DNA of 64,000 nucleotides from a virus (taxonomy: Duplodnaviria > Caudoviricetes), in the IMG/VR virus record IMGVR_UViG_3300037067_027616, positions 1 to 64,000 of that record; one strand, 5' to 3'. The notes beneath the pieces were generated by a model, which was not told the DNA's origin, searched no databases, and saw only the letters and a program-made list of their open reading frames with translations. Shown here in pieces: positions 1 to 64,000 of the stretch. The first letter of the stretch is position 1; each line of letters begins with the position of its first letter. The position numbers and the translations under genes were made by a program.

Positions 1-339
1 ATGGTGTACCACCGTTGGTCCTACAAGGTGTTGTGGATACTATTTAGATACGGGTATGGTCAATTTTGGAAGCTTGATAAGTTGGTTGCAAAGTATTCTG
101 AGGCCCAGACGGGGTGTCCCGTGACCTATTCTTACTCGAAGCGCACTGTTCGTAAGTTGCTTAAAGGTTTCAAGGTACTCAAAGCCACGCCGGAGCATAT
201 TTTCCCTTACCGCATACCCGAGTACAAGAACTACCAATACAAATTGGCGTTCCCTTTCAATTTGATTCCTACATGGTTTTTTCATTGGCTGGAGAAGAGA
301 ATCGGATGGCATCTTTGCGTGTTGGCGGAGAGAATATGA
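1..339 (+). CDS. C-terminal part of a class I SAM-dependent methyltransferase (probably truncated by the window edge)
   Basis: Begins MVYHRWSYK, typical of the post-motif part of Methyltransf_11-type proteins; ATGA overlap with the next gene; first gene seen in the methyltransferase cassette. Confidence 0.5.
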   Translation: MVYHRWSYKVLWILFRYGYGQFWKLDKLVAKYSEAQTGCPVTYSYSKRTVRKLLKGFKVLKATPEHIFPYRIPEYKNYQYKLAFPFNLIPTWFFHWLEKRIGWHLCVLAERI

Positions 340-1019
340 CGGAAGTTTTTGACTGTAAAGCTGCTGAAGATATTAATAAAGCTAGACTCGACCACCTAGC
401 TTCAATGGGCTTGGATTTGTCAAACAAGACTGTTTTGGAGGTTGGCGCGGGCATAGGGAAACTCACGGGTTTTTTCGAAGAGCGCAATTGTCACGTATTG
501 TCTACCGAAGCTAGGCCGGACAACGTAAAAGTATTTAGGGATAGGTACCCGAAGAGACACGTAGAACTTGTCGACCTTAATGTTCCTGGTAGTCATATCC
601 AATTTGGTTTTTTTGACATCGTATTTATGTATGGCACCCTATATCACCTTTCAAGTCCCTCTTTATCCCTGTCGGATTTAGCGCGCGTATGTACGGGTAT
701 CTTACTATTGGAAACAATGGTGAGCCCACAAGATGACGGTTTGGTCAACCCTTGGAAAGAGAAGTCCAGCACGGTGAATCAAAGTGCTGATGGATTGGGT
801 TGCCGTCCTGGGCGCGATTGGGTTATGAAAGAACTCAAAAAAAATTTTCCGTTTGTTTACGCTACACTTACCCAACCGATACATAAAGAATACCCCTTAT
901 GTTGGCCTGCAGTTCCGGGCGTAAATTGTAGATCTATTTTCGTGGCTTCTAAAGCACCTTTGAAAAATACCTATCTTACAGAGAGCCTTCCAAAAATACA
1001 AACTCAAGGGGGAGCGTAA
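336..1019 (+). CDS. Class I SAM-dependent methyltransferase
   Basis: Motif I VLEVGAGIG, FDIVFMYGTLYHL, ILLLET; start moved to ATG 336 (ATGA overlap with the upstream stop, GGAG upstream). Confidence 0.85.
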   Translation: MTEVFDCKAAEDINKARLDHLASMGLDLSNKTVLEVGAGIGKLTGFFEERNCHVLSTEARPDNVKVFRDRYPKRHVELVDLNVPGSHIQFGFFDIVFMYGTLYHLSSPSLSLSDLARVCTGILLLETMVSPQDDGLVNPWKEKSSTVNQSADGLGCRPGRDWVMKELKKNFPFVYATLTQPIHKEYPLCWPAVPGVNCRSIFVASKAPLKNTYLTESLPKIQTQGGA

Positions 1020-1741
1020 TGGAAGCAACTCTATTCGGGCCTTTAAAGATTCAATTGACAAACGAGTCTGCTAAAACGTGGGTAATGACCCCCAATAATG
1101 CTACTAAAATATCTGGACACGACCCCTACGTGCTTGAGTTCTTCTTCAAGAAATTGATAGCTTTTCCAAAACCCGTTGTGTTGGACATTGGGGCCCATAC
1201 AGGCATGTTTTCGTTAATGACCTATTTTTACCCACAGGCGCTTTTTTATTCTTTTGAACCTGCTCCAGAGGCTTTCAGGATGCTCAATGACAACATAGTT
1301 CTTAACAAAATTAGCGACCGGGTTAAAACCTACAATTTAGCATTAGCAAATCACGTGGGCTTCGGAAAATTAAAGGTACCTGTTGACCCCGGAAATTACG
1401 GTTTGGCTGTGCTAGGAAACCCCCTCCGACTTCAAAATTACACTACCGTTGAAGTTCCTGTAGACACCCTTGACAACTTTGCTACGAAGCACGAAATTCC
1501 GAAAGTTAATTTAATAAAAATGGACACGGAAGGGTGCGAACTCCTCATACTTACGGGTGGAGAGAAATTCATCAGAAGGCATTTGCCTGATATACTTACA
1601 GAGAATTATTTACCGAGTACAGCACAATTTGGACATTCTGTTGTTGAGGTTACTAACCTGCTTCAATCTTGGGGCTACCAGAGTCAAACTGTTGGCTCTG
1701 AAGACCAATTTTTCACGCACCCAGACAGGGCGTTTTCATGA
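1019..1741 (+). CDS. FkbM-family methyltransferase
   Basis: VLDIGAHTG, YSFEP, NLALAN, TLD, LIKMDTEGCE. Confidence 0.9.
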   Translation: MEATLFGPLKIQLTNESAKTWVMTPNNATKISGHDPYVLEFFFKKLIAFPKPVVLDIGAHTGMFSLMTYFYPQALFYSFEPAPEAFRMLNDNIVLNKISDRVKTYNLALANHVGFGKLKVPVDPGNYGLAVLGNPLRLQNYTTVEVPVDTLDNFATKHEIPKVNLIKMDTEGCELLILTGGEKFIRRHLPDILTENYLPSTAQFGHSVVEVTNLLQSWGYQSQTVGSEDQFFTHPDRAFS

Positions 1742-2355
1742 AAATTAGAATTGATGTTGGGGCGAACGATGGAGGGGTTAGTATCCCTTGGCTTTCTGAT
1801 CCTAACGTGATTGTCTATGCTTTCGAGCCAGAACCAGATGTGTACAAAAAGTTGTTGCAGAACTCTGGCGGAAACCCACGATACCATTGCATCAACAAAG
1901 CCGTAAGTTCATCTGAAGGAATTTTTGATTTTTATGTGTCCATTGATCCTTCTTGTTCTTCATTGTTGCCCTACACAGAGGAAGGTTTGCGCCGATGGCT
2001 ATGTCCTTCCCAAAGAAGTTTGGGAGTGAAACAAATAATAAAAGTTGAAGCCGTTAGCCTAAAGAATTTCATGGAAGGATATCAAATATCTTCCGTAGAC
2101 TACCTCAAAGTGGATGCTCAAGGTCATGATTTGGATGTTTTGAAGTCTGCAGGAGACAGACTTAAATCCGTGCGAGAATTGGTTTTTGAAGTTCAGACGA
2201 CTGAAGGATTCGAATTGTACAAAGGTTCTTCTAAATTGCCCGCGTGCCTTCAGTACATGAAAGATATGGGATTTGCCTTGGTGCGGGTTGAGGAGTACAC
2301 AAGGAATCAAGAACTCAATTGCTTCTTCCGTAACGAGACTTATAATCAAAAATGA
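1738..2355 (+). CDS. FkbM-family methyltransferase
   Basis: IDVGANDG, YAFEP, NKAVS, YLKVDAQGHDLDVL. Confidence 0.9.
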   Translation: MKIRIDVGANDGGVSIPWLSDPNVIVYAFEPEPDVYKKLLQNSGGNPRYHCINKAVSSSEGIFDFYVSIDPSCSSLLPYTEEGLRRWLCPSQRSLGVKQIIKVEAVSLKNFMEGYQISSVDYLKVDAQGHDLDVLKSAGDRLKSVRELVFEVQTTEGFELYKGSSKLPACLQYMKDMGFALVRVEEYTRNQELNCFFRNETYNQK

Positions 2356-3092
2356 CAGTTACCTTCATAACAGCTACCTTCCCGGCACCCAACCAGTTGC
2401 AACTGAATGCCTTGTATTCTTGGGGTGTGGCTAAAATACCGGTCATTGTGGCCGGCAGATTGGACGACCCCGCAGGAATAGTGGCGAAGTTCCCCAACGT
2501 ACAGAATGTCCCCGAGATACGTACGGCCTCCGACATGGGTGTTTTAAGCACAGCTCCTTTGATCAGCGATATTATTATGAAGTCTCTTCCGTTTGTGAAA
2601 ACAAAAGTGGTAGCATTGATCAACGCCGATATCTTGGTCAAAGAAAACTTCAAAGAAATATTGGAGAAAATAATCACAAAACACGGAACCAACATTTTTC
2701 TCTCTGGTCAGCGGTACGACATAAAAAATGTAAGCCCGGTAACTTCTATTGAGGAGTTGAGAAAAAGATTCGATACGTCTAATTTGCACCAGGGTCAATC
2801 TGGAGATATTTTCATAGGCTCAAAAGAGCGTTTCGAAGAATTTGCTAAAGAGATGCCGGACTTCTTTTTGGGCAGGATGCTTTGGGACAATTGGATACAC
2901 CAATGGTTTTTAACCAAAAACACCTCGTGTTTCAACACTAATCCGCTGTTGCCTACGTTCCACCAAGAACACGGGTATGGCCACATCTCAGGGGACCTTA
3001 TGAAGGATCCGGCGGTATTGCACAACAGCAAGTTTGTAAAATATTGCCGAAGTATCCCGAACCTACAAAAATGGCCGCCAATTACTTTGTAA
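2352..3092 (+). CDS. Putative glycosyltransferase (GT-A-like)
   Basis: INADIL (DXD-like), R-Y-D, GDIF, GRMLWDNW and HQEH motifs; located in the glycan cassette. Confidence 0.6.
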   Translation: MTVTFITATFPAPNQLQLNALYSWGVAKIPVIVAGRLDDPAGIVAKFPNVQNVPEIRTASDMGVLSTAPLISDIIMKSLPFVKTKVVALINADILVKENFKEILEKIITKHGTNIFLSGQRYDIKNVSPVTSIEELRKRFDTSNLHQGQSGDIFIGSKERFEEFAKEMPDFFLGRMLWDNWIHQWFLTKNTSCFNTNPLLPTFHQEHGYGHISGDLMKDPAVLHNSKFVKYCRSIPNLQKWPPITL

Positions 3093-3110
3093 CAAATAAA
3101 GGACGCCACG

Positions 3111-3758
3111 ATGAACCTCACGGAATTGGGAACAGCTTGTGGAACCGATAAAGTCGGACACCGCTACACACCTTTGTATGAAGGGTATTTGGGACACCTA
3201 CGAAATGAACCTATCACCCTCATGGAAATAGGCGTGCACCTTGGATACTCTTTGAAGATGTGGGAGGCGTATTTCACTAAAGGCTTGATATGCGGGGTCG
3301 ACAACTGCACATTGATATCCGCAGATCAATTGAAATCAATGTCAGTGGGAAGAATCAAAACGTTCGTGGCAGACCAGGCAAAACGTGACCAGCTCCAAAA
3401 GGCCGTTCAAGAAATAGGTCAAGATTTTGACATCATTGTTGACGATGGTTACCACTACCAAGAACACCAGCAGATTAGTTTGGCTTTTCTGTTTCCGTTT
3501 TTGAAAAAAGGCGGAGTCTATGTGGTGGAAGATCTGTGTCCAAAGTCTTATCCAGGTGGCGGTTGGGGGATAACGGATATGAAGAACTTTACTGACATAA
3601 CGACAAACGTCCTGGAGCAATTCAAGACGTCAAGAAAAATCACATCCCTCTACATGCTCCCCAAAGAAATAGAGTATCTTAATAGTAACATCGACAAGAT
3701 AGAAATACACTACATCAATAAAGACAGCATCATCGCCTTTATATGGAAAAAACAATGA
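3111..3758 (+). CDS. Sugar O-methyltransferase-like protein (MycE/ElmMI-type class I SAM methyltransferase)
   Basis: GTDK..H.Y..Y, LMEIGV, SLKMWEAYF, DQ, FDIIVDDG.H, GGVYVVEDL. Confidence 0.8.
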   Translation: MNLTELGTACGTDKVGHRYTPLYEGYLGHLRNEPITLMEIGVHLGYSLKMWEAYFTKGLICGVDNCTLISADQLKSMSVGRIKTFVADQAKRDQLQKAVQEIGQDFDIIVDDGYHYQEHQQISLAFLFPFLKKGGVYVVEDLCPKSYPGGGWGITDMKNFTDITTNVLEQFKTSRKITSLYMLPKEIEYLNSNIDKIEIHYINKDSIIAFIWKKQ

Positions 3759-4540
3759 CTATACCTGCAGTGATCATTAATTATGGCAGTTCATCACATC
3801 TACCTCACGTCATCAGCCAAGCCAAAAAATGGGCCAATCCCGTTGTGGTAGTCGGCGATGCGGCCGTCAATGGTCGTACAGCATCGATCGAGGACTTGTC
3901 AGAGGATGTTGCGGAGTTCTCCAAGAACTACGAGCATCTTAGCACGAATGGCCCTGCCGTTGAGTTGTTCTGCATGAATCGGTGGTTGATTTTGAGAAAT
4001 CTGATGCGCAAGAATAAAATTGACACGTGCTTGTATATAGACTCCGATGTTCTTCTTTTTGCTGACCCTACAAAAGAGTGGTACAAATTCAGTCAATTCG
4101 AATTCACTTTAGTTCATTGGACCAGCGGACACACCTCTTTTTGGACCCTAAAGGGACTCGAGGGTTTTTGCAATTTAATGCTGAACACGTACAGGAACAA
4201 AAACACCTATGAGTGGGATAAAATTGCATCCCATTATCACATCAGAAGGAAATATGGACTCGCTGGCGGGGTCTGTGACATGACTCTACTGGAGTTCTAC
4301 GGCCGCACCAGGGTAGGACACGTCGGTGAGATGATGCATATCCAACCAGATGGGTCTACTTATGACCACATCATCTGTGCCTCCGATCAGGGGTTTGATA
4401 TGAAAAACGGTCATAAGGATTTCAAGTTTGTTTCGGGTGTTCCATATGTCCGACTTGGTGACCGACGGATACGTTTCAACACCCTTCATTTTCAAGCCGG
4501 GGCCAAGTCCTTGATCGCAGATGCCGTCCTTAATGCGTAG
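3755..4540 (+). CDS. Putative glycosyltransferase/nucleotide-diphospho-sugar transferase
   Basis: FCMNRW, YIDSDVLL (DXD), CDMTLL, LHFQ; ATGA overlap at 3755. Confidence 0.6.
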   Translation: MTIPAVIINYGSSSHLPHVISQAKKWANPVVVVGDAAVNGRTASIEDLSEDVAEFSKNYEHLSTNGPAVELFCMNRWLILRNLMRKNKIDTCLYIDSDVLLFADPTKEWYKFSQFEFTLVHWTSGHTSFWTLKGLEGFCNLMLNTYRNKNTYEWDKIASHYHIRRKYGLAGGVCDMTLLEFYGRTRVGHVGEMMHIQPDGSTYDHIICASDQGFDMKNGHKDFKFVSGVPYVRLGDRRIRFNTLHFQAGAKSLIADAVLNA

Positions 4541-4554
4541 AACAGGCAGGAATT

Positions 4555-5457
4555 GTGATCAACATATCTTTCGAAACCAGACCAGAACTATACACGGACT
4601 ATGAGAAGTGTCTTGAGTTTTTGAGAACCATAGACGACAACGACTACATATACCCCGACCAACTTGTTAATTTTCACCTGTATTCAGAGGTCAAAAACGA
4701 CAAAGAACTTCTAGCCGTAACATCGTTTTTTGCCACCCAAAATATCGATAAATGTCGGCTTATTCTTTGGTCCGATTATGACGTCAAAGACAATGCGCGG
4801 TTGGCACCGTTTAAGAGTCTCATAGACTTCCGAGTATTCGACCCGATAGAGGAAGCAAAGGGTACCCCTCTCGATTCCCTTACGAATGTGCTTTGTGCCA
4901 CAGACAGCAGGCACTACATGATTAGTGGGCTACTCAGGTTCCTTGCACTCTACAAGTACGGGGGCATTTGGTACGACATGGACATGGTTCTGATTAGGGA
5001 CTTGAAACCTATCCTCAACCAGGAATTCGCTTATATGTGGGGTTCGGAAACAGACTTCTACGGATTCGGCCCTTGTGCTGCTTTTATGGGAATACAAAAA
5101 GGCAGCCAACACGCTACCGTGTGTTTGGATGAACTTATCAAAGCTCCGATAGTACCTAATTCAGTCAGCAGGGATCACGAGATGCTTGCCAAAGTGTATC
5201 GGCGCCGGCCGTTTACTGTCTTTCCATCGGTATTCTTCAACACCGAATGGCAAATCAACGTAAAACACCGTGGATTAGGAACTGCCATTGAGGGGGGTTG
5301 GTTCTGCAAAACAGAATACAGCACCTGTCTTTTCTTGGAAGCTTTTGCTTGGCATTGGCACAACTCGTCCAAAAAGGACCTTGTTGTCGAACCAGGATCC
5401 AAGTTTCATCTTCTAGCAGAACGTGTTGATGCACTTCTTAATAAAAAAGGCTTGTGA
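4555..5457 (+). CDS. GT32-like (Gly_transf_sug, DXD) glycosyltransferase
   Basis: RFLALYKYGGIWYDMD signature, ILWSD, FAWHWHN. Confidence 0.85.
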   Translation: MINISFETRPELYTDYEKCLEFLRTIDDNDYIYPDQLVNFHLYSEVKNDKELLAVTSFFATQNIDKCRLILWSDYDVKDNARLAPFKSLIDFRVFDPIEEAKGTPLDSLTNVLCATDSRHYMISGLLRFLALYKYGGIWYDMDMVLIRDLKPILNQEFAYMWGSETDFYGFGPCAAFMGIQKGSQHATVCLDELIKAPIVPNSVSRDHEMLAKVYRRRPFTVFPSVFFNTEWQINVKHRGLGTAIEGGWFCKTEYSTCLFLEAFAWHWHNSSKKDLVVEPGSKFHLLAERVDALLNKKGL

Positions 5458-5463
5458 CACGCC

Positions 5464-6186
5464 CTACACCGCTTTTCCGTCCCGGACAATCATGTTGTAG
5501 TAATCCCCTTCGTAGCGGTATTTCTTTGTCTGTGACCCCTGTGCGTTCAAGGCGTACAGGAACGCCCCGAGCAAGGTGAATACCTCAAGGGAAGATTCGA
5601 TCGGGTCTTTTTCTCCCCGGAGTTCTAATATGTAGTGGTCGTGGTCATCAAGCGCATGCGGGTCACCAAAATATTTTTCAGCCCACACTTCCCTGTCGGG
5701 CCTTTTGCTGAACGTAAAACCCAAGCTGATGAACATAGGCGGCGGCAGCGGCGTCCAAACTTGATACCCGCTTTCAGTTACCCGCACCGTGTCGATGCAC
5801 CCCACAAGGTCATCAGAATCGGACACCAGAATCATCATGCCTTCTGTTGAGTCGCTTTCTTCGTTCGCCCACCTGGGGTAGCGGAGAAGAACACACTCCG
5901 CGGGCATTTTTGACATGAACCCCATCCCGTTCTCATTCACTTCGTTCAAAGTCATGTTTTTTGGAAGGGATTTCATGAGTTTGATCCTGTTTTTGACCCG
6001 GTATAACACGGGTTTCCTAGTCGACAGAAGAATTTGAGCCATGGACGAAAGTGAGTTTATCTTGGAGTACTCTGCTTCCGAATCCCGTATGGCTTGAGGA
6101 ACATCGTCCATCGGTGTCGCCTTGATTTTTTCCGCCGCCTTCTGTATGAACTCGAAGCCTGCCATAACACTTGATACTAAAGCCAT
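5464..6186 (-). CDS. Hypothetical protein
   Basis: 240-aa ORF directly downstream of the helicase with an AGGA RBS. Confidence 0.6.
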   Translation of the reverse strand: MALVSSVMAGFEFIQKAAEKIKATPMDDVPQAIRDSEAEYSKINSLSSMAQILLSTRKPVLYRVKNRIKLMKSLPKNMTLNEVNENGMGFMSKMPAECVLLRYPRWANEESDSTEGMMILVSDSDDLVGCIDTVRVTESGYQVWTPLPPPMFISLGFTFSKRPDREVWAEKYFGDPHALDDHDHYILELRGEKDPIESSLEVFTLLGAFLYALNAQGSQTKKYRYEGDYYNMIVRDGKAV

Positions 6187-6192
6187 GGTTTC

Positions 6193-9100
6193 CTACCTTT
6201 CGTTAGTGTCCTCGATTGAATCCGGAACCTCCGGTGAATTTTTAGTAACCTTGGTACGGCGGGTTACAAACCTTTTTTGGGGGACATCTAGGATCCTTAT
6301 AACAGATAGTGGTATGTTTTCTTGGTAACATCTTTTCTTTACCTCGTATATGCTTACGCCGTATTTTTCAGCTATGTCTTGTAGACTTTTTTTATCCAAC
6401 ATCACCATATTGTACAAGCTCCCAGGAGAGGCGTTAAACTTGTCATAATAATACGGGTTGCTCTCAAGGTTTGCCGCCTTTTCTGCCCGGGCTTTTGCTA
6501 TGACCTCTTTCTTTGCAAGATAAACCTCCTTGCACGTTTTGACAGTCTGCTCATAGGCCTCTTTGTATAACTTGTAGGCTTCCTTGACTGCTTCCTTGGG
6601 ATCCTCGCATGTCACAAGGCTTTCAGGTCCCTTTTTAATTAATGGTACTTGTTGCCAATTTAACAAGACCTCGCGTTCAGGGCTTACGGGAATTTTTACA
6701 AAATTACCTTTTGTAAAATCATCAGGACTCAAAGGATTTGGGACATAAATACTCCCACGTCCTAATGCGTTCCTTATGGTGTATAGGTCTACATCGTCCG
6801 GGTTTATTATGGGGTTAAATACCTCATCGTCAAGGTCGTTCGGAAGGTTGTTGAAGCACGCTTTTAACGGCATGCCATTTTCTACAACATATTCACCCGT
6901 GACCCATGTGGAAGGTATCTCCGCACCGTATGAGAAGCCATCCCCGCAAAGGATGCTTACGGGTATCATGAACCCGGAAGAGAGAGGGAGATTGCACAAC
7001 GCCCGTTCATACCGCATGAAATTTTCAGACAAGTGGCACCGATTCACACGTGCGATGCCCTCGTGTCCCACCTTGAACCATTCTTTTTTTGTTTCTTCAG
7101 AGGCGTCCTCTCCCACCTTGAATCTTAACACGGACCCGTAAATCTCCTTTGTAATTTCCCTTTTGTCTGAACTATTCACGACCTCTCGCCGGAAAGCTTT
7201 GTCTTCCCAAGCATCAAGGCCGTTAATAAATTCAAGAGCTACAGAGAAAAGGAAAGCTGAACTCGTTTCCCTATAATACTCAAACGCCCACCGAAGGATA
7301 AGATTTCCATCGATGCTTTTCTCCGGAATATATTTGGATCCTAAAGAAAATATGAGGTCTCCTATGACAAAATTTTCCTTTTTGTAGCCCCTGGATAAAA
7401 ACCCATAGCCTTTTGGAACAGGGTGTTTCAATAAATTCTTGATTAGAAACTTTATGACATCGAGGTGTGCCCCGCCGATATCTTGCAAGTGCCTGTGGTA
7501 GTCATAGAGGGTTTCCTCTACGGGCCGTGGTTCATTTCTGTTTACAACGGCTCTGTATAGATCCTCCGGAAGTCCTTTAAACAGGGTTTTATTCAGCCAA
7601 CCAAAATCGATAGACGAGTCGTTTTTTGTTCCATAAAAAAGCGATGATACTTTGTTTACCGCAGGCCAAAGCACATCGAAACCGTTTTTACGCAGGAATC
7701 CAACGTCTATATAATGATCCCTTGGGTCGACAGACACGAGCCTCAAAGTTTTCACGTACAGATAATCTCTCAAGTCTTCAAAAGAGATGGCATCCGTACG
7801 GTAGTTTATGCATATTTGTCCTATGAGTGATTTGACTGAAGATAGTTCCTCTTTGGCTTGATCTTTCGTATGGAAGCCATTGTAGCTAAAAGACAATTCA
7901 AGACCCATAAACAATTCCACCATCATTTCATCGTAGCATTCCCCCAAAAGCGCCCTCACTGACAAGTTGTTTCGGCTTGAAACTTTCGTTCGTTGGTATT
8001 CTGCCACGGGATAGAACATCTCTCCGAGCATCATGGCAACCATCGCGGCGTTCATCCTGTCGGAAAGCCTCTCACGCAGAGTACCTGTGTTTTTCGTAAT
8101 GGAAGGCAGGAAGTTACCTATCCAAATTTTGTTCTTGCCTGGGTATGACCTGAACGCCCGGCCGTTTTTCTGGATGGTCCTCGTTATGGATTGGCTTATG
8201 ACCGTGTTGTACACCTTCGAACAGGGCACCCAATTGGTGGCCTCGTGCATGAGGGCCACAGCCACCACCGCACGGTACTTATCGGGGTGGTCAAGGAGAA
8301 GGTACTTGTTAGCCTTCTGCGTACCTTTGGTCACCAAATCGAGCACCGCCCCTGGGAACACCCCCTCAAGGCCCTCGAGCAAATTCTTCAAGGTGTCTTG
8401 TGACCGGAAAAGTTGCCTCTTGGCAGGGAGTATGACAAGGTGGTACCCGCTCGGGTCATCCCGGACCATACTTATGATAGTCTGTATGGGTGACACGTCA
8501 TACGGGTAGTATTCGTAGTCGAAGCCATCTATGCCCGTAGAATCCCAAAACTCGTTCCAAGGCAATGCGTATATATCGAACTTGGACACGTACGAAGGTG
8601 ACAATATGATTTTTTGGTCGCCGCGGAAGAAGGTCGCCGTGGTAAGGTGCAATTTGCTGTGTTCTCCTCCTTTGGACAGCACGTAGGTACACACCTCACC
8701 CATCTTTGTCCAACCTTCGGGGTCGTAATCGGGGTCGTCCGGGGCGTCTTCTCCGTGGACCACTCCCTTGACGTGGTGAGCTTCGTCTATCCTGATCGTC
8801 AGCCGTGCTATGGCCTGCGCCTTTTCGTTGTCGGACAGGTCCTGCCAAACCATTACAAAAGCTTGGTGCGTGGCCAGAGCCACAAGTCCGCGCGAGGTAC
8901 CTGGTTTCGTTTCCGGGTTGTCATTTAGAAGAAATTCCTTAATCCTTTGAGTTGTTTGTTTACCTATGCACGCATTGCACGTCACGGCCCATTCGAACAA
9001 CCCGTCCTTTGTCATCAAGGTCATTGGGCCGTCCTTGTCAATGAAAGTCCTGTGTACGTGGTTTTGGGGCACGACTATAAGTTGCTTCTGTGTGTATCCG

Positions 9101-9327
9101 CTGGACACTATGTCGTTTGAGGCAAGCCATACCTGCAGAAGTGATTTTCCAGATCCAGAGGGCGCTTGGACAATCCCGTATTTTGATGATTTGAGTATGT
9201 CGTAGGCGCGTTCCTGCCAGGAGAGCATCGTAACGGCTCCCGTGGGATTTGCTTGTGGCAACGAATAAGCCTCTCTCCGGACATGAATCGAAAGGTTCTT
9301 AAGAATAGGTTCTGGTTTGTTTCCCAT
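6193..9327 (-). CDS. SF2 (DExH) helicase, YeeB-like N-terminal half, with long C-terminal extension ending in a probable HTH
   Basis: WQERA (Q motif), APSGSGKS (Walker A), IVVP, ATH, IDEAHH, TATFFRGD, QKNGRAFR (motif VI); C-terminal SLQDIAEKYGVSIYEVKK; start at 9327 has GGAGG RBS and lies downstream of a promoter. Confidence 0.85.
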   Translation of the reverse strand: MGNKPEPILKNLSIHVRREAYSLPQANPTGAVTMLSWQERAYDILKSSKYGIVQAPSGSGKSLLQVWLASNDIVSSGYTQKQLIVVPQNHVHRTFIDKDGPMTLMTKDGLFEWAVTCNACIGKQTTQRIKEFLLNDNPETKPGTSRGLVALATHQAFVMVWQDLSDNEKAQAIARLTIRIDEAHHVKGVVHGEDAPDDPDYDPEGWTKMGEVCTYVLSKGGEHSKLHLTTATFFRGDQKIILSPSYVSKFDIYALPWNEFWDSTGIDGFDYEYYPYDVSPIQTIISMVRDDPSGYHLVILPAKRQLFRSQDTLKNLLEGLEGVFPGAVLDLVTKGTQKANKYLLLDHPDKYRAVVAVALMHEATNWVPCSKVYNTVISQSITRTIQKNGRAFRSYPGKNKIWIGNFLPSITKNTGTLRERLSDRMNAAMVAMMLGEMFYPVAEYQRTKVSSRNNLSVRALLGECYDEMMVELFMGLELSFSYNGFHTKDQAKEELSSVKSLIGQICINYRTDAISFEDLRDYLYVKTLRLVSVDPRDHYIDVGFLRKNGFDVLWPAVNKVSSLFYGTKNDSSIDFGWLNKTLFKGLPEDLYRAVVNRNEPRPVEETLYDYHRHLQDIGGAHLDVIKFLIKNLLKHPVPKGYGFLSRGYKKENFVIGDLIFSLGSKYIPEKSIDGNLILRWAFEYYRETSSAFLFSVALEFINGLDAWEDKAFRREVVNSSDKREITKEIYGSVLRFKVGEDASEETKKEWFKVGHEGIARVNRCHLSENFMRYERALCNLPLSSGFMIPVSILCGDGFSYGAEIPSTWVTGEYVVENGMPLKACFNNLPNDLDDEVFNPIINPDDVDLYTIRNALGRGSIYVPNPLSPDDFTKGNFVKIPVSPEREVLLNWQQVPLIKKGPESLVTCEDPKEAVKEAYKLYKEAYEQTVKTCKEVYLAKKEVIAKARAEKAANLESNPYYYDKFNASPGSLYNMVMLDKKSLQDIAEKYGVSIYEVKKRCYQENIPLSVIRILDVPQKRFVTRRTKVTKNSPEVPDSIEDTNER

Positions 9328-9343
9328 AAAAGCCTCCGTAGAG

Positions 9344-9372
9344 AATATACTAATATAAAGCACCTTTGTAAA
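9344..9372 (-). promoter_or_regulatory. sigma70-like promoter TTTACA-N17-TATATT
   Basis: Exact hexamers with a 17-bp spacer, just upstream of the helicase RBS; same architecture at four other sites. Confidence 0.75.
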
Positions 9373-9457
9373 GGTGAAAATAATGTAAGTTGCTGATTAT
9401 AAAGATAATGTCTGACATTGTCCGACACTATGCTGTCGTGCACCCGTGTTTTTAACG

Positions 9458-9486
9458 TTAAAACCGACCAGGTCAGACGTTATATT
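9458..9486 (+). promoter_or_regulatory. Promoter TTAAAA-N17-TATATT with palindromic spacer (copy 1)
   Basis: 26 of 29 nt identical to 11073-11101. Confidence 0.65.
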
Positions 9487-9521
9487 ATATGTGGGCAGGT
9501 CCTGGAGGAAAAGGAACAGTT

Positions 9522-10070
9522 GTGAACGCCTATGTGGAAAAAAGAGAGTATGACCAATTCTTCTTTAGTGAAGAATGTTTAAAGAAACTAGTGGGGGTGG
9601 TAAGTAACTTCAACAACCCATGCGCGTTGTGTGTTCCTACATTAGGCTATGAACTTGAAAAGCAAGGAAAACAGTGTAGGACGCTAGATATAGACGCAAG
9701 ATTTTCCTGGCTAAAAGGCTTCAAATACTATGACATGCATCTGCCCACGGATTTTAATGAAGAATATGATTTACTGTTGTGTGACCCCCCTTTTAAGCTC
9801 GATGTACAGCAAATATTTGAGGCCGTAAACAAACTAAAAAGAGAGGGTACAACAATAATAGTGTCTTGGTACCAAAGCAGACTAGATCAATTTTTGCAGG
9901 CTTTCTCTGTTCTACATATAAAGCCGGTTGGAGTTACCTTATCATACAGGGATAATGACATATGTTTTTACAATGAGAGCGAGGCACGTAAGTTCGGGAA
10001 GGTATCCGTTGAACTTTACAGTAACAATCCCGAAAGAATAAAGCAACTATGGGATCAGGGTTCGAAATAG
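9522..10070 (+). CDS. N6-adenineMlase/EEF1AKMT1(N6AMT2)-like methyltransferase
   Basis: QFFFS, C.PTL, LDIDARF, FKYYD...P, DLLLCDPPF in the order seen in that family; GTG start after GGAGG/AAGGA. Confidence 0.7.
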   Translation: MNAYVEKREYDQFFFSEECLKKLVGVVSNFNNPCALCVPTLGYELEKQGKQCRTLDIDARFSWLKGFKYYDMHLPTDFNEEYDLLLCDPPFKLDVQQIFEAVNKLKREGTTIIVSWYQSRLDQFLQAFSVLHIKPVGVTLSYRDNDICFYNESEARKFGKVSVELYSNNPERIKQLWDQGSK

Positions 10071-11014
10071 CAAAAAAGTGTTTCTATGATTGGTGCTTGC
10101 CTACTGTTCTGAATAAGAACTTCCCGGACATATCAAAACGAGTAGCCGCATGCATATTATGGGGATCCCAAGCCATAGACAATGATGACGATATATCTAC
10201 AGATCACGGATGGGGGCCGCTATTTGACCTTTTGTTGACTGAAGAAGACTACAACAAATATGGGGTCAATTTGCAAGTTTGTCTCAATGGATCCGGTAAA
10301 AAAGATTATCCGGGATATCTGCTACAGCCTGGGTCAAGAAATTATAGGCCGGAAATAAGTATGCGAGGGGATGAGGTATTAGAAGCTACAATAAACGTCA
10401 TGAGTATCCCGGGCTTCTTACAAAAGTTATTTAATAATGCATATCCTTTGCAAGGCCTTTCCTCCTGGAAGTACCTAGATGAAAGTATACTGTACTTCTG
10501 CAGGCACGGTAAAATTTTTTATGACCCCCTACAGGTTTTAACAGAAGAGTTGAAGCCCTATAAAAATTACCCGGAAGCCATATTAAAAAGAAGGGTGTAT
10601 ACTGAATTGAGAAAATTTTGTATGTTTGGACACTACAATTATGAAAGGATTGTAAGAAGGAATGACCTTGTAACCATATCTATATGTAAGACAGGTTTGG
10701 TCAATTCTGCTATGGCTCTTGTGATGCTCCTGAACAATGACTATGCCCCTTATTTCAAGTGGCTTCATGCAGAGTTCCTGAAGCAACCTAACTCCGCAGA
10801 ATTGAACCTTGATTTGATGAGCCTTATGAAAACAGACAGTATAGAAGAGCAATTGCTTCTAATTAAAAAAATAGAACATTTTATACAAAATAGTTTGGCG
10901 GGAAGCGAGTATTATTGCGCTTATTTTATTGGGAAACCTATGTCAATAATATATCTTGAGGATATTCTTACGGCTATAAAAGCAGATATTCCAGAAGAAA
11001 TATTGTATGCGTAG
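10049..11014 (+). CDS. DUF4037-family protein (predicted nucleotidyltransferase-like)
   Basis: GS....DDDISTDHGWGP, GKIFYDP, YP, YAPYFKWL. Confidence 0.8.
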   Translation: MGSGFEIAKKCFYDWCLPTVLNKNFPDISKRVAACILWGSQAIDNDDDISTDHGWGPLFDLLLTEEDYNKYGVNLQVCLNGSGKKDYPGYLLQPGSRNYRPEISMRGDEVLEATINVMSIPGFLQKLFNNAYPLQGLSSWKYLDESILYFCRHGKIFYDPLQVLTEELKPYKNYPEAILKRRVYTELRKFCMFGHYNYERIVRRNDLVTISICKTGLVNSAMALVMLLNNDYAPYFKWLHAEFLKQPNSAELNLDLMSLMKTDSIEEQLLLIKKIEHFIQNSLAGSEYYCAYFIGKPMSIIYLEDILTAIKADIPEEILYA

Positions 11015-11072
11015 AACAAAAATTTGATAGCATTCATACCGTTTGTGTATCGCCATAGGGGTACAAAGTTGT

Positions 11073-11101
11073 TTAAAACCGACCTAGTCAGACGGTATAT
11101 T
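11073..11101 (+). promoter_or_regulatory. Promoter TTAAAA-N17-TATATT with palindromic spacer (copy 2)
   Basis: Near-identical to 9458-9486; upstream of the AAAGGA RBS of 11139. Confidence 0.65.
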
Positions 11102-11138
11102 GTGAGTATATAGATACCAAATTGAAAGGACAAATAAT

Positions 11139-11561
11139 ATGAAAACTAAAAACACATACATGACCAAACGTCTGATGAAACAAATCGCCGCCGGAGGTAT
11201 CATCATAGCACCCAGGGTATCTGGGAAAACGACTGCGATCGTTGAGTTGATGTGTAAAGATCCATCGTCATACGTGTTGGTGGCCCTCAATCACAATATG
11301 GCCTGTTATATTAGAAGCGCCCTCAAGGAAAAAGGATTCTCCGATGCCGACCGCCGTGTGATTCTGCCAAACAACGTCGACAAACTGCGTGGGAGACCCC
11401 CATACAAAGTGATAATAGATGAGGCCTTCTGGAACCCGGCATTCTACAACAATCAACCCTACCATTGTGCATTGTCCAGCGCCCCAAAAAGAATGGTCGT
11501 GTACAACAAAAAGGGCCGGCAGATAACCGTGAATAACCAAGACGTTTGGAATGGTCAATAA
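11139..11561 (+). CDS. Small P-loop NTPase-like protein
   Basis: IIAPRVSGKTT (Walker A-like) and VIIDEA (Walker B-like) in 140 aa. Confidence 0.6.
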   Translation: MKTKNTYMTKRLMKQIAAGGIIIAPRVSGKTTAIVELMCKDPSSYVLVALNHNMACYIRSALKEKGFSDADRRVILPNNVDKLRGRPPYKVIIDEAFWNPAFYNNQPYHCALSSAPKRMVVYNKKGRQITVNNQDVWNGQ

Positions 11562-11580
11562 AATATAAAAAGGAGTACAT

Positions 11581-12384
11581 ATGGCGTACATATCGGTGAT
11601 GGCCTGGCTCAAGGCAATGAAGTATCACGCCTGCGAAAAAAGTAAATTGATCGCGGCGGACGACCCGGCATACGAAGCTGTCAGGTACCAATGCCTGCAA
11701 TGCGGTAATATATTCGGGATACATAAAAAATTGATAGTAAACAGGCCTTTGTTTTACAAGGAGTTTTTCAACAAGGGCTTCGAAGAAAGAAAGGCACTCG
11801 TGGATCGTTTGTGCGAACCTTATTTCGAATGCTACGGATGTCTCAAAGATGAATGCCCGGTTGGGTGCATAAAAGAGGGTCTTGGAGTTCGAGGATATCC
11901 GGTGGAACAATCAGTTAAGAAGATGAAGACGTCAAAGGATTGTGTTGTCGTTGGTGACTACATCCTCAGTAAAGGATTTGAGGTTGAAGTTACACCGACG
12001 GCCACCATTACGCATGCCATTATTTGTTTCCCGATAACAAAAGAAATAAAAGCAACTGTTTCATTATCCAGATTTTACCTAAATCAAAATTTTGAAGAGG
12101 TAGAACAAACCGAGAAATGCTCAACGGACAAATCACCCGAGGAAAATAAAAAGCCGTATACGATTATAATACTGCAGGACACACGGGTGGTATTCAATGG
12201 AACGTTCCCCGAGTGTGACATCAACCAATCCCGTGAGGTGCTACCCCATTACAGTATGGATAAAGCTAATTGGGGGCAGGCTGACTCGCTTCACGTGACC
12301 CCAGGTTCAGAATGTATCACCATATGTGCAAGCAGCAACCTAGCCGCATCGATCGCCGAAGGAAAGCACAATATAAAAAAGTAG
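11581..12384 (+). CDS. Hypothetical protein with Cys clusters
   Basis: AAGGAG RBS; CLQC and CYGC...CP.GC. Confidence 0.6.
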   Translation: MAYISVMAWLKAMKYHACEKSKLIAADDPAYEAVRYQCLQCGNIFGIHKKLIVNRPLFYKEFFNKGFEERKALVDRLCEPYFECYGCLKDECPVGCIKEGLGVRGYPVEQSVKKMKTSKDCVVVGDYILSKGFEVEVTPTATITHAIICFPITKEIKATVSLSRFYLNQNFEEVEQTEKCSTDKSPEENKKPYTIIILQDTRVVFNGTFPECDINQSREVLPHYSMDKANWGQADSLHVTPGSECITICASSNLAASIAEGKHNIKK

Positions 12385-12390
12385 CCCGCC

Positions 12391-13080
12391 ATGGTGAACA
12401 TAAATGAGTTTTGCGACAGGCTGATCATGGACATGACGAGCCACCTTCGGCAAAGGTCGAGGATGGATCTCCTCTGCCAAAGTCGCGCATCGTGCAAAGC
12501 CATCGTGAAGAGTTGCATCGATATAGAGCCGGACTATGTGCTTGAACTCGGCACCAACTACGGACTGTCGACCCTGTCCCTGGCATACGCACTCACCATC
12601 CTCGGCAAATGCCTGTCAGCACTTACTACCATCGATATCGACCACGGACATTGGCTCAATGAAACCCCGGATATACAAAGGGGCCTGCTGTTGAACGCCG
12701 GAATAGACTTAAAAAATATACGTGTGGTGAGCGGGGACTTCAATCTCCTTAATCCGCAATGGCTTTTAAAAGAGGGTAAGGTCCTTGTGTTTTATGATAT
12801 TCATGACACAGGGTCAGTGTCTTACATGAAGAAGTTCATAGAAGAGTGGATACCTCTGTTCGATCACGGCTACGTCATGGTCCACGACTGCTACCCTCTT
12901 GGGAGGGCCTATTGGATAGATCGCAACAATCCGGATTTACCGGTGAGTTCAGCCAAGCACTTCTCGGGACTGTCCCTCGAAGGGTACGGAGAATGTAAAG
13001 TGCTTATCGATTGGCTCAATGAACAAAAGAGATCTGTGTGCATATTTCCAGAAGTGCCAACAATAAAATTCACGATATGA
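12391..13080 (+). CDS. Class I SAM methyltransferase (Methyltransf_24-like)
   Basis: VLELGTNYGLST, TIDID, GDF, FYDIH, VMVHD. Confidence 0.8.
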   Translation: MVNINEFCDRLIMDMTSHLRQRSRMDLLCQSRASCKAIVKSCIDIEPDYVLELGTNYGLSTLSLAYALTILGKCLSALTTIDIDHGHWLNETPDIQRGLLLNAGIDLKNIRVVSGDFNLLNPQWLLKEGKVLVFYDIHDTGSVSYMKKFIEEWIPLFDHGYVMVHDCYPLGRAYWIDRNNPDLPVSSAKHFSGLSLEGYGECKVLIDWLNEQKRSVCIFPEVPTIKFTI

Positions 13081-13835
13081 TTAAATTTGTGATAGTGTCC
13101 CCCGGAAGGACAGGTAGCCAGCTAATTAAGACTTTGTTGCAAAGCAATCCTTCTGTTTATGTTTTTGGAGAAGCCTTTCATTCTTCTGATAAGTCAGAGT
13201 CAATTTTTTTGGAGAGAGTTTCAAAAGGTATTCGGGATCCAATTCAGGTGCTTAATCAAATATATGAAGAAGATTTACGATATAAAGCAAAAGGATTCAA
13301 GCTACTTTACAACCAAGCTAGAGGTATTAGAGAACCTAAAACAGCAAAATACTCTCAAGTTGCTTTTGGTGATGACCTCGTATGGCATGAGTTGCAAAGG
13401 CAACAAGATATTAAAATAATACACTCTATCCGGGATAATGGTTTGGCTCGTATTATTTCCTTTAATGTTGCATTGACTTCACAAGTTTGGCACTACAACT
13501 CTGATAAAGATATTCCCTTTGTTAAAATTAAGTTAGACCCTAAGTATTGTGAGGACGAATGGTCTTTTTGTGAAAATACCGAAAAGGAAGTGGACAATGA
13601 TTTTTTAAAAAACCCTATGTTTAAAATTGAGTACAAAGATCTATCTGAAGATATCCAAGGGACATCAAAAAAGATACAAGATTTTTTGGGAATAAAGACT
13701 GAAAAATTAACCAGCCAACTCAAAAAGGTAAATAGTAATCCTTTTGATCATTTGGAAAATTATGAAGAACTAAAAGGCTATTTTAAAGGAACAAAATGGG
13801 AGCGGTTTTTTCTTGATAACTCGAAAATTATATAA
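13077..13835 (+). CDS. Sulfotransferase (Stf0-like)
   Basis: 5'-PSB-like SPGRTGSQL, GEAF, GFKL, 3'-PB-like RDN.LARIIS, YKDL, FLG, NYEEL; ATGA overlap. Confidence 0.85.
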   Translation: MIKFVIVSPGRTGSQLIKTLLQSNPSVYVFGEAFHSSDKSESIFLERVSKGIRDPIQVLNQIYEEDLRYKAKGFKLLYNQARGIREPKTAKYSQVAFGDDLVWHELQRQQDIKIIHSIRDNGLARIISFNVALTSQVWHYNSDKDIPFVKIKLDPKYCEDEWSFCENTEKEVDNDFLKNPMFKIEYKDLSEDIQGTSKKIQDFLGIKTEKLTSQLKKVNSNPFDHLENYEELKGYFKGTKWERFFLDNSKII

Positions 13836-13863
13836 GTAACAACCATATGAAAGGATCCCCCGC

Positions 13864-14181
13864 ATGCCAATGCCGGAAAGCAAAGTGATAGGGATACTGT
13901 CCGCCGCTCTATTGAGGGCTTTAGAGAATCAAGGCGGAGAGCGGTTCAATAACTGTGATTCAGTCGGGTTCGTACACACCACCATATCCCCGGAAGACAA
14001 GACGGAAACGTGGATAGTGAAGTTCGACCCCAAGACGTGTGCCTTTGGGATACTCCCTGTCGAAACCGACAAGTACCCCGATGGGGCTATCCTCTACTAC
14101 CATGGGGACATGGCTGAAACCGTCACCCAGGCGGCCCTGTACGGGGATCAAGTAGCCGATGATATCGATGATAAAGGATAG
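13864..14181 (+). CDS. Hypothetical protein
   Basis: AAAGGA RBS, 105 aa. Confidence 0.55.
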   Translation: MPMPESKVIGILSAALLRALENQGGERFNNCDSVGFVHTTISPEDKTETWIVKFDPKTCAFGILPVETDKYPDGAILYYHGDMAETVTQAALYGDQVADDIDDKG

Positions 14182-14605
14182 GCTACTAATCGAACTCGTC
14201 CCCAAGACTGCTTGGCACGAGAATCTGCGATCTATAATCCCTGCTAAAGAATGGAATAAGGTACGTACCGCAACCTATGCAAAGGCCGGGTACCGCTGCG
14301 AGATATGCGGGGGTATCGGCCCCACCCATCCCGTGGAGTGCCACGAGCGGTGGGAATACGATGACGAGGGGCATGTGCAGAAACTCATCGGACTCATCGC
14401 CCTATGCCCCCTGTGCCACCTCTCAAAGCACATAGGCCTTGCGGAAGTAAAAGGAAGGCTTGAGGAAGTCGCCACCCATATCATGAAAGTAAACGGGTGG
14501 TCACGGAAGCAATACGAGAAACACCGGAGCGAGGCCTTCAAAGTGTGGGAAAAAAGAAGCCATCATAAATGGACGGTGGACATTTCATGTATCCGCTCTG
14601 TTTGA
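14168..14605 (+). CDS. HNH endonuclease-like protein
   Basis: CEICG...VECHERWEYDD...LIALCPLCHLSKH. Confidence 0.85.
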   Translation: MIKDRLLIELVPKTAWHENLRSIIPAKEWNKVRTATYAKAGYRCEICGGIGPTHPVECHERWEYDDEGHVQKLIGLIALCPLCHLSKHIGLAEVKGRLEEVATHIMKVNGWSRKQYEKHRSEAFKVWEKRSHHKWTVDISCIRSV

Positions 14606-15436
14606 CTACTCACGTACATAGTGGTTTTCGTATTTGTGGTAGACGCTGATCCCCGGGTTAATACGGTTGAGGCGTAGACCCCCGATCACAAACGCACCTC
14701 TGATGTTCTTTCTTCCACCAAAGACTATAAGCATGCGATCCCCGAGCAAGCGTACTACCACGTCAGGGTGGCCTTCCAAGGTGATAGGTGTACCATTATC
14801 GTAGATTTCCTTATCTCGGAAACAATATTCTTTTATTATTTCGTTCACGTCCGTTTCCGAATCGTACACAGCAGAACTCACTGACCACAGCCACTCCGAG
14901 TCGTACACAGGCGTGTAGTCCACGCCAGGACATACACCGAGTACTTTGACAGCATCAGCAGGGTCAAGGCGGTACTTGGTATGTCCTTCGAAGAACCAAT
15001 GGCTTCGTATGAGGTGCACAAGAAGCTTGGAGGGGGTGATAACGACCCCGTCTTTGCTCATTCTGAAATCTGTATCAGATAGAGCGAAGTTATCCCTGCC
15101 TTTGTTTTTGCGTGATGCACACCCCCACGGGCAACCTTGATATCCCATCCATGAAGTCCAGGTGACGTGTATGCCGTCCACGTCTATTCCATTATGCACT
15201 TCCTTAAAGTAGTCGAGGTCATCGTTCTCGAACACCCTCATGTGAATTATACGTAAAGCGCGGCCGATGACGTACTCAAGGCGATCGGCGATCTGCTTGT
15301 GGGTTACCCCAAGATCCTTGAGGGTGGTGGCATCCTTGTCGATGACTCCCTGCAGGGGCTCTCCTTCTGCCAGGAAACCCCCTTCGGAACTACTGTTTGG
15401 GTACAGGATAGACTCATCGATCGTTTTATCAGTCAT
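14606..15436 (-). CDS. Conserved-looking hypothetical protein
   Basis: GFL..GE, LGVTHKQIA, GYQGCPW, HLIRSHWFFEG..YRLDP; AAAGGA RBS. Confidence 0.6.
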   Translation of the reverse strand: MTDKTIDESILYPNSSSEGGFLAEGEPLQGVIDKDATTLKDLGVTHKQIADRLEYVIGRALRIIHMRVFENDDLDYFKEVHNGIDVDGIHVTWTSWMGYQGCPWGCASRKNKGRDNFALSDTDFRMSKDGVVITPSKLLVHLIRSHWFFEGHTKYRLDPADAVKVLGVCPGVDYTPVYDSEWLWSVSSAVYDSETDVNEIIKEYCFRDKEIYDNGTPITLEGHPDVVVRLLGDRMLIVFGGRKNIRGAFVIGGLRLNRINPGISVYHKYENHYVRE

Positions 15437-15461
15437 GATTGGTCCTTTAAACATCGTGGGA

Positions 15462-15698
15462 CTAGAATTTGACCTCATCCCCCACCACAAGGACGAGGCT
15501 GCCATCGTGCTTCCCGCCGTGCTGAAGTTCCAGGCCCTTCAAATAGAAGGAGCATGTCGGAGTGCGTATCAGAACGGGCCGGGATGTCTGAACAGGGGTG
15601 CCATTTCTGATAATGGAGGCGTTGCGCATGAAGGAAAACAATTCCGGCTCGGTCTTCTTGAATGTCGGCTTTGCTTTTGGCTTCTGGATTCTTGGCAT
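15462..15698 (-). CDS. Hypothetical protein
   Basis: First ATG downstream of the promoter at 15729-15757. Confidence 0.5.
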   Translation of the reverse strand: MPRIQKPKAKPTFKKTEPELFSFMRNASIIRNGTPVQTSRPVLIRTPTCSFYLKGLELQHGGKHDGSLVLVVGDEVKF

Positions 15699-15728
15699 AG
15701 TTCTTCTTTCTGTTTGATTGCACACAAG

Positions 15729-15757
15729 AATATACCTTTTGGAAGGCCCTTTGTAAA
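15729..15757 (-). promoter_or_regulatory. sigma70-like promoter TTTACA-N17-TATATT
   Basis: Exact hexamers; AAAAGG immediately before the -10. Confidence 0.75.
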
Positions 15758-15769
15758 GTCGATGAGGCC

Positions 15770-16228
15770 TTGTACCGGGACGGTGGGTTCTACGGGAATA
15801 ACCGAAAGTTGGTGGAAGAGGTTTACTTCCTCGCCCATAAGTACCTGGTGGTGCGGTGCGCCAGAATCCTCGGCAATAGCCCTGACAGCCTCTTGGATAG
15901 GCTGTTGGAGTATCGGCCTATACCTTACACCCTCGACAGTTACCTTCAATTCGTGGGCCTTAATGACGTTTTAGGACTCCTATCAACTTGTATAGACAAG
16001 TTACGGATACCCACAGTGGTCACGGCTGCTGGATCCGGGTGTGTCACGGTTGAGGAGCTTTGCGCTACTGCGCAGGTGACTCCTGTCATCGCCGATGGCG
16101 CCAAGAAGGTTATTCGGGATTGTGACTCGAGTATAGCCGACAGGATGCACCCGTTCAAGTCCTCCATGGATTATGCCAAGGATTACATCGACCGCAGGAA
16201 GGTGCAAGAGGCCTTCATACGGGGGTAG
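15770..16228 (+). CDS. Hypothetical protein (start uncertain)
   Basis: Fills the gap between minus-strand genes and abuts 16229; protein-like composition. Confidence 0.4.
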   Translation: MYRDGGFYGNNRKLVEEVYFLAHKYLVVRCARILGNSPDSLLDRLLEYRPIPYTLDSYLQFVGLNDVLGLLSTCIDKLRIPTVVTAAGSGCVTVEELCATAQVTPVIADGAKKVIRDCDSSIADRMHPFKSSMDYAKDYIDRRKVQEAFIRG

Positions 16229-16519
16229 TCATTCGGAGATCCTGGATGTCCGGATCTTGTATCCTTTTTTCCTCAGTCTGCCGGCAACAAATTTTGCCAT
16301 ATCTTCCGCGTTTCCACGGCTGAAATAGGCCCCTCTGATGGTGAGTTCGTGACCCTTCGGGTTCCAGATGTCGGTGGCGCAGCTCCACCCCCACGGTTGC
16401 TTCGAGGTGCCAAAACCGGGGAAGCAAGACTGCAGATGCTCGGGAAGATCATCGACTACCTTGTCGACGTCCCCCTCGAGGATGTCCTTGTCCGCCTTCA
16501 ATGTGCATGACCAACTCAT
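16229..16519 (-). CDS. Hypothetical protein
   Basis: AGGAGG RBS. Confidence 0.65.
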   Translation of the reverse strand: MSWSCTLKADKDILEGDVDKVVDDLPEHLQSCFPGFGTSKQPWGWSCATDIWNPKGHELTIRGAYFSRGNAEDMAKFVAGRLRKKGYKIRTSRISE

Positions 16520-16552
16520 AAAAAACCTCCTGTTATTCTGTGCATTTGATGT

Positions 16553-17065
16553 TCATCGCCCACTGTCGTAGAGCGTCCAATCGAGCTTTTTCTTGCTGTG
16601 CGACTTCTCCGCCACATGACTATCGCAGGACTTCTCCGGCGGGCCACTCCTACCGGGGCAGGAGACCCAAACGTGAAGGTAGTTGTTGTTGACACTCTTC
16701 AGTTTCTTGCACGTGAAGCAGGCGGAGGACTCCCACCTCTTGACTTGCTGTTTGACCCGCCTCTTCATCTCCGTCATTATCTTGTGGATCTCCTCCGGGG
16801 AAAACTCCAAAGAGTCCCTGTAGACGGAAAGGAACGATTGGTGCACCCACGACTTCTCTGAACACTTTGGACACTCGGACACGACGAAGAACGAGTCGGT
16901 TTTGTAGTTGGCAACCATGCCCAAGACGATCTCAACAGTGTGTTCTTCCCACTTCTTCGTGGTGTACTCGGCATCGCAGGACGGACACGTCTGGAAGTCT
17001 CCTCTGTGGTTGAGGTGACTCAACGCATTGGAGTCGTGAAAGGTTCTTGTCGTGGCGGCAGGCAT
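16553..17065 (-). CDS. Hypothetical Zn-binding protein
   Basis: Three CxxC pairs; AAGGA RBS. Confidence 0.6.
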   Translation of the reverse strand: MPAATTRTFHDSNALSHLNHRGDFQTCPSCDAEYTTKKWEEHTVEIVLGMVANYKTDSFFVVSECPKCSEKSWVHQSFLSVYRDSLEFSPEEIHKIMTEMKRRVKQQVKRWESSACFTCKKLKSVNNNYLHVWVSCPGRSGPPEKSCDSHVAEKSHSKKKLDWTLYDSGR

Positions 17066-17124
17066 AAATGTCCTTCCCGGGATCCTAACGACTTTGGACG
17101 CTAATCACCGATGGCGTCCAGCAC

Positions 17125-17388
17125 CTATTGAACCGCCGCCTCTACCCTGTCGTCCTTCATAGGCGTCACGCCGGCACCCAAGACAGCGAGGTATTCCGTA
17201 CCCGTCTTCGTGTCCTGCAGGACGAGGATATCTTGTACATGCCCCGCAGCGGTGGTGAAGTATTGAGCGGACACTGTCTTTATGCGGCCGGTTTGGGCGT
17301 TTTCTTTGAGGCTGGTGTTTACACGCGAAGTCGGATCTGAACATCCTGCCACCACCGCCAAAGCCACTGCCAAAATAATTGCTTTCAT
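17125..17388 (-). CDS. Predicted lipoprotein
   Basis: MKAIILAVALAVVAG-C lipobox; GGAGG RBS. Confidence 0.7.
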   Translation of the reverse strand: MKAIILAVALAVVAGCSDPTSRVNTSLKENAQTGRIKTVSAQYFTTAAGHVQDILVLQDTKTGTEYLAVLGAGVTPMKDDRVEAAVQ

Positions 17389-17861
17389 GACTTCCCTCCT
17401 TGTGTAGAAGTACGTAACGCTACATTCTTTTTGGCTTGATCCCAATTGCCCTTGAAAAACTCACCACAACACTCCCCTCCCTCACTCACCAACCTCCAAA
17501 AACCGTATCCCGACAATATGGCCAGATATACCGCACACAAAAAACCGGGGACTATCATGCCTATAACGGCGCAACTATAGAAACCATTGAATGGGCACAT
17601 AGTATCCCGCAACCATATCGCGGCAAGAAAATCATACCCTATACCCGTGATATAGGACAACGTAAACAAGCAGTACCCGAGAAAAATAGTACCCCCTATG
17701 ATCGCGGCAAAAACTAAAACAATCATGACTATAATCGCTACCGCGACATACAGAAGATGACATATCACCTTGATCGCTCCCCACAACTCAACGAGCTTCA
17801 ACCTCAAAAATTCAATGACTACTGGCATATCAAACCCCCTTGTAACAGATAAAATGATCAC
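17385..17861 (-). CDS. Membrane protein (paralogue of 17858-18205)
   Basis: Two or more hydrophobic segments; FLRLKL...GNW. Confidence 0.6.
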   Translation of the reverse strand: MIILSVTRGFDMPVVIEFLRLKLVELWGAIKVICHLLYVAVAIIVMIVLVFAAIIGGTIFLGYCLFTLSYITGIGYDFLAAIWLRDTMCPFNGFYSCAVIGMIVPGFLCAVYLAILSGYGFWRLVSEGGECCGEFFKGNWDQAKKNVALRTSTQGGKS

Positions 17862-18205
17862 TTATCATCCTGTATGGCCATAATACTGGCCCGAGACCAG
17901 TTTGACCCTATCCACGTGCATACCGTGTAACATAAAAAAACAACAAAAGCGATAAGCCCGGATACCATGAAAAACACACAACCAATCACGAAAGGAGCCC
18001 CCAACCAAGTCTCCTTGCGCAGGACATCCTGAAACAGTACAGATAAAGGACTGATAAACGCTATAGACAGGAAACCTACCAACCATAAAGAAAAAAGAAC
18101 AACCAGAGTAAACAGCAAACAGGCCCCAAAAACTTGTAGCCCTGTGCCTATCTCCTGCAGCTTCAACTTGAGAAAGATGCCAAACACCTTAATGAAATCT
18201 TTCAT
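17858..18205 (-). CDS. Membrane protein
   Basis: Two hydrophobic segments; GAGGAG RBS; FLKLKL...SNW. Confidence 0.65.
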   Translation of the reverse strand: MKDFIKVFGIFLKLKLQEIGTGLQVFGACLLFTLVVLFSLWLVGFLSIAFISPLSVLFQDVLRKETWLGAPFVIGCVFFMVSGLIAFVVFLCYTVCTWIGSNWSRASIMAIQDDK

Positions 18206-18442
18206 ACTAAAATCTCCTCGTTTGTAGATATCCTTCCAGTAAGTAACTTAAAAAGTTACTTACGGGCGATAAGTTTCTTGTCCTTTGGGTTCTTTCGGTG
18301 GTAGTGATCTTGCAATCGAAGCTGGCGCAAGCACTCCCGGCACAACGCCGAAGGCTTGTTCGTATGAAACAACTCGCACCCGATACAGGTGTATTGCTTC
18401 ATGACTTCGGTAAGTGGTTTTTTTCTCATACCTGTTCCTGGC

Positions 18443-18832
18443 CTATGGCCTATCGTTCGTGATAAGCTCCGGGGGATGCCCCGCATCCCACAGCGCCTTG
18501 GCACCCGGCCGACAATTGATGGCGTTCATGGATCCCGCGATGCTGTGCAGGACAAAAAGGTGGGGTTCCTCGGCGGCGATGCAATTTTTAACATTTTCGA
18601 AATCCTCGAACTCAACCACCCGCGGCATGAATTGGATGTAATGAATGCAGGCCGACATGCTTCGTTCGTAGGAAAGGCTATGTGCCTCATCGTATATGTC
18701 TGAAAAGTACTTCTTTGCGGATTTTATATTCTTGAAACCTTGTATGGCACCATCCTTGGTGGCCATGATGTAAACGTTTTCATCCGAGCCTTTGACCAAC
18801 ACAAGGCATTTTGCCACGTCTTCATTTGACAT
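18443..18832 (-). CDS. Hypothetical protein
   Basis: Coupled to its neighbours in the minus-strand run. Confidence 0.6.
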   Translation of the reverse strand: MSNEDVAKCLVLVKGSDENVYIMATKDGAIQGFKNIKSAKKYFSDIYDEAHSLSYERSMSACIHYIQFMPRVVEFEDFENVKNCIAAEEPHLFVLHSIAGSMNAINCRPGAKALWDAGHPPELITNDRP

Positions 18833-19436
18833 GCTGTTTCCCCAATTTTTTGGCTACCTTTTGTGCCTCACGATCGGCCATTATCTTTTCCATCGTGAGC
18901 AACATGGGACTCACATGGAGAGAGTGGTCGCGCACTTTCATCGCGAACAGCAACAGACCTGCTTGGTCATCGATGTGATAGGACGTTACATAAGGGCTTC
19001 CGTCCTTCTGCAGATCGTCCGACACCACGTACTCCCCGCTGTCGACCATATTTTTAATAGAGTCTAACATCACCGGGCTGTCGGAGAACTGCTTCAATTC
19101 GGCCTCGTATTTGTGTCGGGGCCACAATATGGATCCATTATCATTAAGCCAATAGACCCACGCCTCCGGTGCAGGACACCCACAATGACCATGCACCCTG
19201 ACCGTACGTGCGCCTTCGGGGTGTGCGTAGAGTTCCTTTGCCACATTCAAGGGCATCGGTCCTTCCACCATCCAATAATACCAAGCACGAGTGAACGTGA
19301 ACGGTCCCAAGCGTCCGCCGATGGACGCAGGCACCTCGTATCCCTTCCTGTCCAAAGGGATCACGTCTATGCAGGCGCGATCCAATTCCTCTTTGATGTA
19401 CTTGTCGCATTCTTTGTCACCGGCGAGGTTTTTCAC
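18822..19436 (-). CDS. Hypothetical phage-type protein
   Basis: MKNLAG, FTRAWYYW, RVHGHCGC, YHIDDQAGL; AAAGGA RBS. Confidence 0.65.
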   Translation of the reverse strand: MKNLAGDKECDKYIKEELDRACIDVIPLDRKGYEVPASIGGRLGPFTFTRAWYYWMVEGPMPLNVAKELYAHPEGARTVRVHGHCGCPAPEAWVYWLNDNGSILWPRHKYEAELKQFSDSPVMLDSIKNMVDSGEYVVSDDLQKDGSPYVTSYHIDDQAGLLLFAMKVRDHSLHVSPMLLTMEKIMADREAQKVAKKLGKQHVK

Positions 19437-19439
19437 AAG

Positions 19440-19865
19440 TTATCCTTTCCCTGTGCATTGGTCACGGGCCACTGAACGCCAGAATTTCCGTGCCTTGAGG
19501 CACGCCCGGTCACCAGGCTTTACAGCGACGTGACAAGTCTTTGGCCTGTTGCCGTACACGGCACATCGTATAGACTTCATGATAGTACCCGACAGGAAAG
19601 AACACATGCAAAGTTCCTTGCCCTTGAATGGACCGGATTTTTGCTCCCGTATTTTGGTTTTGATAACCCCATACGGTTGGGGTCTTCCGTCCATGGAGGA
19701 TGTGAGGGCTGAAAAGAAATCCGGGTACAATACACATCCACGTATCTTACCCGCCAAGCGTTTGATGTCCACCTCCTCAACATCGCAAAACGCATCTTGG
19801 TATGCGGGTGGCATGCAACACACGCCACACGACAGGCAAGTTTTCTTTGTGACTTTATCTTTCAT
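19440..19865 (-). CDS. YkgJ-family (CxxCxxCC) cysteine cluster protein
   Basis: CLSCGVCC, CSFL, CAVYGNRPKTC, C; ATGA overlap at 19865. Confidence 0.85.
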   Translation of the reverse strand: MKDKVTKKTCLSCGVCCMPPAYQDAFCDVEEVDIKRLAGKIRGCVLYPDFFSALTSSMDGRPQPYGVIKTKIREQKSGPFKGKELCMCSFLSGTIMKSIRCAVYGNRPKTCHVAVKPGDRACLKARKFWRSVARDQCTGKG

Positions 19866-20239
19866 TTTTGGGAGTTCGGTACGGGTTTCCAAAAACACCC
19901 ATTTTCGTGAGAACAATTTTGGTTTTTGCGCCAACTTTCGGTGTTCTTGCATATTCTCCAATCGGCGCATGTACCACACGTCTGCTTCTCGTACGGTACG
20001 CACAGCCCGGCTTTTTCCAAGATTTTGAACGCAGGCTCGAAGACACGATTCACCCGTTTGAGGTTCCTGTCGAAGTCCTTGAACGGTACCCTCAAAGAAG
20101 CATGAAGTTCTTTTCTGAGTTCCTTTCTTATGTCCAAGACATGTTTGTCCGACCGTGCCTTCCATCGCAATGACATTTCATTGGCTATTTTCGCTTGGAG
20201 AGCCTTCTTAATCCAAGGGATTTGCTTTTCATTAGGCAT
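19862..20239 (-). CDS. Hypothetical basic protein (paralogue of 25050-25394)
   Basis: EKQIPWIKKALQA...FEPAFKILEKAG. Confidence 0.65.
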   Translation of the reverse strand: MPNEKQIPWIKKALQAKIANEMSLRWKARSDKHVLDIRKELRKELHASLRVPFKDFDRNLKRVNRVFEPAFKILEKAGLCVPYEKQTCGTCADWRICKNTESWRKNQNCSHENGCFWKPVPNSQK

Positions 20240-20268
20240 GCGTCTTCCTTTCTCTATCCGCCGCCTTT

Positions 20269-20297
20269 AATATACCTTTTGAAAAACCGATTGTAAA
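20269..20297 (-). promoter_or_regulatory. sigma70-like promoter TTTACA-N17-TATATT
   Basis: Exact hexamers; AAAAGG immediately before the -10. Confidence 0.75.
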
Positions 20298-20315
20298 GGT
20301 TTTATTGCAATTTTT

Positions 20316-20329
20316 AATACCCTTCTCAT
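20316..20329 (+). promoter_or_regulatory. Candidate late-promoter motif AATACCCTTCTCAT
   Basis: Similar motif at 31296 and 46564, each upstream of a plus-strand unit. Confidence 0.4.
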
Positions 20330-20413
20330 AACCGTATCTGGAAGTAAGGTGCGCCTTCCCATGGAAGGTGGCGCTTTGTGCTGTTTCGTTGTGGGCAGAA
20401 AAGGATGTGTGAT

Positions 20414-20755
20414 ATGATTAGATTTCCGATTGTAATCGCCATGTTGGCCACTATGAGTTTCACGGACTTTGACTACACATCAGTGGTCTGCATGCAGGAC
20501 TCCTCCGGGGTCAGTGTCCAACTATGGGGTACGGATACCTCCGTGGTCTTTAAAAATGTCGTAAAGGTGGTCTACGGCAGCGGCGGATTTGTGGTTTACT
20601 TCAAGGATGGCAAGACCGTGACCATGACCAAACCCCCGTTTCGGAAGGTTGATTTAGTGACCGAGTCCCCTGAAGAGAGTGATACCACGAAGGCACCTCG
20701 GAAGGAAAAGGATCGTAAGGAAGAAAAAGAACGCAAGAGTCATAGGCAGGAATAA
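20414..20755 (+). CDS. Hypothetical protein with possible signal peptide
   Basis: Hydrophobic N-terminus; TAATG overlap with the next gene. Confidence 0.5.
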   Translation: MIRFPIVIAMLATMSFTDFDYTSVVCMQDSSGVSVQLWGTDTSVVFKNVVKVVYGSGGFVVYFKDGKTVTMTKPPFRKVDLVTESPEESDTTKAPRKEKDRKEEKERKSHRQE

Positions 20756-21339
20756 TGCCAAATAATTTTCAGACTAGCCCTCTACATGTAGCGGGACTTT
20801 TTCTCAAAAAGTCCTCTGCATCTGATGCTGTTGAAAAGATCCTCCTTGAAATTCCAGAGAAGGATCACATAACAACGTTGGAAAAGCCATTTACGGGTAT
20901 TACACCGCAGAAACAACCCATACACTTCAAACCAAATGGTTTGTGGTACTCTTGTGGTCGTGAGTGGATTGAGTGGGTCAGAAATGAGAGTAGATTTACC
21001 TCAAAATACATTTATCGTTTACACATCAATTATAGCAGAGTTTTGAAGATTACCAACGAAAAAGACTTTGATGAATTTTCTGAAGAATACGTGGCAAAAA
21101 ATAAGATTCTTGAAATGAATACTACGATGTATGTCGATTGGCCCAAAGTATCAGTGAAGTACGGTGGCGTGGAAATATGTCCCTACCTGCATACAAGACG
21201 CAGGAGCAAAAAAAGCGAGTGGTATTATTGGTGGGATGTTGCTTCAGGATGCCTATGGGATCCATCGACGGTGTCTGGTGCAGATTTATTGTATGTATAC
21301 AACGAAACCACGGACTCTTACGATAAGCAAGGTGTTTGA
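20755..21339 (+). CDS. Conserved viral hypothetical protein (KPxGLW...WDV family)
   Basis: KPNGLWYS, WIEW, VDWPKV..KYGGVEI, WDVASGCLW. Confidence 0.65.
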   Translation: MPNNFQTSPLHVAGLFLKKSSASDAVEKILLEIPEKDHITTLEKPFTGITPQKQPIHFKPNGLWYSCGREWIEWVRNESRFTSKYIYRLHINYSRVLKITNEKDFDEFSEEYVAKNKILEMNTTMYVDWPKVSVKYGGVEICPYLHTRRRSKKSEWYYWWDVASGCLWDPSTVSGADLLYVYNETTDSYDKQGV

Positions 21340-21340
21340 C

Positions 21341-24300
21341 ATGCCCCGATACCTCCTCATAGATGACCGGCGCGACCCCGAGAGATTCGGTGCTACGACT
21401 GTCGCGCGTACATCCGATGAGGCCATCTCCGAACTCAACCGGGGTGGGTGGGACAGGGTGTATTTTGACAACGACATGGGACCGGATCAGAAGGAAGGGT
21501 GGCAGATCGTCGTCCACATGATGCACCACATCAACCCGGACAAGTGGCCGAAAGAGTTGGTTGTGGTGTCAGACAACACGCCGGCGCGTGCCAACATCGA
21601 GAGCAAGTTCGGGAGTATGGGGTACGATCGTTCCGGCGAGGATTATGGGAAGGTCATATGGAGTCGTACAAAGGGTAATGAAGAAACAGCCAAAGTAGCT
21701 TCGAGGTACCTTGGATCCGTGAAATCCTTCAACCCTTCTATTGAAAAACCCGAATACGATCAGACTCTACCGCGTAACTACGAACACATCGAAAAAGAAC
21801 TTGAGACAGCGTATGCCCATAACATGCCCCAATCGGTTATCGACCGACTCGAGACTGAATTGGCTCAACACGTCACCGAAGAAAATCTTCAGATGTCTGA
21901 AGAAGATCCCGACATAACTGAAGATGTGTATGGACGGGGCGGGGTCGCTGGAGCCATAGAAGAACAAATGGCATACACTTACTCCGACTATCTAAAGGCA
22001 CCAGCAGTAGATACCCCCGGGATCCCATACAGCAAACAAGATCTTGTGAAAAGGATGCGGAACATACTCGAAGAGTCAAAAATGGCGCCTTCCATGTTGC
22101 CTAACGTGACCGATGCGCAAGTCCTCGATGCCGCAAAAGATGCCTATGAGCATCGGCGAAAATACATACAACAGTATCGACAAAAATCTACAAAAAGACC
22201 TATGCCTCCAACAACTTACGGTGTGATATCACGGTATGCTATGCATGATCCGGGTGAAGTAGCTTGGGAGGTGTATAACGAACGGTACATGCAGGAGGTT
22301 GGTGAAGCGATCGACAACATCGCCGGCAACCAACCCCCGAAAAAGCTAATACCCCTTAACACCTCCAGGATGAAGAAGATATGGCGGGATTACTCACGTA
22401 CCGGGGTGGTGCGTGATGAACGTGGCATCGATGATATACTCGATGATTTCCTCGAGAAGACTGTACGAATAGATGTGAACAACTATTTGACGGGACACAC
22501 ACCTGCAGATCCGTTGGAGGAGTTCAAGGACAGGGAAATCTCCATACCAAAAGATGTAGATGAAAGGATAGACAGGCAGACAAACGACATCCATGGGCAT
22601 TGGATGATATCGGATTATGGTATAGGACCCCTCCAAAGACTTCTGCACAAGGCTATGATGGAAACAGATTACGAGCAGAAGTTGCTTGCGCTCGATGCCA
22701 TGCTGAATGTAGTACACCAGAGAAGCGATTTAGCATCTTGGTTCGTGCAGGGTGGTAGAGGTGCGTTGGATGCCATATCACAAGATGCGGAGGAGAAGAC
22801 TGAATCGTATAAGGAAGCTTCAATGGAAAAAACCGCCGTAGACGCAAAAAAGGTTGTTGACCAAATAGGGTTGCCTGATCGTAAAGGTGCCTATGCCATA
22901 CACACCAGCAACGCACTTTTGGTCAGAGGGTTGCGCAAGGAAGTCAAGGATTACGACATACTGACTTCACCAGAAGTTTTTAAGCAGGTACAAGAAAAGT
23001 TTCCAGAAAATTGCGATATGCATGGTAAAGATGAACGTGTTCTTTTGAATATAGATGGTACAGAAATTGAGATATTCAAGACTTGGTGGGGAGGCATGGA
23101 TCCGGAAAAAATCCTGCGCCAAGCTGAAAAGATTAATGGCGTCTGGTATGCCTCTCTCGAAGATGTGAAAGAATGGAAAGAGCGCAGATGGGAAAAAGAA
23201 CATCTGGAAAAAGACAGAGTAGACCTCGAAGAAATAAATCGATACATGAATACCCGCAAAGCTTCTGATTATACCGGTGGTGATAAAGGCCCTTTAGAGG
23301 ATGTAGAGGTTATCAAAAATGGTAATCGCATCGAAATCAAGGATTCTTTGGGTGGCAAAGCACAAGTTGATTTGATTAACAACACAGCCCGGATATACAG
23401 CATCCATTCAGTGCCGGATGACAAGAAGTACACGGATGAAGCATCTCAATACAAACGTCGGGGGTTCTTTAAGAAGGTGATAGAGGAATTGCGCAATTTG
23501 GGTGTCCAAAAGATAAGCGTGAGCCTTCAAAGCACAGAATCACGGGCAGCTCTTAAAAGGATGGTTGAAACGGGAGTCCTTGAAAACCCACAAGACATCC
23601 GGGGTTTGAGCGTGGATGAGTACCCGACAACATTTGACATACCGTCTACAGATACAAAAACCGCTTATGAATCGGAGGCAGGATCCTCCATGAGGCGTGT
23701 GGTGGGGGCCTATTTAAAAACCGCCATACCATTCATAGAAAGCGATATAGGATCTGTCGACTTGTTCCTGCAAACGCTCTCTGCAGAAGACATCCAGAAG
23801 TTTTTTGATGACATGGAATCCGGAAAATCCGTGATGCTCCCCGCCTATCAAGGGCGAAAAGAGATGGAGATACGCAAGGATATCATGGAGCCTGGAGAAT
23901 ACAACCGTAATTTAAAGTTATACCGGACACACCCGCATTATGGAAATAAAAACCCCATATTCATGTACCGGGACAGGGGATTTGTTTCGACTCCAAAAAA
24001 GCCAAAAAAATTCGTAATGGAACCAATGAAATCGGAAGGCCCCCCGAAAGAATTAAACCCCGAATATAAACTGTCAAATGTTGTGGCCTCATACATGAAG
24101 AGCGCCGCAACAGGTCACGCGGCCGATTCTTCAATGTTTTATCGTATGGAGGGGGACAAGGTACTCATAAAACACGATGATGTACCCATAGGTGTTTGGA
24201 ACAAATTCTCAAGAGCAATGAACGCTTTAGACTATGACTTCCGCGGAGGTGAAGACGCCAAAAAGTTGTTAGATCGGTGGAACAAAAGATCTTCCGGGGA

Positions 24301-24820
24301 AACCGTTCTGTCTGGTGACCATGCAAAAGGGTTTTTGGCGGCGGTAGGTAAAGCCGATCTTCATAAGCCACTGAAAGGATCCGATGCATCGTCTATCATT
24401 AAAAAGGCGATAAAGAAATTTGGCATAACCAACAATCCGCACCATGCGGGGTACATACTCCCTGATGGCAGGCTGTTGGATTTCAGCGGTGGCGCCGGCG
24501 CGTTAGGGACCCGGGGAGCCGACCACAGAGAGATAGGAAGTGTCATACCGGAATCTATGGTCCCGGAAGGATCCTCTCAATGGAATGATGTTGTTGCATT
24601 CGGAAAACTCGGTAACATCCGCACGCACGTTTCTGGAAGAGGGCAATTGGCTATGACTCTTTTCACCCGCCCAACTTCGGCACAATTGCAAGCTGTTGAG
24701 GACATCATGTACAAAGAACACCTCGGGGCAACCATAGATGTTGGTAGAAACAACAAAGAGTTCGGGCCGGACGAGGTCGAGGACACTATAAACTTCATGA
24801 AGCAATCAACGAGCTATTGA
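21341..24820 (+). CDS. Large multi-module (polyvalent-type) protein: cyclic-phosphate receiver-like, nucleotidyltransferase-like, GNAT-like and other modules
   Basis: LLIDDRR...ARTSDEAI...YFDNDMG; SNALLVRGL..VKDYDIL; IYSIHSVP...YKRRGFFKKVIEEL; GYILPDGRLLDFSG...DHREI; ATG 21341 follows the upstream stop at 21339. Confidence 0.75.
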   Translation: MPRYLLIDDRRDPERFGATTVARTSDEAISELNRGGWDRVYFDNDMGPDQKEGWQIVVHMMHHINPDKWPKELVVVSDNTPARANIESKFGSMGYDRSGEDYGKVIWSRTKGNEETAKVASRYLGSVKSFNPSIEKPEYDQTLPRNYEHIEKELETAYAHNMPQSVIDRLETELAQHVTEENLQMSEEDPDITEDVYGRGGVAGAIEEQMAYTYSDYLKAPAVDTPGIPYSKQDLVKRMRNILEESKMAPSMLPNVTDAQVLDAAKDAYEHRRKYIQQYRQKSTKRPMPPTTYGVISRYAMHDPGEVAWEVYNERYMQEVGEAIDNIAGNQPPKKLIPLNTSRMKKIWRDYSRTGVVRDERGIDDILDDFLEKTVRIDVNNYLTGHTPADPLEEFKDREISIPKDVDERIDRQTNDIHGHWMISDYGIGPLQRLLHKAMMETDYEQKLLALDAMLNVVHQRSDLASWFVQGGRGALDAISQDAEEKTESYKEASMEKTAVDAKKVVDQIGLPDRKGAYAIHTSNALLVRGLRKEVKDYDILTSPEVFKQVQEKFPENCDMHGKDERVLLNIDGTEIEIFKTWWGGMDPEKILRQAEKINGVWYASLEDVKEWKERRWEKEHLEKDRVDLEEINRYMNTRKASDYTGGDKGPLEDVEVIKNGNRIEIKDSLGGKAQVDLINNTARIYSIHSVPDDKKYTDEASQYKRRGFFKKVIEELRNLGVQKISVSLQSTESRAALKRMVETGVLENPQDIRGLSVDEYPTTFDIPSTDTKTAYESEAGSSMRRVVGAYLKTAIPFIESDIGSVDLFLQTLSAEDIQKFFDDMESGKSVMLPAYQGRKEMEIRKDIMEPGEYNRNLKLYRTHPHYGNKNPIFMYRDRGFVSTPKKPKKFVMEPMKSEGPPKELNPEYKLSNVVASYMKSAATGHAADSSMFYRMEGDKVLIKHDDVPIGVWNKFSRAMNALDYDFRGGEDAKKLLDRWNKRSSGETVLSGDHAKGFLAAVGKADLHKPLKGSDASSIIKKAIKKFGITNNPHHAGYILPDGRLLDFSGGAGALGTRGADHREIGSVIPESMVPEGSSQWNDVVAFGKLGNIRTHVSGRGQLAMTLFTRPTSAQLQAVEDIMYKEHLGATIDVGRNNKEFGPDEVEDTINFMKQSTSY

Positions 24821-25065
24821 ACGTGGGAATGCTCCTCAAAGACATGGCCCCGGAAGACATGGCGCACATATGTTCCAAGGCGCTCATGGCATTGCTTGAT
24901 GACAGCGCAGGCGTCACCTTGGAATACGGCGGTCACAGGTACATAGTGCATCGGGATGGGGACATGCTTTTCGTGGCCCAGGCAGACAAAATTCCTTCGG
25001 TATCTGATACCGTGTTGTGGGAGTTTGGGTACACGGGGGACGAAGGCGATTACTTGGGGATTTGA
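24817..25065 (+). CDS. Hypothetical protein
   Basis: Overlaps the stop of the large gene; acidic small protein. Confidence 0.45.
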   Translation: MNVGMLLKDMAPEDMAHICSKALMALLDDSAGVTLEYGGHRYIVHRDGDMLFVAQADKIPSVSDTVLWEFGYTGDEGDYLGI

Positions 25066-25394
25066 CCTACATTATCAAACCTGATAAATCCCGCTTTTTT
25101 CAAGATCTTGAATGCCGGGCCAAAATCACGGTCAACTTGAGAACGGTGTTTTGAAACAGAACTGCGTTTTCCCAAGGAAAATTGTTTACTCCAATACTCC
25201 TTGGCGTTCATTCCTTTAGGTCTCTTTGGGCCATTCGCGCAAGCTTTTCGATACTCATCGACTATTTCCTTGGCCCTCTTTTTTGCAAGGTCAGACAAAC
25301 GGTGGGAATATTCCTTGTCCATGCGTGCTTGCAGAGCCTTGGAAACCCATGGTAGTTGTTTTTCATCAAAACGTTGTAGCTTTTTTCTTGGCAT
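25050..25394 (-). CDS. Hypothetical basic protein (paralogue of 19862-20239)
   Basis: EKQLPWVSKALQA...FGPAFKILKKAG; GGAG RBS. Confidence 0.65.
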   Translation of the reverse strand: MPRKKLQRFDEKQLPWVSKALQARMDKEYSHRLSDLAKKRAKEIVDEYRKACANGPKRPKGMNAKEYWSKQFSLGKRSSVSKHRSQVDRDFGPAFKILKKAGFIRFDNVGQIPK

Positions 25395-25932
25395 GCTTTC
25401 TCCAAAGTGACTTCACCTCTTTGATGCAGTCCATCTTCTCATCAAACGTCATGTCTGGCCAAGGAGTTTCCTTCCGGTCAGCACTACACACGGACTCGAG
25501 GTGTCGCTCAAAATCACTGGTCATCTTCATGACTTTATCCATGCGCTCCCGCACCTTCTTGTCCTTTGCAATCACCGCCAAGCAGTTGCCAAAATTCATC
25601 GCATCGCAACGTGACCATCTGGTCTTGTCATACTTTACGTTGAATCCTGCACGAAGGAAATCATCTACCATCTTGTAGTCTACGACCTCGGACGGGCAGT
25701 CGTAGAAGCACACACGGGTACCGTTGACCTTCACAAAGGTGAAACACACCATCACCGGGCGCCCATCGGTTTCCCCTACTTGGATAGAAAACCCCAAACA
25801 ATCCTGTTCCCAAGGCACTGCGGCGTGAAATTCCCTCCACAGGCACAGCTTCTCAAAACTGTTGGCCTCCACCAGAAATTTACAGTCCGCGAATCGACCG
25901 TCGAGCTCTACCAGCTTTTTAGACACAGACAT
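25366..25932 (-). CDS. Hypothetical protein
   Basis: VEANSFEKLCLW, GRPV, DAMNF; start MSVSKK. Confidence 0.6.
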   Translation of the reverse strand: MSVSKKLVELDGRFADCKFLVEANSFEKLCLWREFHAAVPWEQDCLGFSIQVGETDGRPVMVCFTFVKVNGTRVCFYDCPSEVVDYKMVDDFLRAGFNVKYDKTRWSRCDAMNFGNCLAVIAKDKKVRERMDKVMKMTSDFERHLESVCSADRKETPWPDMTFDEKMDCIKEVKSLWRKHAKKKATTF

Positions 25933-26581
25933 TTTGGGCCCCTTTTCTTGAGTACGCCACGCATTTGTTACGTGCCTGTATGAGTTCGTGCATGGCGTCA
26001 TCACTCCCGCCTTTGTCGGAATGTCTCTTTAGGGCGAGCTTGCGGAACTGCTCCTTAATTTCATCTTCAGATGCTGTGTCGGGTAGTCCTATAACGCTGA
26101 ACGCCTCGGTCGGTACGGACGTTGGGGAGATCCTGCCCATGAAATAAAAGAAATTGTTAATGAAATCTTCGAATATGTTCTGCCGGAAAGAACTGTAAAA
26201 TCCGTTTGCGAACTCGGATTCTCTTTTTCTCCACGCGTTTTCACGTTCCCACTTTTCTTTGGCGGCTGCCCTTTTTTTGGCAAGCAACTCTCCGAATAAT
26301 TCATCACGCAATTTTACAACCACCGTGGCGTAGAAGTACTTCCAGGTCTTCTCCCACGTTTCGGACGTGCCTTTCGATTTATTGACGATACCATCGAACT
26401 TCGACCGTGCTTGTTTGACGAGGTTTTCCCAATGGGTCAGATTGAAATCCGTGTGCGACTGTGAAATCTCGACCGAAGACATGAAATCATTGGTGAAGTC
26501 CGCCATAAATTCGTTACGGTCGTAATGCTCCGACTCATCAAGGTGGTACTTCTTAACGTATTGTCGAGGTTTCATGAACAA
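25919..26581 (-). CDS. Protein with C-terminal DnaJ (J) domain, HSD variant
   Basis: AFSVIGL...ASEDEIKEQFRKLALKRHSDKGG...MHELIQA. Confidence 0.8.
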   Translation of the reverse strand: MFMKPRQYVKKYHLDESEHYDRNEFMADFTNDFMSSVEISQSHTDFNLTHWENLVKQARSKFDGIVNKSKGTSETWEKTWKYFYATVVVKLRDELFGELLAKKRAAAKEKWERENAWRKRESEFANGFYSSFRQNIFEDFINNFFYFMGRISPTSVPTEAFSVIGLPDTASEDEIKEQFRKLALKRHSDKGGSDDAMHELIQARNKCVAYSRKGAQNVCV

Positions 26582-26847
26582 GCCGATTTCTTGCGTGTGC
26601 GAATCAGCCCCTCGGTAGACATAATCTCAAGGACTGCCTTGTGTATTTTTGGAAACTTATCCTTCACAAGTGCCTTATAGCGAGAGTCAATTTGGGCCTG
26701 TTGTATCCGGATATGCGCCCGATTTTTATACTCGTTCGCACATTTTGTTGCCCTTCTCTTGTATCTCTCCAATTCCTTGATCATGCCCCGAAGGTTGTCA
26801 CGATCTGCGCGTACGTAGTCTTCCGGTAGGAGTTCTTTTGTGACCAT
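26572..26847 (-). CDS. Hypothetical protein
   Basis: AAAGGA RBS, coupled run. Confidence 0.55.
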   Translation of the reverse strand: MVTKELLPEDYVRADRDNLRGMIKELERYKRRATKCANEYKNRAHIRIQQAQIDSRYKALVKDKFPKIHKAVLEIMSTEGLIRTRKKSACS

Positions 26848-26850
26848 GGG

Positions 26851-27132
26851 CTATCCTTTCTTGATGACCCACTTCTTCAATAGTCGCCTGGACACCTTCT
26901 GATACTCCTCGTCAGTCAGTGTCCCGATGATTGCCACGGCTTCACGCATTTCTGGGCAACCATTGTCTTCGTTACCATTACTGCCCACATGCTTGCCACC
27001 GTATTTGCAATCACAAAATCTTGACGTTTCCTCCCCGTTTTTATCAGAACAATACGAGCAAAGATGCCTCTGTATGCTGATAAGAACGGGGAGAAGTTCG
27101 TTTTTTGGGGTCAAAAGTCTTGGCATGGTCAA
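26851..27132 (-). CDS. Hypothetical Cys-rich protein
   Basis: HLCSY, CDCKYG, GCPEMR. Confidence 0.6.
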
Positions 27133-27419
27133 TCCCCTACGACACTGAGAATGTCGCTCTCACGCATGATGAGGTATTTTGTACCCTCGGATTCGACCTC
27201 GTTGCCGGTGTATTTCCCAAAAATGACTTTGTCTCCGACCTTTACCTCCATGGGTGCGACCCGGCCTTCATCTGTAGTCCTGCCGGGGCCGGCTGCGATG
27301 ATTTCTCCGATCTGCGGTTTCTCTTTGGCTGTAGGCGGTATGTAGATGCCACCCGGAGACTTCTCATCGGCGTCCAGCACCTTCACAACAACTCTGTCTG
27401 ACAACGGCTTGAGATTCAT
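27129..27419 (-). CDS. groES: Co-chaperonin GroES (Cpn10)
   Basis: [10 protein letters not shown], mobile loop [37 protein letters not shown]; AGGAG RBS. Confidence 0.97.
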
Positions 27420-27449
27420 ACGACCACTCCTTCTGTTTGAGTAAACTCG

Positions 27450-27644
27450 CTATTTATTTCGTCTGCCCGGTTTACTAACTTCCACGAAATTGTGGACACG
27501 TTCCTCGACCTGCAGATGTCGATCGAATGCTATTTGTTCAATTTCTCCGATAATGTCTTCGTCCTTTTGAAACACAACGGCGAATAATTTAGCTTTAGCC
27601 TTTGGATTATCAATAGGGCGAACCCATAGACCAACGCCTTTCAT
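27450..27644 (-). CDS. Hypothetical protein
   Basis: TAATG overlap with the upstream gene. Confidence 0.5.
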   Translation of the reverse strand: MKGVGLWVRPIDNPKAKAKLFAVVFQKDEDIIGEIEQIAFDRHLQVEERVHNFVEVSKPGRRNK

Positions 27645-28111
27645 TAGCGCGACTCCGACTTGTAATGACCAATTACGGTTTCCAATATCTCTCGAGCAAG
27701 AACGCTTGAGCCTTTTGACAGCACTCCTCTCGTGATGATTTCTGATATTTTATCTTGAAGAGAAACATCGCTTGTGGTGGGGGCCGGTAGTTCGTGTTCT
27801 ACTATATTCGCCAATTCTGTTATTTTTGGTTCCCTGAATGTTGCCAATTTGATACCGCCTGCTTCATACTCTAACACGGGCCACTCACTTTCAACCTCGT
27901 ATTTCCACATGTTAGTAACCTTGCGTTTTATAGGATTGCCATTTTCAGTTCGTACCATCCATAACATCAGCACACCACCAGTCACAACACCCCCCGCCGT
28001 ACAGTTAGAACATGTTGCGTATTTGGCATCGTCACCCACTAATTTTTTTAAAGAAAGATCCACAGGGTCACCAATAACAACTTCTCCAACTGAACACAAA
28101 GGGCATTTCAT
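27644..28111 (-). CDS. Hypothetical Zn-ribbon protein
   Basis: CPLC...CSNC; AGGAG RBS. Confidence 0.6.
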   Translation of the reverse strand: MKCPLCSVGEVVIGDPVDLSLKKLVGDDAKYATCSNCTAGGVVTGGVLMLWMVRTENGNPIKRKVTNMWKYEVESEWPVLEYEAGGIKLATFREPKITELANIVEHELPAPTTSDVSLQDKISEIITRGVLSKGSSVLAREILETVIGHYKSESR

Positions 28112-28119
28112 ATTTACTC

Positions 28120-28356
28120 CTATTTACGTTGGTAGCATGTATACCCACCAGGTATACACTTCCGAGTTTTTTTACACGAGCCATCAAGATAGTTTTTGCA
28201 TGGCACCACACGGTTCTTGTCGTTTTGTGGATCCGATTGTGCCATTAGCTCCGCCTCGGCCCGATCGCACAGATCACCAAGATTACCCTGCTCTCCGATA
28301 CCGTCCATGTACTTACGCACTCTATTTATGAGTTCTTGCATCGCTTTCATAAGCAC
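28120..28356 (-). CDS. Hypothetical protein
   Basis: Fills the gap in the minus-strand run; Cys-rich C-terminus. Confidence 0.45.
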   Translation of the reverse strand: MLMKAMQELINRVRKYMDGIGEQGNLGDLCDRAEAELMAQSDPQNDKNRVVPCKNYLDGSCKKTRKCIPGGYTCYQRK

Positions 28357-28359
28357 CCA

Positions 28360-29373
28360 TTATAGGCCGTAGTGTGCGAGATATTGGTTCGATATCGCCT
28401 TGAAACTCACCTTGGTCCCTGGGGCATCCAAACGGAACACCAACCCCTCTCGAAGCACCTTTGGGTTCAAAGGACACGGACCGTCCGCAAGGGCTAAAAG
28501 TTGCTCAAGCGTGTGATCAAGGACGAAGTGACGGTCGAACAACGGCACAGTCTTAAGTCCAAGTTCCTTGGTGAAGTGTTCCATGTCGTCCCACTGAAGG
28601 TACTCCCCTTTGGCTATGTTCCACACGTAGAAGACATAAAAATCCTGCCCTTTGAGGAGCATCCTGTTGCTTTGGATTCGTTCTCCCACCATCTCTGCCT
28701 GCACGGCGTATCCTACAGGCATCTTTTCCTGCAGATTGTACCGTTTGGCCACGTTCCAATAGGTGTTCTTACCGGTGTCCTTCCATTCCCAACTGTGACC
28801 GCATACTCCGAAGCGTTCCTCTGTTTTGAATACCGTGGTGCTGGTCCCATCGACCTTAACGGTGACCACGAAAAGTTCCCTGCGGCGTTCTTCGAGCCAA
28901 GGTGTCAAATTTTGTATTCGTTCTTCGTCCGTTTTGATACAGAACCCCGGTAACGCACCTACCGCCTCTCCAGACAAACTCACATCCATAGGGGGTTCAT
29001 AGAGAAGGACACCGAGGTCATCGGTGACATCGTCCCCAACGGATTTGTCTGCCACCGCAGGGAACACGGACACAGGAAGTGCGAGTCCTTGGGATATTTG
29101 CTTGCGAAGAAAAACGGTTTTGAGTCGATATCCCTCTATTTCCTCGCCATCAGCAATCATTTTCTTCGGGGAGGTTCCTTTCGCCATGAACTCAAACTCC
29201 GGGATGACCGGGAGAAAAGAATCCGTCTCGAAATAAATGGCCTTGTCACCGATCTTGAATTCCCCTTTACGGGACACGCACCACCATCCGCGTATTTTCA
29301 CGCGTTCGATGCGGTCAGCACCCTCGATGGGTTGCACATCATCAATGGATGCTATAGTGGCGAGTTTCCTCAC
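28360..29373 (-). CDS. RNA ligase (ATP), DRB0094/Rnl2-like family
   Basis: MRKLATI...IEGADRIE, YFETDS, ISQGL, KTDEERIQN, motif I KVDGTS, AEMVG, REGLV, FKAIS. Confidence 0.92.
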   Translation of the reverse strand: MRKLATIASIDDVQPIEGADRIERVKIRGWWCVSRKGEFKIGDKAIYFETDSFLPVIPEFEFMAKGTSPKKMIADGEEIEGYRLKTVFLRKQISQGLALPVSVFPAVADKSVGDDVTDDLGVLLYEPPMDVSLSGEAVGALPGFCIKTDEERIQNLTPWLEERRRELFVVTVKVDGTSTTVFKTEERFGVCGHSWEWKDTGKNTYWNVAKRYNLQEKMPVGYAVQAEMVGERIQSNRMLLKGQDFYVFYVWNIAKGEYLQWDDMEHFTKELGLKTVPLFDRHFVLDHTLEQLLALADGPCPLNPKVLREGLVFRLDAPGTKVSFKAISNQYLAHYGL

Positions 29374-29870
29374 GATGACTCTCCTGTTGTTGAGATTTCC
29401 AACGACATTCCTTCAGGCACTATATCTGTCTTCGACTGTCTATCAATTGTGTATGTGACAACAAGACGTTTTGGTTTGTTCGGGGCGGGGTCTCCACCCA
29501 GGGTCATATTGTCAACACGCATACTCAACTGTTTATCATCGATGACAAGATCGCGGATTCTGTCTGTAACATCTTTTTTGGTGACCGCTGTGGGGTCACC
29601 GTATTCCGCCTTGTGGATCACAAGTGCAGGCGGAGGAAGCAGACCCATAACTCTCCCAAGATCATCGGCCCAGGAGTCAAGCGCAGGAGGTATGTCTGTC
29701 CACATCTCTTCGGCATCGTCTATTTCCTCGTTGGAGGAACCCCATCTTTTACGCATTTCCTCGATGCTCTCATAGACTCTAACGAGGTCATCAACTTCTT
29801 CCTTTTTAAGAAGCAACGTGCCGAAGTATCCGTCTATACGGTTCTTCAGTTCCCAAATTTTATCGCCCAT
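29370..29870 (-). CDS. Hypothetical protein with C-terminal DUF3395/lectin-like domain
   Basis: IHKAEYG...DVT...N..LGGDPAPNKPKRLVVTY; AAGGAG RBS at MGDK. Confidence 0.6.
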   Translation of the reverse strand: MGDKIWELKNRIDGYFGTLLLKKEEVDDLVRVYESIEEMRKRWGSSNEEIDDAEEMWTDIPPALDSWADDLGRVMGLLPPPALVIHKAEYGDPTAVTKKDVTDRIRDLVIDDKQLSMRVDNMTLGGDPAPNKPKRLVVTYTIDRQSKTDIVPEGMSLEISTTGESS

Positions 29871-29891
29871 ATGTGACTCCTTCTTTACCCT

Positions 29892-29920
29892 AATATACCT
29901 TTTGACAATTATTTTGTAAA
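29892..29920 (-). promoter_or_regulatory. sigma70-like promoter TTTACA-N17-TATATT
   Basis: Exact hexamers, AAAAGG before the -10; back-to-back with a plus-strand TATATT at 29951. Confidence 0.75.
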
Positions 29921-29978
29921 TAAGAATGTTAAAAGTACATTGCTTTTTAGTATATTTTAAGGTAAGGAGACCGCCGAC

Positions 29979-30362
29979 ATGGAAATCATAGACGAACATT
30001 ACCACGTCCTTAAGAAAATCAAGGAAAATGAGCATCGCATACACGTTCCCGTGACCGAGGGAAAACGGGAAGTTGATTACCGTATGTCTTCCCTTCCTCC
30101 AGCATTGTGGGCAGCGCGCGTGCTATACTATTTGAGTGTAAAAATGGTATCTGATGGTGACATAGTACCAGATGAACCCATCGGCGGTACTATAGCATCA
30201 TGCGGGCATCGGGTGAAAAAGGTCATGTGGGACGTGTCTGTCAAAAATTCTGATGGAATTCTGTCTCTGGTAGTTTGTCCGGAGTGCTACAGAAGAATAT
30301 ACAAAAATACATGTATTAAACAAAAAACAAAACGTATTACCCTGGACCCAAAATGCAGATAG
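29979..30362 (+). CDS. Hypothetical protein
   Basis: TAAGGAG RBS; SCGH...CPEC. Confidence 0.6.
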   Translation: MEIIDEHYHVLKKIKENEHRIHVPVTEGKREVDYRMSSLPPALWAARVLYYLSVKMVSDGDIVPDEPIGGTIASCGHRVKKVMWDVSVKNSDGILSLVVCPECYRRIYKNTCIKQKTKRITLDPKCR

Positions 30363-30799
30363 CTAATGATCTCTACAAGAAGATAATTGCCAACGTACCC
30401 ATCGCCTGTGTCGATATTGCCGTAGTTCGGAACGGTTCCATACTTCTCGTAAAACGCAACGATGCCCCGGCTAAAGGGTGTTGGTGGCTCCCTGGCGGCA
30501 GGGTGTTCAAGGGCGAGAAGATGGTAGACACGGCTCACAGAAAAGCTCTTGAAGAAGTGGGCCTCGACTGCGTGGTAGGCCCGCTGATACATACGGCCGA
30601 AACACTTTTTCCAGATGGTCCATACGGTATGTCAGTACACAGCATCAACAGTTGTTTTCTTTTGTACCCTAAAAACAAAAAGAAGCCTGTTCTCGATTCT
30701 CATCAAAGCGAGTACCGTTTTATAAGTCACTTGGATCATTCGTTGGACTTTTACATAATTGATTGCCTTAAAGCCTGTGGTCTCAGGCTCAAAAATTGA
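30353..30799 (+). CDS. NUDIX hydrolase, GDP-mannose mannosyl hydrolase (Gmm/WcaH)-like
   Basis: PIACVDI, LLVKR..PAKGCWWLPGGRVFKGE....A.RK..EEVGL, DSHQSEYRF. Confidence 0.85.
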   Translation: MQIANDLYKKIIANVPIACVDIAVVRNGSILLVKRNDAPAKGCWWLPGGRVFKGEKMVDTAHRKALEEVGLDCVVGPLIHTAETLFPDGPYGMSVHSINSCFLLYPKNKKKPVLDSHQSEYRFISHLDHSLDFYIIDCLKACGLRLKN

Positions 30800-30937
30800 A
30801 GGGATTGGTATGAGTTGGCTCAAGAAGTTGGTTTTCGTGGTTTCGGGGTTCGCCATCGGCGTGTTGGTTTCCATGAGGATTGTCCGCAGGAAACGCCGCC
30901 CGACAATGATCACACGGCGCACGCTTGAAAAGATGAG

Positions 30938-31237
30938 GTGCATGCTTTGACAGAAGGTGAGATAAAACCCAAAGATGTCAGAGAATTTTGTGCCAAACAC
31001 GCCTTCAAGATAGGCACGGCTTTCTCGGACGAATCCATACAAAAATGGATATCTATGGGCCTTTCATCATCCAAGCGTTGTTCCTCTGAAGGCAACGAGT
31101 TACGAACGTGGGTGCTCGCGTTCGCCTGCCGAGAATGTTGTGAGCATGGCCCGGACGGACCCGACCATGTTGGCTTTGCACACCGCAAGTCGTTTTTCCC
31201 CAAATTTGATGAGATGATGCGCCGCCACGAGTGCTAG
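30938..31237 (+). CDS. Hypothetical protein
   Basis: Ends the plus-strand run before a ~170-bp gap. Confidence 0.4.
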   Translation: MHALTEGEIKPKDVREFCAKHAFKIGTAFSDESIQKWISMGLSSSKRCSSEGNELRTWVLAFACRECCEHGPDGPDHVGFAHRKSFFPKFDEMMRRHEC

Positions 31238-31295
31238 TGTTCTCGTATTAAATAGTTCCCCTGCCTCGGATCAACGTTTCCGTTGTGGCCACCCT

Positions 31296-31309
31296 GATAA
31301 CCTTCTATT
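31296..31309 (+). promoter_or_regulatory. Candidate late-promoter motif GATAACCTTCTATT
   Basis: In the intergenic gap upstream of the fibre module; resembles 20316 and 46564. Confidence 0.4.
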
Positions 31310-31410
31310 ATCCATTGACCTTCGTAGGCTTTGCTTAAGGTTGGGAAGCGCGTTTTCCATAGAAAACATAGCGTTATCACGATCGTGTAACGTTCAAACG
31401 AGGTAGAGGG

Positions 31411-32544
31411 TTGAAGTCCTTTGTCCAGAACTACAGGCTGACAGACTCCGACCTCACCAAAGAGTTCTATTGGGGTGAGACCGGCAGCGGCGTTACGGGA
31501 CTGCCCGAGGTCGATGGATACCAAGCCCCTTGGCTGGCCAGCCCGTATTATGTGAGCTACGAAGTGGACTTCATTGAACCTGTCGGGTTGTACCCTATAC
31601 GCATCGGACCGTTCAACCGCACGCCACTTCAGACGCCCGCGAGCGGGTACTATGCCAACTTCTCAATCGGCAGCAGATGGCCTGTAGGTACATATCAAAT
31701 CATTTGGAAAAGTTTGATGAGCGGAGAAACCGGAGCGCCTTTTGTGGAAGACATCGAGCAGTTCACGGTCACAAGCGGTGGCATATACAGTGTAGCCGGG
31801 ATCACAGGTCCGATCGTGTTCAACGAATGCAGTCTGTATGGTGGTGTGACCGGGGCGATCGGTTACACAGGATCCACACCTGTCGGTGGAGAAACCGGGA
31901 CGCAACCGTACACGTATGTGCAGATGATGTACAACACGTTGTCGAGGTATCAAGTTGTTGACACCGCAGGTGAAGAGGTTTGGGTCACATCGAACTCCAC
32001 GAGTTACGGAGAATTTTCGTGGGCCAGATATGGCTCCGTACTCGTTGTTTCGCAGAAGAACCACGGCATGTCTGTCGGCGACCGCCTCCTCATCAGGAAC
32101 GCGAATGTCCCATACCAGAGTTGCACGGTGACAAACACCACCATTGACTCATTCAGTGTAGGTACACAGGACTCTGGATATATCCAAGGATCTGCTTTGT
32201 GGTGGGGCAGAGGATTCAACTTTGCCCACGTGGGGAGTCCAAAAACCGGAGGCACATTGACAACGTCATCGGACGATGTCAAGTTGTTGTCCATTCGGGT
32301 GCGCACAGGTGTGAGGCAGAACACGACGTACGTTTTCCAGATACCCGTGTCTGCCTTGAACGATGAGAGTACTTCCATGGGAAGTTCATTCATACCGATG
32401 CTGTCAGTGAGGCAGGACGCGGATCACCTTTCGGCGACGGCGGCCACCATATCAGCTAACTACATAGGCGACTATTCTGATTTTCTTGTGGCGAACCTTG
32501 GTAACCCGGCAGCTTCCAGGGTCATCATACTCATGTTCGGATAA
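31411..32544 (+). CDS. Putative virion structural protein (fibre module)
   Basis: TTG start with GAGG; S/T/G-rich beta-type composition; scattered GxTG motifs. Confidence 0.65.
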   Translation: MKSFVQNYRLTDSDLTKEFYWGETGSGVTGLPEVDGYQAPWLASPYYVSYEVDFIEPVGLYPIRIGPFNRTPLQTPASGYYANFSIGSRWPVGTYQIIWKSLMSGETGAPFVEDIEQFTVTSGGIYSVAGITGPIVFNECSLYGGVTGAIGYTGSTPVGGETGTQPYTYVQMMYNTLSRYQVVDTAGEEVWVTSNSTSYGEFSWARYGSVLVVSQKNHGMSVGDRLLIRNANVPYQSCTVTNTTIDSFSVGTQDSGYIQGSALWWGRGFNFAHVGSPKTGGTLTTSSDDVKLLSIRVRTGVRQNTTYVFQIPVSALNDESTSMGSSFIPMLSVRQDADHLSATAATISANYIGDYSDFLVANLGNPAASRVIILMFG

Positions 32545-32547
32545 AAG

Positions 32548-40233
<7,686 letters not shown>

Positions 40234-40247
40234 TATGGGGTAATGCC

Positions 40248-40961
40248 GTGGCGATGTCTTTTCAAGGTGCAACAGATTTAGACTATATAACCCTCGGGCA
40301 ACCGGCTATTTTGAATTTATTGCCACAAGGGACACAGTATACATTGTCCGTATGGTTCAAAACTTTAACAAACGTTGACTATGGTACTTTTTTTTGCCGT
40401 GGGGATAGTGCAACTAAACAGTTTCACTTTTCGATAGGATCCCCCGGGCCACCTTATGAACTGCAGGCACAAATAGGTGGGACGTTTTATACTACCGGCG
40501 TGGATGTCGGTGATGGGTTGTGGCATCATGGGGTACTTACCAACGCCAATGTTGCTGGTACGTACAGGTTTCAAATGTATAACAATGGTGTAGCTGCCGG
40601 AAATCTTACAGCATCGGGAGCGTCTACAATCGCTTGTGATGTCCTGATAGGCGCAAGGAGAGCTACGGGCAATACTGGAGCGGGTTTCGTAATGAGAGGC
40701 AGTCTAGCAGATGCTAGGATATATAACAGGGTTTTGTCTTTACCTGAAATACAGACACTGTACTACTCTCGTGGAAGAGATAACCTTGTAACAGGTTTAA
40801 TAGGAAGATGGCTCATGAACGAGAGTGCCCCTGGAGTTACTTGTACGGGTACAGCGACAGTAAAAGATAGTTCTAGTCAAAGAAATGATGGGACGCCATC
40901 AGCGACGCCTATATATGTAGACGATGAACCGTTAACTCTTAAGAGAAAGTTTTTTGTATAA
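40248..40961 (+). CDS. LamG/concanavalin A-like domain protein
   Basis: TLSVWFK, DGLWHH, MYNNG, IGAR, GSLADARIYNRVLS..EI..LY, LIGRW. Confidence 0.9.
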   Translation: MAMSFQGATDLDYITLGQPAILNLLPQGTQYTLSVWFKTLTNVDYGTFFCRGDSATKQFHFSIGSPGPPYELQAQIGGTFYTTGVDVGDGLWHHGVLTNANVAGTYRFQMYNNGVAAGNLTASGASTIACDVLIGARRATGNTGAGFVMRGSLADARIYNRVLSLPEIQTLYYSRGRDNLVTGLIGRWLMNESAPGVTCTGTATVKDSSSQRNDGTPSATPIYVDDEPLTLKRKFFV

Positions 40962-40980
40962 CATTTGGCGAGGTAAATAA

Positions 40981-43065
40981 ATGGCCATAAGTTTTCCGCT
41001 TAATCCTAATGACGGGGATCTCTACATTACCCCAAACGGTACCAAATATGAGTATCGTGTGATTAGTAATTCGTGGGTTATTGTAGGTATACAAGACATC
41101 GGTAACCCGGGTGTAACAGGTCTGCAGGGTGTGACCGGTGCCGCAGGACAAGGAACAACAGGGCTTCCAGGAGAAACTGGTTTTCAAGGAGTAACAGGTG
41201 CTCAAGGACAAACCGGAGCGGGTATAGATGGTGCTACGGGTATCCAAGGTCCTACAGGGGCACAAGGGACAACGGGGGCGGGAATAGACGGGGCAACGGT
41301 TGCTCAAGGTGTAACGGGCTTGGGATCAACAGGTCTGCAAGGTATAACTGGTGATCAAGGCGCTACAGGTGATCAAGGCGCTACAGGTGAACAAGGCACT
41401 CAAGGTATTACTGGACAACAGGGGTCAACAGGACTTCAAGGGGCTACAGGGTCGCAAGGAGCTACAGGTAAACAAGGAGCAACGGGAGCACAAGGCTCTC
41501 AAGGTATTACTGGAGAACCGGGGATAACAGGTTTACAGGGAGCCACAGGCGAACAAGGGGCTACAGGTCAGCAAGGGGCTACAGGAGAACAAGGAATTCA
41601 AGGAGCCACAGGAGAACAAGGGCCTCAAGGAATAACAGGTCTACAAGCAATAACAGGTTCTCCAGGTATAACCGGTAGTGTGGGTGTCACAGGCAGCGGA
41701 GGTATTACAGGTACCGAGGGCGCGACAGGTTCACAAGGAGTTACTGGCGAGCAGGGGTTAACCGGAGCGCAAGGTGCAACCGGACAGCAAGGAGCAACAG
41801 GAGAACAAGGTGCCACGGGGGAAATAGGTATTACAGGGACACAAGCAATAACCGGATCTCCTGGTATAACAGGTAGTGGAGGTATCACCGGGACCGGAGG
41901 TATCACAGGTGCTGGTGGTATCACCGGACTTCAAGGTGCTACCGGACAACAAGGTGCTACTGGCGCTCAAGGCGCCACAGGGGCACAAGGGACAACGGGG
42001 GCTGCTGGAAGTGGTGGTGCAACAGGGGTGCAAGGTGAAACAGGTGCTCAAGGAGAAACAGGACTTCAAGGAACAACAGGCCTTGCGAACTTCATACAGA
42101 CAGACTCCTTTGATGCACCTGTGCTAGTGCCTGCCATAATGTGGAACTTCACAGACGAAACGTTCTATGGGTATGTTACAGGGGCTGGTGCTTGGATACA
42201 GATGTCTTCTGCTTCAAAAAGCGGCCCAACAGGGTTACAAGGCAGTACAGGATTACAGGGCCCTACAGGTATAGAAGGTTCTACAGGGCATCAAGGAGAA
42301 ACAGGTGCTCAAGGTCAAACAGGTGCCCTAGGTTTAGGCAGTACAGGATTACAGGGCCCTACAGGTATAGAAGGTTCTACAGGGCATCAAGGAGAAACAG
42401 GTGCTCAAGGTTTAGGCAGTACAGGTTTACAGGGTACTACAGGTATAGAAGGTTCTACGGGGCATCAAGGAGAAACAGGTGCTCAAGGTTTAGGCAGTAC
42501 AGGTTTACAGGGTACTACTGGATTACAAGGCACTACTGGACTACAAGGAAATACAGGTCTTCAAGGGATATCACATAAAGTTCTTATACTAGGTGCCGCC
42601 GGAGGGTGGGGATCTGTTACAAACGGGTGTGCGGGGCCTACTAGGACAGAACTAACAACAAATAAAGTAAATATACAGACATTAGATTTCGCTGCTGCCG
42701 CTCAAAAGTATGCCGAGTGGACTTGCTATCTACCAAGTAACTACACATCAGCGGCGACTATAACCGCAACATTTATATGGACAGCAAACTCCGCAACTAC
42801 CAACAGTGTTGTGTGGGGGTGTTCGGCTAGAGCATATGCAGACAGTGGTGCTCTAGATCAGGCTTATTCAGCAGGCGTAGAAGTAACTGATGCCAATAAT
42901 GCCACCTATGATTTAAATATTTCAGCGGCCACAGGTGCTGTTACTATTGCAGGGAGCCCTGCCGCAGGACAAATGTTACAAGTAAGAGTATATAGACTAG
43001 GGAGTGGAGCAGATAACTTGGCGGCAACAGCTAATCTATTACAAGTCATCATAACATATACGTAG
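40981..43065 (+). CDS. Second collagen-like fibre protein (694 aa) with C-terminal globular domain
   Basis: GAGGT RBS; Gly-X-Thr/Gln triplets interrupted by a short W/Y-containing spacer. Confidence 0.92.
42241..42520 (+). repeat. Near-perfect in-frame tandem repeats (units start 42241, 42337, 42415, 42493)
   Basis: ggcagtacagg...tcaaggagaaacaggtgctcaaggt repeated with periods 96, 78, 78 bp. Confidence 0.85.
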
Positions 43066-43074
43066 GAATAATGC

Positions 43075-43806
43075 ATGGCAGATCTAAGTGCATCACCTTT
43101 TACAATATCAGCAACGGCTGCTTACACTATACCCCTAGGTGTTACTTCATTGCAAGTAGTGTGTCGCGGTGGGGGTGCGGCAGGGTCAAATAACGGGTCA
43201 GTTGCTGCCAGACCTGGCGGTGGTGGAGGTGGTGGTGCTTACTCAAAAAGAGCAACAATAAGAGTCATACCAGGAAAATCTTATACTTTTACGGTAGGAG
43301 TAGCGGTAGCGGCGGCCTCACAATCTAACGGTAACCCTTCTACATTTACCGGTGAAGATGCCGTAGCATGTACAGCAGCTGGAGGGACCTCAACCACAAC
43401 AGCCGCGGGTGGTGCAGGAGGCACAGTTGCAGCTTCTGTAGGAGATGTAGGGTCCATGTATGCAGGTGGGGCCGGAGGTACAGCTGCTAACACAAAAGAT
43501 AACGGTGGTGCAGGTGGTGGAGAAGGCGGACGAAGCGACGGTACCGGAGATGCGGGAGATGCAAACACTGGTGCTACTGGTGGAGCAGGAGGTACTGGGG
43601 GTGATGGAGGAGACGGTGGAAAAGGAGGAGATAATACTCTTGCAGGAGGAGATGGCATAGCTCCCGGAGGAGGCGGCGGAGGTGCGGGAGGAAGCAATAA
43701 CGTTGGAGGAGGCGGTGCTGCCGGTCAGATAATAGTCACGTACGTTACAAACGTTACAAGATCCTATGGTGGCGGTTCTGCATCATATGGGACGATGAGT
43801 TTTTAA
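43075..43806 (+). CDS. Glycine-rich tail-fibre-associated protein
   Basis: YTIPLGVTSLQVVCRGGG..G, GGGGGAY, APGGGGGG, G.IIVTY. Confidence 0.8.
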   Translation: MADLSASPFTISATAAYTIPLGVTSLQVVCRGGGAAGSNNGSVAARPGGGGGGGAYSKRATIRVIPGKSYTFTVGVAVAAASQSNGNPSTFTGEDAVACTAAGGTSTTTAAGGAGGTVAASVGDVGSMYAGGAGGTAANTKDNGGAGGGEGGRSDGTGDAGDANTGATGGAGGTGGDGGDGGKGGDNTLAGGDGIAPGGGGGGAGGSNNVGGGGAAGQIIVTYVTNVTRSYGGGSASYGTMSF

Positions 43807-43836
43807 TATAAAATAGCATAAAAGAAAGGAACAACA

Positions 43837-44034
43837 ATGGCATTCCCAACAAGCCCTAGTGATGGAGATTTGTATACCAACGCCCTTGGTGTTGTCTACC
43901 AATACGTCGCTGCAGGGGACAAGTGGATACTTGCAGGACAACAACTGAATGGATACATATTGTATGGTACGGGAGAACCTCCAGGAGCAACGGGGTTACC
44001 TGACGGAACAATATACGTCAAGTACACACCCTAA
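43837..44034 (+). CDS. Small fibre-associated protein
   Basis: FPTSPSDGDLY...YQY...W shared with the N-terminus of 40981; PDGTIYVKY; AAAGGA RBS. Confidence 0.7.
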   Translation: MAFPTSPSDGDLYTNALGVVYQYVAAGDKWILAGQQLNGYILYGTGEPPGATGLPDGTIYVKYTP

Positions 44035-44046
44035 CAGGGGCGTAAA

Positions 44047-45546
44047 ATGGCAGATTACATAGACGTCTTTTTCAAGGTTGGGGATGCTCCCGGTTTGCTG
44101 AAAGACGGCCAACCTGTGTTCTACATCGACCCAGATGAGTGGGGTTATGAACCCGTCCTATCTGAATGGATGCAGCGCGTATTTTTGTGCGTGCGAGTAC
44201 CTAAAACATGGAAGACAAAGTTGCTCAATGTTCTATCCTGTGTGTACGTTAACCCAGATCTGTGCGACCCTGATATTGCAAACATAAAATATGTTCGGGC
44301 AGCATACATATCTTTTGATGAATTTGCCACAGCGATCAACGATCCGGATTTGGTATCTCGTTTGAGAGGGGACAGCATAGTCAATATTATTGACTTGCGA
44401 GACAAAGATATAACAACAGCAATATTCAAAGATATGTCAACACACCCACTAACAGAACAACCAGACTATAATGCTGTTACTTCTGGAAGTTACACAGTAG
44501 GGTCTGGAGGGGACTATGCATCGTGGGTTGCCGCTTTTACAGACATAGGTAATCTTACTGGTGATCTTACCTTCACTCAAATTTCTGCAACGGCAGAAAC
44601 AGCTAGGATAACCTCAGCAGCGCAACTGAATGGGTATACTTTTTTAGCAACCTCTACTCCGCACCATTTGGGAAGTACCTCATCAAATTTAATATCTTTA
44701 AACCAAAATGAGTTCGGTTTCAACATTGCTTTTACAAATGCAGGGACTTCCATACTAGATAATCTAAATATTATATCAGCGGTAGCCTTGTCAACAAGGT
44801 ACCATTCAGTAAGTACAAGCCCCCCTGTGGGAGGAATAGTAACACAAGTATTTAGTAACCTTCTTGTAAATAAAAACCTGAAAATTGGGTCTTGTATTTA
44901 TTGTGGGGCTGGTCATTATTTTAGCCTTCATAATTGCAATGTGTGGAACCAAGCAACATCCACCCCACAAAATGGTGGCATTACATTTATGAGTAATGCG
45001 GTATTAACGTCTACTGTAGAAAATTGTGTGTCTGCGGGGTGTGTCATTGGATTTTTCTTAAACTATGATGGAACTGCAGCACCTGTTACACTTAGAAACT
45101 GCATTGCAGTAAGCAACGGTTTAGACTATTCTGGTACAGCTACTTTAACAGGATATAACAATGCTTCCCAAGACACGTCAGCAGATAACGCAAATTGGGC
45201 AACAGGATCTGGTAACGTTACAGGAAGAAGTGTATCCGACTTCAAATCTGTACTTATAGCGGATCCTAATTTTTTAGACATCGTGCCCACTAGTGACCTG
45301 GTGGACGCGGGTACCACCAACACGCTCACAAGACCGTCTTGCATTAGAGGTAGGACCGTACCAAATATGTACGGACATACAACGATAGGATCTTCTGAAG
45401 TCTATAAACCGTTCTACATTATTGTTGGAGGGGATTGGAAGGAAATTCAAAAAGGTGGGGCTTACGTAGATATAAATGGTACTACTGGCTGGATTGGCTT
45501 TGAAAAAACAAGCGTTATCGTAGATGGAAGCTTCAAGACGTATTAA
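44047..45546 (+). CDS. Putative tail/receptor-binding protein, possible beta-helix
   Basis: YTVGSGGDYAS, repeated N-C-V/I strands (HNCNV, ENCVS, RNCIA), LVDAG, IGSSE. Confidence 0.6.
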   Translation: MADYIDVFFKVGDAPGLLKDGQPVFYIDPDEWGYEPVLSEWMQRVFLCVRVPKTWKTKLLNVLSCVYVNPDLCDPDIANIKYVRAAYISFDEFATAINDPDLVSRLRGDSIVNIIDLRDKDITTAIFKDMSTHPLTEQPDYNAVTSGSYTVGSGGDYASWVAAFTDIGNLTGDLTFTQISATAETARITSAAQLNGYTFLATSTPHHLGSTSSNLISLNQNEFGFNIAFTNAGTSILDNLNIISAVALSTRYHSVSTSPPVGGIVTQVFSNLLVNKNLKIGSCIYCGAGHYFSLHNCNVWNQATSTPQNGGITFMSNAVLTSTVENCVSAGCVIGFFLNYDGTAAPVTLRNCIAVSNGLDYSGTATLTGYNNASQDTSADNANWATGSGNVTGRSVSDFKSVLIADPNFLDIVPTSDLVDAGTTNTLTRPSCIRGRTVPNMYGHTTIGSSEVYKPFYIIVGGDWKEIQKGGAYVDINGTTGWIGFEKTSVIVDGSFKTY

Positions 45547-45569
45547 ATGATTTTCCACTGACCAAATAT

Positions 45570-45629
45570 ACACGCAAGGCCGTGCGTGTCCTATTCACGT
45601 CTTTCGATGTGGCTTAAGGCCTTGCGTGT
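45570..45629 (-). terminator. Hairpin(s) between convergent genes, possible terminator
   Basis: acacgca/tgcgtgt 7-bp stem and an alternative 12-bp stem; followed by TATTT on the minus strand. Confidence 0.4.
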
Positions 45630-45651
45630 CTTGACCGGAACTTATTGCCCT

Positions 45652-46029
45652 TCAAACCTCGGCGCGAGCTCTTTTGGTATTGGGCGGCGGTTTGAGGTCG
45701 GATTTAACCGGAAGTTTGTTCTCATTAACGATCTTGTAAAGTCCGGCATATTTTACATTGAGCAATGCACACAGTTCTCTCATCGTTGTTTTTGCTGTGT
45801 CTACATTCTTGAGCCTATCAAGTACACGTTCGAGCCTGTCCGGGATGCTGAGATCCCGGCGTATCTTATAAATGGTATGCCTGGAAACATCAAACTTCCT
45901 GGCAAAGTCGATGTCTTTTGAATACCTCATGGGGTGGGCTTCATTCTTCATCACATCGGCGATGAATTCACGAGCCACTGCGGCCCGCTTCGTGCCCCCT
46001 ACGCGTTTATCCACCTGTTTTTTGCTCAT
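45652..46029 (-). CDS. Putative HTH DNA-binding protein (resembles the sigma54 C-terminal SD..IA/SRRT box)
   Basis: KDIDFARKFDVSRHTIYKIRRDLSIP; second HTH TMRELCALLNVKYAGLYK. Confidence 0.65.
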   Translation of the reverse strand: MSKKQVDKRVGGTKRAAVAREFIADVMKNEAHPMRYSKDIDFARKFDVSRHTIYKIRRDLSIPDRLERVLDRLKNVDTAKTTMRELCALLNVKYAGLYKIVNENKLPVKSDLKPPPNTKRARAEV

Positions 46030-46339
46030 GGCTGTCTCCAAAGTATATGTAAACCCTCGTGCCCGACACCCGTGTGTTGAGTGGGTATGTGTCCTTTATC
46101 TGCTCCTGGTAAAACTTAACAAAATCCTTCGAGTCGTAAATCATGTCAACAGAAATATACTTATCTGTAACAGAAAAATCACTATCTTCATAAAGTGTCT
46201 TGCGTAAAAGGTGTTTTACATTTTTAATCACCGACTCCTTGTCGGTGAGATTTTGTCCTTTCCTTTTAACTTTATCACCCCTTACCCAAGTCATTTTAGT
46301 TATAGACTTGTCAAGGTTATTTTTGTCTGTCACCGACAC
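46007..46339 (-). CDS. Hypothetical protein
   Basis: Coupled run. Confidence 0.45.
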   Translation of the reverse strand: MSVTDKNNLDKSITKMTWVRGDKVKRKGQNLTDKESVIKNVKHLLRKTLYEDSDFSVTDKYISVDMIYDSKDFVKFYQEQIKDTYPLNTRVSGTRVYIYFGDSHEQKTGG

Positions 46340-46511
46340 CCCTGTCCACTATGTCCCTCAAATGAGAAGCTACACCCAAATCCTCTTGTGATGGCCCGTT
46401 TACTGCCGACCCCTGCAGTCCATCCAAAGCCCTTTTTAGGTCTTCCACGAGTTTCTCGGCTCCTGCCAGAGCTTTTCGCAACGCTTCTGCCGCCTCTTCC
46501 CGTGGCTCCAT
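46317..46511 (-). CDS. Hypothetical coiled-coil protein
   Basis: GAGGG RBS downstream of a promoter. Confidence 0.55.
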   Translation of the reverse strand: MEPREEAAEALRKALAGAEKLVEDLKRALDGLQGSAVNGPSQEDLGVASHLRDIVDRGVGDRQK

Positions 46512-46528
46512 CTTTAGCCCTCTCGTAT

Positions 46529-46557
46529 AATATACTAAATTAAAAGACATACGTCAA
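46529..46557 (-). promoter_or_regulatory. sigma70-like promoter TTGACG-N17-TATATT
   Basis: Same -10 and spacer length as the TTTACA set. Confidence 0.65.
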
Positions 46558-46563
46558 GCAATA

Positions 46564-46577
46564 AATAACCTTCTCAT
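46564..46577 (+). promoter_or_regulatory. Candidate late-promoter motif AATAACCTTCTCAT
   Basis: 13 of 14 nt identical to 20316-20329; about 20 bp upstream of an isolated plus-strand gene. Confidence 0.45.
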
Positions 46578-46596
46578 TTTCACGACAAGGTTGACT

Positions 46597-46974
46597 ATGG
46601 CAAAGCCCTTCCAGAAAATAGATTGGGACAGCATCGTCAAAAGTGGCGAGCAAGGATACCTATATTGCGTGACCGACCCTCCGCACCCAAAAGGTGAGAA
46701 GCGTGGCGACCGAAACAAGAAGTACGTGTATTTGCACAGGGCCGTCATGGAGAACGAATTGGGTCGGTACCTTGAGGACGGAGAGGAAGTCGACCACAAG
46801 GACAAGGACGTTACCAACAACGAACCTTCCAACCTTATATTGCGCGTGCAAGGTGAACACCAACGCGAACACGCCCTCAATGGCAATTCATTCTGGGAGA
46901 AAAGTCCCCGGAACAAACCAAAGAAGGCTTCAGAGATTTCTGTAGTAACTGCGTTCATTCACTCACGACCTTGA
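46597..46974 (+). CDS. HNH endonuclease (HNH_3-type)
   Basis: HP, YVYLHRAVME..LGRYL...EEVDHKD....NN..SNL. Confidence 0.9.
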   Translation: MAKPFQKIDWDSIVKSGEQGYLYCVTDPPHPKGEKRGDRNKKYVYLHRAVMENELGRYLEDGEEVDHKDKDVTNNEPSNLILRVQGEHQREHALNGNSFWEKSPRNKPKKASEISVVTAFIHSRP

Positions 46975-47226
46975 AACCAACCCACACGCCTTCGTATCCT
47001 CGTTCCAGATGCCGCATGCCTTGCCCATGCATACCACTTTGTTTTGATATGGCGTATAACTGTTTCCTGCGACGTTTCCAGAGGTCATGATGGGACAGTA
47101 TTTTACAGGGTTTTCCTTCCCTACCTCTTTATCCATGTTCTGATATTTTAACACCTCCTTTGACACAAGTAACCCCCTTTGTAGTTATGCATCGTTATTA
47201 ACATATACCTAAACTGCTTTCAATAA

Positions 47227-47430
47227 CTACGATATGCGGACGGCATTGACTTCCATGCCCTCGTTGATGTCAGAACTCTCGAACGGTTCAAACCCGTTTT
47301 CCATTGAGTTGTATTTACCCGTTTCTACCTCAAGCACCAACTCAACCGCACCGTTGTCATCAAAAGGTATTACTACTTTGAGATCCCCAGGAAGCTTGGA
47401 CAAATTCTCGATCAATTGCTTTACAATCAT
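47227..47430 (-). CDS. Hypothetical phage protein
   Basis: MIVKQLIENLSKLPGDLKVV; GGAGGT RBS. Confidence 0.6.
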   Translation of the reverse strand: MIVKQLIENLSKLPGDLKVVIPFDDNGAVELVLEVETGKYNSMENGFEPFESSDINEGMEVNAVRIS

Positions 47431-47444
47431 GTGACACCTCCCTA

Positions 47445-47648
47445 CTAATAATACTCTACCCGACGTTTCTTGGGGAAAAGGTGTCCCCACATGTCAGTGT
47501 AGAACCGCCTGCGCAACATCTTCTTATACCATGGCAGGAAAGGCCATTCGTTGACGATCGCCACGCCAATATTCTCGTGCACCATCCACCCGATGATCTT
47601 TTTTGGATCGTCTGCAGGTATGACTGTCAGTTGTTGCCTATGCAACAC
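47445..47648 (-). CDS. Hypothetical protein
   Basis: AAGGAG RBS. Confidence 0.45.
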   Translation of the reverse strand: MLHRQQLTVIPADDPKKIIGWMVHENIGVAIVNEWPFLPWYKKMLRRRFYTDMWGHLFPKKRRVEYY

Positions 47649-47669
47649 GAGAACTTCTCCTTGTTGAAT

Positions 47670-48002
47670 TCATGAGAACACCACTACATCAAAATGCAAA
47701 TGTGGATCCTCATCCTTCACCTCGTATTCCTTGAATAAGTCATAGAACTTTCGAAATCCCGAAGCTTTTTCGGGTTCTGAATTTGCCCAGCTACAATCAT
47801 CATCTTCATCAAGATCCTCCCTCATCAAATCCCAATACCCCGACTCGATACCCAAACCTTTGGCATAGTCGATGATTTCGTCTGCGATGTCCTTTGTGAT
47901 GACACCTTCCTGTTCTGCATACTCCAAGCAATCGTCAAGAACGAGTAATGGCACTTGCTTCGGGACAGGTTTTTTTAGCTTCTTTGATTTCTTGCCTTTC
48001 AT
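47670..48002 (-). CDS. Hypothetical acidic protein
   Basis: AAGGAGG RBS. Confidence 0.6.
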   Translation of the reverse strand: MKGKKSKKLKKPVPKQVPLLVLDDCLEYAEQEGVITKDIADEIIDYAKGLGIESGYWDLMREDLDEDDDCSWANSEPEKASGFRKFYDLFKEYEVKDEDPHLHFDVVVFS

Positions 48003-48012
48003 TTCAGCCTCC

Positions 48013-49737
48013 TTATTTTAGTCTCACCGAATACAACCGTCCGCCGTCAAGGAACATCACCGATGTGGTGTCATTGAGCAACCTGTCGCCCGTATGGAAC
48101 GGCGGGCCGTCAACGACCTTCACCTTCGTGGGATCCCGGAATACCTCCACCTGTTGGTCAGTCGGCTGGTGCACGCAAATTCCATTGGCAAGCACCGTGA
48201 AATGCACGGACGGATCAGAGGGGTCATCATCGATGCGCATTTTGTACGAAGAGAAGTCATCTGACATGAACAACACGAACCTTTTATACTTACCATCTTT
48301 TTCAGCCACGGCCATGAAAACACCACGCTCGTGCTTGGCATCTATGATACGGTGTCCATCCAGCTCTTTTACCCTACAATTCGAGCATTTACCCTCCGTG
48401 TAGGGTATCGCCAACCAACAAGTGCCGAGTACGTCCTGTACCGCCACCCCGGGGAACATCGTAGTGGACTGCTGAAGAACATTGCCCACAGGCTTCATGA
48501 AGTGAAGTACCTTGCCGTTCATGAAGGCAAAGGAACTCTCGGTCAGCACCCCGTTGTAGGCCGTGTAGATGCGGCCGTCATACTGCATGGCCTTGTCCGC
48601 AGCGATACGACCCACCAATCCTCCCTGCATATCGTGGAACACCACCTCGTGACTGTCCTGCTCCGCCAAAACTGGGTGGCTCCCAGGAACGCGCGCCAAA
48701 GAAACTTTGCCTGGCTTGCTTGTGAACTTTTTCACAAGGTTGCCGCCCACGTATACGCCTTCCTTGGTAATGGCACAGTCGCTACCATCGAAGAACCACA
48801 CCCCAAAAGCAGGCTCCCCATAGTCCCGGTACAAAGAAACCTCAAACGAGTCGGTACCTTTTACCACCACAGGGCGCAAAACGGCGATGAAACCGGATAC
48901 ATCCGGTAGGGGAGGCTCACAACGGGCCCCAGAAGGCCCCAGGACCTCTTTAAACCACGCCAAATGGGCTGGGGGTACCGCAGACCAATCCGACCACGGA
49001 GGGCCTACAGATACGTCTGGGTGGAATACTGAAAGGCCCTTGTCCATACGGACTGACCAATCGTTAGGACCGTACTTGGCGTGCTTGCCCTTCCGGTAGG
49101 GGTGGTAGCCCACATACATCTGCCAAGCAACTATGGCGAAACTATACCAATCGGATCCTTCAGAGAAATCACCAAATTTTATGGATCTATCCCGAATGCT
49201 CTCCATTATGGCTGTGGCTTTGAACGTGGGCGTCTGGTAGGAGTCTACATCTATGAACAGCACCTCTTGAAAATTTTTATCCAAAAGGAAATTCATCTCG
49301 TTTAAATCCACCACGAGGATGCCTTCACGGTGGATTTCGGACACGGTCAGTTGCATCCTTTTTACAAGGTGCATGATGGCGTCCGGAGTTATACCGTTGT
49401 CTGTTTTGAACCCCTTCCCGAACATACGACACAGAAACTCCGTCTGCTCGATGTATGGCATCGTGAAACCGATTGGTTTGTTGGTCTTGCCATCGAGCAA
49501 TATGTCACGCGGACCGAGGATGTTTCCAAAACGAGCCAACGGCGCCAATTCCCTCACTTTGGCTACGGATATCATTCTTTTGGGGTCGTGGTATACTTTG
49601 TAGGCCGTCGATCCGCGGCGGCACACCGTACCCTCACCGCCGGCGGCGATATAGTCGTTCTTGTTGAGGGTTTCCGACCCCTTGCCCTGCACAACGACTT
49701 TGTACGGGAAGTTCATTGTGCACTCCGTTACGGTCAC
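48013..49737 (-). CDS. YegI-like Ser/Thr protein kinase with beta-rich C-terminal domain
   Basis: IAAGGEGTV, AYKVY, GFTMP, H.EGILVVDLNEMNFL, FIDVDSYQ, SDWYSFAI, G.HPY. Confidence 0.88.
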   Translation of the reverse strand: MTVTECTMNFPYKVVVQGKGSETLNKNDYIAAGGEGTVCRRGSTAYKVYHDPKRMISVAKVRELAPLARFGNILGPRDILLDGKTNKPIGFTMPYIEQTEFLCRMFGKGFKTDNGITPDAIMHLVKRMQLTVSEIHREGILVVDLNEMNFLLDKNFQEVLFIDVDSYQTPTFKATAIMESIRDRSIKFGDFSEGSDWYSFAIVAWQMYVGYHPYRKGKHAKYGPNDWSVRMDKGLSVFHPDVSVGPPWSDWSAVPPAHLAWFKEVLGPSGARCEPPLPDVSGFIAVLRPVVVKGTDSFEVSLYRDYGEPAFGVWFFDGSDCAITKEGVYVGGNLVKKFTSKPGKVSLARVPGSHPVLAEQDSHEVVFHDMQGGLVGRIAADKAMQYDGRIYTAYNGVLTESSFAFMNGKVLHFMKPVGNVLQQSTTMFPGVAVQDVLGTCWLAIPYTEGKCSNCRVKELDGHRIIDAKHERGVFMAVAEKDGKYKRFVLFMSDDFSSYKMRIDDDPSDPSVHFTVLANGICVHQPTDQQVEVFRDPTKVKVVDGPPFHTGDRLLNDTTSVMFLDGGRLYSVRLK

Positions 49738-50030
49738 GACGCAATAATGTCCAACGATGATATGGACAGATACTTGACGGATTTGACTTTTCCGGTAGGA
49801 TCCAAATCATCGTTGATTAGGTCGAACTCCACCGTCATATTGTCCCCATCGAAATCGTAGTGGTTTCCTGTGTCCCGGTGTCCTTTGACTGATTTGACCC
49901 TGCCATTGAACCCGTGTCGTGAAAAGGTGTTGACGTGGACTATGGAATTGTTGCGTGCCATAGTTTTAAGAATGCCCAACACAAACCTGTCGCTACTGTC
50001 CACGAACCGCAAAATCAGATCGGACTTCAT
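49734..50030 (-). CDS. Hypothetical protein
   Basis: AAGGAG RBS; GTGA overlap with the kinase. Confidence 0.55.
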   Translation of the reverse strand: MKSDLILRFVDSSDRFVLGILKTMARNNSIVHVNTFSRHGFNGRVKSVKGHRDTGNHYDFDGDNMTVEFDLINDDLDPTGKVKSVKYLSISSLDIIAS

Positions 50031-50086
50031 GTTTCGCTCCTTCCTTCCTTCATCCTCACTACAGTTGAAAAACCTAACACTAACAC

Positions 50087-50299
50087 CTATGCCCTTTCAA
50101 GTTTGCACGCCATGGTTCCTCTGACATGCGGGGCTGAAGAGTCGTAGTTCTCGCATGTCCGGCATGCACAGGAACCTACCATGGCCACCTTACCCTCGAG
50201 GTGCGGGTAGTCGGAGAAGTCGAACATCCTGTTCTTCTTGACCTTATGACCGTGAGGACACGGGGTCACGCAGTGGCGGGCCTTCACTTCGTAGTTCAT
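50087..50299 (-). CDS. Hypothetical Cys-rich protein
   Basis: CVTPCPHG, VGSCACRTC; ATGA overlap. Confidence 0.5.
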   Translation of the reverse strand: MNYEVKARHCVTPCPHGHKVKKNRMFDFSDYPHLEGKVAMVGSCACRTCENYDSSAPHVRGTMACKLERA

Positions 50300-50811
50300 G
50301 GTAGAGCTCCTTCTGGGAGCGTGGGCACGATGCGCATAGGATACAGCGGTCCCGAGTCCCTATCCCATTGTTCGGGGGATACAACTTTCTTTTGGATGTC
50401 CCACCACACCTGCTTCATGACTTTGGCCGTTGCCTCTTCCCCCGGGAACCATTGGCACAAGTACCAAAATGAAATGTGTGGCCTTGTGGGATCTGGTATC
50501 ATTTCGCAAACACTTTCCTGCCAGATCTTCCTGTTTTGATCATATAGCCCTGGCATGATCCTTCGCATAACCGTTTGGCGGCCATAGTCGGATCTCTCAT
50601 CGAGGTGTGTCTGTAGTTGCTCCCGCGAGTAGTCATCGGTCGGTACCCACTTCTTAATAAAACGTACGGACACCTTCTTCAAAGCCTTCTCGACGGCCTC
50701 TTGGCAGTCCGGGCAATACTCGGGATGGTTGTACGGGCCGTCCCACCCGCTCGGATGGTACCAATAGAAGGTTCCACAATGGACACATCTGCTATTTTTG
50801 GTCGTGGTCAT
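50296..50811 (-). CDS. Hypothetical Zn-binding protein
   Basis: CVHCG...YCPDC. Confidence 0.6.
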   Translation of the reverse strand: MTTTKNSRCVHCGTFYWYHPSGWDGPYNHPEYCPDCQEAVEKALKKVSVRFIKKWVPTDDYSREQLQTHLDERSDYGRQTVMRRIMPGLYDQNRKIWQESVCEMIPDPTRPHISFWYLCQWFPGEEATAKVMKQVWWDIQKKVVSPEQWDRDSGPLYPMRIVPTLPEGALP

Positions 50812-50844
50812 TGGATACTTACCTTAACACTGTTCATTTTTATT

Positions 50845-51321
50845 TCACGTCCACCCGAACGCGGCTCGTGTGTTTTCAAGGATGTCAGCCACGGACACAT
50901 CGTCCATTTTGAACCGTTTGCGATTTACTGTAATGCTGTAAGCGAGACTGCCATTATCGTGGCGTTCGCTCGCGCTTTTCCAATCAGCGAGAAGCTCTAC
51001 CAAGTCCACCAACGTCATGTCGGCTACGCCGCGCGGGTGGTTCTCCGGGTGGTGCCTGTGGCACGCATAATGGTGGTCAAGGGCAGGCTTGAGATCCTTG
51101 AGCATCTTGGCGTACTGTTTGCTCCCGTACGTGGAAGATTTCAGCCGGGGGGTCTCTCTGTCGAAAATTGGCTTCTCGGGAGGTATCAATTTGGTGCTAT
51201 CGTGATGGATGGCACGCTTGATGATCTCTGCCTGGAACGTGAGAAGTATCTCCTGCACGCGGCGGATATGCTTCAGCGTGTCATCGGTGCTGTCATATGG
51301 TGGCTGTTTCTTCTTCGCCAT
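50845..51321 (-). CDS. DUF5662-like HD-type metal-binding protein
   Basis: TLKHI, HHDSTKL, DHHY...RHHPE, MTLVDLVELLADWKSASER. Confidence 0.8.
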   Translation of the reverse strand: MAKKKQPPYDSTDDTLKHIRRVQEILLTFQAEIIKRAIHHDSTKLIPPEKPIFDRETPRLKSSTYGSKQYAKMLKDLKPALDHHYACHRHHPENHPRGVADMTLVDLVELLADWKSASERHDNGSLAYSITVNRKRFKMDDVSVADILENTRAAFGWT

Positions 51322-51329
51322 AATGGCCC

Positions 51330-52217
51330 TCAATCTATCAATGTGATGGCGGCGCACGAAACGTCATCGTAGTGTTTGACACCGGTCTTCTCACATTCTT
51401 TGCGGAAGGCCTTCATGCGCCTTTGCACAAACTCCCCTGCGAGGGACTTATAACCCGTAACTCGTCTCATCAAACCGTCATTGTCGAATGCAGGAGAGGA
51501 ATCATTCGCTTGGTAACTATCCAAGCCATCGCTGAACAGAACGATTTGCAAAGGTGGTTCGTCAAAAGCACACCCGATGTTATCTATAACATAGGAGTAC
51601 TCTCGGCAAGGCTCATTGTCCCATTGTGTTTCCTTGATTCCCTCTGGGCCATGAAAAGTCTGCCGTATCATCAAATGCCTTCCATCTTTAAACAATGCCT
51701 GATATCCGGCGTCCTTGTCTGGATGCATTTTATATGACAGGTAGTATGGAGCATTGGAGTCGTACGACATGTGAATACATGAGAAATGTTCCTGTGGTTC
51801 TTTGAACTTCACCAATACAGTACCATCTCCTATGGCCAAAACCCTCCAATCAATATAGTTGCGTTCTGGGGTTCTCAATGCGAACGCTGTAAGGAGGGTG
51901 GCATCAAAAGCATCGTATTCCAAACGCATAGAAGTCCGGACGTTGGAGGCCCTATCAAGAACCATATCGTAAAACTCGGACTCCATCCCGCCATCCTCCA
52001 TGAACCTGCTATCGCTGAATCTTCCTCGCGATAGCATGCCAAGGAGCGTATCTTTCGCGATGTGGGTAAGTATACGGGCGCCAACATCGGTGTCCTTGGA
52101 CGATGAACATCCATCGCTGACGATGGCCCAAGTCAAACCGTCCTTCGAACCACTGAGGGCGTAGTCCTGGCACACGGTGTGTGTGGAACCTATCTCGAAG
52201 TAATGGTCGCTATGCAC
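51330..52217 (-). CDS. PP2C-family (YegK/PphC-like) protein phosphatase
   Basis: GSTH..CQDY, VSDGCSS, DATLL, IGDG, FSDGL, YDDVS. Confidence 0.9.
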   Translation of the reverse strand: MHSDHYFEIGSTHTVCQDYALSGSKDGLTWAIVSDGCSSSKDTDVGARILTHIAKDTLLGMLSRGRFSDSRFMEDGGMESEFYDMVLDRASNVRTSMRLEYDAFDATLLTAFALRTPERNYIDWRVLAIGDGTVLVKFKEPQEHFSCIHMSYDSNAPYYLSYKMHPDKDAGYQALFKDGRHLMIRQTFHGPEGIKETQWDNEPCREYSYVIDNIGCAFDEPPLQIVLFSDGLDSYQANDSSPAFDNDGLMRRVTGYKSLAGEFVQRRMKAFRKECEKTGVKHYDDVSCAAITLID

Positions 52218-52241
52218 AGCCGCATTCCTTTGGGGTCAAGT

Positions 52242-53030
52242 CTATGCCGCCATCCTGTATCGGTTACCGAGGGTTTTGAAGGCCTCCTCATCAGATTCGA
52301 TCATGGCCTTAAACGCAACGACCTTATCTGTGTTGGGGGCCATTTTTCCATTTACCGCTTTGAGGTATACGCATATCTCCTCTATAACCTTCCCGCCTAC
52401 CCACACCTTTACATGGGATCTGTTGCGATACACTTGATAGGCCGCCCCACTCCTACCCCTCACCATTACGAACCCGTACCGCAGATACCTCTTGAATTCG
52501 TCCTCGGTGACCACCTCGCGGAGGGCTTCCATTGCTATTGCCTCTTCCACACTAATCCGGGAAGCTTCTTCGCACCGGGATTTCACAACAGGTGAAAGGT
52601 TTTGGCGCAACCTTGATAGTTTTATATCGCGTTTGCTTAAATTAAATTCGTTAAATGTGCTGTTGAGAGAAAAATTATAGTTATACAAGGGGGTAAACGT
52701 CGTGTTGCCTGTGAAATCGCCCGCGATGTAATTGTATCCTACCGTTGTATTATTATGAACAACAGCAAAATCTTCAGTCGTGCCAACACGAGTACCGTTT
52801 ATGGTGACTTCTAAATTGGGGTTTGTTACATTATAATTCCTGGAGGTATCTATAACATAGTTGTTCAACGAAGAGTAGATGCGTCTCCTGGTTTCTGGGG
52901 TGTCTTTCATTCCCACATAGCTGTTCAGCATCTCGGACAAATCGGTGCTGTAAGCTGCAGTGCATATCGTTGTGTCAGTCGAGTTACCTGTAAAATAAGT
53001 TGGTACTGTTTTGTTTATTAGTGTGGGCAT
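52242..53030 (-). CDS. Hypothetical protein, C-terminal Cys-containing domain shared with 53043-54104
   Basis: LRE....E..RYL..GF..VRG.SG..YQ...H...EIC...P.TD..AFKAMI..DE.AF..GN; TAAGGAG RBS. Confidence 0.75.
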   Translation of the reverse strand: MPTLINKTVPTYFTGNSTDTTICTAAYSTDLSEMLNSYVGMKDTPETRRRIYSSLNNYVIDTSRNYNVTNPNLEVTINGTRVGTTEDFAVVHNNTTVGYNYIAGDFTGNTTFTPLYNYNFSLNSTFNEFNLSKRDIKLSRLRQNLSPVVKSRCEEASRISVEEAIAMEALREVVTEDEFKRYLRYGFVMVRGRSGAAYQVYRNRSHVKVWVGGKVIEEICVYLKAVNGKMAPNTDKVVAFKAMIESDEEAFKTLGNRYRMAA

Positions 53031-53042
53031 AATACAAACTCC

Positions 53043-54104
53043 TTATCCTACCGCCATCTTGTATACGTTGCCGGCCTTTTCAAAAGCCTTTTCATCGGCT
53101 TGTATCATCGCCTTGAATGCTATGATGTTATCAGTCGGTGGCACGGGCATGTTCAAACGTGAACAGATTTCAGCAACAACTTTGCCCTTCTCCCTAATTT
53201 TAGCATGCCACTTGTTTTTGAAAAGCTGATATTCCCTGCCGCTGTCACCCCTCACCACGATGAATCCTCTTTTAAGATATCTACGCCACTCCGATTCAGT
53301 CAGCATTTCCCGGAGGGACTCCAACGCGACTATCTCCTCATCGGTATTTTTGGTACACACCGAAGGTACGTGGTTGCCCCCCACGTAATATTGATTATCA
53401 AAAACAAACCCATTTGGCATTTCTACATTTACATAGGGCAACTCTTCCCACTCGATTATTTCGGAAAAACGGTCATCACGTATGAATACCTTGAGTTGCC
53501 GTGTTATCCTCCCGAATTCTTCCCTTTCCAGCAACTCAATGGAATCTGGATAAACACACCGTTTAGTTCCGGAGAATTTAGGTATCCTGGGGTAGTCAAG
53601 ATTGACACGGAACAATCTGCTTAAACCATTTGAAGAAACATCATCCCACCTGTCGGTGTTGACGACTTTATCAATCATGACATACATGCCAGCAACTTTA
53701 GAATAGTTTGAATCGGATCTGCATGTCCGTCGAAGCCACGCACCCCATACAGGTTTTTCAGACCCCAAATATTCTTTTATGGTAGAGTCTGCCCACGTTA
53801 CTATTTCTCCAAGCACATTTTCCAATGTGTATGAAGCAACAGGAAATGAAAAAAAGCTTGATTCAACATGCATGTCCGTGTAGTGCGACACGGAGATAAC
53901 ATGCTTCTGTGTCTGTGCCAAAGTGTACTCTCTATTACCCACTCTGCGCCCCCGCCACCCCGCAGGTGCGTCCTCATCAATTTTTACAATTGATAAGGGA
54001 TGCTCGGCGGGGTATGGAATATACGCGGTCACAGGCCTGTTAGATCCTACGTGGCCCGTAATACCCGGGGAAGGTCTGGCATTATACAGCCTTGGTATCA
54101 ACAT
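53043..54104 (-). CDS. Hypothetical protein, C-terminal Cys-containing domain shared with 52242-53030
   Basis: Same C-terminal ~100-aa domain. Confidence 0.75.
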   Translation of the reverse strand: MLIPRLYNARPSPGITGHVGSNRPVTAYIPYPAEHPLSIVKIDEDAPAGWRGRRVGNREYTLAQTQKHVISVSHYTDMHVESSFFSFPVASYTLENVLGEIVTWADSTIKEYLGSEKPVWGAWLRRTCRSDSNYSKVAGMYVMIDKVVNTDRWDDVSSNGLSRLFRVNLDYPRIPKFSGTKRCVYPDSIELLEREEFGRITRQLKVFIRDDRFSEIIEWEELPYVNVEMPNGFVFDNQYYVGGNHVPSVCTKNTDEEIVALESLREMLTESEWRRYLKRGFIVVRGDSGREYQLFKNKWHAKIREKGKVVAEICSRLNMPVPPTDNIIAFKAMIQADEKAFEKAGNVYKMAVG

Positions 54105-54409
54105 CCTTCAGACCAACGAAGAAGGTCGTCTGGTGCATCGGAAGATGTTGTCAGCGCGGCGAAGGTCTTACTTCCGTGCCTGCCCACGATGAGACTCACA
54201 TCTGTGGCTCCGGTTATCTCCAATGCGCCATCGCTGTTTTTGAGTGCCTGGGACGCCTCGGTGAGGTCCTCTTTGAAACCCCTGAAATCTCTTTGGTACT
54301 TGCGTCCATCGTCATCATGGAGGTGTACTTCGCCGACACTCACATGCGCGCGGAATCCATGTATGCGTATCTCGTTTGTGCCACCCATATTGTGTTCCTT
54401 TCTTTTCAA
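54098..54409 (-). CDS. Hypothetical protein
   Basis: Coupled run; AAGGA RBS before MGGT. Confidence 0.55.
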   Translation of the reverse strand: MKRKEHNMGGTNEIRIHGFRAHVSVGEVHLHDDDGRKYQRDFRGFKEDLTEASQALKNSDGALEITGATDVSLIVGRHGSKTFAALTTSSDAPDDLLRWSEGC

Positions 54410-54418
54410 TAAAAGCTA

Positions 54419-54838
54419 TTAGCCTTTGGCGGTCGGCGGGATCATGAGTATCTCTTCGGCCTCAACATCAAACTCATCGATGCGATGGTTCTTCTTACCC
54501 TTCGCATCGACACTGTACGCCGAGTAACCGCTTTTGACCAGGCTCAAGAACTTATCCTTGGCCTCTTTTGCCTGCTTACCGTTGTTGCTGTCCCACACGA
54601 CCCTCTCATCGCCTTTGTCGTTGAGGATCTTAAGCGTGCGGTTGCCGATGTGGTCAACGGTGGCCATGGCGACAAGTTCCTCGTAATGCGGCCGGAAAAA
54701 CTGCACAGGCTTCCCGTTGGTATCCTGGATGGGCACACCCTTACGTTTGAAAGCCACGAACCACTGCTTGGCCTCCTCGACCTGCTTCTTGCTCTTACTG
54801 TCCCAACACAATCTGGTGTTCATCACAAGTGACTGCAT
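54419..54838 (-). CDS. Internally duplicated small protein, candidate tandem beta-grasp (ubiquitin-like)
   Basis: Two WDS...KQ..EAK..F....G repeats; C-terminus EEILMIPPTAKG; GGAGG RBS. Confidence 0.6.
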   Translation of the reverse strand: MQSLVMNTRLCWDSKSKKQVEEAKQWFVAFKRKGVPIQDTNGKPVQFFRPHYEELVAMATVDHIGNRTLKILNDKGDERVVWDSNNGKQAKEAKDKFLSLVKSGYSAYSVDAKGKKNHRIDEFDVEAEEILMIPPTAKG

Positions 54839-54847
54839 GGCACCCTC

Positions 54848-55234
54848 CTACTTGTTTTTGGTTTTCCTGGCCTTGTCAATGAGTTCGCGCAACCTCTCCA
54901 CGACAGCTATACCGCGCCGAGTGAGAGAAAGTTTGTACTCCCCATCGATGTTTTCAACAATGAGGTCGTCATTGTCACCAGACGCCTTGATCACGTGCTT
55001 GTCACCGGGTTTGAGGTCAAGAGGCACCTTGTCGAGTGACTGTTCAAACAAGTCACAATCCTTTTTGAACCGCATTTTGCCATCGGTGATGTGAATCGTT
55101 CCGAACGAATACACCTCCCAATTAAGGTCGTTCGGTTTCGTACCAATGGTGCCCCGTTCAATTATCTTTCCATCGGGATCTGAACCAGACGCTTTTCCAC
55201 CTTTGAACCGTATGAGTTCGAGGTGCTTTTTCAT
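54848..55234 (-). CDS. Hypothetical protein
   Basis: AGGAGG RBS; ATGA overlap. Confidence 0.65.
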   Translation of the reverse strand: MKKHLELIRFKGGKASGSDPDGKIIERGTIGTKPNDLNWEVYSFGTIHITDGKMRFKKDCDLFEQSLDKVPLDLKPGDKHVIKASGDNDDLIVENIDGEYKLSLTRRGIAVVERLRELIDKARKTKNK

Positions 55235-55428
55235 GAATCCTCCTTTTTTTCTTTAGATACAGGTTCCATTTCTGTCTTCACGCCGGCAGCTTCCAACTCC
55301 TGTTTGGTACACCGATACATACTCCCACATTTTCCGAGAGGACACGGATCCCCGCAGGAACACGTGCACCGCCCATCCTTACCTATGAGCACAATCTTTT
55401 CACCCATTTGTGGCACCATCCTCTTCAT
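55231..55428 (-). CDS. Small Cys-rich protein
   Basis: CTCSCGDPCPLGKCG..RC. Confidence 0.5.
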   Translation of the reverse strand: MKRMVPQMGEKIVLIGKDGRCTCSCGDPCPLGKCGSMYRCTKQELEAAGVKTEMEPVSKEKKEDS

Positions 55429-55792
55429 CTAATCCTGCGGAGTTTGAGCCTGTAAGGCCTGAAATTTCCCCATGCACATTCTTGAAATAATCTTGCCGTT
55501 CTACAACTTCCATCTCAATATCACGTAATAAGCAAGACAACATCATTTTTGATGCCTGCAACTCATCATCCGACATCAGCCTGAAATCGGGGGGTATAGC
55601 CTTTGGTTGCTCATCGGCATCAGTCATTTTAAATAATTCAAAAACCACGCATTTTTCCGCAAGGCCATTCAATAACCTGTCCCTTAAAAGGCATAGATTT
55701 ATATGAAGACTTTTTGGAAGTGCGTGTGCCTCGCTAAAAGTAATTTCACCTTGACTTTGAAGTTGTGGAATTTTGATCACGAGTTTAGGCAT
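55400..55792 (-). CDS. Hypothetical protein
   Basis: AAGGAG RBS at MPKL. Confidence 0.55.
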   Translation of the reverse strand: MPKLVIKIPQLQSQGEITFSEAHALPKSLHINLCLLRDRLLNGLAEKCVVFELFKMTDADEQPKAIPPDFRLMSDDELQASKMMLSCLLRDIEMEVVERQDYFKNVHGEISGLTGSNSAGLDEEDGATNG

Positions 55793-56096
55793 CGGAAAAC
55801 TCCTTCCAAAGCCTATGGAGAAAACCTTCAGCTTTATTGGTAGCATCCAATTCGGTTTCCTTGCTGAAATCCCTGCATGAAGATTTCATTGGAAGTATGT
55901 CTTCATAAAGGATAACACTGTCGTTCTCTGGGAATCGTGTATCCGTTATTTTACCGTTTTTGACCGATCGATAATGGACGTGTCCGCAGTTTGGACAATG
56001 TATCCGGTAGTTTCCGTTGAGGGACACGTTCATCATGAAGTCAAAGTATTTGTGACACCCTCCCGAGCAAAGGAACTCAGTTTTCACCCTAGGCAT
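55785..56096 (-). CDS. Zn-ribbon protein
   Basis: CSGGC...HCPNCGHVHYR. Confidence 0.65.
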   Translation of the reverse strand: MPRVKTEFLCSGGCHKYFDFMMNVSLNGNYRIHCPNCGHVHYRSVKNGKITDTRFPENDSVILYEDILPMKSSCRDFSKETELDATNKAEGFLHRLWKEFSDA

Positions 56097-56324
56097 CCGG
56101 AATCCCCTGTCTAATAACCAATGTCACGCGCGCACCTCTGGAGCCGCATCCTGGCATTCCTTCTTGTCCCCACAGTACCGCACATTGATGAACATGGTGC
56201 CTGGAGGTGACCCGTGGATCTCCGATACGTCCTTCTTCAAAACCTTTATCACCGTGGTTGGTCGGAGTTCCCCACATACCATACATACGACCTGACCATC
56301 GCTTTTGTCCGGCATACCCACCCC

Positions 56325-57071
56325 TCAAAACGTCAATGGCTGAGACGGCTTTCCCGTACCCAACGCCTGGGACGTGGACGACACGCTCTTGCTGATGAAG
56401 TCCGCCAACTTCGCCAACCTCGTAGGAGTTGCCGCACCCATCTCCACGAATTGGTCAATGCCGGAGTCAACCTGAAACTTGTTGAGGAGATCCATTACCC
56501 CAGGTTCGGTCCCTACGCCGATAAGCACACTCCGGAAAGACTCGAGCGTTTCGTCCGTGAGTATGCGTTTGATGGCATCTTTGATGACAGTCGGAGACTT
56601 CACCATATGAGAATCGTTCTCCCCGCCATCGGTTATGACAAACATGATAGCGTTGCAGGGAAAGTCCTTGTCGACCAAAGTCTTTCCATACCTCTCCGTA
56701 GACTCTACTGCATCCGCCGTGGCATCATACAAAGCAGTCATACCCCGTGGCTTGAGGATATCATCGTATTCCTTGGGGTCGATGTTGCGCAACTCCCGGA
56801 AACCATGCAACTCCTCAATGTTGCTATTGAACTCCACCAAGCGCAGGAGAAGGTTCTCGGATCGCGGGGACTTCTTGCAGGCCTCGAGTATCTGTTTCAA
56901 GGCCTTCTCCATGTCGTTTTTGTAGGGACCGACCGATGTGGACGTGTCCTGCACGATGGTGACGATGGTGTACTCCGATGCTCCAAGGCTGTTGATGTCA
57001 ACGGCGCTGAATTGGAAGTTGTGTACCGTGTTGTGCGTCTGCATTGGATTCTTGTCGAGAAGCTTCGGCAT
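56325..57071 (-). CDS. vWA domain protein (TerY/YegL-like)
   Basis: MIDAS DTSTS, VEFN, GMTALYDA, FVITDGGEN, LIGVG, SKSVSSTSQ. Confidence 0.9.
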   Translation of the reverse strand: MPKLLDKNPMQTHNTVHNFQFSAVDINSLGASEYTIVTIVQDTSTSVGPYKNDMEKALKQILEACKKSPRSENLLLRLVEFNSNIEELHGFRELRNIDPKEYDDILKPRGMTALYDATADAVESTERYGKTLVDKDFPCNAIMFVITDGGENDSHMVKSPTVIKDAIKRILTDETLESFRSVLIGVGTEPGVMDLLNKFQVDSGIDQFVEMGAATPTRLAKLADFISKSVSSTSQALGTGKPSQPLTF

Positions 57072-57130
57072 ATTGCCCTCTCATTCTGTTTGTGTTTTCT
57101 AACTTTGGGTAAAACGCTTTGTATCCACAA

Positions 57131-57499
57131 CTACCAACTTGATTTGAATGGCATGATAGGTATAGGGGAGTCGTCCCCTGAGTCCTGTGAAACACCACGT
57201 TGTGGTATGGCACACATTTGAAATTCACCGTTGTAATACGCCAAAAGGAACTCTCTCATTGAAAGGGTGTCGTTAATAACCGCCACCGTCATATTAGCGT
57301 TGCCAACTTTGATGTTCCTCCACCCCACAAGGTTGATTCGCTTTCTCTCCTCTGCTTGGGCCGCTCGTAGCTCTGATAAACGGAAAGAACCAAAAATGAA
57401 ACCGGAAGCCACCGCTAACATAGCTATTAAGCACAACGTGGCAAATCCACTTTTGGTTCTGTGCGGGTCAATGATGAAACTTTTGAGACATTCAAACAT
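57131..57499 (-). CDS. Membrane-anchored hypothetical protein
   Basis: One TM segment; C-terminal VINDT..REFL resembles 17125-17388. Confidence 0.55.
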   Translation of the reverse strand: MFECLKSFIIDPHRTKSGFATLCLIAMLAVASGFIFGSFRLSELRAAQAEERKRINLVGWRNIKVGNANMTVAVINDTLSMREFLLAYYNGEFQMCAIPQRGVSQDSGDDSPIPIMPFKSSW

Positions 57500-57509
57500 A
57501 GTAAACCCC

Positions 57510-58238
57510 TTACGCCATTGATTTCCAACCGTCCTTCAACATATCCGGACGGTGCTTGCGGCCCCATTCAAGCACGGAGGCATATTTTCGAGCCAATGCA
57601 GGCTTTCCCCCGGCCATCTGTTTGGGGTCATAGGCCATGTCGGCGCCCAAAGCAATACGCACGTATTCCTTGTAACTCGATTCAAGTTTGTCTTGAAGGA
57701 ACCCCGTGATCTTGGCCACCCGTACATCGTAACCTTCTTTTCGGAGATCCTCTTTCAACACGCTGTTGACGTATCCGGTACATATCTCCACTCTGTGAAC
57801 TTCAGGAGAAGCCGAAAAATCATCCTTCATGACTTCCCTGGCTACCCTGGAATACTCGTACAGATACTTTCCCGTGTCAAACACGCCTTTCTTGAACCAC
57901 CGTACATCAACTACGGCGGTCATCATGTTCTGACCATCTGACACGCCAACCATGACTCCGCATAACGGGAAGCCCCACCCTGTATCATCAAGCTGCAGTA
58001 CTTTAAGGCGTGTATCAGGTTTCTTAAATGTTCCATCTGCAAGGGACATTAGAAGATGCTCATCGGGTGTGACCACCGCTCCTGAAGTATATATTTTGAC
58101 ATTCCAAGACGTAGGCACCAAACCCCCGGCGCCTTTGTAAGACACCTTGAGGTACTTGTTGTTTTCGGTGCGCGGCAGAAGGATCCCTTTTGTGCTAAGA
58201 TCCTTCAAAGCCGCTTCCATGTTCGCTGTAGAATTCAT
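57510..58238 (-). CDS. Putative RNase HII/HIII-like nuclease
   Basis: LQLDDTGWGFPLCGVMVG resembles the IDE.G.G motif; N-terminal VKIYTSG.VV as in RNase HIII; start 58238 by ATGA overlap. Confidence 0.5.
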   Translation of the reverse strand: MNSTANMEAALKDLSTKGILLPRTENNKYLKVSYKGAGGLVPTSWNVKIYTSGAVVTPDEHLLMSLADGTFKKPDTRLKVLQLDDTGWGFPLCGVMVGVSDGQNMMTAVVDVRWFKKGVFDTGKYLYEYSRVAREVMKDDFSASPEVHRVEICTGYVNSVLKEDLRKEGYDVRVAKITGFLQDKLESSYKEYVRIALGADMAYDPKQMAGGKPALARKYASVLEWGRKHRPDMLKDGWKSMA

Positions 58239-59167
58239 GCCGTTGCTTTCTGTCCCCATTGATGAATCATAAGCATGTTCAAGCATTTCTCTGCTGCCCA
58301 AACCTTGTTTTTGAATTCGGAAGACCACAGCGTGTGTAGCACAAATCCTCTCGATTCCAAAGCTTCTCTTTTTAGCATCTCTTTGTAACGCGCCTCCCCT
58401 GCTGTGAGGTATGGGTGGAAAACGCACCACCCAATATCTGTGTCAATCATCTCGGGACACGGGTGAAACTTTTCTCCGTTGAACTCCAAAGCTTGTTTCA
58501 AAGAAGTTACAACGAAGTCATATTTGTAATGCTCCCCCTTGTAAGTCATCACGAACTCGTGATTCAATTCAGCAAAATAAGTGTGACTACGGTGTTCTTC
58601 TGGAAGCAGGCGGTACACCCTCCAAAACAAATCTTGACTTTGCTTGGAAGCCGATCTGCTCAAATAGGCAAGGGACGGGACACCGTACACCTTGAGTAAC
58701 GTGGCTTTTAATGCTTCCCGTGCCGAAGGTATCTGCAGTGGGTACTCAACCCCGTATCTCTCAAGCAGACTTATCTTGCTCTTTTCCTTACCTTGACTTG
58801 ACGTCAAATAGAATCGGGACCCATATCTACCAAGGCAGGTCTTCTCACATTTGTTTTTTGTTTCTTGAAGGGAAGAAACCGAGGACACCCCATACCGATC
58901 TTGAACCGTGCGCGTACGTTTTGTTTTGAACTCGACTGTTTGTGTGGCCCTTAATCCACCGTGGCGAATTCTGTCTGTGATCTCAGCTTTTATGCGACCG
59001 CACGACACACACCCCTTACCTGCCCGAAAATTCCTCAAGGTAGTTGTTCTCTCGTTACCGCAGGAGCATATGTACTTCATAGGGAGGTTATACCCTCTAT
59101 ACTCAACATCGAGCAGGGTGCACCCCCTCTCAAAGAACATATTGCGGACAACTTCCGTAGAGAACAT
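58235..59167 (-). CDS. Free-standing (homing-type) endonuclease, PD-(D/E)XK/DUF559-like, with Zn-finger and RYG repeats
   Basis: GCTLL..EY...MKYICSCG...GCVSC; repeated T...RYGV units; YKYDF...ALEFNG..FH; KRE...RGF...LW.SE. Confidence 0.8.
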   Translation of the reverse strand: MFSTEVVRNMFFERGCTLLDVEYRGYNLPMKYICSCGNERTTTLRNFRAGKGCVSCGRIKAEITDRIRHGGLRATQTVEFKTKRTRTVQDRYGVSSVSSLQETKNKCEKTCLGRYGSRFYLTSSQGKEKSKISLLERYGVEYPLQIPSAREALKATLLKVYGVPSLAYLSRSASKQSQDLFWRVYRLLPEEHRSHTYFAELNHEFVMTYKGEHYKYDFVVTSLKQALEFNGEKFHPCPEMIDTDIGWCVFHPYLTAGEARYKEMLKREALESRGFVLHTLWSSEFKNKVWAAEKCLNMLMIHQWGQKATA

Positions 59168-59169
59168 AA

Positions 59170-59973
59170 CTACCTCAAAAATTTGTCGGTCGTGGTAACC
59201 TTCATGCCCCGATCGATCATCTCCTTCATGAACTCCTTCTCTTTGTCTTCAAACCCCGGAACAGGGGAACAAGCATCCTCAAGGTACACAAACTTGCTAA
59301 CGTTGTCGTTTCCAAAACTGTTGGCAATATCAGTCACCGTTGCCCTTACGCAATGGCTGCTTGCCTCACCACCGATGGCGATCATGTCCATTTCCTGCAT
59401 CAACTTGATGAGGTTCGTGTTGAGTCCCGTGCCCGGATCCTCAGGATCGTAGACGTCTGCTTGTACGGCCGAATAATGCTCCGTGAAAATGTTGCTGCCC
59501 TTCGTAACGTAGTTCACCGCCGCGAACTCCTGCTCCCACTCGCAGAAAGCATCAAACAACGGGGGGTAGATGGCGGCGCCAAAAGAACCTATGAGGCAGT
59601 GCGGGGGCCATATGCACAGTACGTAGCGACCATTGGCCTTCAGATTCTGTACGTACTCCACCGAACGTTGCTGGTAGCCCCGGTTGGTTGCATGCCATTT
59701 GGGGTTTGGACCAACAACATCATCAACATTGATGAGCGTGAACGGATTCGGGTGGTTTCCGTCCTTATCCTTCCACCAAATCGGGTGTGCCACGTGAAGG
59801 GTCCGGTGTTGATCCATTGTGCTCACGATTTCTTCCAGATCTCCTTTTACCCTCTTGATCATGGTAGCCAAACGCTCCATGTCTTTATCGGCGCCTTTGA
59901 CGCTCAACTTCCCGGCGGGGTCACAGAAATCCACTTGACCGTCTACCACAAGTAGCGCAACTTTCTTTCCCAT
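59170..59973 (-). CDS. pncA: Nicotinamidase/isochorismatase-family cysteine hydrolase
   Basis: LLVVDGQVDFC, D.H...H, WPPHC, TKG, EHYSA, GEASSHCV. Confidence 0.88.
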   Translation of the reverse strand: MGKKVALLVVDGQVDFCDPAGKLSVKGADKDMERLATMIKRVKGDLEEIVSTMDQHRTLHVAHPIWWKDKDGNHPNPFTLINVDDVVGPNPKWHATNRGYQQRSVEYVQNLKANGRYVLCIWPPHCLIGSFGAAIYPPLFDAFCEWEQEFAAVNYVTKGSNIFTEHYSAVQADVYDPEDPGTGLNTNLIKLMQEMDMIAIGGEASSHCVRATVTDIANSFGNDNVSKFVYLEDACSPVPGFEDKEKEFMKEMIDRGMKVTTTDKFLR

Positions 59974-59994
59974 GATTTGCTCCTATCTTTCGAG

Positions 59995-60600
59995 TTACTT
60001 TGTAAAGTTGTCGGATGCCTTCTTCGCGGCCTCCAGAGCCTGCATAGCCTTGTCGTAAGCCTCCCTGGTGTCCTTGGCGACCTTCTCCGCCTTGCTCAAC
60101 GGCGTGGACCCGTTGTCGTCCATCGTCACAATATTAGTGCTGTCAATGCTCCTTGGTGATAGATCCTTCTCGATGTCTTCAGACCACTTAACCATGACTT
60201 TGTTTAGGTACAATTTTGCAACCTTGACGACATCCTGTGGCAGTTCCATCAATTCCTTGTTCTGCGCAGCGGCATTGATGACCTTCGGTATCACGTAAAT
60301 GGCCACAGCCTGCTTGGTGTTTGGCAGAGCAATTTGAAATAACAGAGACACGCAAAACACCGGTATGAGTATCCTGCGCCACCACTTCCAAATTCCCACC
60401 CATCTTTTGCACCAAGCCTGTGTGCGTTGTAATGCTTCCCCGGGTTTGTCGGAATATAGGTGATCCGAACCGACTGCATAACCTATTCCATAAATAATCA
60501 ACCCAACAACCAAAAGCACAATGGAAAGAATCAGAAATACTTCCGATGCAGTTTTGAAGCTATCCAGCATGAAGAAAAAGTAAAGTATCCACCCACTCAT
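59995..60600 (-). CDS. Membrane protein
   Basis: Two TM segments; ATGA overlap with the macrodomain gene. Confidence 0.65.
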   Translation of the reverse strand: MSGWILYFFFMLDSFKTASEVFLILSIVLLVVGLIIYGIGYAVGSDHLYSDKPGEALQRTQAWCKRWVGIWKWWRRILIPVFCVSLLFQIALPNTKQAVAIYVIPKVINAAAQNKELMELPQDVVKVAKLYLNKVMVKWSEDIEKDLSPRSIDSTNIVTMDDNGSTPLSKAEKVAKDTREAYDKAMQALEAAKKASDNFTK

Positions 60601-61112
60601 GGCGTAACCCCCGTGTTAGTGTCGGCGGACTGGGTCTTCGTTTCCGGCCATTTGTCCGCTTCAGCCGGGAGTGTATAAACATATGTGTCCACCTTCATGG
60701 TAGCCATGATTATGGACTTGATTACCGGCCACTCTCCTCCAGCCAACCCCGCACCAATCCGGGGAACGGACACCGTGTAGCCTTTCTCAAGCGCGCGCTT
60801 CTGTACCTCATCGAGGCAGGTGTGCAGAGCTCCGTAGCGCAAAGGTATGCCTTCTTTGGAGGGTCGGATACCTTTCTGTGCGATCATGTTGGCCACGGTG
60901 ATGTCCGGCGACACGTCCACGAATTGGGTGTGACCCAACTGCATGTCGGCATTGGGCATAGCAAGGTAGTCCTGCTTGACTTGGGGATAGGTGTTTCCGA
61001 GAGGAATCACAAAGCCTGCGCCCCAAGCCCGAACCGTATTGCACACGTGGGCTATGATGGTAGGCTTTTTGACCGGCGCGGTGGCGTCCCCTATGACATG
61101 GTACAGTTGCAT
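60597..61112 (-). CDS. Macrodomain protein (ADP-ribose processing, Poa1p/TARG1-like)
   Basis: GDAT, IAHVCN..AWGAGF, VANMIAQ, PRIGAGLAGGEW. Confidence 0.92.
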   Translation of the reverse strand: MQLYHVIGDATAPVKKPTIIAHVCNTVRAWGAGFVIPLGNTYPQVKQDYLAMPNADMQLGHTQFVDVSPDITVANMIAQKGIRPSKEGIPLRYGALHTCLDEVQKRALEKGYTVSVPRIGAGLAGGEWPVIKSIIMATMKVDTYVYTLPAEADKWPETKTQSADTNTGVTP

Positions 61113-61180
61113 GCGGACCTCATCTGGATGTGAATATCAACCTGCTCACCAATAATATACTTTTTGCCGAACCGATTTCA

Positions 61181-61750
61181 TCATTCAAATTGGGCAACCG
61201 TGTACGTCTGCTTCGGGTGCACCTGCCAATCCGGGGCAAACGCCTTGCGCCCGATGTTGCCATCGACTATCTGCACGGACCCTTTCACCGATGGCCACGT
61301 CTTGAGGTAGTTGACCATGCGTTGGATAGCACACAGCCGCCCTTCGTATCGGTGAATGCTCTCGCCTTCATCGTTATCTTCCCAAGGGATGTCTTTGGCT
61401 TGATACCCCACATGCCATTCTTGTACCTCCGGGCGGTCTCCAGGAGTCATTAGAGAAACCAACCAACCATCACGCCCAGCCCAATCAGCAAGGGTGAAGA
61501 ACCTTCTCACTTCTTCCGGGTCGTTCGCATGAGGCCCGTAGATCACTACGTACGTGTACAGCTTGTGATGGGACTTTGGCTCTTCCTCACCCTCGTACGT
61601 GAACCCACAGCACGAGAATGCCGTCCGGAACCCTACGCGGTGCAACTCCAACACCAACGGCCGTATGGGGCGGTCGATGGAGTCCAGCACGGATCGTTTG
61701 TCCGCATCCTCATTGAGTCTGATGATGCCCTCGCCCAACTTCTTCGACAT
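61181..61750 (-). CDS. Hypothetical protein (D..I..LV..L...G..T..SC.G motif, TYW3-like)
   Basis: IDRPIRPLVLELHRVGFRTAFSCCG. Confidence 0.55.
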   Translation of the reverse strand: MSKKLGEGIIRLNEDADKRSVLDSIDRPIRPLVLELHRVGFRTAFSCCGFTYEGEEEPKSHHKLYTYVVIYGPHANDPEEVRRFFTLADWAGRDGWLVSLMTPGDRPEVQEWHVGYQAKDIPWEDNDEGESIHRYEGRLCAIQRMVNYLKTWPSVKGSVQIVDGNIGRKAFAPDWQVHPKQTYTVAQFE

Positions 61751-61944
61751 GTTCGTCAGTCCTTTTTTCCCCAAGTAGTAGCAGTATCATCACCAGGCAC
61801 GTCCAAAATGTCCATCCTAAGAAATGCACTTTGGATTCGGGCAGGCCGAGGATAACCCACAGGTAACCGTGCAACAAATCCTCCAATAAAGCCACTCCCA
61901 AGAGGAAATTTTTATTTAAAAGAGACCAATAGTCCACGCCGTCC

Positions 61945-62652
61945 TCACGCCTTGTCAAAAATGATGTCATTGTCGGACGTGAGCATCACCTTTACAGGTT
62001 TGTCACCCCAATTAACGGACTTCCTCGGTATGCTCACGCGGTAGTCCTTCGACACCACCACGCCAACGGTGACCGCATTGTGCGTTTTGATGTGGCTGAG
62101 ATCTGCCGGCTGACCCGGCTTCCACCCAAGTTTGCGGATCATCGGCCCAGGTATCTTGATCCGTTCCCGCGTCTTGATGACCTTGGACATTATGATGTCG
62201 GTGTCCAGAACATCGGCGATATCCGATTTGTCGACCTGTTGTGTCACCATGCTCCTCGGGACGCGCTTTATGGCCGGGCCGTATGAACTGTGGAAGGCGG
62301 CTTTTGCAAGCGTTTGAACTGCCTGCACAGGGGCCACCACTCCAGGGACCTTTTTCGATACGGGAACTTCAGCCTTCTGATTGCGTTCGACATAGTCATC
62401 GGGGTTGACACCGCACGGTAGATAGAGTGCCGCCGACTTCGAATCACCATCGACATTGATATAGGCACGGTCATATCCATCGAATACACCGTCACCGGAG
62501 GAGAACATCTCACGTATCTCCGCCGCGACGACTCGGTTCCTTTTCCATATGCCCGACTTCTTGATGTCATTGGCAACATCGACAGACGTGAACAGTTTCT
62601 TGGAATCAGTGAACCTCCCGATGACACACCTCACCTCGTTTGACACGGACAT
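61945..62652 (-). CDS. Putative DNA-binding protein with two C-terminal AbrB-like segments
   Basis: RIKIPGPMIRKLGWKPGQ and YRVSIPRKSVNWGDKPV. Confidence 0.55.
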   Translation of the reverse strand: MSVSNEVRCVIGRFTDSKKLFTSVDVANDIKKSGIWKRNRVVAAEIREMFSSGDGVFDGYDRAYINVDGDSKSAALYLPCGVNPDDYVERNQKAEVPVSKKVPGVVAPVQAVQTLAKAAFHSSYGPAIKRVPRSMVTQQVDKSDIADVLDTDIIMSKVIKTRERIKIPGPMIRKLGWKPGQPADLSHIKTHNAVTVGVVVSKDYRVSIPRKSVNWGDKPVKVMLTSDNDIIFDKA

Positions 62653-62698
62653 GTTAGCCCCCGATCCTTGTATAGGTTATCTTTTGCAGTTCATAGTG

Positions 62699-62727
62699 AA
62701 TATACTATTCTATAACGATTTTGTAAA
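62699..62727 (-). promoter_or_regulatory. sigma70-like promoter TTTACA-N17-TATATT
   Basis: Exact hexamers, 17-bp spacer; heads the 47-62.6 kb minus-strand block. Confidence 0.75.
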
Positions 62728-62737
62728 CAAGAAAATG

Positions 62738-63160
62738 TCACAGGAAAAGGGCATCGCTAGAACCCTTCTCCACGTACGATGGAACAATGTGAGGGGATTC
62801 CGGGCCATTCGGAAACATGACATAAAGGCACACGATGCCTTCTTTTATTTTGTTGAGGGTGACGGTCAAAAAAGGGGGTATCGAATCCACCGTGACGATG
62901 TCTTCCATGGGCATTTTGGCTTCTTCAAGACGCTCAAACAGTAATTTCTTGTCATTCGGTAATTCCTTCACGGCCTGCTCGTACAGCTCTTCCCTGCGCA
63001 CGAATATGTCCGTGTAGGTGTCAACGAACTTTTCACGTGTGATTGGCACGGCCTCAATTTTCATGCACAAATCGAGATACATGTCGTACATGCCCTGTTT
63101 GGACAGGTACTCGTCTATGAATTTCCGTGCGTCCAACGGATCCATTTCAGTACTTCCCAC
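62738..63160 (-). CDS. Hypothetical protein
   Basis: 140 aa, acidic, coupled run. Confidence 0.55.
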   Translation of the reverse strand: MGSTEMDPLDARKFIDEYLSKQGMYDMYLDLCMKIEAVPITREKFVDTYTDIFVRREELYEQAVKELPNDKKLLFERLEEAKMPMEDIVTVDSIPPFLTVTLNKIKEGIVCLYVMFPNGPESPHIVPSYVEKGSSDALFL

Positions 63161-63350
63161 GGCGCATCCACCCTCTTACGGCACCGATTTGCCTGGCCGT
63201 GTACCTGTGGTACCGTCGGCGCTGTATCTGTGCCGGTGTCCACCCCTTGTCTAAAAGCAGGCGGATCTTGTCTTTGTTCCCAAGGCTGATGGGTACGAGA
63301 TCCGTGTCCCGTTTGTCTGAAAACCTCGTAAGATAAATCGCGTTCAACAT
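63147..63350 (-). CDS. Small basic protein, possible HTH
   Basis: KIRLLLDKGWTPAQI...YTARQIGAV, similar to the C-terminus of the upstream gene. Confidence 0.5.
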   Translation of the reverse strand: MLNAIYLTRFSDKRDTDLVPISLGNKDKIRLLLDKGWTPAQIQRRRYHRYTARQIGAVRGWMRRGKY

Positions 63351-63967
63351 TGTTTCTTTCCTTTCTGTAATTTGATACTTCTCTCCTTCAATGTCTTCAC
63401 GAGTAAAGGCAATTTTCCTTCGCGTATCTGTTTGGCAACATCCATAATCTGCTTAAGACTGTACGCCGGGAACATCTCTGCTACCTTCTCCGATTTCTTC
63501 CCGCGTATGAGATGCCAGGCTATACGCGCCTTGTCCGCCGTGGTCAAACTTTTCCTGCGCGTGATCGGGTTGCGCAAAAGCACCATCTGCAACGTACTGG
63601 GCTGTAGCAAATGGATGTTCCCAAATATGAAATCCTTCTCCACCAAACGACTCTCCTGGCAGGATGTGTCTTTGTTGATACTGAAGATTCTTTTGTTCAA
63701 ATCCTGTTTCAAAAAACGGTTACCCTCTTTTACATCCTGCTGTATTTCATCCGCATTGTTACTGGCCTGTCTCACGAGTATGAGTGTCTTACGCAATGCA
63801 CGATTGAATGGGCGATCCTTGTAAATGTCCCTCAAATTGTTCCCGTTCTCGTCAATAACACCGTCTCTCCATCTGCTGTAATGAAAACTGCAAAACCCAT
63901 CCTGCATATGTTTGCGGGGGCATCCCACAACCACGCACCTCTTGTCTTGGTCATTCTTTTTAGACAT
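63344..63967 (-). CDS. Hypothetical protein with N-terminal Cys/His finger and C-terminal HTH-like region
   Basis: CVVVGC.....GFCSFHY; AAAGGAG RBS. Confidence 0.6.
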   Translation of the reverse strand: MSKKNDQDKRCVVVGCPRKHMQDGFCSFHYSRWRDGVIDENGNNLRDIYKDRPFNRALRKTLILVRQASNNADEIQQDVKEGNRFLKQDLNKRIFSINKDTSCQESRLVEKDFIFGNIHLLQPSTLQMVLLRNPITRRKSLTTADKARIAWHLIRGKKSEKVAEMFPAYSLKQIMDVAKQIREGKLPLLVKTLKERSIKLQKGKKQC

Positions 63968-64000
63968 ATCTAACGCTCCTTTTAGCTTCCGATGCACCCG

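Follow-up and report, generated by a model that had tools for sequence, protein, structure and literature searches.

The TerY-P triad of Anantharaman, Iyer and Aravind (2012), as far as it is summarised in PMC10542128 and PMC11090510, combines a MIDAS-type vWA protein, a PP2C phosphatase and a YegI-type Ser/Thr kinase in a compact operon. In E. coli the corresponding genes are yegL-pphC-(yegJ)-yegI, with a PP2C_2-type phosphatase, and strain K-12 shows an insertion of its own, yegJ, between pphC and yegI. The kinases of such triads end in a Zn-ribbon (TerY-C), an OB fold (the defence form) or a membrane segment. The same three-gene vWA/PP2C/kinase unit, with an OB-fold kinase, is also reported from phage-host conflict as an anti-phage defence system (Gao et al. 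2020, in the form in which PMC10542128 cites it).

Phages, in turn, encode systems that rebuild NAD+ from the products of NAD+-depleting immunity, namely NARP1 (Adps and Namat), NARP2 (Nampt and Nmnat) and NARP3 (PnuC and a NadR-like protein), none of which includes a nicotinamidase or a kinase switch (10.1101/2024.02.11.579819; PMC13464706). The locus described here shares features with the triads and with Preiss-Handler salvage, which uses the nicotinamidase PncA and the nicotinate phosphoribosyltransferase PncB, and its proposed selective context is that of the NARP systems.

A four-gene cassette in a huge phage genome

The window, by which we mean the whole analysed stretch of 64,000 nt, belongs to a 466,729-bp IMG/VR virus record (G000). 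Collagen-like tail fibres encoded in the window and a phrog_2522 major head protein at G000 280271-281152 identify the source as a ~467-kb phage. An earlier note on this DNA had proposed a phage-borne triad of the TerY-P type with intact catalytic motifs. The triad was confirmed, with all three genes on the minus strand in the order of yegL-pphC-yegI and with the catalytic residues kept in each protein. However, the unit comprises four genes, the first of which had been missed:

59170..59973, minus strand: nicotinamidase-like cysteine hydrolase of the PncA/Pnc1 type, 267 aa, which opens the cassette (family profile, conserved active site)
56325..57071, minus strand: TerY/YegL-like vWA protein of 248 aa; MIDAS complete, C-terminal helix and tail Ser-rich and conserved (phrog_7371, E 1e-16)
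51330..52217, minus strand: Ser/Thr phosphatase of the PP2C_2 family, 295 aa (E 7.5e-15 to Pfam PF13672, exceeding the curated cut-off)
48013..49737, minus strand: YegI-like Hanks-type Ser/Thr kinase (aa 1 to ~290) with a beta-propeller (aa ~298-574) (YegI similarity, AF2 fold)

The kinase domain is specifically YegI-like. Comparison with E. coli YegI gave E 2e-9 in BLASTP and a probability of 98.4% (E 6.7e-15) in hhalign, and the family profile scores YegI at 45 bits versus at most 28.5 bits for any solved (PDB) kinase. The Pfam Pkinase match, at 22.1 bits, lies under the 31.7-bit cut-off and is the only one in a profile search of all 467 kb; the same search matched PP2C_2 once, in the phosphatase gene. 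Invariant residues include the G-loop GGEG, K47 (the Lys of AYK), D144...N149 (D-L-N-E-M-N) and D163 (I-D-V-D). The true start is likely the ATG at 49716, and members of the family align from the MNFP...KVVV position onwards. The C-terminal 275 aa, earlier described as a beta-rich domain, form a beta-propeller in the AF2 model (pLDDT 87, pTM 0.84), for which Foldseek returned LRRK2 kinase-WD40, BamB, Cdc4 and FBXW11; this ending is unlike any of those known from TerY-P kinases.

The phosphatase aligns with E. coli PphC in hhalign (probability 85%, E 5.8e-6), and at least 97% of 71 homologues retain its metal-binding Asp motifs (D18, D35-G36, G-D-G, D-G and D-D). For the vWA protein, the Pfam VWA match is weak (E 0.006), this profile being matched by 7 of 21 family members (best E 2e-6), and so is its hhalign alignment with YegL (E 1e-3, probability 22%). 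Its AF2 model (pLDDT 83) matches vWA domains only among PDB structures, the MIDAS residues D42-x-S-x-S46, T112 and D148 are conserved in the family, and the tail serines are kept in ~95% of copies. Judged by eye, the C-terminal stretch of YegL is Ser-rich as well. Sulfolobus ArnB is a cytoplasmic vWA protein set by reversible Ser/Thr phosphorylation through kinases and a phosphatase; with its FHA/Zn-finger partner ArnA it acts on the expression of motility genes. Foldseek aligns the cassette vWA model to ArnB (8s05_B), a likeness that consists in the shared fold, without sequence-level relationship beyond it.

The nicotinamidase-like family profile (A1) matches solved nicotinamidases, the best being 2h0r (E 2e-12), followed by 3pl1, 1ilw and 2wt9. 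As in PncA and Pnc1, there is an Asp-Lys-Cys catalytic triad (D11/K158/C208) and an Asp-His-His metal site (D54/H56/H125), both shared by at least 97% of 71 homologues. From these active-site residues the enzyme is predicted to act on nicotinamide. It differs from PncA and the other solved nicotinamidases in an insertion of ~50 aa, so that it may act on another amide.

The cassette in related phage and bacterial loci

In most of ~100 related phage and bacterial loci the four genes form a tight operon. They are found together in all 25 viral relatives and the nicotinamidase-like gene in 85 of the 106 related loci used for recurrence. The gene order nicotinamidase-vWA-PP2C-kinase is seen in 69 of 73 loci, and the remaining four are circular permutations in which the nicotinamidase-vWA and PP2C-kinase pairs stay together. 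The nicotinamidase-like gene lies directly upstream of the vWA gene (median gap 56 bp), and the median gaps are 120 bp between vWA and PP2C and 80 bp between PP2C and kinase, which often overlap. Among the phage's 1,029 ORFs of 100 aa or more, the four cassette genes are the only ones that recur near the kinase (in 106, 86, 85 and 77 loci); after them, the most frequent real gene is found there in 12 loci.

The earlier note had named unrelated phylogenies and a lack of co-occurrence as grounds for giving up the triad. Instead, 66 of the 78 loci with at least 4 kb of sequence upstream of the kinase have the complete set of four, and the distance matrices of the four families correlate pairwise with r 0.83-0.89, a level reached by none of 300 permutations. 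Since the kinase stands alone in five loci and PP2C is missing in four, the four genes are not bound together in every case.

As an accessory element, the cassette is present whole or absent, and its genes are inherited or lost together. The all-or-none pattern comes from four huge phages, complete genomes that carry direct terminal repeats and encode a capsid protein with 65-72% identity; in these the kinase, the nicotinamidase and the cassette-type vWA protein are absent, while positive controls were found. The cassette is common to many huge phages and to bacterial chromosomes (two Capsulimonadaceae, phylum Armatimonadota). Bacterial residence was checked for L045 and L052; among the MAG contigs, many may represent phage DNA that was mis-binned. 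LR756500 carries a compact copy of very high divergence. We found no description of the four-gene cassette in the literature.

A degree of synteny is to be expected among loci that all stem from related phages or from the likely hosts of these, and the four neighbours might have been kept together by shared ancestry without any common function. This is very improbable, because the four genes stay together despite shuffled flanking genes, the gene pairs are kept in rearranged copies, presence is all-or-none among close capsid relatives, and the cassette persists down to 20-28% kinase identity.

Insertions that split the operon in this genome

In the window the four genes span 11,957 bp, versus a median of 4,398 bp in the relatives. 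TerY-P operons are compact, whereas here the cassette is spread over 12 kb, with 9 kb and 13 ORFs from vWA to kinase. Three groups of ORFs account for the difference:

57131..59167, minus strand: insertion 1, between the nicotinamidase-like gene and vWA, with a homing-endonuclease-like ORF (58235-59167) and ORFs 57510-58430 and 57131-57499
52242..56328, minus strand: insertion 2, nine ORFs between vWA and PP2C, without conserved cassette linkage
49734..51357, minus strand: insertion 3, four ORFs between PP2C and kinase (50845-51357, 50296-50811, 50087-50299 and 49734-50030)

The "about a dozen" inserted genes noticed earlier correspond to the thirteen ORFs between vWA and kinase (nine and four), to which three more between the nicotinamidase-like gene and vWA are added. 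The product of 58235-59167 matches Pfam DUF7487 (E 8e-14) and PHROG families of homing or HNH endonucleases (1.6e-10 to 6e-8), and no ORF of insertion 1 is conserved beside the cassette in the 106 loci compared. The ORFs of insertion 2 have no match in Pfam, PHROG, NCBIfam or PADLOC and no homologue near the kinase among the 106 loci; they include two paralogues (52242-53030 and 53043-54104) with a C-terminal domain common to a third copy at G000 418.4 kb. In insertion 3, one ORF has a counterpart in a single related locus; the other three have none. The protein encoded by 50845-51357, previously called HD-like, belongs instead to Pfam DUF5662 (E 7e-31), and the plural "Zn-ribbons" reduces to one clear four-Cys ribbon-like motif, CVHC...CPDC, in 50296-50811.

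For each of the 16 inserted ORFs, at most one of the 106 related loci has a counterpart next to the cassette. Because they are conserved nowhere else, we regard them as insertions: an ancestral compact operon was split here by three insertions of unrelated genes, the four cassette genes being intact. The dispersed state is a derived peculiarity found here, and the system as such does not have it. With ~8 kb of unrelated genes put into an otherwise tight operon, the genes in between are passengers and not partners. For the window, the practical consequence is that the interleaved genes are not worth chasing as partners; the split state also indicates that the cassette tolerates losing its tight operon structure.

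These observations bear on the reading of the earlier note, in which the triad is a general phosphorylation switch for host takeover and the small interleaved proteins are its substrates or partners. Phage kinases that remodel host proteins exist, T7 gp0.7 being an example, and since all genes lie on a single strand with no excess of terminator-like sites, the cassette and the interleaved genes are probably co-transcribed. Nevertheless, only one of the 106 related loci has any of the interleaved genes, most relatives leave no room for them, and the conserved partner is the nicotinamidase-like enzyme. We therefore consider this reading improbable. The phage-borne TerY-P-type triad stands as proposed, but the interleaved genes do not qualify as partners, and the recurrent neighbourhood described below had been overlooked.

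Association with NAD+ salvage and ADP-ribosylation genes

A nicotinate phosphoribosyltransferase (NAPRTase) is found within 10 kb of the cassette in 25-27 of 107 loci, i.e., in about a quarter. In the complete Capsulimonadaceae chromosomes, where the context is bacterial (LeuA, an MFS transporter and a sigma factor), the NAPRTase directly follows the kinase, within ~90 bp. In three viral contigs (L015, L020 and L026) it lies between cassette genes, and a second, unrelated NAPRTase type occurs upstream of the cassette in L029, L010, L018, L027 and L080. The phage studied here encodes its own NAPRTase at 212.8 kb, 153 kb from the cassette. This neighbourhood indirectly supports the predicted hydrolysis of nicotinamide to nicotinate by the 59170-59973 enzyme and parallels Preiss-Handler salvage, as the NAPRTase that follows the kinase in bacterial copies and lies within the cassette in some phages is of the PncB type. 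In the searchable literature, no operon of pncA and pncB turned up that has a switch of kinase, phosphatase and vWA protein built into it. Together, the fourth gene and the recurrent NAPRTase point to NAD+ salvage rather than to a generic switch for host takeover or exclusion. Neither the fixed nicotinamidase-like member, nor the frequent NAPRTase neighbour, nor carriage by huge phages is a trait of the TerY-P triad.

The phage also encodes, upstream on the cassette strand, a macrodomain protein (G000 60597-61112) and a PARP-like protein with WGR, PARP_reg and PARP catalytic domains (G000 68962-70353), and in L041, L033 and L035 the gene right after the kinase encodes a PARP homologue. Such genes would fit a role in which the nicotinamidase clears nicotinamide as an inhibitor of phage PARP or ADP-ribosyltransferases and the triad times its removal, resynthesis of NAD+ being secondary; yeast Pnc1, which activates Sir2 through nicotinamide removal, is a precedent. 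However, these three are the only loci among 106 with a PARP near the cassette, versus ~25 with a NAPRTase, and the bacterial copies are paired with NAPRTase and not with PARP, which makes this explanation unlikely.

A similarly low probability is assigned to a phage-carried defence or exclusion system of the TerY-P type, whose triad would sense a competing phage or mobile element and trigger the hydrolase or a host target, to the effect that rivals of the resident huge phage are kept out. Stand-alone anti-phage modules resembling TerY-P are on record (Gao et al. 2020, through the citation in PMC10542128), a patchy distribution of the all-or-none kind is what defence islands typically show, and bacterial chromosomes carry the cassette too. 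Against this, PADLOC models match neither the vWA protein nor PP2C (E up to 0.01), and the kinase shows weak matches to mads_6 and PD-T4-6 only. Moreover, its propeller replaces the OB fold of the defence form, and a fixed salvage-type enzyme with two unrelated NAPRTase types fits metabolism better than a toxic effector. Unlike the defence system as PMC10542128 presents it, the cassette is phage-encoded and tied to a salvage enzyme.

Proposed working of the cassette

The best explanation, to which we assign a probability of roughly 55%, is a four-gene accessory cassette, split in this genome, that acts during infection as a phospho-switch controlling how nicotinamide is removed and NAD+ recycled. 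The analysis shows the four families with their intact active sites, their co-occurrence and co-inheritance, the all-or-none distribution, the NAPRTase link and the derived split; the substrate of the enzyme, the direction of phosphorylation and the benefit to the phage are inferred. Nicotinamide is a product of NADases and ADP-ribosyltransferases. The 59170-59973 enzyme would deamidate it to nicotinate, from which NAD+ could be resynthesised via the NAPRTase encoded by the phage at 212.8 kb or, in relatives, beside or inside the cassette. The vWA/PP2C/kinase triad would serve as a reversible phospho-switch on the deamidation step: the beta-propeller of the kinase may sense or dock a ligand, the kinase may phosphorylate the vWA protein at its invariant Ser-rich C-terminal tail, and perhaps the nicotinamidase-like enzyme as well, the MIDAS site could be used to hold or release this enzyme or another target, and PP2C would reset the phosphorylation state. 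The likely gain for the phage would be that NAD+ is kept up and nicotinamide kept down in the infected cell, either countering NAD+-depleting immunity or supporting its own PARP and ADP-ribosyltransferases.

To our knowledge, TerY-P-type triads are widespread, yet have no known output; a fixed enzymatic partner with a predictable reaction would offer an assayable read-out for such a triad. The cassette would also tie Ser/Thr phospho-signalling to the NAD+ economy, a central battleground between phages and bacterial immunity, and this proposed selective context is the one in which NARP1-3 operate, although the cassette members (nicotinamidase-like enzyme, vWA, PP2C and kinase) include none of the NARP1-3 gene pairs. 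More tentatively, the cassette may constitute a fourth, regulated phage route of NAD+ rebuilding, of the Preiss-Handler type (nicotinamidase and NAPRTase), whose first step would be gated by the kinase/phosphatase/vWA switch, in which the propeller would sense NAD+ cleavage products or immune signalling and which would be exchanged between huge phages and their hosts as a unit.

A conserved four-gene cassette

The region between 46.5 and 64 kb of the window is densely packed with genes, all on the minus strand. The vWA, PP2C and kinase genes named there by the earlier note are real, as judged by Pfam and PHROG matches, BLASTP and hhalign alignments to YegI, and AF2 models searched with Foldseek. 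All local ORFs were compared by tblastn with related DNA found through the kinase (two huge-phage GenBank records, 23 IMG/VR contigs and 81 GTDB contigs), and the 267-aa product of a further gene, at 59170-59973, was found to co-occur with the triad. The profile of its family matches solved nicotinamidases (2h0r, E = 2e-12), and its Asp-Lys-Cys triad and Asp-His-His metal site are kept in at least 97% of 71 sequences, which identifies it, at the sequence level, as a predicted PncA/Pnc1-type nicotinamidase-like hydrolase.

Cassette genes and insertions (window coordinates)
59170-59973, minus strand: nicotinamidase-like hydrolase
57131-59167, minus strand: insertion between nicotinamidase-like and vWA genes
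56325-57071, minus strand: vWA protein
52242-56328, minus strand: insertion between vWA and PP2C genes
51330-52217, minus strand: PP2C phosphatase
49734-51357, minus strand: insertion between PP2C and kinase genes
48013-49737, minus strand: YegI-like kinase

In 66 of the 78 loci whose sequence extends 4 kb or more upstream of the kinase, the four-gene set is complete. The order nicotinamidase-vWA-PP2C-kinase is kept in 69 of 73 loci, and the remaining four are circular permutations in which two gene pairs are still together; the median gaps along the cassette are 56, 120 and 80 bp. Among ORFs of at least 100 aa from the whole 466,729-bp IMG/VR virus record (G000), just the four cassette genes recur near the kinase (106, 86, 85 and 77 loci, the next real gene reaching 12). 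Pairwise distances of the four families correlate with r = 0.83-0.89, a level reached in 0 of 300 permutations. The grouping of the triad genes in the earlier note is thus borne out both by co-occurrence and by congruent distances. All four families have intact active sites, and they are gained and lost as one unit. The flanks of the cassette in relatives match genes located elsewhere in G000.

The unit is not strictly obligate, because some relatives are without a detectable PP2C and others have the kinase alone. No PP2C was detected in loci L034, L058, L067 and L108, and the vWA gene abuts the kinase gene in L034, L058 and L108. Loci L085, L089, L099, L102 and L070 have a kinase with none of its three partners inside 10 kb, which for L070 holds for the upstream DNA beyond the nearest kilobases.

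Predicted proteins and comparison with the TerY-P triad

The kinase has a weak match to Pfam Pkinase (22 bits, under the cut-off), the single such match in G000. E. coli YegI aligns to it by plain BLASTP (E = 2e-9), in an alignment that takes in both the catalytic loop and the Asp that binds Mg, and hhalign of the 21-member family profile against YegI covers the whole kinase domain (98.4% probability, E = 6.7e-15). In HMMER, the same profile gives YegI 45 bits vs at most 28.5 bits for any solved kinase. In the AF2 model (pLDDT 87.3, pTM 0.84), an all-beta domain with about 28 strands comes after the kinase domain. This beta-rich C-terminal domain, already noticed in the earlier note, is predicted to be a beta-propeller, because Foldseek matches the model to LRRK2 kinase-WD40, BamB, Cdc4 and FBXW11. 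Directly upstream of the kinase start, within the 3' end of the preceding ORF, lies an inverted repeat (49752-49766 / 49801-49815) with 15-nt arms, 93% complementary, and a 34-nt spacer.

The window copy of the vWA protein has a weak Pfam match (E = 0.006) and a match to phrog_7371 (1e-16), and 7 of 21 family members match Pfam VWA. Its model (pLDDT 83) has structural matches to vWA domains only, the MIDAS residues are conserved, and the C-terminal helix and tail carry an almost invariant Ser-rich motif; judged by eye, the tail of E. coli YegL resembles it. The phosphatase is the single PP2C_2 match in G000 (E = 7.5e-15), retains all metal-binding Asp motifs, and its family profile aligns to PphC with 85% probability. 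Sequence searches of the vWA and PP2C profiles against the PDB gave no match.

Gene order and kinase type are the same as in the TerY-P / yegL-pphC-yegI triad, and by analogy the cassette would work like it. However, described TerY-P kinases end in a Zn-ribbon or OB fold, whereas the cassette kinase has the predicted propeller; described forms are compact, unlike the arrangement in this genome; and the cassette carries an added enzyme, the nicotinamidase-like protein. In the searchable literature, neither a phage triad nor an operon joining a nicotinamidase to the triad was found described.

Split state of the cassette in this genome

The cassette spans a median of 4,398 bp in relatives vs 11,957 bp in the window (third largest). 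Most relatives have compact cassettes, and so does the far more diverged phage LR756500 with its four-gene copy; the spread-out arrangement is thus derived in this genome and was produced by three insertions. The interleaved genes had been proposed as possible substrates or partners of the triad. This did not hold, since among 28 local ORFs compared by tblastn with 106 related loci the cassette four alone recur, as they also do in the screen of ORFs from the whole genome; the interleaved genes appear to be passengers. The split state and its passengers are new from this window.

One of the three insertions encodes a homing-endonuclease-like protein. We sought an attC-like hairpin family at gene boundaries, because G000 has a cassette array elsewhere, and found none, which speaks against integron-like insertion. 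No repeat or hairpin signature of an insertion mechanism was found, and no excess of promoter- or terminator-like sites. The GC content is 0.482 in the inserts vs 0.517 in the cassette, a difference that does not decide on a foreign origin. The two largest interleaved proteins (52242-53030 and 53043-54104, minus strand) have in common a C-terminal domain of about 100 aa with 50% identity, a third copy of which is at G000 418373-418678; no family match was found, and for the interleaved DUF5662 protein no relative turned up in the PDB.

Association with NAD+ salvage and ADP-ribosylation genes

Among bacteria, the complete Capsulimonadaceae chromosomes OZ244065.1 and OZ241338.1 have the cassette followed within ~90 bp by a PncB-type nicotinate phosphoribosyltransferase (NAPRTase; PF04095, E = 1e-73), and in viral contigs L015, L020/L030 and L026 a PncB-type gene lies between cassette genes. 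A second, unrelated type (2f7f-like) occurs just upstream in L029, L010, L018, L027 and L080. Altogether, in 25-27 of 107 loci a NAPRTase gene lies no more than 10 kb from the kinase. The G000 enzyme is of the 2f7f type and is encoded at 212,819-214,321 (L195 819-2321; minus strand, E = 5e-54), 153 kb from the nicotinamidase-like gene. The cassette thus repeatedly has as its neighbour the enzyme that comes next on the way from nicotinamide to NAD+, and it is linked to NAD+ salvage and common to phages and bacteria. A candidate NrtR-like gene beside the NAPRTase of L045 turned out to be a flavin reductase.

Same-strand genes upstream of the cassette
60597-61112 (window), minus strand: macrodomain protein (PDB 5e3b, Streptomyces SCO6735-type, E = 1e-29)
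3982-4875 (G000 stretch L113), minus strand: full sigma-70 factor
68962-70353 (G000; L113 8962-10353), minus strand: eukaryote-like PARP with WGR, PARP regulatory and PARP catalytic domains
10460-10945 (L113), minus strand: nucleoside 2-deoxyribosyltransferase-like protein

The macrodomain gene, two genes upstream of the nicotinamidase-like gene, had no Pfam match with E of 0.01 or below. In three loci of bacterial type (L041, L033 and L035), the gene right after the kinase is a PARP homologue.

We propose that the hydrolase would remove nicotinamide and supply nicotinate to NAPRTase, that the kinase and PP2C may control whether the vWA tail, or the enzyme, is phosphorylated, and that binding and sensing may be mediated by the MIDAS site of the vWA protein and the propeller of the kinase. 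The pay-off for the phage could plausibly be either NAD+ kept available against immune cleavage or relief of its own ADP-ribosylating enzymes from nicotinamide inhibition. The published phage NAD+ routes NARP1-3 use other enzymes. A role in defence or exclusion, as in published TerY-P-like systems, is less likely, given that the constant partner is a salvage enzyme and that PADLOC models gave no match for the vWA and PP2C proteins and weak ones for the kinase.

Distribution among phages and bacteria

G000 is labelled 'provirus' in IMG/VR. The relatives G006 and G007, which also carry the cassette, are complete and have direct terminal repeats. The terminase families PF03237 and PF17289, searched as lineage markers, had no match in G000; its major head protein (phrog_2522) is encoded at 280,271-281,152. 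The window also contains the following genes.

Other genes of the window
28360-29373, minus strand: RNA ligase (phrog_968, E = 7.5e-77)
32548-40233, plus strand: very large collagen-like tail-fibre protein, 2561 aa
40981-43065, plus strand: very large collagen-like tail-fibre protein, 694 aa

Relatives for a presence/absence test were picked via the major head protein, independently of the kinase. This capsid family is common to all four IMG/VR cassette-bearing genomes checked. In four complete genomes with direct terminal repeats and a capsid protein of 65-72% identity, the kinase, the nicotinamidase and a cassette-type vWA gene are all missing, and the positive controls were detected. Given these four relatives, the cassette is not part of the lineage's core genes; it is accessory, all-or-none. 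This test and the PARP and macrodomain neighbourhood are new from this window.

In OZ244065.1 and OZ241338.1, the cassette lies beside genes for LeuA, an MFS transporter, a BlaR1-type peptidase and a sigma factor. A prophage origin of the Capsulimonadaceae copies was rejected, as the flanks are bacterial and a search of seven genomes of this kind found no capsid gene of phrog_2522. In a midpoint-rooted tree, the bacterial copies are nested in viral diversity, the root being uncertain and giving no direction of transfer. Beside the bacterial cassette of L045, a 1000-aa protein with WGR and ATP-dependent DNA-ligase domains is encoded at 3678-6680 (minus strand), and it is 45% identical to the product of G000 111881-112957.
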